A DNA stretch of 63,685 nucleotides, filler included, from Collodictyon triciliatum (taxonomy: Eukaryota): NCBI GenBank assembly GCA_043381765.1. It is 13 parts of 13 records of this genome, joined end to end, with 100 filler letters (N's around TTAATTAATTAA, not from the genome) between each part and the next. Parts side by side here need not be neighbours in the genome. Positions count along the whole stretch, not along the records: positions 10,316 to 15,369 come from JBHJMP010005530.1; 12 more parts are not named here. The stretch is one strand, 5' to 3'. Below, one piece after another: positions 1 through 63,685 of the stretch. Under the pieces are notes generated by a model. That model was not told where the DNA came from. It made no database searches and was given only the letters and a program-made list of their open reading frames with translations. Numbering within the stretch: position 1 is the stretch's first letter; the number at the start of each line of letters is the position of its first letter. The translations under genes were made by a program, and so were the position numbers.

Positions 1-247
1 TTTTGTTTCTTTTTTGTTTCTTTTTTGTTTCTTTTTATTTTCTTTTTATTTTCTTTTTATTTTCTTTTTATTCCTTTTTTATTCCTTTTTTATTCCTTTT
101 TTATTCCTTTTTTATTCCTTTTTTATTCCTTTTTTATTCCTTTAATTTTAGTTGCTATGAGAAAATAATCACTATCCTTTTTATTTTAGTTTAATTTTCC
201 TCTCTTTCTTACAGGTAAAGAGCCGGATCTGACCTTGAAATCCAGGA

Positions 248-846
248 ATGAATGCCCCGTATGTTTTGAAAAGACTTAAACTCCTATATACCCCCCGCTG
301 CTTATTCCTGGTCAAACACTTGGACATACATCCCTCCATCCTCTTGAGTATCTCTACATAACTGAATAATGATTTTACTCACCTTCGCGTATTGCTATAC
401 TGATGTTATTTGGCTTCATAATCATTTTCTCGGCTACAATTTCATGATCCGCCGAACTAAGACGTGAACGCCAGCTGAAATTGCTCACTGAGAAGTATAA
501 GGGGATTCAAGTAGTCGTCCCAAACATCGAGTACATGCTCATGGAACATACTGGCCTAATGGCTTTACAATTTAACATGTTTGTGCAACACAATGATATC
601 GATGTTTTTTCCCTTCTTGAAACTCTTTCAAAGGAGCTTTCCCAAGAGACCGTGGGCGCACAAAAGCCAATCTGTGGTTTCTACTTCGACATATATATAT
701 TGCTATCATCCATGTTTTAGTCTGTGAGGAAACATTTTACCTCACAACAACACAGTAAACTGCCTCCAGGATTCCCCACAGCCGCTCCAATTATTACTAC
801 CGTGCCTCCCATGGTCCACCATATCACTGACGAGACAGGGGTATAG

Positions 847-879
<33 letters not shown>

Positions 880-3280
880 CATTATCATTATCATTATCAT
901 TATCATTATCATTATCATTATCATTATCATTATACATCGGTATTGACAGTCTGTGACACGTATTGGAAATGTTTAACAAAGTAGTGTTTAACTATGGCTC
1001 AATATCCACAGCGAATTACCAAGTTGCCTATCCTCGAACGATGGAGCGCCCAGAACACAATTCCTCAGGTGATTGATCAAGCCAAAGATGCGTTTACAAA
1101 AACTCCGCCGCAACCAAGAAATCCCCATATGGCACCGTTTGTCTTTCACTATGTTATTCTTCAAGTCAAGAACTCCATAAACTTTATCTATAAAACTAAC
1201 TGTTTACCCATCATTCAACATGTCATATTAGTAAATGTAATTTCATCCTCTATGTTTGTGCAAAAAGAAATTTATTAAGAACAAGGCTGACCCCACAAAC
1301 AAACAAAAAAAAAAAAAAAACATAAAATTAATTCGCCAACCAAATACGAAGTGCCCATTTACTCATCCCACTCTTGAATTACATTCAGAGGTGGAGGAAA
1401 TTTTTACCCAGCGCCCGGGCAACAGCCAAACATGTACCCCAATCCCGGTCAATATCCTCCAAATGCTTACCCAGGAGCCCCACAGCAACACCAGGGACCG
1501 TATCCCATGTCTGGCATGAACCAACCACAATATCCTCCGGGCTCTAGTACGGCGTACCCGCCAATGAGCGACCCTCGTATGAATCCCGCTAACCGTGGTC
1601 CACAAATGAATCCTTATCACAACCCACCCATGTCAAGCATCCCCAATCCAATCCTGCAACCTCTTCCAGCTCTTGATCCCCAAAAGATTTTGAGTGTCAT
1701 TGATGGGTTAAGGTATATTCCGCTAGTGCAGTATTACTCTCATTCTCAATCACTTTTTGTTTCAGTTTTATATGTATGTGGGTGTGGATATACTATAGTT
1801 CCCTTTCTTTTTTTTTTTTTTAATACTTATCCTAATTTTGTCCTTATTGCCTCGTTTATCGTAATAATGCGGGATGCAGCTTAGAAGAGCTGCAAGAACT
1901 CGATAAGGACGAAGAGAAGCTTAAGGAGCTCATTCTTTCAGAGAAGAGCCTTGTTGAGGCTAAAGCGAAACTAGTTGAAGCAGAGAAAAGTGTTGGAGAA
2001 AAGAAAGGTTTTTTTTTAAAAAAAAAATAATAATAATTACTTTTTGCATTTATAATATATATATAAGGAGAGTAAGTCAGGAAAGGTGTTACTGAGGGAA
2101 TCAGCAATAAATATCTTAAACTCTCCTCTTGGGAGTATCGATGCATACTACCTTTCCAACATGATTGTAGCTAACTCTTTCAGTACTATTGCTGGGAAGA
2201 TGAGAACCTTAATAACTAGTATCCTATAGCTCAATTAGAAAATGAGCAGGAATCATTGCGTACTTTGCAAGCTGAATTGGAAGCTCTCATGGCAGAGTAA
2301 TTAAGACATCAGCATTTTCATACCAATATTATACTTTGATATTAATGAAACCATTCTTTCATTCGCAATTTTCATTATTATTGTTATAATTGTTATTATT
2401 GTTATTATTGTTATTATTGTTATTATTGTTATTATTGTTATTATTGTTATTATTGTTATTATTGTTGTTACTGTTATTGTTACTGTTATTGTTACTGTTA
2501 TTGTTACTGTTATTGTTACTGTTATTGTTACTGTTATTGTTACTGTTATTGTTACTGTTATTGTTATTATTTAAAAAAAAATTCAATGCAGAGAGTCTCA
2601 GCTTAGAGCTTCAAATGAAGAAAAAAACAAGCGTGCGACTGAACTTGAGAGGGTAATAGAATTGACTTGTCGAAATTTTGGCGCAGCTACAGTCACTTTT
2701 CCTCATCTCATAAAGAAAGCCACCATCCCTGCAGCCACTTACCTGATGGCTATACTAACAAATGTTTAACGCTATCACAGCCTCCACCACGCACTTTAGT
2801 CATTCTAATTTTGCATAAACATAAATTTATTTACAGGAACTCCCAAGGAAAATGATTGAAAGACTGGATGAGCTAATTCACTTGGAGAATACCAAAAGCG
2901 AGCACCTTTGTACGCTCACCACACACCAACTCTACATCTTAACTATTGTTATTATTACTTCGAGTAGTTTTTATCCTGTTTTCTTAGATAGTAATCTTCC
3001 GTACATTTAGTGAAAGAATACCTTAGCAACCCTAGCGGAGACTTTAAAGGTTTGAGCCTCAACCAGCAATTTTTTGGCTTTGGTTTTGGTTTTGGTTTTA
3101 TTGATCAATATAAAAATAACAGGAAGAGTAACCATGTATTCTCATTATCTCTTGTGTCGATTGTGTCCTATAGCCTTTTGCGACAGCTACCTCTCCAGCC
3201 GCAAGGCGTACCACCTCCACGAACTCTCGAAAAAGAACCTGAGCAAGGCAAAGATCGAAGTTCAACCTGTGCGAAAGTAA
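248..3280 (+). CDS. VPS37: VPS37A-like ESCRT-I subunit (UEV-like N-terminus, Pro-rich linker, Mod(r) coiled-coil C-terminus), multi-exon
   Basis: GT-AG splicing reconstructs MNAPRERQLKLL..EYML..FNIKLPPGFPTAAPIITTVPPMVHHITD (UEV-like), a Pro/Tyr/Gln-rich linker, LEELQELDKDEEKLKEL and a last exon AFCDSYLSSRKAYHLHELSK (Mod(r) motif F..YL..RK.YH). The start exon is inferred. Confidence 0.75.
848..932. repeat. (ATTATC)n microsatellite in intron
   Basis: Direct reading. Confidence 0.95.
2375..2570. repeat. (TTATTG/TTACTG)n microsatellite in intron
   Basis: Direct reading; produces the spurious poly-N/poly-L ORFs. Confidence 0.95.
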
Positions 3281-3557
3281 ATTCTATCTATCCCCTCTCC
3301 ACGCCCTTCCCCAGCAACGCATTGCTCCCCAGCACAAAAGAAGAGCCAGACTCTACCGAAATAAACAAAAGCAAAAGCAAATCCACGCAAAAGATCTTCG
3401 CCGTTCCTGACAAAACTCACAAGTGGGCAGAAAACAAAGGTGCAACACAACCACTCGAGAACCAAAAGCAAAAAAAAGAAAAAGTTGAAACAAACCAAAT
3501 ATATTCTACATATCAGACACATCCTTGCACTCAAACAGATTTAGTGTTGGGTCGGGC

Positions 3558-4496
3558 TCAGTACTTGACAGCCTTGAAGTGCTTGGAGAATAGGTGGTCC
3601 TGTGCGGTGATTGGGGGGTATTTTGGTGCCTCGCCTTCCTCGGATACGATGCATTCGACCAAGGTGTCAGGGTTTGGGTTGTGGAAGAAGGCGATGGACT
3701 GGCGTCGCGTGTCAATGCCCAGATTCTGGTGCGGATTCACGACACGATGCATGGTGGATTTCCAGCGGTCATTGGTCCAGCGGGCCATCAAATCTCCGAG
3801 GTTGACAACAAACGAGTCCGGGATGCTTGGCACGTCCTGCCAGGAGCCATCCTTGTTCATGACCTGCAACCCACCCGGGGCGTTGTCAGCAAGCAGGATG
3901 GTCAGGCTGCCGTAATCGGTGTGGGCTGAGGCGCGAAGCTGGCCAGGCTCCGGGGCGCGGTCCTGGTGAGGGTAATTAAGGATGCGAATGGCTGACTGGT
4001 TACGGTCCAGCTTGGCCTCGAACCAGTCCTCAGGTAGCTTCAGGGCCAGCGCAAATATGCGCATAAGCTGGGCGGCAAGCTGCTCCATCGTGCGGAAGTA
4101 TCTGGTCACGTGCGGCTGGAAATCCTCCGGCTGCGCGGGCCATGGGATGTCGGCCATATTGAGGCAGATGCTGTAAGTCTCCTTCCAATCGCGGACAGCG
4201 GCCGTCTCTGCCTCCAGGGACCGTGACAAGACCTCGTGCTGCTCGTAGCCGTATGCAAAGTCTGGCCTCATTCCGACCTTCTGCTTCTCGCTGAAGGGCT
4301 GGTCGAAGAAGCTGCGCGAGACATTCCATGCGCCCTCGATGATGTCCTTGGGCACGTTGTGTCCCGTGATGGCCAGGAACCCGACCTTTTCGCACGCAAA
4401 GAGCATGTCCGACACGATTTTGTTGCGCTCTGCACTTCCGACAGGCTGGTTGAACCAGTTCGTGAGGTCGATGACGGGGATGCTTGCTTCTGCCAT
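3558..4496 (-). CDS. 2-oxoglutarate/Fe(II)-dependent dioxygenase (IPNS/DIOX_N family), intronless
   Basis: MAEASIPVIDL..ACEKVGFLAITGHNVP (DIOX_N), LNYP, HTDYG (HxD), STMHRV (distal His), RQS (RxS 2OG binding). Confidence 0.93.
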   Translation of the reverse strand: MAEASIPVIDLTNWFNQPVGSAERNKIVSDMLFACEKVGFLAITGHNVPKDIIEGAWNVSRSFFDQPFSEKQKVGMRPDFAYGYEQHEVLSRSLEAETAAVRDWKETYSICLNMADIPWPAQPEDFQPHVTRYFRTMEQLAAQLMRIFALALKLPEDWFEAKLDRNQSAIRILNYPHQDRAPEPGQLRASAHTDYGSLTILLADNAPGGLQVMNKDGSWQDVPSIPDSFVVNLGDLMARWTNDRWKSTMHRVVNPHQNLGIDTRRQSIAFFHNPNPDTLVECIVSEEGEAPKYPPITAQDHLFSKHFKAVKY

Positions 4497-4599
4497 TGAT
4501 TGTTTTTCTTGTGGAGGCGATGAAAGGCTGCTATCATGAATAAGATAGTTCTTCGTAAGGTATTGTTGCTTGTCGGCTCTTGTTTTTGAAGTCATTATT

Positions 4600-5059
4600 T
4601 GTTTTCACTTTTAATTTGCTGTCTTTTCTTGCTTTGCTTGCTTTTCTTGTTTTCTTGTTTTCTTGTTTTCTTGCTTTTTTTCTTGCTTTTTTTCTTGCTT
4701 TTTTTCTTGCTTTTGTCTTATTTTTTCTTATTTTTTCTTATTTTTTCTTATTTTTTCTTATTTTTTCTTATTTTTTCTTATTTTTTCTTATTTTTTCTTT
4801 TTTTTATTCTTCCTTTCAATTTTGTGCAGGATGGTGTTTCTTATTTTTTCTTATTTTTTCTTATTTTTTCTTATTTTTTCTTATTTTTTCTTGATTTTTT
4901 TATTTTTTGTTTTGTTGTTTTGATGTTTTCTTGTTTTCTTGTTTTCTTGTTTTCTTGTTTTCTTGCTTTCTTGCTTTTTTTCTTGCTTTTTTTCTTGCTT
5001 TTTTTCTTGCTTTTTTTCTTGCTTTTTTTCTTGCTTTTTTTCTTGCTTTTTTTCTTGCT
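4600..5059. repeat. T-rich low-complexity tandem repeats (TTTTTTCTTA / TTTTTTCTTGC)
   Basis: Direct reading; contig end. Confidence 0.9.
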
Positions 5060-5159
5060 NNNNNNNNNNNNNNNNNNNNNNNNNNNNNNNNNNNNNNNNN
5101 NNNTTAATTAATTAANNNNNNNNNNNNNNNNNNNNNNNNNNNNNNNNNNNNNNNNNNNN
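5060..5159. other. Artificial 100-nt contig linker N..TTAATTAATTAA..N (recurs at 10216, 15370, 20524, 25674, 30820, 35968, 40997, 46140, 51282, 56426, 61565)
   Basis: Identical six-frame-stop linker embedded in Ns every ~5.1 kb. Confidence 0.98.
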
Positions 5160-5428
5160 CGCTACTCTGACCGCAAGTGAAGAGAGATGTGGGAATGTGT
5201 CGTGCGATATCTCCCGCAACATATCCAACCCCTGCTACCCACGCAACCAATCAACCAGTTGGGACGCCCTCCTGACCAGCTTGCTATCACTGATTTCTTT
5301 CCAGTGCTAGCCTCTCCACGGTAGTGTCTTCTCCTACTCGCGTTTGCTCTCACCCATGCGCACCTATCTCGCCCCTTTGTATGGCATAACCTTGCTGCAC
5401 TTTGAATCGAATAAAGACAAGAAAAAAA
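5160..5428 (+). mobile_element. 3' end/UTR of a non-LTR retrotransposon (same family as 27791-28325)
   Basis: Closely matches 28065-28325; ends TTTGAATCGAATAAAG plus an A-rich tail. Confidence 0.8.
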
Positions 5429-5607
5429 TACCTTGGAGTGAATGACATGATTCGGAATATCTATTATTAGCAAAATATAAAAAACTGAAAATAAATAATG
5501 AATTGAAAATTGTTGAAAAATAAAGAAAAAAATCAAATACATTACAAGAATGTAAGTTTCTTAAGAGAATGATATAATTATTAATTTATGTTTGTTTAAT
5601 CATTTAT

Positions 5608-8600
5608 TCATTGTGAAAAGGGGTCAAAAGATTGTCTTTTCTTCAGATTTTTCATCTTGACCAATTTTTGCTTGATTTCGCCAATTTTGAATAGAGGAAT
5701 CACAAAAGCGATTGACGCAAAATAAAGCAGCCAGATTGAGTTCATTCCAATAAGCAGAGCTGTAATCCACGATTGCGAGTCGAAAAGAGTCGACATGAGC
5801 GAAAGGAAGAAGGACAAAAAAATAATGTAGAGGCTGGACAACTCCATCTGATTTTCGATTTTCGAGTGGTAAGGCTTATACTCTTTTTGCATCCAAATTG
5901 AGCCCTAATAGTTTGTGCTTGATTTAATATTAATTTTCAAAAATATTTCATGTATTGCACCATATAAATAAATATTTAATCGACCTGAATAACGATGATG
6001 AGAAGCACGAAGAAAACCGCTGGGCTTGTGTATGGAATGACACTGAGCACAAACGAAAAAGCGATGCGGCGTGCGATTATGACAAACTCCCAATACCTGA
6101 AGGTCTATATAACATAACTCATAAATAATTCAAAATTGATAATGGAAAAGAAAGAATATCGAATCACATACCTCTTTGTATGGCAAGTAAAGGAATCCAT
6201 ATCGCGCTCCTGGTTCGTATCCAGGTCTTTCTGCCATGATTTTCACTTTCCACAGTACAAAAGCAGGCAGACCGACCCAGATACCATTTATTCACACCTT
6301 CGTCATAAACGGTGCATCCAAAAACACCAAACACCTCTCTTGCGACCGAGTAGTATATAAAAAACAGAAGATTCAAGGTGATGAAAACAGCCTGCAATAA
6401 AATATTATTTTTTTTTTAGAATTACTAAAGATGAAGCTGAAACAAATATAAAGATTTTACAATTAGATGTATTTTTCCTCCTTACTTTGTTCTGCTTGTG
6501 TCCATATCCGAAATAGTACGTGGCTGAGCCAATAATGATAAAGATTGGTATTCTTGCAAAACTAAAAATCAGGGAAACAAACACATCGTCCACTCCAAGG
6601 ACACACGAAAGGCTGGGAAATTGAATTGAACCAATCGACGATGAGACTTCGACGAAGCTATTTGCATCTTCTGAAAGAACGATTCCACCAGCAACAATCG
6701 ACAGTGTTTGCATGTGGAACATTATTATCCTGAGTTTCGCTACAAAAAAAATATTCTGATTAATAAAGAAAGAATCAAGTGAAATAATTAGTAACATTTA
6801 CCTGATTTTGATGTCTCTGTGAAATACAGATAGCAAATGAACATAAAGAATCCAATCGAACCAAGAACCAGGGTTGAATAAATCGTTCCTTTATCGCATT
6901 TCACACATGACCTCCCTTGATTTCCGTATCCATTCTGACATTTTGAGCAGGCATTACCTTCATAACCCTCTTGACAAAGGTCTGTGATTTCGACCGTCGT
7001 ATTTGAATTCGAAATTTTCTCTGGAATCGATACATCACATGACTCGCGACGTGGACACGGCAGTATTGATTTCACAGAGGTAATGCTTGGTGAAGCATGA
7101 CAGAATTTCAAGGACGTTCCATCAAGGCAATCACATCCTCTTGGGCATTGAACGCAGTTATTTCCAAAACCGAAATATCCAGGTAAGCATTTACAAAATT
7201 CAAATCCGTAGTATTCTGGATTCAAGTCAACCTCTAACTCAATCAGACCAGATTTCGAAATAATGGAAGGACAAAGGTAGCGTTTCGTTTCGTCTTGCAG
7301 ATTGAAACTTGTTGTGAAATTCATGAAATCAGGAAGGAAATTAGCTGTTCCATGATTCATCGATGTTGTATTCAATCCCAAATACTCAAGCTTTGAAAAT
7401 CCTATGTATGATTCAGGAATGCTTTCAACAATCGGATTTCCAGTGAGGTCAAGGGAAGTCCATCTCAATAATTTTGTGAGTTCATCAAGCTTAGTGATAT
7501 TGTTATTTTTAAGATTTAATGTTTTCATGTTAAGAACATAGTCAAAAATCAACCAATTCAATTCCCCAGAGATTTCATTATCATCAAGCAAAAGGTTTTC
7601 ATAGAAATAATCGATATTGTCTGAACGAGGAACTAAGAAAACAGCAATGTCTCCTGAAAACGAGTTGTTTCTCAAGTCAATAGTAACTAGATTTGGCAGA
7701 TTCCAGAATAAATCAGGCATGCTTCCGAACAATTTATTGTGAGATAAAACGAGTGATTTCAGCTCAGGTAATTCCTGAAAATAGGCTGGGACTGTGCCTT
7801 TCATTTTGTTCCAAGACAAATCGATGTATTCAATTGAAGGCAATGACGAGTAATTGGGAACAAAGCCAGTGATTTGGTTTTCACTCACATCTAGTCTTGT
7901 CAGATTCTTCAGATTGAACACCGGTAATGAGCCTGACAACTTATTTCGGAGCAATACTATTTCCTTGATTTTTTCGCAATATTTGAAATCTGGAACATTT
8001 CCCTCCAACTGATTGTCATAAACAGAAAAAATCTCCAGTTTACGCATATTTGAGAAGTTTGGAATCGTGCCTAAAATTACTCATTAAAATTTGAGGAAAT
8101 ATGAAAATCAAAGAAATAGAAAGGGAAAATAATTAGAAATCACCATTCAATCGGTTTCTATCAAGGTAAATTCTTTCTGCATTTGAAATTCCGTTGAAGT
8201 TTGGAACGGTTCCTGTAATTTAACGTTAGTTTGTATTAATAATGCATGAAATAATAAAAACAACATACCATTTAATTGATTGCTGTAAAGATATATTATT
8301 TCAATCTTTGGAATCCTACTGAAGTTTGGAACTGTTCCTGTCATATAAAGTTAGCTTCTTTTTTATATTACATGAAAATAATAATTAAACTTGCCAGTCA
8401 ATTTATTGCTGGAAATATTAATTCCTTCAAGATTTGGAATTCCGTTAAAATTTGGAATGGTTCCTGTAATAAAAAGTTAGCTTTCATCAATAATGCATGA
8501 AATAATAATAAATCTTACCAGTTAATCGATTGCTGTCAAGAGAAATTATTAGAATACTTGAAACTCCATTAAAGTTTGGAACCGTTCCTGTAATGTAAAG

Positions 8601-10215
8601 TTAGCTTTATATATATTACATGAAAGATATAACTAAAATTTACCATTCAATTGGTTGCTGGAAAGAGAAATTCCTAAAATATTTGAAATTCCACTGAAGT
8701 TTGGAACCGTGCCTGTAATGAAAAGTTAATTAATTTTCATCAATAATACATGAAATTATTATAAAAACTTACCACCCAACTGATTTCTGTGAAGAGAAAT
8801 TATTTCAAGATTTGGAACTCCACTGAAGTTTGGAACCGTTCCTGTGGTCTTAAGTTAGTTTTGTATCAATAATACATGAAAGTATAATAAAAAAAATTAC
8901 CATTCAACTGATTGCTGTAAAGATAAATTTCTTCAACATTTGGAATTCCAATGAAGTTTGGAATGGTCCCTGTAATATAAGTTAGTCTTGTACTCATATT
9001 ACATGAAAATAATAATTTAAACTTACCAGTCAACTGATTGGTGTGAAGAGAGATATCTAAAACATTCGGAATACCACTGAAGTTTGGAATCGTTCCTGTA
9101 GTATTAAAATTAGCACTTGTATGCCATCATATTTAATTACATAGAAAACAAACCATGGACATTGCAGCTATAAATTCCAAGAATCTGAAGATTTGGCAAC
9201 GCTGAGAAATCAGGCAGAGTTCCTGAAATGGAAAAATCATTAGAATTCAGAATAAACCTTATAGGAAATCACTCCAAACCTGTAATTTTTTCACTATCGC
9301 CAATGTATAATTTCTTAAGCGACTGTATTTCAGAAAAATCTGGTATTGTTCCTTCCAATTCATTCCCATCAATCTCAATATGTTCAATATTCGGCATTCT
9401 TTGAAAGTCTGGAATCGTTCCTGTGATTCGATTCACATAGAGATTCAAAGACGTAATACTTGGGAGATTAAAGTCTGGAAGATTTCCGTAAATGGAGTTG
9501 TGGCTCATGTCCAAATAATCCAATAATTGAAACTTTTCAAAAATCGCAGAGGCAGCTTCAATGTCACCGTTAAGATTATTTTCAGTCATCCTGATTTCCA
9601 CGATAGAACATGTGTTGCTCTACAAATATAAAGGAAAATATGTTAAGAATGATATCAAAATATATTATTGTCATTTCAAGGAATACCTTATAGTCTTCAT
9701 CTGAACAGCTCTGATGACACGATATTCCATACCAATCACATATCGGAATACTTTCATTCTTCCATCCAGTGTTCCGAAACCAATTATCGCCGCCAAGTGA
9801 ACCGTAAAGTTGGACAAGCAGTTCGTATTGGGTCCCAGGATTTCCATCGGCCACATTTCGACTCTTTTCGTTCTCTAACCCTCGTTTCCTGTTTCTACTT
9901 CGTTTTGATGAATGAATTTCTTGATAAAAATCGGCCTTACTAGATGTTAATTTTCTTCCATAATTCCATTCAGCACCATGTCCATTTTCTAAAGAGTGTT
10001 CTCCATCTTTGCAGCCATTCATCAACCCTGTAAAGTTATCCTCACTCTCTTTTAACAAAGGACAGTTCTCATCGTAGTGGCTCAACAGAATTTGGAACGC
10101 ATCTTCGACTTTCATGGAAAGCAACTCATCTCTTGAATACTGGCATCTGTTTTCCTTATTTGAGTCGAAAGTGTATTTTATAAATATTCATAAATCAACA
10201 CATACCTTTGACGTG
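5608..10215 (-). CDS. LRR receptor-like protein: LRRNT cap, many 24-aa plant-type LRRs, Cys-rich region, multi-pass TM C-terminus (5' truncated)
   Basis: LYGSLGGDNW..NTGW..ICDWYGISC cap; L.L..NQL.GTVPNF LRRs; CKCLPGYFG..CVQCP, CQEGYEGNACSKC; several hydrophobic helices at 5608-6900. Confidence 0.88.
8143..9222 (-). repeat. Tandem array of ~9 units (~125 nt), each one 72-nt LRR exon plus a homologous short intron
   Basis: Recurring AAGTTTGGAACCGTTCCTGT exon edge and AAGTTAGC..ATAATGCATGAAATAAT intron core. Confidence 0.85.
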
Positions 10216-10315
10216 NNNNNNNNNNNNNNNNNNNNNNNNNNNNNNNNNNNNNNNNNNNNTTAATTAATTAANNNNNNNNNNNNNNNNNNNNNNNNNNNNN
10301 NNNNNNNNNNNNNNN

Positions 10316-13300
10316 TTCCTGTCGCCAAGTTGACCGAGGGCGAAATTAAGGATGGTGTCGAATCCTTCCTCATTCGCTATGACAAGACCCTGAGCGAAAA
10401 TCAAGTTGGAATGATTCTGGCTGACCTGGATGATACCGGTGAGACATTTTTTTAAAAGAATATATATTTTGATTAAATCTTATAAGGAATAATTAGTTAT
10501 TCATTCTCTGAATTTTTTATAGGCCATCCGCTCTATTTGCGCATCATTCTGGATGAGGTCAGGGTCTTTGGAGTCTATGAGAAGCTCGATGATGAACTGA
10601 ATACTCTGCTCTCAACCAATGGTGTCATCGAGCTTTACACTCTCATTATTCAGCGCTGGCAATTGAAGTTTGACAGGAAAGGTGAGTATTGATTGTACAT
10701 ATTTCATAAAAAAAAAAGTGCAAATTATAATCGAAATTTTTGTTGAATACTTTTTTAATTGTACAGTCGCCACGTCTGATGGAAAAGAGGCAATGAAGGT
10801 CGAGTACGTCTCCCTCTCGATGAAGGTTCTCTTTGTCTCTCGCATTGGCCTGAGTGAAGGTGACCTGGACAAGTACATGAAAGACGCGATTGGCACAGGA
10901 TTTGAGCTTGCTGAATGGTTTGCTTACTCTTGAATATTATATAATGAATAGGTTTACCCTATCTCATTTTCTTTTTTATTTAAATTATCCTTTTATCCAT
11001 TCAAATAGGAAATCCTTCTTCTTTACCCTCATCGAGTCGCTCTTCGTCCGCAATGGAAGGTTAGTGTTATTTCTCATCCTTTTCGTTCGTTAATCGGTGC
11101 TTTTGTTATAAATTTATTTTGGATGTAAAGCTAACTATTGTCTATCATAGATACATGTACTTCCACCAGCTGCTACTGGAGACCACTGAAATAGTATACT
11201 TCTCCGAAAACCAGGAGATGGGAAAAACGCACGAAAAATACGGAAAATGGCTGTTTGGCCAGTATTCTGAGTCTGCCGACGCGGATGAGGAGCTTGCTGC
11301 TGAGATTTGCTACCAGCTTCTGAAGGGCAGTTCGTTTGACTTGCTTGTGGAATACATGAAGCAAAAACATGTATTTTTTTATTTTTATTTGATTATTTTC
11401 ACTCATAATGAAATGTCATTAACTGATTATTTATATATTTCATAGGTTATCAGCATCATGCTCGGTGGTCGCTATCGCTACGAGTTCTTTACATGCTGGA
11501 GAGCAATCAACGCAAGCGGAGCTGCGAACTACAAGGATGCTTATGGAAGCTTGGCTAAGGTAATTTTACTATATAATTTTAATTTTTTGAAGGTTACTAC
11601 TCACAAATTTAATTATCAATCATGATTTATCTATTAATTATTGTTTTTTTCAGTCTTTGGATAAAGTGGGAGACCTGCTGGTTGGATTTTTCCTGGAGTC
11701 TTTTGAGAACTCGTTCTTGTTGTCTGTTCTGAATGTGCGTCTTGGAAAGCATCAGACAGAAGGTATGCAATTTATTGTTAATTTTGATGAATTTAGGTTA
11801 TTAATATGTTTTATGTATGGAGACGTTCAATAATCTATCAATTTACAGATGCGAAGGCTGCTGATTACCTGAATCTTGGTCGTGTCTACAAGAACCTCCA
11901 AATGTAAAAAAACATAAAAAAAACATTAGTGATTATATATTAATACATGACATGATGTTTTAATGGCAACTTTTCTAAAATAAAATAAAAATAAACAGCT
12001 GGTCTGAGTCCATGGTCTATTACAAGAGATGTCTTGATTCAGTTGAGAAGAATACCGATAATTCCCGGCGTATCGCCACCATTCATGAAGAAATGGGAAT
12101 CATCTATCAGCAACAGGATAAGTAAGGCTCGTTTGCAATTATAAATTAAATCATGAATAATGTTTCAAAAAGGAATTATTCTGATTTGCTTATCATGAAA
12201 TAGGATTGATGAAGCTCTTGATGAATATAAAAAATCACTGGACTTGAGAGTCAAACAACTGGGCGAGAACGACCTGCAAGTGGCCCAGTCACATGACCGC
12301 TTCGGAGACATCTATGTGAAGCAGTCAAAGTAATATTTGAATCATCTATATTCGTTAACATTCTGGTTTTTATTTTGAAAATATATAAGTATGCTGATGA
12401 ATTTGTTATGATAGCAATGAGCAGGCTCTGGTTGAATACACAAAGGCCATGGAAATCCGCCAAAAGAAAGTCGGAAACGAGCATCCTCTTGTCGCAACAT
12501 CGTACCAGAACTATGGCCATGTCTCTCTGGCTGAGAAAAAGTAGCACAGTCATTCGATTCAATGGTTTTAATTATGATAATTTGAAAATATTAATATAAT
12601 TGAATCATCAAGGTATGAAGAGTCTATTAAAAACTACGAAAAGGCGAAATCAATCCTTGAAAAATCGCTGGGAGCTAAGCATGCATCTGTTGCCTCGACA
12701 ATCCAGTTCATTGCAAACGTTCATCTTGCTAGTGAAAAGTTTGGATTTTTAACCTACAGATATTTTCATAAAACAATAATAATTTTCCTATGCTTTTCAA
12801 TTTTTTAAAATGTGTGTTGCTTTCATATTGTTCATTTTTATGGACTCTATTTGGGGTTAATTTTATTATATAATATATTCTAATTAAATAAATATCAAAT
12901 AAATATCTTATATAGGAAAACTGAGGCCTTATCCTCATTAAAGCAATCACTGGATATTTTCATCTCTGCCCTGGGTGAAAATCATCCGAATGTCGTGGCC
13001 TGCTATGAAATGATTGGAGACATCAGCCATGATTTGAAGGAGTATCTCTTTATGACTTATTTAATTTTTAATTAAAAACAATAATTTATTTACTCACATT
13101 TTCCTAGCTTTAAGGGTGCTTTGGAGGCCTATACAAAGACGCTGGATATTCGCATGAGAACATTGAGCGAAAGACATGCTGACTATGCGACTTCCCTGGA
13201 GGATGTTGGCCGAACAAACTTTGAGCTTCAAAGGTAGATTTTTGTATTATTTTAAAATTTTAAATATTTTATTAAAACCAATGAAAATAATAAATATTAA

Positions 13301-15369
13301 CTAATATGCATGTATCTAGTTCTGCTCAATGTGTTGATTGCTTCCAGAAGGCAGCTGCTATCAGAAAGGAGACTAAGACAATCATGTCAATGAAAGACAC
13401 CCATCAGATTGACAATATTATCCGCCTCATGAAGGACAAGAAAGAGCATGAAGCCGCCATTCAGCTTTACAAAACAGCTGCTCTTAGACATGGTGAAAAG
13501 TCATCCTATGAAAACTGGGACTGCTGGGTGGCTTGTGAGACTGCGCACCAACACTGCAAAGAGAACAAGCTGTATGAAAGTGGCGTCGCATTCTGGGCTG
13601 AGATGAGAGACAGATTCGCAGATAAACTCGGATGGATTCACCCCAGAACATTAAATTCATGCGAATACTTGTCCGTCCATTCAAATGGAATCAGAATCAA
13701 CAAAGAGCCTGTTGAGTTTACGAGAGTCAAGGAATTCATCTGTGAAACTCTTGATGATGCAAAACTGGATGAGGAATGGAATCGTGAGCAAATCATTGCG
13801 CCATTATTCAGAATTGTCTACATGTCAAAGACTGATGAAAGCAAATCAAAGGCTGCATCTGATGCAATCACACTTTTGAATTTCATGAATATTTCTTTCG
13901 GTGGAATGGATTTATCAAACATCAAAATTCCGCATGCAAATCTCAGTAACTCAATCCTTGAAGGTGCAAACTTCTCGGGTGCCAACTTGGATGGTGTTGA
14001 CTTCACGAATTCGATGCTTGGTGACTGTGTTTTTGATAATGCAAAAATGAATAGTGTGAAATTCGGAATTCCTTATGATAAATTAGAAGGTCATACATAT
14101 TCTGTCTATAGTGTTTGCGCTATTCAAGGACCGAATGGTGAAAAGTGGCTGACTTCTGGAAGTCATGATAAAACAATACGTGTTTGGGATGTAGCCACAG
14201 GAAACCAAATTAAAACACTAGAAGGTCATACAGATGCTATCAATAGTGTTTGCAATATTCAAGGACCGAATGGTGAAAACTGGTTGGCTTCTGGAAGTCG
14301 GGATAAAACAATACGTGTTTGGGATGTAGCCACAGGAAGCCAAATCAATATATTGGAAGGTCATACAGAAGGTGTCAATAGTGTTTGCAGTATTCAAGGG
14401 CCGAATGGTGAAAAGTGGCTGGCTTCTGTAAGTCGTGATAAAACAATACGTATTTGGGATGTAGCCACAGGAAACCAAATCAAAACATTAGAAGGTCATA
14501 CAAGAGAAGTTGACAGTGTTTGCAGTATTCAAGGACCGAATGGTGAAATGTGGTTGGCTTCTGGAAGTCAAGATAAAACAATACGCATTTGGGATGTAGC
14601 CTCAGGAAACCAAATCAAAACATCAAAAGGTCATACAAGCAATGTCAACAGCGTTTGCAGTATTCAAGGACCGAATGGTGAAAAGTGGCTGGCTTCTGGA
14701 AGTTTTGATAAAACAATTCGTATTTGGGATGTGGCCAAAGGAAACCAAATCAAAACATTAGAAGGTCATACAAGTTATGTCAATAGTGTTTGCAGCATTC
14801 AAGGACCGAATGGTGAAAATTGGCTGGCTTCTGGAAGTGTGGATAAAACAATACGTATTTGGGATGTAGCCTCAGGAAACCAAATCAAAACATTGGAAGG
14901 ACATACAAGCGATGTCAATTGTGTTTGCAGTATTCAAGGACCGAATGGAGAAAATTGGCTGGCTTCTGGAAGTTGGGATAAAACAATACGTATTTGGGAT
15001 GTAGCCACTGGAAATCAAATCAAAACATTGGAAGGTCATACTGAGACTGTCAAAAGTGTTTGCAGTATCCAAGGACCGAATGGTGAAAAGTGGTTGGCTT
15101 CTGGAAGTTTTGATAAAACAATACGTATTTGGGATATAGTCACAGGAAACCAAACACACAGTCTGCAAAAACTAGAAGTGACCTACACCCAAGGAAAATA
15201 CCTCGTCAAGAAAGAAAAGCCAGACGAAGTCATCGCAGTATTCAACAGAACAAGTGATGCGATGAACATGATTGACACCAACAGAATCCAAGATGCAAGG
15301 ACAGTCCAGATTATCGGCCCAAGAAAGCTGCAAGGTGGAAACATCCAAATCAAAAATGTCACGGGATTG
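10316..15369 (+). CDS. NLR-like/STAND protein fragment: post-NTPase helical region (NPHP3/TEP1-like), TPRs, pentapeptide repeats, 8 WD40 repeats; truncated at both ends
   Basis: GHPLYLRIILDEVRVFGVYEKL (G.PLYL motif after NACHT-type NTPases); TPR exons (LGAKHASVAST, LGENHPNVVAC); ANLSNSILEGANFSGANLDGVDF; LEGHT..WLASGS.DKTIRIWD x8. Confidence 0.82.
14083..15153 (+). repeat. 8 x 135-bp near-identical WD40 repeats
   Basis: 45-aa period with near-identical DNA between units. Confidence 0.95.
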
Positions 15370-15621
15370 NNNNNNNNNNNNNNNNNNNNNNNNNNNNNNN
15401 NNNNNNNNNNNNNTTAATTAATTAANNNNNNNNNNNNNNNNNNNNNNNNNNNNNNNNNNNNNNNNNNNNTCTTCTCTTCTCTTCTCTTCTCTTCTCTTCT
15501 CTTCTCTTCTCTTCTCTTCTCTTCTCTTCTCTTCTCTTCTCTTCTCTTCTCTTCTCTTCTCTTCTCTCTCTGATGAATCACAACAACGAAAAATATGACG
15601 TATGCTTTCTCTTGCTCGTTA

Positions 15622-16591
15622 GAAACTGGCATCGTGTGGAATCAATTTAATCCCCACCAACGACTGGTATCCTTACGTGGATAACTCAGCTCCAAAGGTA
15701 AGCTAAGCTTCTGCTTGGTTTGAACAATTGCAAATAATGTGCAAAGTATTTTTGTGATGTGCAATTTCGATCAATTATATATTATCGCAGACTACATGAA
15801 TAAATATGTGCAACCAATATTAAATCATCATCGATTTACATTATACATCTATGAAGGACGAGGCTCTTGAAAATGCGGTTTATCGAGACCTAAATCTTGC
15901 TTGCCCAGCGATAACCATCACCAGTAGCAAATGGAACAAGCATATTGGCAAAGAAAAGTTTACCATCAGAATACAACCATCGGAATACATCGAAGGCGAA
16001 CCGCCAGCGGATGACCTACGCTTTGATTTGGAGGACGAGGAGGTTCCATTATATCTCAATATCGTAATCGGATATGCAAACCTCGTGAAGCGAGAGTTGT
16101 TTGCGAAATAAATATGGATTGCATTTCCTTCTTGTATAACACTGTTGTATATTCAACAGGTTTCACGCTCATGGCAAACCGTGATGTTTGAGAATGACAA
16201 TTGTGCTTTCATCCGTGTTGTGGACACCGACCCGGAGTTTGGCGAAGAAATGATTCCGTCTGTGGTGGTAATACTTTATCCTCATCTAAATAATCAATCG
16301 AGGGCCACGCAGTATTCTCGATCTTCAGTAACTCCTCTCTCCCTTTCCATTTTTTTTATTGAAAAAATGTGTATGTATTTATTCTGAAGGATTTTTACCA
16401 ATAATTTTTTTTCCATGATATACACTCTCACGATTACAATTGTTTACGCGCAGGGTCATTCCAATCTGATCGCCTGCTTGAAAGAGGTTTACCCGCCGCA
16501 TTTGATCAGCCGCTGTCGCCACGCGCACGCCCGACATACCGATGCAGTCACCAACCTTCTCCGCTGGACGCGCGTCTTCAACTTCGCCTAG
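15622..16591 (+). CDS. C-terminal exons of a CASC1/IC97 (DNAI7)-like axonemal dynein intermediate chain
   Basis: KLASCGINLIPTNDWYPY, E..VYRDL..ITSSKWN, HSNL, and C-terminal AVTNLLRWTRVFNFA* resemble the CASC1 C-terminal domain. Confidence 0.6.
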
Positions 16592-17088
16592 AAGCCTGGA
16601 TAATAATGACTAAAGAAAATACAACGCCAAAGAAAGGATAATACATTTCAACCGAATGCAAAAGTCGAATCTGCTCATACATCTATACGTACAAATATGC
16701 CAGATTTTGCATTCAGACGCGACGAAGCAGCTGAACCACTCAGGGCATTAGCATGTAGTCCTCAACACAACGCGCATCTGACATCTGCTTTGACTCACCG
16801 ATACCAACTGAAGAAAAAAGTGAACGGAAATATAGTCAAGAGAGTACCCAACTCACGCTGCACTCATAGTTCTTTTTTCCATTTTCCATTTTCCTTTTCT
16901 CATTTATATCTCTCCTGTATTGCAAGTATTATGAAGTCGTTAAAAAAAAAAAAGGAATTCAAGAAAGAGGAAGGAAAGAAGAAAAGGAATGACCAGGTGA
17001 ATGAAAAAGCGGCTATGGTAGGAATGAGGAAATAATCCGATTTGCCAGGCGCAGATGCAAGACTCCATGCCGACCACTTCTCTGGGCT

Positions 17089-19967
17089 TTAGTCACCGAA
17101 GGAAACGACATTGTCGCCGATGGTTTTGGCCAGAGCACTAGTTAGATACGGCTGGCGGCCAAGGCGAGCAAGCAGCTCCTGGGGGATTCTGGACGATGCA
17201 AACTCTGCCATCAAAATGCGAGCGTCGGCTTGTGTCTCCTTGTCGAGGTCTTCCGCTTCACGCAGAATCCATAGCAAATATGATACAGGTAACAACAGAT
17301 TGCAGGAGTCTGTCAACCCATCGCACCCCTCTGCACCCTTTTCTAGCGCACCTATCAAGTCTCCACACAGAAGAACTTCCATACTGAATGATGGTGAACA
17401 AACTCTGTAATTATTATTGTTATTGTTAATATTATATTTATCTATTTTTTGTTTTTGGATGAGCGTAAATGAAGAGAAAATATAAAGAAAGGAAAAAGAC
17501 GCGTTCCATATAGCAATTCTTCATTCTTATCTTCTTTGAGAGACATCGTCACGCGTTTAAACGTGATTATTTCGGATGTATTATGTGAATTGGAAAGTAG
17601 AAAGGCAAAACTTTAGGTGTTCACATACTCATCAATTCTAACCTGTTCCATTCAAGTGCGTTTGGTATTTTGAAGGTGCGGATTACACTCAGCTCTAAAT
17701 CATGTTGTGTATGGGAGGTTTCGCGATTATATGGTGTATCTGACCAGAATGAGTGTGCGCGCTGACTTGCATCTTTTTTGGCCAAGCAGAGACTATGGCG
17801 CAGGTATATCTTAACCAGAAATCGACGGAAGTACCAAAGACTCTCGTGGCTGGGATAGCGCTGAATTAAATCTGAGTTATACATGAACTCCTGTGCAAGA
17901 ATATGGGCATAATCGAAACCTAATATATTATGATTGTTAATGGTAAAATAAAAATGAGGAAAAAAAAGAAGGATGTTTGGCATTCAATTGAAAGGAGTGC
18001 AAGGTTGTTTTTTTTTCTTTTTCTTTATCTATCAAAACAAAGATAAAAAATAGTTAAAACAGTTAGTCACCATCGATGAGGCTAGACATCTTTTCAAAAA
18101 TTTTGAATCTGTAATGAAAGGCTGAATGGTCAGACACATTTTTGTTTGTCCATTCTGTGATGTTGTTCAGCTCTGTAACCAACTATATGAATTTGTTTTG
18201 TATTTAAAATGTCTGTCTTTGTAATAGTTGAGGAGGAAAGCAAAATAACACTATTATAATAAAAGATGGAAGTTAAGATATTGTGCCTGAAGACAGAGAA
18301 TCATAATCGCAATTAGTTCAATATATCTATATATGTAGATAAAAAAAAGGTGTATGGGGCACTCAGTCGTGTAGAGCTTAAATCGATGATATGTTGCTGT
18401 TTTTTTTTTCTTTAAAAATGAAAAAAAAATTATGTGAAACCCATTCACGCGAGTTCGAAATGTCCATGGTAAACAGGCGGTGAGTCCACGCGTAATAATT
18501 CCTTGGGTATGCAACGGCCACTCGGGTACAAACACTCATTTCATGGTTCAATACATCTTCCGACACCGAGGGATGATTCTTAATCAACCACTTTCTGCGT
18601 TTGGCAATNNNNNNNNNNNNNNNNNNNNNNNNNNNNNNNNNNNNNNNNNNNNNNNNNNNNNNNNNNNNNNNNNNNNNNNNNNNNNNNNNNNNNNNNNNNN
18701 NNNNNNNNNNNNNNNNNNNNNNNNNNNNNNNNNNNNNNNNNNNNNNNNNNNNNNNNNNNNNNNNNNNNNNNNNNNNNNNNNNNNNNNNNNNNNNNNNNNN
18801 NNNNNNNNNNNNNNNNNNNNNNNNNNNNNNNNNNNNNNNNNNNNNNNNNNNNNNNNNNNNNNNNNNNNNNNNNNNNNNNNNNNNNNNNNNNNNNNNNNNN
18901 NNNNNNNNNNNNNNNNNNNNNNNNNNNNNNNNNNNNNNNNNNNNNNNNNNNNNNNNNNNNNNNNNNNNNNNNNNNNNNNNNNNNNNNNNNNNNNNNNNNN
19001 NNNNNNNNNNNNNNNNNNNNNNNNNNNNNNNNNNNNNNNNNNNNNNNNNNNNNNNNNNNNNNNNNNNNNNNNNNNNNNNNNNNNNNNNNNNNNNNNNNNN
19101 NNNNNNNNNNNNNNNNNNNNNNNNNNNNNNNNNNNNNNNNNNNNNNNNNNNNNNNNNNNNNNNNNNNNNNNNNNNNNNNNNNNNNNNNNNNNNNNNNNNN
19201 NNNNNNNNNNNNNNNNNNNNNNNNNNNNNNNNNNNNNNNNNNNNNNNNNNNNNNNNNNNNNNNNNNNNNNNNNNNNNTTTTTTTTTCTGGTTTATTTTTA
19301 TATGAATCTGATAAGTTGGGATATTAAAAGAAAATACAAAGATGTGTAGATAAAGATGGGCTGCGGCTTGGGAATTTATGGAAGTCCACAGATATAATTA
19401 CCAAACTTTGGATGTTTTTTCCATTTTGTGAGAAGCATAAAGGCGTCCTTGTACAATTTCGTCAAAATGGAATATGATATACAAAGCTTGTGTTCAAAAA
19501 GTTCAAAGTCGGCCTACAAGTTATTATTATTATTATTATATTTTAAAAAAGCCAAATAAAACTTAAATCCAAACACAATATATAAAGATCCAGACACTAA
19601 TAAAAAAAAATAGCAAGACGAATTGTCTGTTATCTTCATCAAAAGAGCATGTTATATAATGATAAAGGAGAGTATACATCATAGCCCTCTTCATCTTGCA
19701 AGTTCCTTCGGAATCCAATCTCGTTCCTATATGCAACACCAAAAACAAACAAAAACTGTGAATTATACGCACTTATTATGTTTCATATATCAGAGTAGTA
19801 TATCTAAATAAAGACTGTATGATTCTCCTTGCTTGCGCTGGGGTATTCTTGTGCAGAGTGTATATACATAACACCAAAGAAAAGGCCTACACATGTGGAT
19901 CAAGAGCAAAGATCTCGTCGAGCACGTCTAACGGAGCCCCGTCCCTGCGCTTGAAGTAGCGCTGCAT
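17089..19967 (-). CDS. PTAR1: Protein prenyltransferase alpha-subunit repeat protein (PTAR1-like), multi-exon, spans a gap
   Basis: PPTA motifs YPRNYYAWTHR, SDHSAFHYR, YPSHESLWYFRRF; N-terminal LDEIFALDPHV. Confidence 0.72.
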
Positions 19968-20758
19968 GCCCTTCCTGCGACTTTTTTTTTTTTTGTTGTT
20001 GAAATTAATGATAATAATGAAAATAATAATAATAAAGAAGAAAAAGAAAAAGAAAAAGAAAAAGAAAAAGAAGAAGAAAAAGAAAAAGAAAAAGAACAAT
20101 AAGAGCACGAACAAGAATAACAAGAACAAGAACGAAAAAATAGTTAAATGATGTAAATGACCCAGCGAGAAAGGGACATGGATTTCTGATTGAGTTGGCT
20201 TCTGTGAATTCATTTTTTTTTTTTATTTATTTATTTAATTCTTTCGATAGTGAGAGGGGATAGGGAGAGAGTTTGCTTGCCTCCACTGCTTTCGAGCCCT
20301 GGGAAGAAAGAGAAAGAAAAAGAAAAAGAAAACGAGAGAGACGGAAAGTGAAAGAGAAAGAAAAAACTTGGTGATTCCCATGGACACATCACGACTCTTT
20401 TTTCTTTTTTTTTCCTTCCGTTTTTTCTTTGAAGTCGAGCCCACACACAGACTAACAGCCGACGCCATCCTACGAGAAGAGGACCTTGACATTGTGGTCG
20501 CGACCATCATCGACAAGCTCAAANNNNNNNNNNNNNNNNNNNNNNNNNNNNNNNNNNNNNNNNNNNNTTAATTAATTAANNNNNNNNNNNNNNNNNNNNN
20601 NNNNNNNNNNNNNNNNNNNNNNNGGCGGCGTTTCTCATCGAAATATTGAAAAATCCTTTGTTCTTTCCTCCTGTCTGATTATTCGCCATTCCCTGTGTTT
20701 TTTTTTAAAAAAAAAGAAAAAGAAAAAAAAAACACCTTTCTTTCTTCTCTTTTTTTTT

Positions 20759-20798
<40 letters not shown>

Positions 20799-22154
20799 TC
20801 TCACCTCTGATTTTAAGAAGAAAAAAACATACTCCAAGAATCTAAATGGCTGCCTGTGTCCTGGCTCGACTTCTCCCCTTTTGCACATCACGTTCCAATC
20901 GCGATTCATTCATCCCAAGTTAATTGCAAACAAGTCTCAATAAGGCGCATCGTTAATTCTGGAATATATAATATATACCTCATATAAATCCGTATTAGAT
21001 TGTTAAATTAAATTTCTTAAACTGATAATAGTAACAAATGTCGTAATTCAAGGTATACATAATCTTATATGGCGGGGGCAACACTAGAGAACTGGGCATT
21101 TCCCAGCAATTTTAATTATGGAAACGGTTTATAGCCATTTTTCTAAATTAAGAAAAGATGAACACAAATCCAGATATAGATATTCCAAACACAGACGGCC
21201 ACATACGAGAGTGGCGGATTTATCCCAAATAATCGAATTCCAACCGACGTCATATGTGCTCTGCCTGTGGCGAATACGAAGCTGAGCCACAGAATGATGC
21301 CACCGAAGCGACATACCATGACGCTTGCAACCATCTTCCCAAGCAGAAGCAAAGAAATTGACAAGCAAAAATGTGCTAACCAGTATTTAATCATACGACT
21401 TTGTCACTATTATTGTTGTCTCGAATGACAAAGTATACCGTCTGCGCTTCGAATGTGCCGGTTGGTGACGTATGCCTTGAAGAATATATTGAAAGGGATT
21501 GTATAAATACAAAAGTTGTTTGTTTGGGTGGGAATATGGCTTATAAACGAACGGCCGCGTTGGAAATGATTATGTTCCCCTCAGACAAATGTATGCTGCA
21601 TGGGTGGAGTGAAGGGCAAGTGTGCAACGTGGGCGATTCTCAAAGGAAAGCCGAATTCATGGGTGTTTTGAGCGGAATACGTGTGGAGGGAAACTGTTTG
21701 TCCCGAAGCAACTGTGTATTCTATTGAATCCAAGCCCAGGCGAATGACAAGACGCTTGTGTTTGTAATAGCTTGGCTGTGTTGCAGACATTCCTGTGTGT
21801 TTGTTAGGCTTCGTCTCTCGTGCCCCATGAGTAGAAATCATCGGGGAATCCTACAATATGACTATGACAAGTCGAGTTTTCTCACTTCAACACCCTGGTG
21901 TATATTCTTTCCTCTGGGTGGTCTCGTCACCGTCTCTTTGATTCGCAAGCTGTTCTTGGGAATTTCACCTGCCCGTGTGTCTTGTATACTCTTCGACTGA
22001 GCGACTTTTCCTCTGAGAGACTTTTCCTCTGAGCGACTTTTCCTCTGAGTGACTTTTCTAGTTTCCTACTTACTGAACCAAACTCTTTTAACACATAGGA
22101 CTCCACAAGAACACAAAGATTCACATACACACAAGCAAGATAAGCGTCACCGAT

Positions 22155-23768
22155 ATGTCCACAATGCCTTTTACCTTCCAGCCTTCTGGTCACGAATTCG
22201 CCTTCAAGAAGAAAGTCTATGAAGGTTATTCTTTTCCGTTTCTCTTTCTCTGGAAACTTCTCTTCTTTTCATCCACCCGCTCTTTTGCTCAATCGGCATG
22301 TTTACGCTTCACAGCCTCTGTCGGGATTCGCACGGCACACGAAGCCCCAAAATGCTCGCAAGACCTTAGCCTTGACTTCCTCTCAAACTACTTCCATCTG
22401 CGAATCAACGATGTTGCCAAGGTAAACACCTTGCAAGTGACTTGCTCAATCAAGTCCTTAACGAATGGTTGCTTAGATCACTTAACCCTTTTTCTATTGT
22501 TCACATGCTAGAAGATAACGGGACTCTTGTGCACTATTCCTTAAGCCTCTATATCCACATCAATAGAAACTAGGAATCTGTGCTACCGTCCTGAAAAAGA
22601 TCTGCCGCAAGAACGGCATCCCACGCTGGCCGCACCGTCGTGTGAGTCTTTCTTTGAGCAATTCTTCGCTGACACACATAGAAACCAGATAACTGGACCC
22701 GAATATATCATTAAATCATATTCACCCTTGCTACTCAACAGATCAAAAGCTTTGACAAGAGAATCGAGCTTGCCCAAATCGCCCTTTCTTCTGCCAGTAC
22801 CAGCAGCAATGCCGAGGAACGGGAGCGCCTCTTGCAGGAGCTCGCCGAATGCCAGCGCCAACGCGATCTCCTCCTCAAAAACCCTGGACTCATCTGTAAG
22901 ACACAGCTCCAAAGAAATGAAAAGACCAAAGAAAAAAAATGAATATAATACAGTCTTCATAAGAACCATAAGGAAAACACAAGGACACCTCAGAATATCG
23001 TAAATGACCTCCCTTGAGGAAATAGATTAAGAAACACAGCCCTGCTCACCAGACAACATTCACAACCACGCAGCCAAAAGCCTTTCACGCCGCAGCCTTG
23101 CCAGCAACCCAGGCCATCAGTCCCAAAGCAGCTTCGACTCAAGCGACGAAGACACAAGCGATGAAGACAGCGACCACTGCAATGGCAACACCAACCTCAA
23201 AGCCGGCCCTACCAACACATCAAGCCACGCACGCCGCACCCTGCGCGCCTCAAAGCCGCTCGGGAAAAGCGACCGAATGGGATTTGGCACCACCAGCCCG
23301 GTCCTTGGCTCGTCCACGCCCACACCCGCCTCGGCATCGCCTTTGCCGCAGTCGTCATCGGGGCTGTCACTGTGCTCGCTGGGCTCGTACGGGTCGCTCT
23401 CCTCGGCCCACTCGAACGTCTCGATGCCGCTGCCGACGAACAGGACGGCGCCTTTGTCGTCCAACACGGGTGCAAACACAACGCCGCTGCGGAAGCGCGC
23501 ATTTGCCCAGGCATTCGAGCCGACGCAGCCGTGTCTGTGCTGCCCAAACAACGCGCCTGCGGCCATCCGCGTGGCCCACTTTGCCCCGCACGAGCCTCTG
23601 CCTGCGCCTGTCTTTGCCCCGGCCCCGAGAGCCGTCCCGCTCGCTGTCGCTGCCACACATGGGCCGTCCAATCCGCTCGACGCCGAAGCTGCCCGGACGT
23701 TGCAGCCGCTGCTGGATGTCATCTCTCTCGCCATCTTTGCAGACGGCCCGCTTGCCCCGCGCGCGTGA
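22155..23768 (+). CDS. RWP-RK domain transcription factor
   Basis: Spliced exons give LSLDFLSNYFHLRINDVAK|KLGICATVLKKICRKNGIPRWPHR|..IKS, followed by a coiled coil and a Ser/Pro-rich tail. Confidence 0.88.
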
Positions 23769-24572
23769 CTGGGCTGCGCATCAGCTTGTTATCTTTCTCT
23801 ACTTTCGCCATACTTATTACTTTCCTTTTGAACTACTTTATTGCTTGATATTGTCCATCGCAAATGATTCACCAGAAAGCACATTTCTTTTTTTTTTCTC
23901 TCTCACACTCTCTCGTCTATATCGCTCTCCATAATCACCACCGGGTTGCCATGCCTATGCGACCCCTTCGCCTTTCCCTCCAGAGTGCACGTGCCCTCTC
24001 GTCCTTCCCTCTGGGCTGTCATATCTGTCCTTTCAAATCCCGTTGAAGATTTTGTTCTCTTCCTCGGAGAGATACCTATGAGGAGGGCATGCACAGTTTG
24101 GAAACTGGGCTTTTCCTTCTTCCTCTCTCTATATGTATATCTATCCATCATTGAAGCTGCACCCCAACACTTATCCATCTATTTGCTCATATCCATTCTG
24201 TAGTACGCAATTCGTAGCATCATCATGAAGAAACAACCATGCAAAAAAAAAAAAAAGCTGATATGAATCCTTTATTATGATTGCATCGCAAATCGCCGCT
24301 CCAATCACAAACCAATCACCCGTCTATAATAAAACAACCACATCAAATAACCACAGTCTCGCCACCTTTCCAACCCCTTGCATCCATCAAAGCTAAGCGC
24401 CACCCCAAACAGACAGCCAACACCAACTTGGTCGATTCCTATCATCACCATCATCATCATCATCACCATCATCATCATCCTTTCTTTATATATGCTCCTC
24501 AATCCTGGGCGGCTGTGCGCGTCATATCACCACTCTCGCCTCTGTTCTGCGCGCTTCCTTGGATAGATGCCA

Positions 24573-25330
24573 CTATGCATTTGCTGCCGAAAGAGCCTCC
24601 AGATTGCTTAGTGCTTGGCTGACCGGAGCCAAAGCCTGGCTGAGTTCCTGGCCCAGCACAAGCATCAAACCCACATCGGCCGTGGGCTCGCCGAAGAGCG
24701 TGATGATCAGCGGCGATGAGTTGATCTGGACAAGGCTGTTGTGCTCACTGATTTGCGTGATGCTGCGGTTCGGGCCCAGACCGAGTTTATTGGCCTGGAT
24801 TTAAATATGTATATTGTAGAGTGCCACATAGTGTGATGTGCATGAGTATGATTGTAATTGTGATTTTGATGTGCTTATGTGATAGGACTGACCTGCTCAG
24901 TTGAGAAGGCGAATGTAGTCACATATTGCGAAAGTAGTGATTGGTCGCCGTCCATCACGGATGCTGTGTTGTGATTGGAGGTGCAGTCAATAGAACGTGC
25001 AGTAAGAAGAGTGATGGCGCTCGAATGCACAAGAATACACAGTTCTATCAAACCTTGGACGATGCAGACTCCTTCAAGATCGGTGATCTGGATGGCAAGA
25101 AGGCCGGGTATTCTAGGAGTGTACAAGTGAGAAAGTGTGTGTCTTGTGTGTTGATGAGGAGCCCGATGACTTCTTTATCGCTTCACGCCTTATGAATAAA
25201 GCGGAGGGAGTTTGCTCCGTGAAATGCTAAGCTTGGGTGTTTTTTTTTGTTTGTTTGGGTTTCTGGAATAAAAGCCGAACCTGGTCACAAAGTTTTCAAC
25301 AAGGGTTTGGATGCTGGGGTGGACCTTTTT
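24573..25330 (-). CDS. LAMTOR3: Ragulator subunit LAMTOR3 (MP1)-like; start exon approximate
   Basis: IPGLLAIQITDLEGV; TFAFSTEQ|ANKLGLGPNRSI..VQINSSPLIITL...DVGLML. Confidence 0.8.
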
Positions 25331-25469
25331 GTAAGCAGGTAGTTATGAGTACTTATTTTACGGTCTAGTAAGAATAGGAAGAGATATGCGCTGCTGCGCG
25401 ACGAAAGAAGGGCTTGTTTGGGAGCCGTGATAAGACAGCATAGAGACCAAAAATAGTTAGAAAGGAAAG

Positions 25470-25673
25470 GAAAGGAAAGAAGGAAAGAAAAAGAAAAAGA
25501 AAAAGAAAAAGAAAAAGAAAAAGAAAAAGAATAGAAAAGAATAGAAAAGAATAGAAAAGAATAGAAAAGAATATAAAATAATAGAAAATAATAGAAAATA
25601 ATAGAAAATAATAGAAAATAATAGAAAATAATAGAAAATAATAGAAAATAATAGAAAATAATAGAAAATAATA
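25470..25673. repeat. A-rich tandem repeats (AAAAAG)n then (ATAGAAAATA)n
   Basis: Direct reading. Confidence 0.9.
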
Positions 25674-26276
25674 NNNNNNNNNNNNNNNNNNNNNNNNNNN
25701 NNNNNNNNNNNNNNNNNTTAATTAATTAANNNNNNNNNNNNNNNNNNNNNNNNNNNNNNNNNNNNNNNNNNNNGACATCGGCCCTGCCACAACTGACAGC
25801 AATACTCTCTTCTATTCTCCTCTCCCAACGTTCTGTTGCCTTCTGCTCGCACTCACACTAGACCCACACAGCCCCGGGAGCACGACAAGGCCGACTTCCA
25901 GCCTACCTTCCTCCCCAAGCTGCGCTGGGCTGTGCCGCAATACACCCTCATTCAGTCAGTCGCTTCCCCCATCTGGTCGGCCCTTGCCCAGCCCAGTTGA
26001 GTGGCCGCAAACGCCTCCTTAGCTTTCTCCTCCTCATCCAACTCTTATATTTTGTTCTGGTCGTCTGCGATCTCCCTGATTTCTTTCATTTTTTTTATTT
26101 TTTTTATTTTTTTTATTTTTGTCATAAAAACGAGCTGTAGTTCAGCATTTCCCAAAATTCGTGGTGGGTGGGTTCAAGTCGTACTTCAGGTTGCGTCGCA
26201 TAAAAATGATGAAGTTAAGTAAGCAGCCGCGAGGGGAGAAGTTCTTCGCACTGTCATTCGTTTGTATGTTGTTTAA

Positions 26277-26393
26277 TAGAAGGGGTATGCCATCTTTCGA
26301 TTGGTAAACCTGGTGCGCTAGTATCCAAGGTCTCACCACTTTTTTTACAAAGATTGTGTAGTGTTGAATGCTGCCAGGAAAGACCCGACAGCC
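26277..26393 (-). ncRNA. Putative Fanzor omegaRNA scaffold / element right end, copy 1
   Basis: Immediately 3' of the Fanzor stop; aligns with 52783-52900; hairpins; similarity stops at CCCTTCTA. Confidence 0.75.
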
Positions 26394-26400
26394 TGATTTT

Positions 26401-27780
26401 TTAAAGAGAGGTGTATTTGTTTTTTTGGGTTGGGGTTAAAAGAACTTTGTTGAGTATATTTATGGCGCTGTTAAAATCCCTTGTCAAGAATACACTTTGT
26501 TTGCTTTCTAAGCGATTGCATTCTTGACATATGAGACATATATACAACTTTTTTGAATTTTCTTTCAGTGTTACATATTCCAGTTCTTTTTCGCAGTTGT
26601 AGCACATCTTGGAGGTCTAAATTCATCTACATTAACTGTTTCAAAACGTTTGGATAGTATTTTTCGTAATCCTCTTCCAATTGTCGCCATAAAATGGTTC
26701 ATTGGAGATTTTCTGCTCCAGTCTCCATGCGCCAGTACAACATCCTTGCCAAATGTCTTTTCGATTCGGTCCATAAGCAACTGTTCGCTTCTTTTTGTAT
26801 TAACATATTGTCTCCATATCATTTTCCGAAAAGTTACGTGTTCATAAAATCTGGGTAATTCTGTCCGGTATCTTGATTTCATAGATACATATTTTCGAAG
26901 TTGTTCATAATCGACCGTGCATGAATTATTTTTACTTAGTTCTGTCTCTAAATCGATTAAAGATACTCTTAATGTCTCAAACTGATAATTCTCTTCAAAA
27001 GTAATGTGACCAAAAGAAACAGCATTTTGTAAATCTGTTGCCATGCATATCCCTGAAGGATTGTACTTTTCTACTTTCTCGCGCAAGAGTATTTTGTGAT
27101 TTTTAAGAGATTTGCTATCATGTCTTATTTGGTGTGCCGTGTAACGTAATTTCTTACCTGCCTCATCCACCATGCAAACCATATTAAACTTCCCTGCGTC
27201 CACTCCAACTATTTTTTTTTTATTTTTTATTTTTTGTCGCTAATAAAGATAACTGCTCTTAGGAAAGTTCATCTATATGAACATATTCTTGGGTCTTTTG
27301 ATTATATTTGAATTTTGAATTTGAAATACCTTTCTTTTGAAAGAATAATGACACCGCCAAACCGCCTGTTTGTATCATGTATTTAAAAGTGTAGTCTCTT
27401 TGATGATAGACCCTCTTCTTCATTTCAAAGAAATCATTCCATAGTTTCTATTTGCATCCGGATATATTCTTCATTAATAATGTTTCTCAGATAATACTAA
27501 TAGATCTATCAAACATGCAGTATCTAGAGTAATATGACATGATGTATTGGTAGTTCTAATAAGGATTGGTGGAAACAGTTTGGTTCCAATGTCCTCAAAA
27601 ATGCGATTCATGTTAATCAGACATGATATGCACTTATTTTGATTAACTTTGGTGTCATATTCGATACCATTTACAATATCGCTGGGAATGATACGATGCA
27701 AATGCGTTCTAGCCCATTCCTTATGTTGTCCCGGCATTTCGAGTTTCGTGAAGATGTCTTTTTTTAACTTATGTAACTCT
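26401..27780 (-). pseudogene. Fanzor1 (TnpB-like RuvC nuclease), copy 1; frameshifted, 5' part replaced by a LINE
   Basis: VGVDAGK (RuvC-I), GDWS, VDEFR (RuvC-II, rearranged Glu), CYNC..CQEC zinc finger, TRDFNSAINI (RuvC-III). Confidence 0.88.
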
Positions 27781-27790
27781 TGCTCAAAAA

Positions 27791-28325
27791 GTGACAGAGT
27801 CTCACAAGATGCTCTCTGAGCTTGATTATGCTCCCAACCGACTCAGCGCGTCTGACATCCCGTTTGGCCCACAATACCAAATGACCCACAACTCTAGAAT
27901 ACTCTGGACAGTCACAAGGGGACATATGCTGTGGTCCTTATGGAGTGTACGCGCATTCTCTCGCTCCAATGATTCACCCGAACGAGAAATCAATGTTTAC
28001 AGGCTTGAGAGCCTCGTGCAACTCAGCTTCCTGAACAACCTGCTGAAACACGCCCGCATTCTTCGCTACTCTGACCGCAAGCGGAGAGATGTGGGAATGT
28101 GTCGTGCGATATCTCCCACAGCATATCCAACCCCCGCTACCCACGCAGCCAATCAACCAGTTTGGACGCCCACCTGACCAGCTCGCTATCACTGACTTCT
28201 TTCCGGTGCTACCCTCTCCACAATAGTGTCTTCTCTTACTCGCGTTTGCTCTTTACCATGCGCACCTATCTCGCTCCTTTGTATGGCATAACCTCGCTGC
28301 ACTTTGAATCGAATAAAGGAAAAAA
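27791..28325 (+). mobile_element. 5'-truncated L1/Tx1-like LINE (ORF2 C-terminus plus 3' UTR) abutting Fanzor copy 1
   Basis: RGHMLWSLWSVR (W..W..R ORF2 C-terminal motif); 3' UTR shared with 5160-5428; AATAAAGGAAAAAA tail. Confidence 0.75.
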
Positions 28326-28328
28326 TCT

Positions 28329-28510
28329 GATTGTGTCCTTTGTCTCTCACTGCGCTTGTTTCTCAGCAATATGAACTTTTTTTTTCGAATATTCAAGTCT
28401 TTTTTTATTGTTCCTCTGAGCCCTGTCTCTCTGTGTGATCACCACATTTATTCACGTTGTGAGTTGTAGAATACATCGGTCTTTGGGAATTTTGGCTCAC
28501 GCGAACAATG
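28329..28510 (+). repeat. Interspersed repeat B, partial copy
   Basis: Aligns to 56090-56270 (TGTGTCCTTT..GCTTGTTTCTCAGCA..TTATTGTTCCTCT..GTGTGATCACCA..CGAACAAT). Confidence 0.8.
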
Positions 28511-28699
28511 AAACATACAAAGAAACAAAGATATGGCCCAATTGTATGCTGTTTATTCGTTGATGTGGTATTGGAGTTCGTTGCTGGGGCGCTAACCTAT
28601 GTTTGCATATATGGTCAATGACTTAGGATGTTGAGAGTGGGATGCCTGCCAGTAAGATAGATATGTATATGAACGATTTTAGTATCCAGTCCGCCTCGT

Positions 28700-29160
28700 G
28701 CGGTGTTGTCAGAGTTTTGTTTGCTCGTTGATTTTCATCCACAGCACAGCCCATCTCGTGGACTGTTTGAGAGTTGAATTTCTCATATCCTCATCATTAT
28801 GCAACGGGGTGTGATGTTCGTCGAGGTAACGGGCAGTTTGGATAGAACTTACGAGGGTATCGCTCGCCTGGCAGTGCAGTGGTCGGCTGAGCAGATCGGC
28901 AGGTGAGAGCGTCTTCTTGCCTGGGTATCGATAGCACATGTTGCGCTTGGGTCAGCAGATCGAAAATTGTCTTTGAATTTATGGCTTTGTCGAAAATTGA
29001 ATCTTTTCCTTATTTGAAAAAATAACCTAATATGGGGAAGGGTCGTATAAGTCGATCGACTGCAAGTCGCCAAATATCTGTGCCTCCTGAGACCAACACG
29101 GCAGCAGCGATATTCCTCGAGGAGCAAACAGAATCTGACAAGAAGAATCAAGTATCAATC
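28700..29160 (-). mobile_element. Degenerate Ty3/Gypsy-like pol remnant (RNase H region)
   Basis: VGLRRHRYL and YRYPGKKTLSPADLLSR resemble the Y.PGK.N..AD.LSR RNase H end; frameshifted. Confidence 0.5.
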
Positions 29161-30631
29161 AGTGTGGCATATCAGAGTCTATGAAAGGTTCATGGTTATA
29201 CAGCTTTGAAATAATAGAATATATTTCCCAGAATAGGAAATGGTGTTCATCCGCTCGAACAGGTCTTCCCGTCCGTAGTACCTTCTGTGTTGACAGGCGT
29301 TGTTAGGACAAAAAGTGTTTCATGACACAAAGACACAGAGCTTAGTAGCGCAAGTTGAACTGTAGTCAAAAAATCTTCTCATAGTGATGAAAATGACTTA
29401 CATGCTTTGGTTAAATTCCAGGCAATGAGGAGTATGTGCGTGTTAGTTGTACAGACTCGCATTGAAAAGAGTGAATATTGGTGATAAATGGTCGCCTTAC
29501 TCTCTAAAATAGCAACAAATTAGCTCTTTAGATGAAATAAGTCAAGGAAAAAGATTTCTGGTAACTGATTTGAGATATAAAATTTGCTCCTATTATTAGA
29601 AATTACTGCCTAGGTTCCAGAATTAAATGGTGTTAATTTTATTGTTAATTTCAAAGAAAGAAAAGATAGACTTGAGTGATGCATGATGATAGTATTATTC
29701 ATAATTATTATCTTTCAAAAAAGATTTACAATCTAGTATCGCAGCGCCCGGCAACAATAAGCAAAATCCATCAATCAAAAGTTATAAAGAAAATACGTAG
29801 CTTTGTAGCTTGAGGTTGTAACGATGATTGATAAAAGAGAATAAATTACGTTCTTTATTATCAACCAGAAATTGAGAAACACAGCTATTTATCTATCTAA
29901 ATCCATATTTACACACGAGATAAATAGTAAACCACTTACATACTTTTAAATGGATTTTCTGGGTTAATAATTAGCGAATACATTGCAATTAAACATACAT
30001 TTAATTATAAATTAATGGCAATAATAACACTGGCACTAATATACTTACTCTCTTTGATACCAAGTCAGTTATGAATAATTTTTTTATGAATGAGTTTCGA
30101 TGTATAATAATTAAAAACGTTGATAAATATTACATCCTTTTGAATATCATAAGATTAGTAACCGCGAAACAAACAGTTTTGATGAATCAGTATTAAAAAA
30201 AAAAAGAAATGGCTTCTTACATTATTCTGTTAATTTTAAAATGGAATAGGTGATGAGGAAGTAGGGGTCTTATTGGTAATAAATAACGTTTTTCTTTTGG
30301 TCGGACATGAATGAATCCTACGGTTATCTAAAAAAGAATAAGAAACAAACATGAGAACGTCTTTTTTTGGAAGATTACTAAAATATTAGGTTTCATCCAT
30401 TTTTTTTTATCAAACTGAAAAGAGTAGAACTCGATATCCTAGTATTGAATGAGGAAATAAAAAGGAGATAACGAGGTACCTTGGATGCCTGGGGCCAAAA
30501 TAACACATTTTTAATATTTGTTTCAGTTTCATCTTCCGAAAAACATATTTCTTCTCTTGCAAATCATGCATTTAAGAATGAGACTTACATCCTTTTTATA
30601 TTTACATTATGAAAGCATGTTGGTTTGTATT

Positions 30632-30689
30632 AAGGTTCCAACTCTAATAGAGTCGAATAAAGGAAAAAAAAAAGGTTCCAACTCTAATA
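30632..30689 (+). mobile_element. Ultra-short LINE-tail insertion (30650-30671) with 18-bp TSD
   Basis: AAGGTTCCAACTCTAATA [GAGTCGAATAAAGG + A-run] AAGGTTCCAACTCTAATA. Confidence 0.8.
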
Positions 30690-30919
30690 CATATTCTTCA
30701 ATAACATAGTCTCAAACTTCAATAAAAATAAAAATAAAAATAAAAATAAAAATAAAAATAAAAATAAAAATAAAAATAAAAATAAAAATAAAAATAAAAA
30801 TAAAAATAAAAATAAAAATNNNNNNNNNNNNNNNNNNNNNNNNNNNNNNNNNNNNNNNNNNNNTTAATTAATTAANNNNNNNNNNNNNNNNNNNNNNNNN
30901 NNNNNNNNNNNNNNNNNNN

Positions 30920-31016
<97 letters not shown>

Positions 31017-31178
31017 CCAACCAACCAACCAACCAACCAACCAGAATCAACATAAGATTATTTTTTTTTGTTGTAATATTATTGGAATGTATTTTGTGTT
31101 TATCTATGCAGAGAAACATTTTTTATTTATTATATTTTATAATAATGTATTATTATTTTTATTCTTAATTAAAAAAAG

Positions 31179-34100
31179 GAAAAGAAGCACAGCCAGCAGA
31201 TATTGGATGCGATGGTTAAAGGTAACTTGGGAATACTCAATTTTGGTTAAATGGAATACTCTTCAAATATGGGGGGGTTTTTTTTTGTGGAGGATCATTT
31301 TCTGTTTACTTTTCACCCTCCTTTTGAATCTTTGCCCCAGTAGATGTGTTTGATTTTGAAGAAAGAGATACGAATATCCGCGCTCAATCACATAAACAAA
31401 ATATGGTGAGAAATAACATTATTTAATTCCTCCAATTATGTTATGAGTTATAAATGTCATTTGCCAATTGTTTTTTTACCTGTACATTTTTGGAGTAACA
31501 TAAATTTTATCTAAGAGAGAACAATGCTTTTCCAAGACCTCATCACCAATTAAAAAAGCAAAAACGTATGAATTTCAACTACACACCATATTAATATAAT
31601 TTTCTTCTTTAAAAAAGGTATCAGATGTGAAATTCATGTTTTTTTTAAGCTCAGCCTCCACAATATCCATCAATTACCCATAGAGAAACCGTTTCGTTGG
31701 AATCGGACTATAGAGCTAAATCACCTCGAGATAATCTGGACGATGAATATCCATTTCAAGTAGACAAATCTGATGTTTCCTCATGGAGAGGTATCACTCC
31801 AGCCAGAAAAACCTGGAGACCGAAGGCACCACTTAGAATCATTCGTGGTATCCGATATCCTGAAGCAGACTTAGAACCACCAGCTTCCACAACAGAATCT
31901 GTATCCCCACCCTCAGAAAAAGTATCACCCACCATTCAACTAAAATAATTTCTGAAATTTACTTGAACTTTCAAACCTTACTGATATTTGATTAATATAT
32001 CTGGTGAAAATAGCATGATGCCATTTCGTATTTTCTACTTTTACAGGATACGTCCAAAGTCTTATCACATAAATGTCCATTATTTTAGGTCAGTTCTCCA
32101 AAAAAGAATACCGGTGTTGTTGAAATAGAATTATCGAGTGATGAAGAGGAAACTAAGTTTCAGAAAAGAGACCACTCTCCTTTGAGGATCATGGCGGATC
32201 TCGGTTCGTTCTCCTCTGCAAGCAAAATGACTAATGAAGAAAAAGATTCTAATTCATTTTGCGAGGGTGTACCTTCTATAATGGAGTTGTTTTCGGTATC
32301 TGGTAATCACAGAAAATATACCACAGTTCTCTCTCTAAATCTGATTCAAAATTATAGAGATTTAGCTGAGCTATATTTTGAAGTGAAAGATATATTTTTA
32401 TGCCATTCACTTTCTCTCTTTCTCTCTTAAGTGTGAACAAGTTATGAGAGAATTATTGCAAATTGAAAAACATAAAAAAAAGTTATTCTTTATTTTTTGT
32501 TTTTTCTAAAAAAAATTATGAATTTTTCATTTGGAGCAGGTCAAAACTTGAGTGAAATTGACTTGGTGTTTGTACGCACATCGACATTCACAGAATCTCG
32601 CGCACACAACAAATCACTTAGATGTCAAATAATGGTTTTTATTTATTCAATCCAGTCTTTTCTTCATTTGTAATATGATGATTTTACAACCTCATTTCAA
32701 GAATTTTTTTAATCAATCATGTCTCCATTATTATTAGTTATTTGCTATTTTCAACTTTCCTTTTTTTTTTTTTTGAAATTTTAATACGGCAGGAAAATAA
32801 AATGTATATTAATACAAAACAAGAAATTGACATAAATTATTGCTTAATCAGACAAGTGGAGCAGGTAATCATACAAAGTAAAGTAATAAGTATACCATAT
32901 CACCTATATATAATTTTCTAGTTTACCCAGCAAATAATATGGTTATCTATTTGAATTGAATATATATATTTGAGACACCTGAAAAACATACTATTGCTCA
33001 CTCATTCACATAATTAGGTAGTGGACAAAGGTGTATACACGTTACTTATTAAAGTACATGATGGTAATACCTTTTTTATAAAAAAATTACAGCATTCAAT
33101 TATACTACTATCTGTCATTCAGTATCACTAATCCTCTTTCCAAAATAAAAATAATGTATGCATCTATACGTTATAAAGACAACTTTTTTTTGTAAACCCT
33201 TTCATTTTTCTATTTTCCACTATGGAATTCAACCAGTTTAATTCATATTCTCGAAAATCTAGTAGAGTTCAGCCCGTACTTTAGCATAGGCTTACTGTCA
33301 TTGCAAAATATGAGGCAGCTAGGGAGTAAATTAGGCTTGATAAAGAAGGAAAAAGGACTTTCGTTTTATTGGAATCATTTAGAATTCAACAGGTCTGTGT
33401 TATCCTTAAGAAACGAATCGTTCATCGCATCAATTATATTCCAATTTATTTAATATTTTATATTATTTGTTTGCCTCATAATTCGTCTAACAACAAACAA
33501 AAACATATAAACAAACAGTAAACTGGATTTTTTAAAATACCTGCCCGAAGAATTATCTGAAGAAGTGTCTCGATGGTGATTATCAATATTNNNNNNNNNN
33601 NNNNNNNNNNNNNNNNNNNNNNNNNNNNNNNNNNNNNNNNNNNNNNNNNNNNNNNNNNNNNNNNNNNNNNNNNNNNNNNNNNNNNNNNNNNNNNNNNNNN
33701 NNNNNNNNNNNNNNNNNNNNNNNNNNNNNNNNNNNNNNNNNNNNNNNNNNNNNNNNNNNNNNNNNNNNNNNNNNNNNNNNNNNNNNNNNNNNNNNNNNNN
33801 NNNNNNNNNNNNNNNNNNNNNNNNNNNNNNNNNNNNNNNNNNNNNNNNNNNNNNNNNNNNNNNNNNNNNNNNNNNNNNNNNNNNNNNNNNNNNNNNNNNN
33901 NNNNNNNNNNNNNNNNNNNNNNNNNNNNNNNNNNNNNNNNNNNNNNNNNNNNNNNNNNNNNNNNNNNNNNNNNNNNNNNNNNNNNNNNNNNNNNNNNNNN
34001 NNNNNNNNNNNNNNNNNNNNNNNNNNNNNNNNNNNNNNNNNNNNNNNNNNNNNNNNNNNNNNNNNNNNNNNNNNNNNNNNNNNNNNNNNNNNNNNNNNNN

Positions 34101-35665
34101 NNNNNNNNNNNNNNNNNNNNNNNNNNNNNNNNNNNNNNNNNNNNNNNNNNNNNNNNNNNNNNNNNNNNNNNNNNNNNNNNNNNNNNNNNNNNNNNNNNNN
34201 NNNNNNNNNNNNNNNNNNNNNNNNNNNNNNNNNNNNNNNNNNNNNNNNNNNNNNNNNNNNNNNNNNNNNNNNNNNNNNNNNNNNNNNNNNNNNNNNNNNN
34301 NNNNNNNNNNNNNNNNNNNNNNNNNNNNNNNNNNNNNNNNNNNNNNNNNNNNNNNNNNNNNNNNNNNNNNNNNNNNNNNNNNNNNNNNNNNNNNNNNNNN
34401 NNNNNNNNNNNNNNNNNNNNNNNNNNNNNNNNNNNNNNNNNNNNNNNNNNNNNNNNNNNNNNNNNNNATATAATATTCATTCCAGTCTTCTATGCGTAAG
34501 TTCTAGAAATAACTTCCTCTTGTACATATACCACATAGCTGAGATACACTTTCCCTAGGTTAAATTATATGTCCTTTTCTCTTTTTATCAAACAAGGAAT
34601 CATTGGACACTAGCAGTTATATGCAACCCGTTCAAAATAAAACAAAATCTATACTCGGGCATTCTATACTTTGATTCCCTGGGATGGTATTAAAAAATCT
34701 AAGTTATTTGTATCGTGTAATCACTCTTGAGGGCTGTTTCTTTTTCTCTTATTTTTGATAGGGAAATCTTAAATACCCCTTCATGTTTAGCATACCCTAT
34801 CCTCTCCATATCCTCGACCTTTTCGGTTTACTAAAACAAATTTTTTATCGTATTAGCTACGAAATTTTTGATACAGTGTGTACTGCCTTGAAAAGGTATA
34901 GCTCAAACAGATTCTCATTTTTTTTCTCCCTTGGGTGCATCAAATGGCGCCTTTTCAAATGTTTGAATTAAACGTATCGAGAGGGAATCTTGAGATTATG
35001 AGGCAATTGCACGAAGCAAAATTGTTAATTTCATCTTTCTATTTCTTCTTTATTTTGTGGCTGACCATTACAAACTTTTGAAATCAGAACATCTCGACAA
35101 AATATGTATTCAAAAACGCTCTACCATCAATTATATATATATATATTTAAAACCCAACAACCAAAGGTTTCTCACAACACAAGAAGTCAACAGCACAAAA
35201 ACAGAGGCAGAGTTGGAATGTACCAAAGTGGCAGTAAGACTCTTGTTTTCTATGAGGGGACTCATTGACCCCTAGATTAGCTAAACCATCATCATTCATT
35301 TATATTTTATTGTAGTCAAGAGTTCAGCCCTTGGGATATGAGTGTGGGACGTACGTCATAATGTTCACGGAATGCATTTTAACGCGGCTGCCAACTATCA
35401 TGATGATTGTAAGTCTCTCGCTATATTTTCAGGGTACATCACAATTGCAATCCTTTTTTGTTTTATTTTGTGTTGATAGATATTAAAGCCCAGAAAGGGC
35501 ACGTGGTTCTTTTACACGACCCTGGGTATTGAATATTAAAAAGTTACTATTGTCTCCAAAATATTGCGTTATCCAAAGACAAGTTCCGGTGAGGCGGATT
35601 TCTTCAACCGATTTCGATTCAGCGATGAGTCGTTCTGTGACAAAGAACTACGTGGCCGTGTTAAG
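31179..35665 (+). CDS. Ulp1/SENP family (C48) SUMO protease, many small exons, spans a gap; ends approximate
   Basis: Catalytic motifs in order: NHWTLAVICNPF (~34598), LYFDSLG (~34663), VQPLGYECGTYVIMF (~35322). Confidence 0.78.
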
Positions 35666-36269
35666 GTAAGGCCGCAATATTTGAGATTTTGTGCCCAAAT
35701 GTCAAATGATACACTTAATAGGGGATGATTGCTTGGGAATACCGATTGTCTGAACTTCGTAGTTGTGTATCTGAGCAAAGTCAGTAACTGTAGCGATTGG
35801 TGTATGAAGAGTACATCTTTTCTAGTCTATATAATAAACTGAAATGCCTCATGAATAATGTATGTATGTATGTATGTATGTATGTATGTATGTATGTATG
35901 TATGTATGTATGTATGTATGTATGTATGTATGTATGTATGTATGTATGTATGTATGTATGTATGTATNNNNNNNNNNNNNNNNNNNNNNNNNNNNNNNNN
36001 NNNNNNNNNNNTTAATTAATTAANNNNNNNNNNNNNNNNNNNNNNNNNNNNNNNNNNNNNNNNNNNNTACATACATACATACATACATACATACATACAT
36101 ACATACATACATACATACATACATACATACATACATACATACATACATACATACATACATACATCAACAACAAAAAAAGAAAACAAAAGAAAACAAAAGA
36201 AAACAAAAGAAAACAAAAGAAAACACAGCAAAACCAAAAATAATGAAAGATAAAATAATAAAAAAAAAA

Positions 36270-36389
36270 CACACTGGTTGCGTTTGCGAAAGTTCCTGGT
36301 CGGCACGGCTCACAGGAGAAAGCTGGACCCGGCACAAGACAAAGAAGCAGCAGCAACAGCGCGGCGATCGGAGGTGCAGTTGAACGCAT
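36270..36389 (-). CDS. First exon of a secreted Cys-rich protein (signal peptide + CEPCRPGTF), truncated by contig end
   Basis: MRSTAPPIAALLLLLLCLVPGPAFS-CEPCRPGTFANAT; C.PC.PGTF is a TNFR/GCC2-like repeat. Confidence 0.5.
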
Positions 36390-36672
36390 CGCCGCCTTAA
36401 GAGGAATCAACAATACTCGAAGTTAGTTTTCCCTTGTCGAGTACTCCAACGACCCGGGCAGAGTCTGCCCAGCACAAGAACGAATGATTCCGCACTTGCC
36501 TTAGCCCCCCTCCGATCGCGTGATGTGTTTTATTCCTTGTTCGCGATTTTCTTCTTTCAACTTTTATTTTGTCTCTCCTTCTTTCTCCCAGCGATCACAT
36601 AATCAAGTGATACGGGTTTGATCAAAGGGAGTGCCCAGCTGCAAAGCGGCCCATGTGATGCACAGGCAGCCG

Positions 36673-40656
<3,984 letters not shown>

Positions 40657-40921
40657 TCCTATCTAACGAGAGGCAGAGGCGTGAGTTGATTGTTCCTTGG
40701 ATATACGCTTCTTTATCGAAGCTTGTTCGTGTGGTTTCAACCTCACACGCGCACATCTGCTGGTTCGTTGCGCTCTGTGTGTTGATTGCGTAGGTGTTTG
40801 CAAACGCGAAGGTGATTGACTTTGATCAGAGATGAATCTATAATGCTGTGGGCGCCTTGAGCAGAATTGGGGAAATAGTCCCGCGGCGTTGGATTTTAGC
40901 GCTCCACTGTCGCTCTGTGCT

Positions 40922-40996
<75 letters not shown>

Positions 40997-41096
40997 NNNN
41001 NNNNNNNNNNNNNNNNNNNNNNNNNNNNNNNNNNNNNNNNTTAATTAATTAANNNNNNNNNNNNNNNNNNNNNNNNNNNNNNNNNNNNNNNNNNNN

Positions 41097-42476
41097 ATAT
41101 CCCAACCAGCTCCAATTTTTGTTGTTTCACTCTTAATTCTTTCGAGAAGGTAGTCCTCATCAGAAATCCAGCTGCCTTCCTTGTCCGCTGGTATGAGTAT
41201 GTCCAGTTTGATTATCTTTCCACTCTCTCTTGTGAAAACATAACCAGCGGAGTGTGTGTTACATAGTTCTTTTAGGTCACTGACTCCTTTTTCGTAGAGG
41301 AAACTCAGTACGTTTTGGATGGAGGGCGAGATATCTCCATTTCCCAGAATGACTCGTCGACTGACCGCACAGGTAAATTCAATTTTTAACTTGCCCTCTG
41401 ATTTTTCATAGCTAACTTCATTGCCTAAATCTTGGAATGAGAGTGAGAAGTAATAGTCTGATGACTTACAGCTAATATCATGGGTCCTGTAAACTGAAAT
41501 ATGATGTCCTGGAAGTGGCCATATTCCCTTATGCAATCCTTTGGTTATCTTTTCTTTATTGAAATAGGCTACTGCTTTTTTCAATGACTCGGTACTAAAG
41601 CCTATGAGCTTTCCTTCGTCATGGTCAACCATAAAGCTTGTGCGTATCTGTCTTTTCAATTTATCCGATACGTTTGCTGGATAATCTTCTGTGCATGCAA
41701 AGAGTGCTTTGTATTCATGGCTGCCAGCAAACGTGAAGAATTTGTCAAAAGAACCAGAGAACTTCAGTATCATAGGTGTTCTCTGGACTTCAATCTGTAT
41801 GTGATACTTTTCCTGAATAACTCTGGCTGATTCTTCAACCTTTCGGGTGAATATATCCTCGAGGAACGATGTTACACCAAAGTGGCTTGGAAGGCGGTTG
41901 ACTGTCACTTGGTCTCTTGTGGCATAGCCGATTATGATACGTTCTTCATCCGATAGCGAAAAGGGGGACGCAACACCGTACGTACAAACAAGCCTTTGAA
42001 TGGTTCCAACGCTTAGTGGGATGGCAAAAAGGTCAAAATCCTCAAGACTCTTGGCTTCGACCAAAGCTTCTGTCTCAAACTTCTGTATAAGCGTCTTGAC
42101 ACATTGCACACTGGAGTCCCATGGAGTGGAGTTTCTTTCGTGAAAAACGATGGCAACTTCACAGATATTTGGGGAATCTGGTGTCAAAATCTTGAGCCTT
42201 TGCCCTTTAATCTTCAAGAGGACGTGTCCCTCTGGGTTTATCTTTTTGAACTGGAAGAAGTCATCCAATCGATCCTCATTGCTGGTGTACTTAACCAGAA
42301 TATGCTTTTTGGGAACTGTTGGAATCTCGGTGATTTCCGTGCTCCCAGGAAACTTTTCTTTGACATCTTCTGTTCTAAACCTTGGAGCCTCGCTGGGATT
42401 CACCATATGCAACATCAGACTGAAGGCGGATGTTCCTTTGCTTTGGCCTGAGGCACTGGGGGACTGGGAATCCGAA
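41097..42476 (-). CDS. Large exon of an unknown protein (3' truncated)
   Basis: ~450-codon stop-free frame with normal composition and an AG acceptor near 42477; no family recognised. Confidence 0.6.
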
Positions 42477-42979
42477 ACCTTTTATTGTGTGTAAAAAATA
42501 ATGAATAGGGTTTAAATGAATTTGCCCACACCAAGTTTGCTGACTATGTTATTTTGAAAAGATAAATACGATTTCTAGATGTCATAATATAAAAATAATG
42601 TAACCTTTGTCTCGGACATTGCTGTGACTTGGAAGTGGGTGCGGTCCTGTGTGGTATTTGGGGAGTGAATGTTAATAAAATATACTCTTTTCTTTTTAAT
42701 TGTGGTTCTAGATGGCCCTGCATGCTGAATTATTTAGAGCTGCCTGTTCATTTCAACTGAAGCTTGGCACAAACAGATTGTTGATTTGGGTTTGATAGCA
42801 CTCGTTTGCTAATATTATATGAAAACATGGAGAGCCTTTGTGATATACTATTCTTGCTTTGAGTTTTCGCGTATTAGCGATTACTTCCGACTGATTTGTG
42901 TGATAAACCAGAGGCTTAGCGAGCTAGTTGAATTTATACACAGAGGCAGCAATGTCAATCATAATTATGTTTATAAGTG

Positions 42980-54794: not shown

Positions 54795-55786
54795 GTGAAA
54801 GCCTTTGTTTTACTTTTTCCTTTTGAAAACTACCGATTTTTCAATTTTAATAAAAAAAAAATAATTAGTCAATTAGTCATTTAATTTAAAAAAATAACTG
54901 CACAAAATCGATTTATGTAAAATTTAGCATCTGCCGAGACTCTCAAATTATGCACATTTTGGCAAACAAACACACAAAGTTTTTTTTACAAGAGAATTGA
55001 GACGAAAGGATGAGAGCCGATTCGGCGGGTTCGAAAGGACGGCCGTATAGCCATTGCGGCTGAAAGTCAACATATCGGCCCCAAACAACATGATTACCGC
55101 CGCAAGTGTGGATAGTATGCTTTTTTGGAATACATATTTGGTGGAAGGTTTATTGGGTGGGTTCTGTCTGGGCCAAGACAAAGGCTTGTTTGTATTTTTT
55201 GAATTTTAATGATAGTACATACATCAATCAAAAATAAAATATAAATTGATTATAGGAATAGAATGAGATTATTAAGTATTTTTAATCTTATTAATATATA
55301 CTAATCATACTATTGTATCATTCAGGTTCTTTATTGGATTCATCAAATTTCCTGCTTTCGTCAATCCAGATTTAATTCGATGGTTGTCTGTGCAAAAAAC
55401 AGCTACATATGGTTTCACTTCTGTTGTATAAAAAGTGTTGTGCATTGAAAGGGATAAAACCAAGTTCGTACAACCTTTGTAATGAGGTTTATCCGTTTAC
55501 AGGCTGAATGAAACCGAAGAGAAAGGAAAGGAGAAAAAGAGAAAGAGAAAAAGAGCAAAAGAAACGGATGAATGAACCAGAGCAACTGATACTGAACACT
55601 ATATTCATACTGATCTTGTTGCGCGTGAGTCGATGGCTAGAGCCCGCAGCCTTAAACCCTTTCTTCAGTAGTCTCTTGCTCTCTCACTACCCATGGGTCG
55701 ATGGCTAGACCTCGATTTGTCTTTTTTCCCTTTATTATTATCATTATCATTATTATTTATTCGTTTCAAAGAGCTCGCTCTATCTC

Positions 55787-56270
55787 ATTAGTAGGTGGTT
55801 GTACTCACGGGTCGGTGGCAGCTGGCATCTTGGTCTTCGGTGTGTCTCTGTGTATAACCTGTGTTGCAAGGGATGTGGTAAAGTGACCTTTTCGCTCTTT
55901 GCGTTGGCTTTGTCGGCCTTCTCATTTTGCGTTCGGTCAGTAGGCATTCCACGGCGCAGGGCTGCGGCGTTGGTCTCGTCCTTCTCAGGATCCCTCTTTC
56001 CGATCGCTTTTTTGTTTTTTCTTCGGCTTCAGAATGTGGCGGGTTGGGAAGAAGGAAAGAATGCCAGTTAAATAATATTACTTTCTGGAGAATGTGTCCT
56101 TTTTTCTCTCTCAGTGTGCTTGTTTCTCAGCAGTAGACTTTTTCTTGTTTTTTGCGTGGGGGTTATTGTTCCTCTCAAGTCTCTCTTGGTGTGATCACCA
56201 AATTAATTCACAGCGCGTAGCTTGAATGGATCAGCATTGTAATTTTTTTTTTTTTTCACATACGAACAAT
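55787..56270 (+). repeat. Interspersed repeat B
   Basis: Matches 50700-51150 (inverted) and 28329-28510. Confidence 0.85.
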
Positions 56271-56536
56271 CCCACCAACAAACAAATAGTTCCAGTTTAT
56301 TAATATAACATTCCTTAACTCTAGGCTGAAAGGTAGGGAAAAGAAAGGAAAGAAAGTTAAAAAAAAAAAAAAAGAAGGAAAAAGAAAGGGAATTAAAAAA
56401 AAAAAAGGACGAAAGGAAACCTCTCNNNNNNNNNNNNNNNNNNNNNNNNNNNNNNNNNNNNNNNNNNNNTTAATTAATTAANNNNNNNNNNNNNNNNNNN
56501 NNNNNNNNNNNNNNNNNNNNNNNNNTGATTTGTCTG

Positions 56537-60237
<3,701 letters not shown>

Positions 60238-60524
60238 AGACTTTTGCACCGGAGCTGGAGAGCTCGTACTACTCAAAGTTATAAACCCAGAATCTGCTAG
60301 CCCCACATCTGGGTAAGCACCGGTCACACAAATATACCCCAAACAACACATTTCTACGAAAACGACACCTTTGGTTGATATATACGTTTGCTGTTCGAAT
60401 CAGTTTCTTCTTTCCATTTTCGTTGTCTTTCTCTTTTTTCTTCTCCTTTTTCTGACCCCTGCTCTATCCAAACCAAAGAAAAGACAGAATATACCGCTGT
60501 TCTCAAAATGAATAAAACGATGAG

Positions 60525-61380
60525 ATTTTCCTTTTCCTTTATCCGATTCAAGGTTTAAAGGGTCAAGGCCGAAAAGAGATAAAAAAAACCTGAATTTATC
60601 ATTCTTGTATGCCACCGATCAACTCTTCTATCGTTATCAAAATTAAATATCATCAGCCAACTTTGAATCGAATAAAGGAAAAAAATATATACCAGCCACA
60701 TATGAGGTAAGTTAAGTGCGTCTGGTGGAGAGAAAGTGCAAGTGAATGACATTATGGGGAAGTATATCACTGGATAGAGACAATCCAGGTCAGCAAGCTG
60801 GTCAAGCAGGGAGCTTGGCCGGTTGATTGACCTGGTAGGCAGGAGGTGGCGAATGGGATTGAAGATGTCCTGTGGCTCTTGCCGATACCCCCCTCTGTTC
60901 TCGTTAAGAATTCCGAGTCACCACCTTAATTGGCTGTCAAACTTGCTTTTCCTCTGCGCAATTTGACCTCATAAACAGTTGCTATCATGCTGACTTTAAT
61001 GTGCCCAAGGAAGAGTGATATTTCGATCATGTGCTTTGGGCCACCCAGCAAATCATGAAAGTTCCCTATTAAGTTATATTTTCCGCATATGGATTTTCAA
61101 TCAACATCCAAAGAAAGAAGTTGCTGTTGGGGATTGCGTTTTGCTCGTTCCGTTACAGGCCTTCGCCTTTTGCCTGGCTTGGCTGCGCGTGTGCTTATCA
61201 TTTTGGTAACACCACCACCACCAAGTTCGTTTTTCCTTTTTGACCAAGCGAAATTCGGGTGTGACCGCCCAGCCCGACTGAGTCGGCCTGACCATGACTA
61301 AATCGCTATCTGGGCTTTTTGAGGGCTCGGTCGATCAGAGCGGATGGGTTATGGATGCCAGCGGGATTCGACAATCACTT
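60525..61380 (-). mobile_element. Diverged LINE 3' portion, with a short opposite-strand tail insertion at 60661-60685
   Basis: Reverse complement of 60700-60860 resembles the LINE 3' UTR (CAATCAACC..TGACCAGCTTGCT..CCAGTG); ends TTGAATCGGATAAAGGAAAA; left extent uncertain. Confidence 0.55.
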
Positions 61381-61469
61381 GCTCTCTTTGAAAACTTGAG
61401 TCCTCTTCATCGCGCTTTTTTTCTCTCTCTCTCTTTCCCTCCCTTCCCCTCTTTCCTTCTCTTTCCTTC

Positions 61470-61564
<95 letters not shown>

Positions 61565-61664
61565 NNNNNNNNNNNNNNNNNNNNNNNNNNNNNNNNNNNN
61601 NNNNNNNNTTAATTAATTAANNNNNNNNNNNNNNNNNNNNNNNNNNNNNNNNNNNNNNNNNNNN

Positions 61665-63400
61665 GTGCGTGAGTTTTCCAAGGATGGTCTTTGCTTTACA
61701 TGCCCATTCGAAAGTACAACACACATCAGAAAACAAAAACCAAAAATCCGCACCGTTCCTTTGCCTATGCCGACGATACAGCCTTATCCTCGCTCTTCCT
61801 GAAGGCGCCTCCTGGCGAATAAGTGCATGCAAGTAACACTTGCAGTCGGAGGTAAAATTCAACTTCAAGCAAACAGACGTAATCTATTCGGTTACAGGCA
61901 TGGTGATTCTCCAGAAAACATTCGACTGGAATACCCAAACCACGCAACTCAGATACCGGGTATAATGTATCGGATGTGCACAGAAAAGTGGGAAAGCTGT
62001 GTCATACAATATCAAGTTCCTACCGCTCTTGGAAGTTCCCATCTCAGACATACGGAAGCGGAGGCTTATGGACACAATACCATGCTATCGACCCTCCATT
62101 CCTACCATGAAGGGGCTCTCATCTTACCACAAAGCAAGCTCGACACATGAGAGGCTATGCCGCACCTTCACTACACAAAGAGACAGCAATACCAAATCAA
62201 AACACTGATTAAGCCACCACAGAGGGAGGCGTTGGACTCATCACCCAAAAACTGCCTGGAGATCACTACCTTTGAAGTGGTGGACGGACATGTTCAGCGC
62301 CGAAGGGTTTGGAATGGGATGTGGAATATCACCAAACTGTGCCGCAGGACTTCAAAACCACGATATGCCCAAAGACCAATCCCACGACCACCCCCCAACA
62401 CCGAGCTTTGCTCTGCGGGGGGGGGCGTTGGCAGATTCTGTATATCACTGCAAAATGCAAATACCGTGAACGAAGCCATTGGCAGCAGGACAAATATGAC
62501 TGGAAACCAGAAGGCTTCTGCTTTCAAACAGGTTCACGAATCAATGCGGCCACTCAGAGAAATCTCTTTCAAAGGAGACGATCGTACTCACAACGCTAGG
62601 GCTGCACCGCATCGCACACAGATGCACAGCCAACAGCCGTCCTGAACTAACAAGGAAATGGCGCTCAACGCCAGACAGTCTCAATACGGATCCCGTCGCC
62701 ATTCTTCTTTCCGCCTCAAGAACGAACCGCTCGTCTAACGGGGCTGTGCGCACAGTCTATGCAGTTTCTCGATGGCTATGGCTACTCCCAAATTCTTTCG
62801 ATACAGAAATATCGCGCCGACCCTTACAAAGTAAAACTCAACGGTGGGGAGAAACCCTGGGCTCACCCACACCCCGCTCACCGCGAGCTGGAGACAGCAC
62901 GGCCGCAAGTCCTTCCAAATCACGCTCTCTAATGCTTACATTCACATTAGGGCTATGGATGGCAACAGCGCGGCAAAAGCTGGCAAAGTCTCAACAATGC
63001 ACACTTTTTGCGCAACGGTGATGGATCCACTTGGGCAACATTTGTTCATGTCCTTTGCTCAACCTGGCGAAAAGCCGGTGGATTCTTCGACTGACACTCA
63101 AGGCGGCTGCAGCTGCTGGCCCATCCAGACGATATTTGGGCCTCTTGCAAGCTGCGTCCCAGATGCAAAATCGGGACAGTGCGCGAGGCCATTTTGCTAA
63201 TGGACTATGTGGATTAGCGCGCATATACTCACGCAAAGCAGGATTCAAAACAGCCACCCTTCATGAACGGCTGAATTGACATCTTACAAATCTCTTTCCT
63301 CACAGCTTCTTTCGCACTGCACGTTCGCTATTACTCAACCCTGTGGAGAAGAGACTATGGACAAGAAGCTGGAGAACAGATATTAACTCGCTTGTATCTC
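61665..63400 (+). mobile_element. Degenerate L1/Tx1-like ORF2 (reverse transcriptase C-terminal half plus zinc-knuckle region)
   Basis: FAYADDTA at 61760-61783 (RT catalytic motif), downstream KFNFKQT, QC..QHLFM zinc-knuckle remnant and RGH..W..W motif shared with the 27791 element; many frameshifts. Confidence 0.75.
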
Positions 63401-63685
63401 TCATGCACGCAAGACCAGGGCCTACAGGCCAAACCGCAGGATGCAATCTTTGATTACGAACTACTTCTCGCCACCCGGCCACCGGTAGCGCGTCAGTTGC
63501 AAACGATATGGTAGCGAACAAAGCACAAACATCCCCACCATCCCTGCACAAATGAAGGAGAGCAATCAGTTTATATCAAAGAGCACCTGACTCCTTGGAA
63601 ATAAGCTCATACTCGTGTATTCTAGTACTTAATCCTGCTGTTTGGAGCGGCATGTATGTTGCCATTATACGAATGTTAGCCCCAT

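Follow-up and report, generated by a model that had tools for sequence, protein, structure and literature searches.

A candidate NLR-like gene with probably homogenised WD40 repeats and clustered variable codons in the protist Collodictyon triciliatum

The partial gene and its relatives

The stretch of DNA analysed here (the window, 63,685 nucleotides) is a chain of ~5-kb contigs of Collodictyon triciliatum. Region 10316..15369 on the plus strand is exactly one whole contig of 5,054 bp, flanked on both sides by N...TTAATTAATTAA...N spacers, and it carries a partial gene, whose 5' and 3' ends are both cut by the contig ends. The spliced frame is open to both contig ends and comprises 1,261 codons in 15 exons separated by 14 GT..AG introns. 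It encodes a helical region followed by TPR_12 repeats and a TPR-like linker, then pentapeptide repeats, a propeller predicted to have eight blades and, last, a tail; the last exon of the model (2,050 nt, intronless) holds the linker, pentapeptide and WD40 repeats. The 15-exon model thus bears out the first-pass annotation, which had described a helical domain, intron-rich TPRs and a large intronless pentapeptide/WD40 exon. The features are as follows.

10318-10438, 10523-10681, 10767-10917, 11009-11059, 11151-11370, 11446-11559, 11654-11762, plus strand: exons 1-7, helical region, post-NACHT in relatives
11849..13233, plus strand: exons 8-14, TPR_12 repeats, kinesin-light-chain-like, 42 aa, from exon sizes and GT..AG sites
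13320..13878, plus strand: TPR-like linker at the start of the large intronless exon, ~186-190 aa, all-helical, family-specific
13879..14064, plus strand: pentapeptide repeats (Pfam PF00805), a short beta-helix leading into the propeller
14089..15168, plus strand: eight tandem 135-bp (45-aa) WD40 units, from Tandem Repeats Finder, codon register and Pfam WD40
in each unit: variable codons 4-5 at +9..+14 from the unit start, codon 7 at +18..+20, codon 26 at +75..+77
15169..15369, plus strand: C-terminal tail, incomplete at the contig end, from the P0034 alignment

All of the nearest relatives identified come from one protist, Diphylleia rotans (transcripts P0033, P0034, P0035 and P0036; EukProt EP00002), and share with the C. 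triciliatum gene the domain order, the linker, the 45-aa GPNGExW-type unit and the tail, at 45-55% identity. The gene is colinear with residues 806-2139 of P0036 (45%), 888-1245 of P0033 (55%) and 2-1150 of P0034 (45%). Comparison with P0036 gives 49% identity over 840 columns with no gaps in the model; 13 of the 14 exon junctions are gap-free, gaps against P0036 being confined to the vicinity of the exon 2/3 junction (10 positions).

No Pfam match was found in the six exons scanned among exons 1-7. Model residues 1-368 align to residues 888-1245 of P0033 with 55% identity, and this alignment starts 39 residues from the end of the NACHT/nSTAND1 match of P0033 (span 700-927; NACHT at 735-903, 27.4 bits vs. 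a cut-off of 26.7; nSTAND1, 32 bits vs. 27.1). Judged by colinearity with P0033 and P0036, exons 1-7 are the helical domain that follows NACHT. In P0033, DUF4062 lies at residues 461-552 (42.9 bits vs. a cut-off of 24.7) and matches the solved TIR-like domain of TEP1 (E 3.4e-15); its CH domain is above the Pfam cut-off, and the CH domains of the relatives match the actin-binding domains of plectin and alpha-actinin. The N-terminal parts of P0033 and P0036 hold CH and DUF4062, with HET not listed. A P-loop NTPase, DUF4062 and any effector are absent from this contig and from all other contigs of the window. Since the colinear D. rotans transcripts carry CH, DUF4062 and NACHT upstream, we infer that an NTPase lies upstream in the C. 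triciliatum gene as well. Of the "NTPase-associated helical domain" initially proposed, the helical part stands, being colinear with the post-NACHT region of NACHT P-loop proteins, while the NTPase itself is absent here.

Exons 10-14 are 126 nt each, with a split codon at every boundary, i.e., one TPR repeat per exon. Five of the 12 small exons, scanned singly, match TPR_12 (PF13424) at 22.4-25.7 bits vs. a cut-off of 30.1, and the colinear P0034 scores 136 bits. The TPR exons are mutually 38-52% identical in DNA, and thus are not homogenised. For the linker, a phmmer search against 1.84 billion representatives yielded five matches at E<=0.001; its AlphaFold2 model has ten helices (mean pLDDT 83.6), for which Foldseek returned weak kinesin-light-chain TPR matches alone (best E 3.9e-3, TM 0.33-0.40). 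A 77-aa fragment, P0037, 70% identical to the linker, is found on another short contig, so there must be at least one related copy somewhere. The pentapeptide repeats match PF00805 with E 1.8e-18 (66.2 bits vs. a cut-off of 20.2) at residues ~187-248 of the exon protein. In the tail, ~70 further residues are expected (model residues 108-1258 align to 2-1150 of the 1219 residues of P0034); it is poorly modelled, with pLDDT <50 from residue 429.

TPR, pentapeptide and WD40 are the repeats among the profile matches to the gene, and LRR families are not among these matches; by the strict animal/plant definition (NACHT or NB-ARC with LRR) the gene is not an NLR, C-terminal LRRs being absent.

The proposal that a module had been grafted onto a TPR gene is not supported for a recent event: the whole TPR–linker–pentapeptide–WD40 order is colinear with D. 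rotans, and the large exon itself opens with the ~190-aa TPR-like linker, which also counts against recent grafting. This leaves room for an ancient domain fusion.

The WD40 array and its variable codons

A single array, at 14082-15154, was detected by Tandem Repeats Finder, with a period of 135, 7.9 copies, 87% matches and a score of 1557. The first GHT codons are at 14089, followed by seven more occurrences spaced exactly 135 nt apart; the last unit ends at 15168, and the resulting 1,080 nt contain neither frameshift nor stop; Pfam WD40 (PF00400) matches eight stretches (E 8.9e-85). Hence, the eight 135-bp repeats seen initially are indeed eight in-frame 45-aa units. Calling them almost identical in DNA was too strong, as DNA identity between pairs of units ranges from 0.785 to 0.919 (mean 0.86). 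At the amino acid level, pairwise identity is 0.67-0.91 (mean 0.79, and 0.83 for units 2-7), and identity to the consensus is 0.78-0.93. The mean of 0.79 is borderline relative to the definitions of high internal conservation, at least 85% amino acid identity over at least 100 aa (Dyrka, 2014) or, in the accessible part of a later study, 80-100% (Ament-Velasquez, 2025). In 17 of the 45 columns, a single codon is used in all eight units, and GC3 of the WD40 part is 0.26, vs. 0.46-0.54 elsewhere in the gene.

In contrast, the mean pairwise identity of D. rotans units is 0.41 in P0034 (seven units) and 0.47 in P0036 (13 units); P0036 has 19 WD40 units, compared to eight here. In a tree with the D. 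rotans units, the eight C. triciliatum units form one group (support 83/75; 84% of 200 bootstrap trees), and the D. rotans units of two paralogs interleave. This lends moderate support to within-gene homogenisation relative to the D. rotans units and, because the D. rotans repeats are only 41-47% alike, the homogenisation is, as far as these sequences tell, specific to the lineage of the C. triciliatum gene. Paralogs with the same WD40 repeats, the other loci suggested for a search, were not found within the window.

Replacements among the units are unevenly distributed. At least 41 amino acid replacements occurred over the 45 columns, 16 of them on codons 5 (seven), 26 (five) and 4 (four), as anticipated by the first-pass annotation, whose lists of residues following GHT and preceding DKT are all correct. 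A sum of at least 16 on the top three codons was seen in 3e-5 of 200,000 uniform multinomial draws, a value to be read with the post hoc choice of the codons and the sample of one allele of one gene in mind. The numbers of different residues are five at codon 4, eight at codon 5, four at codon 7 and six at codon 26. For codons 4, 5 and 26, pN is 0.684; at the other 42 codons pN is 0.075, and pS is 0.212. The three codons contain only 1.6 synonymous sites, too few for a local dN/dS, and the per-codon check for selection used neutral star-tree simulations with the synonymous divergence of the scaffold (dS ~0.25). Eight different residues, as at codon 5, arose in 5e-6 of 200,000 simulations at dS 0.25 and 1.7e-4 at dS 0.4; multiplied by 45 codons, the neutral probability is ~2e-4. 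Codon 5 is diversified far above the neutral simulation, whereas neither codon 4 nor codon 26 by itself exceeds neutral expectation after the 45-codon correction [P(>=5)=0.041, P(>=6)=0.0051].

The eight units are predicted to close into one beta-propeller of eight blades: AlphaFold2 pLDDT is mostly 89-99 across it, and eight-bladed structures (Tako8, TM by target 0.89-0.92) rank first among the Foldseek matches. According to DSSP on this model, strands a-d occupy unit positions 6-13, 19-25, 29-34 and 40-45; this places positions 4-5 in the d-a loop, position 26 in the b-c turn and codon 7 at the start of strand a, beside codons 4 and 5. The variable codons thus map, as had been suggested, onto the elements that hold the selected codons of the HNWD (HET-NACHT-WD40) allorecognition receptors of the fungus Podospora anserina, namely the d-a loop and b-c turn at the top of the propeller, according to the accessible part of Paoletti et al. 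(2007), with their top-face placement here read from strand topology rather than measured geometry. Unit position 28, taken as the counterpart of the fourth HNWD selected codon, is an invariant Lys.

Possible explanations

With moderate confidence, we interpret the contig as the C-terminal sensor half of a large NACHT-class STAND (NLR-like) NTPase, with a homogenised WD40 array and a diversified binding face. The full family order, as read from D. rotans, would be CH – DUF4062 – NACHT – helical domain – TPR_12 – linker – pentapeptide – WD40 propeller(s) – tail. Homogenisation of the array, or its re-amplification from a single unit, would have taken place in the lineage of this gene, and a few residues of the d-a loop and b-c turn, at the putative ligand-binding top face, would have been pushed to diverge faster than synonymous sites. 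Analogy with APAF-1, HNWD and TEP1 suggests that the variable face may bind a variable ligand; binding would free the NACHT module from autoinhibition and allow oligomerisation, and the N-terminal TIR-like domains, an effector presumed for this gene from its relatives, would be brought together to signal or kill via NAD+ hydrolysis. By the same analogy, an immune, non-self or recognition-receptor role is plausible. A bolder view, which we regard as rather doubtful, is that this protist lineage independently evolved HNWD-style recognition diversity on the DUF4062-NACHT chassis shared with TEP1, NWD1/2 and NPHP3.

Another explanation, which seems unlikely, is that one WD40 unit was recently amplified in tandem and that the differences are neutral drift at weakly constrained loop positions, with no role in recognition. 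The modest dS and the single-codon columns are as expected after recent duplication, the low GC3 is consistent with a copied founder unit, and, once multiple testing is corrected for, neutrality suffices for codons 4 and 26 by themselves. However, drift hardly accounts for eight residues in eight units at codon 5 even after this correction, nor for the concentration of replacements on three codons, and the hot positions fall in the very structural elements selected in HNWD.

Less likely still, the gene may encode a housekeeping DUF4062-NACHT scaffold, comparable to ciliary NPHP3, vault TEP1 or NWD1, whose TPR and WD40 repeats bind fixed partners and which the CH domain of its relatives would link to the cytoskeleton. 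In agreement with this, the relatives join a plectin/alpha-actinin-like CH to DUF4062-NACHT, and the TPR exons also give weak matches to TPR_NPHP3 (89.7 bits in P0034 vs. a cut-off of 100). Moreover, several members of the DUF4062-NACHT family, including human ones, are described as having non-immune roles, and three of the four human proteins, NWD1, NWD2 and NPHP3, were inactive as NADases in vitro (accessible part of preprint 10.64898/2026.05.01.722283). However, lineage-specific homogenisation and binding-face replacements are unexpected for a fixed partner, and the D. rotans paralogs diverge ordinarily, the C. triciliatum gene being the exception.

An assembly artefact, in which units of paralogous arrays or alleles were joined or dropped, so that their order, number and residue combinations are unreal, is very improbable: the assembly is highly fragmented, with ~5-kb contigs and internal N gaps, a related copy exists (P0037), and short-read assemblies may omit or create highly conserved WD40 repeats (Ament-Velasquez et al., 2025, accessible part), but the 135-nt period is exact and the frame intact, reads of at least 100 nt would be unique in the array because the longest exact stretch common to any two places is 37 nt, and the eight units are predicted with confidence to fold as a closed propeller.

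Returning to the NLR-like sensor reading, homogenised repeats with a hypervariable surface have been documented mainly in fungal NLRs, with other groups mentioned in passing, and a protist example would add a further part of the eukaryotic tree to those in which the homogenise-and-diversify strategy is found. A literature search, with subscription journals outside its coverage, found no published description of this architecture in a protist. If the bolder view of independent evolution is true, repeat homogenisation with surface diversification could be a general way for eukaryotes to build receptor repertoires, and the ancestral role of the DUF4062-NACHT chassis could be immune or cell-death signalling. 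The claim is modest, its basis being one partial gene in a fragmented assembly. The hypervariable copy here and the ordinary copies of D. rotans provide a natural contrast for asking what this chassis senses.

Comparison with known systems

The gene resembles the HNWD proteins (HET-E, HET-D, HET-R) in its STAND chassis of the NACHT class, for which the evidence here comes from relatives, and in the replacements focused at the propeller top; in common with HNWD and other fungal NLRs with highly conserved repeats, its C-terminal WD40 units are far more similar than usual. At the N terminus, the relatives have a TIR-like effector, and HET has been described as related to TIR. On the other hand, the HNWD unit is 42 aa (126 bp), compared to 45 aa (135 bp) here, alignments to proteins with 42-aa units having three gap positions, i.e., a three-residue insertion in the a-b loop; ~11 units form two seven-bladed propellers in HNWD, whereas eight form one eight-bladed propeller here; internal repeat identity is 85-100% in HNWD vs. 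79%; TPR, linker and pentapeptide segments separate NACHT from WD40; the host is not a fungus; in HNWD, repeats are exchanged among paralogs and vary in number (concerted evolution), whereas the present sample is one allele of one gene; and the relatives carry CH and DUF4062, not HET. The "HET-E-type" label and membership in HNWD are not supported, given the 45-aa unit, relatives with CH and DUF4062 in place of HET, and identity of 79%, borderline but below 85%.

As in TEP1, NWD1, NWD2 and NPHP3, where DUF4062 is described as a TIR-like NADase beside NACHT (10.64898/2026.05.01.722283, accessible part), DUF4062 in the relatives lies directly upstream of NACHT, and the helical domain is followed by WD40 repeats, as in TEP1 and NWD1/2, or by kinesin-light-chain-type TPRs, as in NPHP3. 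Unlike the animal proteins, TPR and WD40 here occur in one protein with pentapeptides between them, and the relatives have an N-terminal CH; homogenised or hypervariable repeats are not described for the animal proteins in the accessible part of the same preprint.

Finally, cyanobacterial NACHT–pentapeptide–WD40 proteins (~1,180 aa; e.g., from Nostoc and Aulosira) and a Paramecium pentaurelia protein have 42-aa units and neither the TPR array nor the family linker, with the junction following the NACHT module at ~residue 500. Nevertheless, the junction of helix, pentapeptide and first WD40 is colinear with that of the C. triciliatum gene, with 30-36% identity over ~170-250 columns in 18 of the 120 matches listed.

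The contig, its gene and its neighbours

The 63,685-nt window is a chain of about 13 assembly contigs of about 5.0 kb each, arranged in descending size and separated by N...TTAATTAATTAA...N spacers, with long internal N gaps in two of the pieces (18609–19277 and 33591–34467). The interval 10316–15369 is exactly one 5,054-bp contig, and hence the gene that it carries on the plus strand is cut at both ends; since the contigs are merely joined, adjacency in the window provides no information about the genomic context. The features used below are as follows.

5060–5159, 10216–10315, 15370–15469 and so on: spacers, N runs around TTAATTAATTAA
13320–15369, plus strand: last exon of the gene model, 2,050 nt, intronless

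The gene model, built from the three forward frames and GT..AG sites, comprises 15 exons and 14 introns of 66–177 nt, the G+C content being 0.21 in introns vs 0.46 in exons 1–14, and its open frame of 3,783 nt (1,261 codons) reaches both contig ends. Exons 10–14 are 126 nt each, with the codon split identically at every boundary, and thus each carries one 42-aa TPR_12 repeat. Homology to transcripts supports the model well: over its first 840 residues it aligns with P0036, one of four transcriptome-derived relatives from Diphylleia rotans (P0033, P0034, P0035, and P0036; EukProt EP00002), at 49% identity without a gap in the model, and the 10 gap positions on the P0036 side all lie beside the exon 2/3 junction, so that the 13 other exon junctions, including the one between the TPR part and the large exon, are gap-free. 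At the exon 2/3 junction (10681–10767), the 10 model residues without a counterpart in P0036 may stem from the use of another splice site or be a genuine small insertion.

The large exon matches two Pfam repeat families, WD40 in eight stretches (E 8.9e-85) and Pentapeptide (E 1.8e-18). When 12 small exons were scanned singly, TPR_12 was matched in five, every score staying under the cut-off, since a single scan covers no more than 41 residues; exons 1, 2, 3, 5, 6, 7, and 9, scanned one by one, matched no Pfam family (exons 4 and 8 are too short). The large exon opens with a family-specific linker of ~190 residues, for which phmmer, run against 1.84 billion representative proteins, yielded no more than five at E ≤ 0.001. 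AlphaFold2 predicts ten helices for it (pLDDT 83.6); Foldseek with this model returned nothing at E ≤ 0.001, with a weak likeness to the kinesin-light-chain TPR, and the ESM Atlas yielded TPR clusters only, with the best score of 0.78, short of the lead level.

The first-pass annotation had proposed a search for other loci sharing the repeat. A tblastn search of the window with the gene model and P0033–P0036 produced 0 HSPs outside contig 10316–15369, that is, the other contigs of the window contain neither related loci nor the missing 5′ and 3′ parts of the gene; Rfam gave 0 matches for the entire window. Several features of the other contigs were observed. Contig 5160–10215 carries a separate, unrelated intron-containing LRR gene on the minus strand (6788–8047 and 9269–9601), with plant-type LRR_8, LRR_4, and LRR_1 repeats (E down to 2.5e-19). 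Inspection by eye shows a stretch rich in cysteine and a hydrophobic segment after these repeats, and, judging from this layout, the gene may encode a receptor-like LRR membrane protein. An intronless 345-aa ORF at 3558–4595, minus strand, matches 2OG-Fe(II) oxygenase (E 1.8e-23) and the DIOX_N domain of its N-terminus (E 2.4e-20), and the contig following the gene starts with a (TCTTC)n microsatellite of 20.6 copies (15470–15571). Contig 20624–25673, especially 22001–24000, includes a stretch with G+C of 0.52, far above the rest of the window, and a GC skew of −0.245, strongly negative compared with the rest, and the ORFs of the 22001–24000 region look, on both strands, like low-complexity Ala/Arg/Pro/Ser-rich translations.

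The WD40 array and its variable positions

Tandem Repeats Finder reports one array, at 14082–15154 (period 135, 7.9 copies, 87% matches, score 1557). In-frame GHT codons occur first at 14089 and then seven more times at a spacing of exactly 135 nt, yielding eight 45-aa units, the last of which ends at 15168, with no stop and no frameshift. The residues previously read after GHT and before DKT are all correct; calling the repeats almost identical was an overstatement, as pairwise DNA identity is 0.785–0.919 (mean 0.86). Pairwise amino acid identity is 0.67–0.91 (mean 0.79, and 0.83 for units 2–7), unit 8 is the most divergent of the eight, and 17 out of 45 columns have an identical codon in all units. 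GC3 equals 0.26 in the array, 0.37 in the pentapeptide part, 0.46 in the linker, 0.54 in exons 1–14, and 0.52 in the tail; the low array value is probably the trace of a copied founder unit, and mutational or conversion bias may also stand behind it. RIP-like mutation was considered and rejected, the pairwise differences comprising 279 transitions vs 252 transversions with no transition excess.

Changes are indeed concentrated at few codons, as the first-pass annotation had noted: out of at least 41 replacements over 45 columns, 16 fall on three codons of the unit (seven on codon 5, five on codon 26, and four on codon 4), and a top-three sum of 16 or more was seen in 3e-5 of 200,000 uniform multinomial draws. 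According to the Nei–Gojobori method, the scaffold, comprising the other 42 codons, has pS of 0.212 (dS about 0.25) and pN of 0.075 and is under purifying selection, and pN at codons 4, 5, and 26 is 0.684, near saturation. These variable codons were picked after looking. They contain too few synonymous sites to compute a ratio site by site, and eight sequences likewise provide too few events per codon for SLAC or FEL; the gauge of selection used here is the scaffold synonymous rate.

Recent neutral amplification of the repeats is one alternative explanation. In our neutral simulations (omega = 1), codons evolved along a star tree scaled to the synonymous divergence of the scaffold, a choice of topology that makes the test conservative where distinct states are counted. 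Of 200,000 runs, the fraction giving eight residues at one codon was 5e-6 with dS set to 0.25 and 1.7e-4 with dS set to 0.4, and thus the codon with eight different residues is still significant after multiplication by 45 codons; codon 26 (six residues, P 5.1e-3) and codon 4 (five residues, P 4.1e-2) are not significant singly after the same correction. Gene conversion could have lowered the scaffold dS; in that case, selection would still be needed to hold the variable sites apart. Another alternative is a housekeeping role of the protein as a scaffold. An assembly artefact could be suspected because arrays of this kind are known not to be reliably reconstructed from short reads (Ament-Velasquez et al., 2025), but exact repeats inside the array reach 37 nt at most.

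For residues 185–683 of the large-exon protein (54-row alignment), AlphaFold2 produced a repeat region with mean pLDDT of 84.8 and pTM of 0.75, the units being mostly at 89–99 and the tail below 50. The best Foldseek matches in PDB are eight-bladed propellers, namely, Tako8 (TM by target 0.89–0.92), followed by Rsa4/NLE1, Fbw7, and ODA16. DSSP assigns strands a, b, c, and d of the model to unit positions 6–13, 19–25, 29–34, and 40–45, and therefore positions 4–5 fall in the d–a loop, position 7 at the start of strand a, and position 26 in the b–c turn. Placed by strand topology rather than by measured geometry, the variable positions would lie on the top face of the propeller; the 3-residue insertion (45-aa unit vs 42 aa) is in the a–b loop, on the opposite face.

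According to Paoletti et al. (2007), the selected codons of the Podospora HET-NACHT-WD40 (HNWD) allorecognition receptors form two pairs on the propeller top, 7 and 9 in the d–a loop and 25 and 27 in the b–c turn, each pair flanking one conserved residue. In our numbering, these codons would correspond to unit positions 5, 7, 26, and 28, respectively. Position 5 has eight residues among the eight units, position 7 has four, and position 26 has six; position 28 is an invariant Lys, and position 4 is a variable site additional to the HNWD-equivalent ones.

Relatives in Diphylleia rotans and the history of the repeats

A word-based search with exon 5 retrieved two proteins among 160 candidates, and the linker search added more; apart from the D. 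rotans proteins, the relatives found are a Synura TPR protein, a weak match, and a 77-aa fragment on a 713-bp contig, 70% identical. Of 408 candidates for the linker plus the pentapeptide part, 32 proteins matched, all through the pentapeptide repeats alone; since neither P0034 nor P0036 was among them, this search is uninformative on the family. The model is colinear with P0036 (residues 1–1245 to 806–2139, 45%), P0033 (1–368 to 888–1245, 55%), and P0034 (108–1258 to 2–1150, 45%).

The domains of P0033 above the Pfam cut-offs are CH (268–338), matching plectin and alpha-actinin, DUF4062 (461–552), with a match (E 3.4e-15) to the TIR-like domain solved for human TEP1, and NACHT/nSTAND1 (700–927); P0036 has the same N-terminal layout with a GKS-type P-loop, identified by eye. 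As the homology to the contig starts 39 residues past the end of the P0033 NACHT match, we may reasonably infer a NACHT NTPase with a DUF4062 effector upstream of the contig part.

The D. rotans units also have 45 aa, with the same insertion, yet are ordinarily divergent, the mean pairwise identity being 0.41 in P0034 (seven units) and 0.47 in P0036 (13 in-register units out of 19; the same 13 entered the tree, and one identity comparison used 14, one of them out of register). The 28 partial, irregularly spaced matches in P0035 were excluded from every repeat statistic. In a tree of 28 units, of limited resolution as it rests on 45 columns, all eight contig units lie on one side of a branch with support 83/75; they cluster in 84% of 200 bootstrap trees and, to the same extent, in none of 500 label shuffles, and units from the two D. 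rotans paralogs are interleaved pairwise. In the contig gene, the TPR exons share 38–52% DNA identity and are not homogenised. Judging from these comparisons, repeat homogenisation appears to be lineage-specific. Residues about 1633–2484 of P0036 contain 19 WD40 units of the 45-aa type, enough for at least two propellers, vs eight on the contig, and thus the repeat number varies widely within the family.

The large exon had been interpreted as a module grafted onto a TPR gene. The contrast between the intron-rich part and the intronless exon is real, but a recent graft is not supported: the TPR–linker–pentapeptide–WD40–tail order is common to the D. rotans transcripts, the large exon opens with the ~190-aa TPR-like linker, and in the tail GC3 returns to 0.52. 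The low array GC3 was also considered, and rejected, as evidence that the WD40 module was recently acquired by horizontal transfer, because the units are non-independent copies, the tail has the ordinary value just mentioned, and D. rotans has the same architecture. An old fusion of domains is possible.

The WD40-region search, with 8,000 proteins scored, gave 7,891 at E ≤ 1e-10 and revealed no close ortholog and no useful taxonomic signal; the best 120 are generic STAND-type WD40 proteins (32–54% identical) from cyanobacteria, fungi, and Paramecium. In 18 of these 120, the junction of helix, pentapeptide, and first WD40 repeat aligns colinearly; one of the 18 is from Paramecium, and most are NACHT proteins of cyanobacteria, about 1,180 aa in length.

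Comparison with known NACHT proteins

In the literature covered, whose scope left out most subscription journals, we found no published description of this architecture or of such repeats in Diphylleia or another protist. The evidence comes from a single partial gene in a fragmented assembly.

What the contig gene shows is the anatomy of a sensor and its evolutionary pattern; by analogy, a variable ligand would be bound by the variable propeller face, and this binding would switch the protein on. It resembles HNWD in the repeat pattern. The suggested membership in the HNWD type is not supported, as the units are of another length and fall somewhat short of the 85% internal identity set as a threshold by Dyrka et al. 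(2014), the relatives have no HET domain, and TPR and pentapeptide segments are additionally present. The cyanobacterial and Paramecium NACHT proteins differ in that their helix–pentapeptide–WD40 junction directly follows the NACHT module.

DUF4062 has been described in a 2026 preprint as a TIR-like NADase with a role in the defence of bacteria against phages and with activity in human TEP1; it adjoins NACHT in TEP1, NWD1, NWD2, and NPHP3, and the same source found no in vitro NADase activity for the latter three (10.64898/2026.05.01.722283). Although the N-terminal part that defines the DUF4062-NACHT group is absent from the contig, the gene fits this group via colinearity with its relatives, and it most likely encodes the sensor half of a STAND protein of the NACHT class belonging to this group.

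Follow-up and report, generated by a model that had tools for sequence, protein, structure and literature searches.

The locus considered here raises a simple question: what is the short segment at 26277-26392 on the minus strand, which follows a broken gene and then ends abruptly? It might be the scaffold of a guide RNA, the DNA end of a transposon, a donor of guides to a protein encoded elsewhere, or the last part of a duplicated gene with nothing special about it. We think it probable that this segment, called the tail in what follows, is an omegaRNA-type scaffold and right end belonging to a decayed member of a multi-copy family of Fanzor1 elements, mobile elements that carry the eukaryotic, TnpB-like, RNA-guided nuclease of that name.

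The window and its pieces

The window, by which we mean the whole stretch of DNA that was analysed (63,685 nt), consists of contigs of ~5.05 kb each that have been concatenated, and is not one piece of a chromosome. The contigs are joined by 100-nt linkers (44 N, TTAATTAATTAA and 44 N) that recur with a period of ~5.1 kb:

Linkers 1 to 4: 5060-5159, 10216-10315, 15370-15469, 20524-20623
Linkers 5 to 8: 25674-25773, 30820-30919, 35968-36067, 40997-41096
Linkers 9 to 12: 46140-46239, 51282-51381, 56426-56525, 61565-61664

Since linkers lie between the contigs, distances across pieces and the order of features along the window are artificial. The two copies of the Fanzor1 element described below, copy 1 and copy 2, are found on the pieces 25774-30819 and 51382-56425 respectively and, these being separate contigs, their relative order has no meaning. 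Longer runs of N are present at 18609-19277 and 33591-34467.

The window has the look of eukaryotic DNA, with microsatellites and split genes (WD40, LRR, TM9SF, ATPase), and no tRNA or Rfam family was found in it. The closest named proteins to the TM9SF exon are from the green lineage (streptophyte, ~70%), and transcriptome proteins reach 72-82%. The repeats of the WD40 frame (13306-15417, plus strand, 703 aa) are tandem repeats at the DNA level too, with a period of ~135 nt and units 86-88% identical over 14078-15154. Another set of tandem repeats, at 42983-43836, has a period of ~45 nt and 77-87% identity and falls inside a frame (42971-43738, minus strand) that has a weak PHD-like Pfam match only. 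We also noticed an inverted repeat of ~400 nt (50778-51181 and 55753-56145, 80% identity), a dispersed repeat near contig ends. It was considered as a frame around copy 2 and rejected, as its halves are on two different contigs.

The gene upstream of the tail

Two damaged copies of the same gene can be recognised in the window, one of them next to an unrelated repeat:

26401..27778, minus strand: Fanzor1 pseudogene copy 1, matching residues ~179-616 of the metagenome protein P0001, 5'-truncated
27777..28318, no strand assigned: unrelated repeat that adjoins the truncated 5' end of copy 1
52864..54794, minus strand: Fanzor1 pseudogene copy 2, matching P0001 residues 1-642 in several frames

In copy 1, a 222-aa frame (26571-27239) is 65% identical to P0001, an intact protein of 648 aa. 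P0001 in turn matches solved Fanzor1 chains (GtFz1 at 2e-28, and also PpFz1 and SpuFz1) and has 243 relatives at E <=1e-5. A profile built from 42 proteins (A2) and compared with the PDB retrieved SpuFz1 (8gkh) at 6.9e-57, over positions 3-609 of 628, as well as the other Fanzor1 chains PpFz1 of Parasitella (9.8e-59) and GtFz1 (1.5e-47), and the 222-aa piece of copy 1 alone reached 8gkh at 3.7e-5. The RuvC D/E/D residues and those of the CxxC..CxxC zinc finger are invariant in the 42 relatives, and the motifs VGVDAG, VDEF, CYNC..CLICQEC and TRDFNSA can still be read in copy 1. A Pfam search gave sub-threshold matches to Cas12f1-like_TNB in pieces of the window (E 0.0027 and 0.16) and no match in P0001. 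Judged by these protein resemblances, which take in the WED/REC/RuvC/TNB core, the gene upstream of the tail is a Fanzor1.

Neither copy retains an open gene. Copy 1 is without its first ~178 codons, its frame is broken at least three times (near 27474/27447, near 27259/27239, at 26616), and it meets an early stop at 26401. The repeat that begins at 27777 gives the same loose-end consensus in four of four public sequence runs, and part of it (28064-28318) is 91.8% identical to 5160-5416. Copy 2 has an in-frame stop and a G in place of the RuvC-II glutamate. No intact Fanzor1 gene was seen in the window, both copies being pseudogenes and, to judge by their reading frames, both dead, with copy 1 a fossil. 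Beside the right end of copy 2, and convergent with it, lies a 321-aa frame (51563-52528, plus strand) for which Pfam returned nothing at E <=0.001.

A sharp right end shared by two copies

The existence of a second copy, which an earlier note on this DNA had asserted, was borne out by self-blastn, where a single long repeat joins 26272-27778 to 52776-54269 with 83.5% identity over 1525 nt. Both copies are on the minus strand (26272-27778 and 52776-54794) and are ~83% identical. Their likeness ends within a few bases of 26277 in copy 1 and 52781 in copy 2. Aligned globally, the two copies agree in 104 of 125 columns of the tail (26277-26400) and in 1156 of 1393 of the ORF part, so that tail and ORF are conserved to the same degree (83% each), while past 26277 the flank of copy 1 (26217-26276) agrees with that of copy 2 in just 22 of 69 columns (32%). 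The drop from 104/125 to 22/69 shows that the boundary is indeed sharp and that the flanks are truly unrelated. The different 3' flank described in the earlier note thus holds, as does its boundary, past which conservation was not seen: the two copies diverge there, and an independent contig stops at 26278. All the strings that it had quoted were also found on the minus strand where it had placed them.

The differences between the copies fall at the three codon positions as 27/27/23, 19/22/13 and 7/19/15. Such an even spread indicates that the copies have drifted neutrally since they split, and we read their differences, from this substitution pattern, as neutral decay and not as selected covariation.

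The tail itself is on the strand of the gene, directly 3' of the Fanzor1 frame and partly overlapping it, and extends up to the right end of the element. Its distance from the RuvC-III motif in the window is 203-205 nt. Four local stems can be drawn in it:

26277..26392, minus strand: structured 3' tail of copy 1 with four local stems, putative right end and omegaRNA scaffold
26370..26392, minus strand: stem 1, GCUGUCGGG/CCUGGCAGC, a 9-bp hairpin with a UCUUU loop
26333..26367, minus strand: stem 2, UCAACACU (26367-26360) with AGUGGUGA (26340-26333)
26308..26331, minus strand: stem 3, ACCU (26331-26328) with AGGU (26311-26308), extendable to AGACCU.GG/CC.AGGUUU
26290..26304, minus strand: terminal hairpin CC-A-AUC GAAA GAU-GG, 12-13 nt before the element end
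26259..26276, minus strand: insertion-site flank, unrelated to the flank of copy 2 and with no family read depth
52781..52899, minus strand: tail of copy 2, which folds better than that of copy 1

The tail of copy 1 finishes with CCCCUUCUA at 26285-26277, after which comes UUAAACAACAUACAAACG, and the AUC-GAAA-GAU core of the terminal hairpin occupies 26301-26292. Stem 1 lies within the reading frame in copy 2 and in P0001, where the first ~55 nt of the tail are coding. A search for the 23-nt string of stem 1, allowing three mismatches or fewer, returned 26370-26392 (exact) and 52877-52899 (two mismatches), with no match in any of 100 shuffles.

Copies of the family in public sequence runs

Public contigs were placed on the element at 80% likeness, using four runs (X1, X2, X3 and X8). 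X1 and X2 are freshwater metagenomes, which gave 5 and 11 contigs, some of them identical or nearly so; X3 and X8 are small single-organism runs of uncertain library type (RNA only guessed), which gave 268 and 233. With hundreds of contig pieces in X3 and X8, the Fanzor1 family is multi-copy. Since the type of library is uncertain, these contigs show DNA copies and not expression, and no run on record as RNA and carrying 26100-27900 was found among public runs. The best run carries at most 13% of the sampled words of the window.

None of the four runs has any depth of family contigs over 26130-26249, and depth increases from 26250 up. One contig fits 26278-26394 and continues with 32 unaligned letters, which makes it an independent right end, within 1-2 bases of the boundary drawn in the earlier note. 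Three further contigs (two from X8 and one from X3) join 26392-26402 to 26635-26641, having kept the tail but lost ~240 nt that encode the zinc finger, the RuvC-III motif and the last part of the ORF; the gap is filled with 4-8 letters in two of them and with 69 in the other. These contigs may be non-autonomous derivatives.

The same contigs tell which changes belong to copy 1 alone. At 26364, most have the C of copy 2, which restores a C-G pair in stem 2 (on the plus strand, T>G is read here in 6 X3 and 10 X8 contigs), and at 26615 an extra base, lost from copy 1, is present in 11 contigs of X3 and 6 of X8. From these readings, both lesions are private to copy 1. At the three tail positions listed, the tail of copy 2 is nearer to the family majority.

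Fold and covariation of the tail

The 24 pairs of the four stems proposed in the earlier note were scored on the alignment of the two copies. Twenty-one of them are invariant, one changes from C-G to U-G, two are broken and none has changed on both sides. The change is in stem 1, where the C-G of copy 1 stands against U-G in copy 2 just as the earlier note had reported; one of the broken pairs is an A.G mismatch in stem 2 of copy 1 (26364/26336), which that note had overlooked, and the other is in copy 2, whose GAAA hairpin has a C.A. Its claim that the substitutions preserve structure is therefore not sustained, as it comes down to one wobble change, two broken pairs and no compensatory change in 24, and the covariation that it had put forward as a check is absent from the two-copy comparison, although two neutrally drifting copies give such a count almost no power as a test. 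The structure obtained with RNAalifold has one compensatory change (C-G to U-A) in 27 pairs. Because the copies have drifted neutrally, their substitutions are uninformative for or against an RNA or selection.

Paired positions differ between the copies less often than unpaired ones (3/48 against 17/72, p 0.013). We rejected this as a sign of selection, given that an equal bias appears in 65 of 65 ORF control windows and is thus an artefact of stem choice.

The foldability of the tail is above the background. Among 71 windows along the element, each of 120 columns, the two tails have the lowest shared-fold energy (-25.0 kcal/mol); the 65 non-overlapping windows from the ORF have a mean of -10.7 (sd 3.7) and none goes below -16.65. 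Against shuffled sequences, the tail of copy 2 has a z of -2.63 (3 of 200 shuffles fold as well), whereas that of copy 1, with a minimum free energy of -30.2, has a z of -1.34 (17 of 200), which is not significant. The asymmetry between strands was rejected as a sign of RNA because the difference (-25.0 for sense and -23.0 for antisense) is too small, and with the two values nearly equal the fold cannot tell RNA from DNA. Rfam gave no match to the tail at its gathering score; at E <=10 it returned two matches that we took as chance, BsrC (E 3.2) and, on the other strand, MIR169_2 (E 0.77).

Giant-virus relatives and their tails

A profile scan of IMG/VR yielded 418 relatives, from which 80 loci (L002-L081) were kept, mostly from giant-virus bins and 38-47% identical to P0001. 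By protein sequence, the nearest relatives of the family, besides P0001, are these giant-virus Fanzor1s. A conserved tail is found in 76 of the 80 loci. It starts at the last ~20 codons and is conserved as far as a GGTGTA motif and no further, mostly 200-230 nt past RuvC-III (199 at the least, 280 at the most); of the four remaining loci, three run off their contig. In the viral hairpin P1, three of seven pairs change on both sides (30 cells), a score that none of 500 shuffles reached, and two pairs of P0, a helix of long range, become A-U and C-G in L002-L004. The covariation of P0 and P1 indicates that in the viral clade the 3' tail, which overlaps the end of the gene, is structured. Three loci (L033:3764-3962, L038:4274-4481 and L079:4265-4439) carry extra GC-rich hairpin insertions, in the P1 loop or before the terminal motif, around which the conserved blocks stay put, so the viral scaffold can accommodate inserted stem loops.

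The viral tails resemble those of copies 1 and 2 in belonging to the same protein clade, in overlapping the end of the ORF, in their sharp end and in their similar distance from RuvC-III, and, by eye, TTCAC, AAAAAGT, AGACC and ATTGAT occur in a common order. They differ in having P0, the covarying P1, a further hairpin and a terminus in GGTGTAAA, none of which is recognisable in the tail of copy 1 or copy 2. Searches in both directions agree with this difference. A covariance model of the 5' half of the viral tail (R1) has no match in either copy at E <=10, a model of the two tails of the window (R2) finds its own tails only and nothing in 81 loci (IMG/VR and JGI), and blastn of the two tails against the same 81 loci gave chance-level matches only. 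P0001 retrieved nothing from viral_contigs, where a 19-nt scaffold string also had no exact match, and a single locus, 21% identical, from metagenome_contigs.

Elsewhere in the window, at 58090-58159 (minus strand), the 17-nt string AAAGTAAGACCATCGTA exactly matches the core that is best conserved among the tails of giant-virus Fanzor1s. An upstream GTCTT could pair with the AAGAC of AAAGTAAGACCATCGTA, and model R1 scores this site at 16.2 bits (E 0.35); tblastn found no Fanzor-like frame near it. The site may be a relic of a second element of viral type, or chance.

Alternative explanations

Three other explanations of the tail have to be weighed against the evidence given above. A Helitron ends in a hairpin ~10-12 nt before a CTRR terminus, inserts 5' of a T, has TC at its 5' end and carries Rep/helicase. 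The tail could be a transposon DNA end and nothing else, a site for a transposase with no role as RNA, of which a Helitron-like 3' end would be one form. The GAAA hairpin is indeed 12-13 nt from the end, copy 2 terminates in CTAG and copy 1 in CTAT, each with a T after it, fold energy differs little between sense and antisense, and some Fanzors ride in Helitrons, as described in the sections of two papers that we draw on (PMC10530073, PMC10432273). We nevertheless find this explanation unlikely, and the Helitron form fits only in part: the hairpin has 3-5 bp only and is AU-rich, the fourth terminal base of copy 1 is a T and not a purine, one family contig ceases to match at 26278, ahead of the CTRR-like motif, neither a Rep/helicase frame nor a left end was found on either of the ~5-kb contigs, and the giant-virus relatives end otherwise. 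A DNA end is besides compatible with the scaffold reading, since the two coincide in TnpB/Fanzor elements. If instead there were no special element, and the tail were the coding end and 3' UTR of a duplicated segment, with incidental stems and a likeness due to shared ancestry, one would understand why tail and ORF are equally identical, why the first ~55 nt belong to the coding sequence of copy 2 and of P0001, why copy 1 has a z of only -1.34 and why none of 24 pairs covaries. This is quite unlikely in our judgement, given that the energy of the tail is the lowest of the 71 windows and ~3.9 sd below the ORF mean, that copy 2 reaches a z of -2.63, that a tail with covarying helices occupies this place in relatives and that the known biology of the family puts an omegaRNA there.

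A very unlikely explanation, as we see it, is that the dead copy 1 acts in trans, its tail being transcribed and guiding an intact Fanzor encoded elsewhere. It has a precedent in the ghost loci of Spizellomyces, which are active with SpuFz1 according to the part of the report used here (PMC10432273). The tail is whole though the gene is broken, public contigs drop ~240 nt yet keep the tail from 26392-26402 onward, and in X3 and X8 at least one of the lesion sites also occurs with its frame intact. Weighing on the other side are the decay of the tail, at the rate of the dead ORF (83%), the change by which copy 1 loses a pair in stem 2, the lack of any run on record as RNA that carries 26100-27900 and of any intact gene seen in the window.

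We return then to the scaffold reading. Its position, strand, boundary, foldability and family membership make the tail best read as a scaffold in a fossil copy, with the probability given at the outset. This is the part of the earlier omegaRNA interpretation that stood (site, strand, sharp end and foldability); its argument from substitutions fell, and so did its use of the variable flank as the mark of a guide, for any transposon insertion shows a variable flank and this is no mark of a guide by itself.

How the tail would work, and what it means

In working Fanzors, the region that corresponds to the tail is transcribed with the gene or after it and folds as the scaffold of an omegaRNA. The RNA runs past the right end, and 15-20 nt of the flanking DNA become the guide. 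Applied to copy 1, the four stems would be the scaffold and the sequence from 26276 downward the insertion-site flank, read as guide; by analogy, the tail would have been made as RNA and bound by the protein, with the flank acting as its guide. As the gene of copy 1 is 5'-truncated and frameshifted, its guide is at best a relic, which is less than the earlier note had made of it.

That Fanzors have a structured 3' RNA region, with the flank as guide, has been known since 2023. As a decayed member of a type of system already known, copy 1 is ordinary and adds little alone, and its clade may already be present in published tables of Fanzor loci. Its value is that of a pointer to a Fanzor1 family whose tail differs from that of its viral kin, the models failing to detect each other's tails. 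A full set of right ends could yield a scaffold model based on covariation for a new branch of Fanzor1, and could test whether dead copies donate guides. One may imagine a eukaryote, green-lineage by the look of the one host gene tested and with fragments of its element in freshwater metagenomes, that carries a high-copy Fanzor1 family with kin in giant viruses. The scaffold of this family would have been rebuilt, four local hairpins taking the place of the viral long-range helix and 3' domain, and its dead or internally deleted copies, having kept the tail, would be ghost donors for a few intact genes. We regard this reading as very doubtful; if true, the genome would have a large repertoire of native guides.

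Comparison with known Fanzor systems

The comparisons that follow are limited to what is stated in the sections of the published reports that we draw on. Fanzor omegaRNAs come from the 3' region that abuts the right end, sometimes overlapping the gene, and their 3' end is read from the flank as guide (PMC10432273, PMC10530073). In Fz1 scaffolds, one to several stem loops follow SL1 (PMC11423790).

One known system to compare is that of SpuFz1 from Spizellomyces punctatus (Saito et al. 2023, PMC10432273), also a Fanzor1, to which the family has a full-length profile match (8gkh). As described there, its element is multi-copy, of ~2.1 kb with one ORF, has a structured region between the gene and the right end, has many incomplete copies as well as copies reduced to the RNA region, and takes the guide from the flank. 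SpuFz1 differs in its 30-nt inverted repeats, none of which was found for copy 2, and in an omegaRNA of 88-90 nt determined by small-RNA sequencing (PMC10432273), whereas the RNA of the tail described here is a predicted one. The identity between the proteins is also low, detectable at the profile level only, and both copies in the window are dead.

ApmFNuc, in contrast, is a Fanzor2 within an IS607 element that has TnpA and inverted repeats (Jiang et al. 2023, PMC10530073), and no transposase was seen here. Its fRNA and those of other Fanzors in the same report share with the tail a conserved structured 3' region at the right end that reaches into the coding sequence, and the report describes copies of the RNA region standing alone in some genomes (PMC10530073).

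The layout of the tail resembles that of the omegaRNA of GtFz1 from Guillardia theta (Xu et al. 2024, PMC11423790). The stems of the tail are only predicted, and the likeness is one of stem-loop layout. The GtFz1 locus is without inverted repeats in the account of Saito et al. that we draw on (PMC10432273), and its RNA has SL1 and three stem loops before the 3' guide (PMC11423790), to which the four predicted stems of the tail would correspond.

Follow-up and report, generated by a model that had tools for sequence, protein, structure and literature searches.

A decayed Fanzor1 gene copy, truncated at a LINE-like fragment, in the Collodictyon triciliatum assembly

The window analyzed here, a stretch of 63,685 nucleotides including filler, consists of 13 small scaffolds joined by spacers (N44-TTAATTAATTAA-N44), and contains two loci related to Fanzor1. 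One of these, copy 1, is very probably the fossil of a Fanzor1 gene that was inserted intact, decayed neutrally, and lost its 5′ end at a LINE. Fanzor1 is the eukaryotic descendant of the transposon-encoded TnpB, and is a single-RuvC, RNA-guided endonuclease of double-stranded DNA. It binds an ωRNA that is transcribed from the 3′ end of the locus encoding it, and cleaves DNA that pairs with the guide and lies beside a short TAM motif. The two copies lie on separate scaffolds (25774-30819 for copy 1 and 51382-56425 for copy 2), and are therefore truly on different contigs, as the initial annotation had stated.

26277..27779, minus strand: copy 1, the whole Fanzor1 remnant (5′-truncated pseudogene and 3′ terminal non-coding stretch), delimited by DNA identity to 52783-54255, the family HMM, and tblastn with the relatives P0152 and P0002
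52783..54794, minus strand: copy 2, a near full-length Fanzor1 pseudogene, with its start (MKKRKR...) at 54794

In a BLASTN comparison, 26277-27766 aligned to 52783-54255 with 83.3% identity over 1504 columns, in agreement with the earlier description of copy 1 as collinear with copy 2 yet clearly diverged. Positions 162-595 of the 633-position family HMM map to 27803..26419 in copy 1, in four frame blocks; the first ~160 residues are missing. Copy 2 matches HMM positions 4-598 in five frame blocks, with six in-frame stops. The lower limit of 26401 given earlier for copy 1 was too high, as both the repeat and the original reading frame run on below it, down to the homology boundary at 26277. 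That the frame continues is indicated by copy 2, which tracks P0152, an intact relative, up to residue 642 of 648.

Assignment to Fanzor1

The catalytic region of copy 1 is contained in two open segments, in which the following features were located.

26571..27239, minus strand: 222-aa open segment with the RuvC-I Asp, a 34-aa insert, a helical region, the GDW strand, and the relocated Glu (phmmer, AF2, Foldseek)
27198..27200, minus strand: RuvC-I Asp, D14 of the open reading frame (VGVDAGK, GAC), aligned to SpuFz1 D383
26724..26726, minus strand: Gly G172, standing where the canonical RuvC-II Glu would be (AHGDWS; opposite GDWS in the SpuFz1 alignment)
26622..26624, minus strand: relocated catalytic Glu, E206 (VNVDEF), aligned to SpuFz1 E541, codon checked
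26401..26616, minus strand: 71-aa open segment with a CxxC...CxxCxxC zinc finger and the RuvC-III motif TRDFNSAINI (alignment to P0152)

A phmmer search of the PDB with the 222-aa segment returned four matches at E<=10, the best three of which are Fanzor1 proteins: SpuFz1 of Spizellomyces punctatus (PDB 8GKH; 3.7e-5), PpFz1 of Parasitella parasitica (6.8e-5), and GtFz1 of Guillardia theta (0.058). In a library of 1.84 billion proteins, the number of relatives of the same segment was 1326 at E<=1e-3, and 489 at E<=1e-10. Full-length relatives also match these three solved proteins, P0002 over its whole length (9.2e-37) and P0152 with E-values of 2.1e-28 to 3.7e-23. The closest proteins found by a word-indexed search were 65% and 59% identical, and none was near-identical. 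The first of these is P0152, a 648-aa protein with all catalytic residues present; its residues 558-616 are 62.7% identical to the 71-aa segment.

The predicted fold points in the same direction as the sequence. The AF2 model of the 222-aa segment (pLDDT 81.6, pTM 0.72) was compared with the PDB by Foldseek, and ranks 1-7 were all Fanzor1 structures (3.4e-9 to 9.1e-6), followed from rank 8 downward by Cas12 (including Cas12f) and TnpB structures. Identity between the modeled part and the solved Fanzor1 proteins is only ~17-19%.

The active site carries the rearrangement that is diagnostic of the family. SpuFz1 coordinates Mg2+ through D383, E541, and D606, according to the part of the source available to us (PMC10432273), and in the Fanzor signature, as described in an excerpt of PMC10530073, the canonical Glu is replaced by Gly or Pro and a replacement Glu lies “approximately 45 residues” downstream. 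In copy 1, G172 and E206 are 34 residues apart. E206 is invariant in all 60 aligned sequences, while D14, G172, W174, and the R-D-x-N motif are each conserved in at least 90% of them. The RuvC-III Asp lies at 26476-26478 and corresponds to SpuFz1 D606 via P0002, and the cysteines of the CYNC...CLICQEC finger are encoded at 26602-26604, 26593-26595, 26536-26538, 26527-26529, and 26518-26520. The RuvC-I Asp, the GDW Gly, the relocated Glu, and the RuvC-III Asp match their counterparts in solved Fanzor1 proteins, and the cysteines of the putative zinc finger can be aligned as well. The RuvC triad had been called intact; residue by residue the D, E, D, and the finger cysteines are indeed present, but they are spread over two frames of a broken, truncated gene, the RuvC-III Asp being out of frame with D14 and E206 because of a 1-nt deletion.

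Copy 1 also differs from the solved proteins in that its ωRNA is a candidate only (see below), and in that the subfamily to which it belongs has a 34-aa insert after RuvC-I. This stretch (~27070-26970) has GT...AG ends and was considered as a retained in-frame intron, a reading that we rejected because P0152, P0001, and P0020 encode the same stretch as protein. It is missing from P0002 and specific to the subfamily.

Prokaryotic TnpB of the IS200/IS605 and IS607 elements with a rearranged RuvC (“TnpB2”) and Cas12f share the RuvC and zinc-finger core with copy 1, and “TnpB2” has the same relocated Glu as Fanzor, as stated in the portion of PMC10530073 at hand. We therefore weighed whether the locus could derive from a Fanzor2, a prokaryotic TnpB, or a Cas12 relative, for example through contamination, rather than from Fanzor1. 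A scan of the open fragments against Pfam and NCBIfam gave nothing above cut-off; below it, there was a weak similarity to the Cas12f target nucleic acid-binding (TNB) domain, both in Pfam (Cas12f1-like_TNB, E=0.0027, 18.2 bits against a cut-off of 26.3) and in NCBIfam (E 0.013), and the Foldseek matches from rank 8 downward belong to these systems as well. Among the 11 full-length relatives scanned, P0006 and P0011 reach the Cas12f1-like_TNB cut-off, and P0022 comes within 1 bit of it. Every significant sequence match in the PDB and the top seven structural matches are Fanzor1, and the size of ~650 aa with a long N-terminal region agrees with Fanzor1 relatives, whereas the prokaryotic TnpB and Cas12f proteins are far shorter and are accompanied by TnpA. 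A search of 185,579 prokaryotic genomes with P0152 yielded no relative, as none of its 53 pattern matches was confirmed. The scaffold neighbors are eukaryotic, with a LINE tail and plant-type genes within the window, which argues against contamination. We give these alternatives next to no credence; both the sequence and the predicted structure place copy 1 closer to solved Fanzor1 than to Fanzor2, TnpB, or Cas12, and the family name given in the initial annotation holds.

Decay of the two copies

Copy 1 has no full-length uninterrupted open reading frame, being broken by two stops and divided into its four frame blocks by the lesions listed here.

27474..27803, minus strand: first open segment, in frame 1, which encodes a REC/WED-like portion from the middle of the protein (HMM positions 162 to ~265; P0152 from residue 160)
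27482..27483, minus strand: insertion of 2 nt (AC) outside any homopolymer, a frameshift that only copy 1 has (pairwise alignment; copy 2 keeps the P0152 frame)
27448..27450, minus strand: nonsense codon TAG (GAG in copy 2)
27259..27261, minus strand: nonsense codon TAA (GCA in copy 2)
27222..27237, minus strand: 16-nt A-rich insertion, a frameshift just upstream of RuvC-I (pairwise alignment)
26616..26617, minus strand: 1-nt deletion in a short C-run (CC, against CCC in copy 2; pairwise alignment, frame change)
26430..26433, minus strand: 4-nt insertion (CCAA; pairwise alignment)

The deletion at 26616/26617 separates the relocated Glu from the zinc finger and RuvC-III, and the CCAA insertion, together with one extra nucleotide in an A-run at 26394, shifts the last ~25 residues at the C-terminus out of frame. 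In copy 2, the relocated catalytic Glu itself has been replaced by Gly (VNGL, GGA at 53128-53130). None of the disabling mutations is common to the two copies. Compared with each other, they have a dN/dS of 0.81 over 439 codons, and their differences fall on the three codon positions in the numbers 60/74/59, without an excess at the third position. By this comparison, the copies differ as neutral DNA does.

The frameshifts had been described as lying mostly in homopolymers, which raises the question of whether the organism could carry an intact gene, with the frameshifts introduced during sequencing or assembly. Of the five indels in copy 1, four (27222-27237, 26616/26617, 26430-26433, and 26394) do lie in runs or low-complexity sequence, and the scaffolds are small and contain N gaps. 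Read errors do not rescue the gene, however, because the two nonsense substitutions, the AC insertion, which lies in no run, and the neutral pattern of substitutions would remain. A 16-nt insertion is, moreover, atypical for a homopolymer miscount, and a LINE fragment stands in place of the first ~160 codons. This alternative therefore deserves hardly any weight, and copy 1, as judged from its sequence, is a dead gene, a pseudogene of the Fanzor1 family that cannot make the nuclease.

Some changes appear to be older than the separation of the copies. At a position that is Pro in at least 90% of relatives, both carry Ala (DPGK to DAGK), and a near-invariant Arg (Arg 38) is lost in both. The local founder of the two copies may thus already have been impaired.

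Below the coding part lies the segment in which an ωRNA would be sought.

26277..26400, minus strand: 3′ terminal stretch ending at the repeat boundary (four hairpins predicted; candidate remnant of the ωRNA scaffold)

This stretch is 84.6% identical between the copies (104/123 bases), against 85.8% in the coding part. Its predicted folding was more stable than that of shuffled sequences in copy 2 (z = -2.92, 2/200), while copy 1 gave z = -0.47 (55/200), and only one of 33 pairs was compensatory between the copies. Rfam gave no matches over the whole window at the gathering score, nor over 52700-56425 at E<=1, and a tRNA scan found no genes. A G+C-rich patch at about 54990-55200 matched neither Rfam nor a tRNA.

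The LINE-like fragment and the limits of the element

The 5′ end of copy 1 abuts a fragment of another kind, and a second copy of its 3′ end is present elsewhere in the window.

27780..28328, plus strand: 3′ fragment of a LINE-like (non-LTR) element, 5′-truncated and decayed, with an ORF2 C-terminal tail, a 3′ UTR, and a short A-rich end
5160..5427, plus strand: the LINE 3′ end in a second copy, which the scaffold start cuts short

DNA homology to copy 2 ends at 27766 and Fanzor homology at the protein level at about 27775-27785, while LINE homology on the plus strand starts at 27779; the breakpoint of ~27780 proposed earlier is therefore accurate. The sequence at 27779-28090 aligns to residues 101-206 of P0151 with 55% identity, directly following the zf-RVT domain of that protein (reverse-transcriptase zinc finger, residues 43-105, E 8.5e-9), so that the fragment begins within the ORF2 tail. 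We take zf-RVT to be a mark of plant LINE ORF2 tails. The stretches 28064-28325 and 5160-5427 are 90.7% identical, and both end in ...GAATCGAATAAAG followed by A-rich sequence. A Pfam scan found neither a reverse-transcriptase (RT) domain nor any other match within the fragment itself. The plus-strand fragment is real, and its identity as a LINE is indirectly supported by the match to a zf-RVT protein tail and the shared 3′ end, in line with the opposite-strand LINE noted earlier at the truncated end of copy 1.

Beyond the fragment, homology to the scaffold of copy 2 resumes in a repeat, which we call R.

28329..28455, unstranded: remainder of repeat R in copy 1, its last ~125 bp (72% over 132 columns to 56090-56211; three-way alignment)
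55716..56211, unstranded: repeat R on the copy 2 scaffold, where it probably forms the 5′ end of the same element (77.5% to 50778-51215, inverted; 72% to 28329-28455)
50778..51215, unstranded: third copy of repeat R, on scaffold 46240-51281, pointing towards the scaffold end

The missing 5′ part had been reported not to resume after the LINE. This applies to the coding part of Fanzor, which is absent, but not to the homology as such, since 28329-28455 corresponds to 56090-56211. Likewise, the LINE does truncate copy 1, yet the decapitation ascribed to it was no simple insertion, as ~1.8 kb of the copy 2 layout is gone. The homology resumes that much further upstream in copy 2, so a deletion took place either together with the arrival of the LINE or after it. 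Target DNA can be lost when a LINE inserts. The arrangement resembles 5′-truncated LINE insertions with target-site deletion in its plus-strand ORF2 tail, 3′ UTR, and A-rich end, in a 3′ terminus common with another copy, and in the ~1.8 kb of missing target. It differs from them in that the fragment has no RT domain and that no target-site duplication was seen, which is expected if the insertion deleted target DNA.

At both loci where the two can be seen together, repeat R is found on the 5′ side of the Fanzor gene and has one and the same orientation, and the third fragment ends at the same terminus as the other R copies. As it points to the end of its scaffold, any Fanzor gene there would lie beyond the assembled sequence. 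These arrangements suggest that R probably belongs to the Fanzor element. It could also be an independent repeat, in which case copy 1 ends at the LINE and its 5′ part was lost for unrelated reasons. Consistent with this, R is less well preserved (72-77.5% identity) than the coding part (83%), the window has no second match to the 900 bp that separate R from the Fanzor start in copy 2, and the R copy on scaffold 46240-51281 has no visible Fanzor gene before that scaffold ends. Against it stand the placement of R relative to the gene, which agrees in 2/2 loci, and the start of R in copy 1 right at the 3′ end of the LINE, and we regard this as a possible but doubtful reading.

Hallmarks of a transposon other than repetition were sought and not found. 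Local alignment of the element termini scored 14 against a shuffle mean of 14.25 (198 of 300 shuffles reached the score), and the termini of copy 1 scored 12, which 294/300 shuffles reached. Only low-complexity pairs were seen among the inverted repeats listed (25 of 218 and 25 of 116). Among the ORFs scanned with Pfam, upstream of the gene and elsewhere on both scaffolds, none had a transposase domain, and 10 additional ORFs, of which six lie in the copy 2 upstream region, were likewise without a match. At the element ends, no target-site duplication was evident by eye. Mobility is therefore deduced only from repetition with sharp ends.

This absence of terminal inverted repeats, target-site duplications, and a transposase would also suit copies that arose by segmental or other non-transpositional duplication of one old insertion, as would the lineage-specific changes common to both (DAGK, loss of Arg 38). 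Beyond the repeat ends, however, the flanks of copies 1 and 2 are unrelated (over 503 and 1401 bp 3′ of the element, and over 2364 and 214 bp 5′ of it), so that homology ends sharply on both sides in both copies. The third R fragment has the same terminus on a third scaffold, and a duplicated unit would still have been intact, as the copies share no disabling mutation. Duplication is thus quite unlikely. Unrelated flanks and the lack of a common disabling mutation fit separate insertions of once-intact copies, which supports the claim that copy 1 is a second, independent insertion. The multi-copy mobile family proposed alongside it is supported as far as the two copies and one R fragment in the window go.

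Together, these observations are consistent with the following history. Judging partly from the layout of copy 2 (52783 to about 56211), the ancestral element would have spanned at least about 3.4 kb, with a gene of ~650 aa with a basic N-terminus (MKKRKR) and an upstream region of ~1.4 kb ending in repeat R. It presumably had neither terminal inverted repeats nor a transposase of its own. Elements of this kind would have been inserted at several loci, each with an intact gene, because copies 1 and 2 have no disabling mutation in common, and each copy would then have decayed neutrally. In copy 1, only the LINE-like fragment at 27780-28328 now stands between Fanzor codon ~160 and the final 125 bp of R. 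About 1.8 kb is therefore missing, namely the first ~160 codons along with the promoter side and the greater part of R. This loss may have been a target deletion associated with retrotransposition, or a later deletion. Copy 1 also gained its two nonsense codons and five frameshifting indels, while the catalytic D, E, and D and the zinc-finger cysteines remained. The sequence itself establishes the family identity, the residues, the defects, the neutral divergence, the LINE tail, and the resumed homology; the past RNA-guided activity, the ωRNA, the membership of R in the element, the mobility, and the order of events are inferred.

Relatives, possible viral links, and significance

The closest described counterparts show both parallels and differences. 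S. punctatus has 42 Fanzor1 loci, 19 of them full-length (PMC10432273, from the part of the text available), and is like the present case in being multi-copy with partial copies. The SpuFz1 copies are, however, well conserved and flanked by 30-nt inverted repeats, whereas both copies here are dead and no such repeats were found. In this respect they are like the GtFz1 loci, which have neither inverted repeats nor a transposase according to the same partial text (PMC10432273); not every Fanzor1 need have these features.

Other genes in the window look plant-like. Fanzor1 is present in Chlorophyta and Streptophyta and is multi-copy in its hosts, according to excerpts of PMC10530073 and PMC10432273. 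KnFNuc of Klebsormidium nitens and CrFNuc-1 of Chlamydomonas reinhardtii are examples of such Fanzor1 proteins. A literature search for Fanzor in land plants found none, which does not imply absence from print.

Fanzor1 is also known in giant viruses, as stated in the portion of PMC10432273 at hand, and the locus could in principle be a fragment of an endogenized Nucleocytoviricota genome rather than a cellular transposon. The large ESM Atlas clusters (618-656 aa) nearest to P0152 are 92-100% viral, with a feature score of 0.99 that serves as a lead only, and consist mostly of Nucleocytoviricota “transposase” proteins with DUF8286 (PF26935), a label that P0152 also bears as a precomputed annotation. 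PF26935 was absent, however, from our Pfam scan of P0152, and the likeness is feature-based only. No viral genes lie near the Fanzor1 copies, and the ORFs scanned on the two scaffolds contained no viral hallmark domain. Furthermore, what recurs is a short unit whose ends agree at three loci, and the Fanzor part and the scaffold around it have the same G+C content (0.345 and 0.351). A viral fragment is therefore very unlikely, and a cellular transposon is the reading we retain.

One joint reading would bring these threads together. A Fanzor1 lineage could be common to Nucleocytoviricota and a probable land plant or other streptophyte, having passed from virus to plant or been vectored by a virus; it could then have undergone a burst of transposition without a transposase or inverted repeats of its own, with P0152 as a still-active RNA-guided nuclease of this subfamily in the plant lineage. 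We offer this speculatively and think it unlikely in full.

The locus is non-functional and leaves the general picture of Fanzor1 unchanged; it is a genuine but ordinary genomic fossil. For annotation, it should be masked as a transposon-derived pseudogene, and no genes should be called from its open fragments. The natural history of Fanzor1 in plants is thinly described, and the locus adds to it a documented, datable fossil, with two independently decayed copies, one of which was cut down at a LINE. Fanzor1 proteins are the eukaryotic counterparts of TnpB and Cas12, and are in development as compact genome editors. In this context, the locus points to an intact relative, P0152, which is a potentially useful protein.

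The Fanzor1 copies and their family

Two stretches of the window, both on the minus strand, align over 1504 columns at 83.3% identity (26277-27766 against 52783-54255; BLASTN within the window), which bears out the initial description of two collinear but diverged copies. Copy 1 lies on scaffold 25774-30819 and copy 2 on scaffold 51382-56425. Copy 1's longest ORF (26571-27239) encodes 222 aa, starting ...KKKIVGVDAGKFN and ending ...VNVDEFRPP, and is followed in a different frame by an open stretch of 71 aa (26401-26616), which reads TSKMCYNCEKELEY...CLICQECNRLESKQSVFLTRDFNSAINI.

When the 222-aa ORF was compared with all PDB chains using phmmer, four sequences were found at E <= 10, the top three being the solved Fanzor1 proteins SpuFz1 (Spizellomyces punctatus, 3.7e-5), PpFz1 (Parasitella parasitica, 6.8e-5) and GtFz1 (Guillardia theta, 0.058). 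A full HMMER search of a library of 1.84 billion representative proteins yielded 1326 relatives at E <= 1e-3, many of them 590-690 aa long; 489 of these reach E <= 1e-10 and 6 reach E <= 1e-30. Among the full-length representatives the closest, P0002 (634 aa), aligns with SpuFz1 across its whole length (9.2e-37); P0152 (648 aa), an intact relative that is closer still, is 65% identical across 91% of the ORF and matches GtFz1, PpFz1 and SpuFz1 with E-values of 2.1e-28 to 3.7e-23. An AlphaFold2 model of the ORF, based on a 60-sequence alignment, had a pLDDT of 81.6 and a pTM of 0.72, and its first seven Foldseek hits in the PDB were Fanzor1 entries (3.4e-9 to 9.1e-6), ahead of Cas12o, Cas12f and TnpB. 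The best Pfam or NCBIfam match to copy 1's ORFs was Cas12f1-like_TNB (18.2 bits, below the cut-off of 26.3), and these two databases alone would have missed the Fanzor1 family. Fanzor1 was previously known in Chlorophyta and Streptophyta (PMC10432273, PMC10530073).

The 63,685 bases comprise 13 scaffolds, each about 5.05 kb long except for a shorter last one, separated by N44-TTAATTAATTAA-N44 spacers (for example at 5060-5159 and 25674-25773), and are not a single locus; two additional N gaps occur at 18609-19277 and 33591-34467. Three tandem-repeat arrays are present at 8127-9121, 14078-15154 and 42983-43836, with periods of about 125, 135 and 45 bp as inferred from self-BLAST offsets (75-88% identity). 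A Ser/Pro/Lys-rich open frame of 333 aa (51527-52525, plus strand), without a Pfam match, stops 258 bp short of copy 2's right end.

Genes with plant-type domains on other scaffolds of the window
3561-4604, minus: 2OG-Fe(II) oxygenase gene (DIOX_N and 2OG-FeII_Oxy)
6791-8080, minus: leucine-rich-repeat (LRR) protein gene, with a weak LRRNT_2 match on an adjoining ORF
38271-39470, minus: ATP synthase alpha/beta-family gene (ATP-synt_ab), split exons
46851-47348 and 49613-50134, minus: ORFs of an EMP70-family gene, on scaffold 46240-51281

Judged by these domains, the host would probably be a plant or streptophyte.

Active site and decay of the gene

The position of copy 1 and the RuvC and cysteine residues that the initial annotation assigned to it were present when codons were checked directly: Asp at 27198-27200, Glu at 26622-26624, Asp at 26476-26478 and five Cys, along with the Gly of GDW at 26724-26726. 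According to Jiang et al. (PMC10530073), the canonical RuvC-II Glu of Fanzors is replaced by Pro or Gly, its role passing to a different conserved Glu some 45 residues downstream; for SpuFz1, Saito et al. (PMC10432273) give D383, N385, E541 and D606 as Mg2+ ligands. In HMMER alignments, in which the MBP-fusion chain of SpuFz1 is offset by 394, D383 lies opposite D14 of copy 1 and E541 opposite E206 in VNVDEF, while D606 falls opposite the Asp of TRDFN when aligned via P0002. E206 is invariant in the 60-sequence alignment, where conservation reaches at least 90% at D14, G172, W174 and the R-D-x-N motif. The Glu of VDEF was therefore correctly picked as the catalytic one. P0152 is intact, with DPGK, GDW, NEF and RDFN. 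At the relocated position, copy 2 reads VNGL (Gly codon GGA, 53128-53130) versus VDEF/VNEF, so the relocated catalytic Glu has been lost; with its stops and frame changes (below), copy 2, though fuller, is catalytically the more damaged of the two.

An HMM built from 58 of the 150 relatives listed (those of 560-720 aa) was run on the three minus-strand frames. Positions 162-595 of its 633 matched copy 1 in four frame blocks (27803..26419), and positions 4-598 matched copy 2 in five (54785..52912). Individual defects were located by setting the DNA alignment of the copies against the reading frames of P0002 and P0152.

Defects private to copy 1
27482-27483, minus: +2 nt, outside any run
27448-27450, minus: nonsense codon TAG
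27259-27261, minus: nonsense codon TAA
27222-27237, minus: +16 nt, A-rich
26616/26617, minus: -1 nt in a C-run
26430-26433, minus: +4 nt (CCAA)
26394, minus: +1 nt

The last two together put the C-terminal ~25 residues of copy 1 out of frame, where copy 2 follows P0152 to residue 642. The frameshifts had been placed mostly in homopolymers; four of the five indels fall within runs or low-complexity stretches, the 2-nt gain being the exception, and the two nonsense codons come in addition. Neither the stops nor the truncation of copy 1 can be put down to read errors. Copy 2 carries separate damage, with six in-frame stops and at least five frame changes, and no defect is common to both copies. 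Across 439 comparable codons, dN/dS was 0.81 (pS 0.170, pN 0.141), the gap between pS and pN being about 1.1 standard errors by our own arithmetic on the counts, and differences at codon positions 1, 2 and 3 numbered 60, 74 and 59. This is the pattern of neutral drift in two sequences once copied from an intact gene.

The LINE-like junction and repeat R

On its 5' side, copy 1 is cut at 27780, where a plus-strand fragment begins (27780-28328; G+C 0.503, versus 0.345 for the Fanzor part). A word-indexed protein search with the ORF at 27752-28174, which has no Pfam match, found a single relative: P0151 (253 aa; 55% identity, E 3.6e-28), which carries a zf-RVT domain at residues 43-105 (E 8.5e-9). 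As 27779-28090 aligns to P0151 residues 101-206 and, after a frame break, 28179-28211 to residues 237-247, the fragment represents the decayed extreme C-terminal tail of a P0151-like protein. Its 3' part (28064-28325) recurs at 5160-5427 with 90.7% identity, and both end ...GAATCGAATAAAG followed by A-rich sequence. The common 3' end, the A-rich tail and the start inside an ORF make a good case for a 5'-truncated non-LTR element, if an indirect one, because the fragment contains no reverse-transcriptase domain. Copy 1 is a Fanzor1 pseudogene truncated at this fragment, a real feature that the initial annotation had named correctly. Elsewhere, 62833-63006 on the last scaffold shows weak similarity to the zf-RVT part of P0151 (E 0.006, 41% over 63 residues) and is possibly another decayed LINE fragment.

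The missing 5' part had been described as not resuming past the LINE; overlooked was 28329-28455, directly beyond the LINE's 3' end, which aligns to 56090-56211 on copy 2's scaffold (pairwise search; 72% over 132 columns, E ~1e-11). The latter belongs to a repeat of about 500 bp, R (55716-56211), located ~900 bp 5' of the start codon (54794) of copy 2's Fanzor gene. A third, inverted copy of R (50778-51215, 77.5%) lies on scaffold 46240-51281, and similarity among the three ends at one common point. We consider it unlikely that R is an unrelated repeat outside the Fanzor unit. On the simplest reading, the repeated unit would have spanned 52783 to ~56211 (~3.4 kb), and copy 1 would once have been complete, 1.83 kb now being gone at the LINE site (54256-56089 in copy-2 coordinates). 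This loss may stem from the LINE insertion itself or from a later deletion.

About 650 bp separate the third R copy from the EMP70-family gene's 5' exon; at the end of the scaffold, this R copy passes into a poly-A/T tract. In the AT-rich spacer between the Fanzor start of copy 2 and R, a G+C-rich patch with T-runs at its edges (54990-55200) gave no match in Rfam, Pfam or the tRNA scan.

Proposed mobility, candidate ωRNA and relatives

Flanks beyond 26277/52783 and beyond ~28455/56211 are unrelated between the copies, which fits insertion at different loci, and we infer that the element was mobile. The termini were no more complementary than shuffled sequence, no target-site duplication was seen and the scanned ORFs encoded no transposase domain; GtFz1 loci are likewise described without inverted repeats and transposase by Saito et al. 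(PMC10432273). Within the ~125 nt that end at the boundary, four hairpins are predicted, and Rfam has no match there. Only copy 2 folds better than shuffles (z -2.92, versus -0.47 for copy 1), and 1 of 33 pairs in the 3' hairpins is compensatory. By position and shape, this stretch would fit a candidate ωRNA remnant.

Between RuvC-I and the helical region, both copies carry a subfamily-specific insert of 34 aa (27070-26970 in copy 1, 53585-53480 in copy 2), modeled with low confidence (pLDDT 50-59, residues 61-90). It is encoded in P0152 and in the library relatives P0001 and P0020, and missing from P0002 and most relatives; an intron was rejected, as P0152 encodes the same stretch as protein. 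P0020 and P0025, short predicted peptides in the representatives library, are 75-77% identical to copy 1. The tail of P0025 is unlike that of P0152 and by eye looks like a shifted frame, which hints at additional decayed copies somewhere in public data. P0152 had no relative in the prokaryotic genome collection; as a lead only, the ESM Atlas clusters closest to it are those of giant-virus 'transposases' with DUF8286. Copy 2 begins with MKKRKR (54794-54777), absent from copy 1 and shared with P0152 (MKKRKRQ...). This basic stretch looks like a putative nuclear localisation signal, a feature reported for Fanzors in PMC10530073. At least two copies of an old and dead element, and probably three, are present in these 13 scaffolds, copy 1 among them; a third Fanzor gene may lie just past the assembled end of scaffold 46240-51281.
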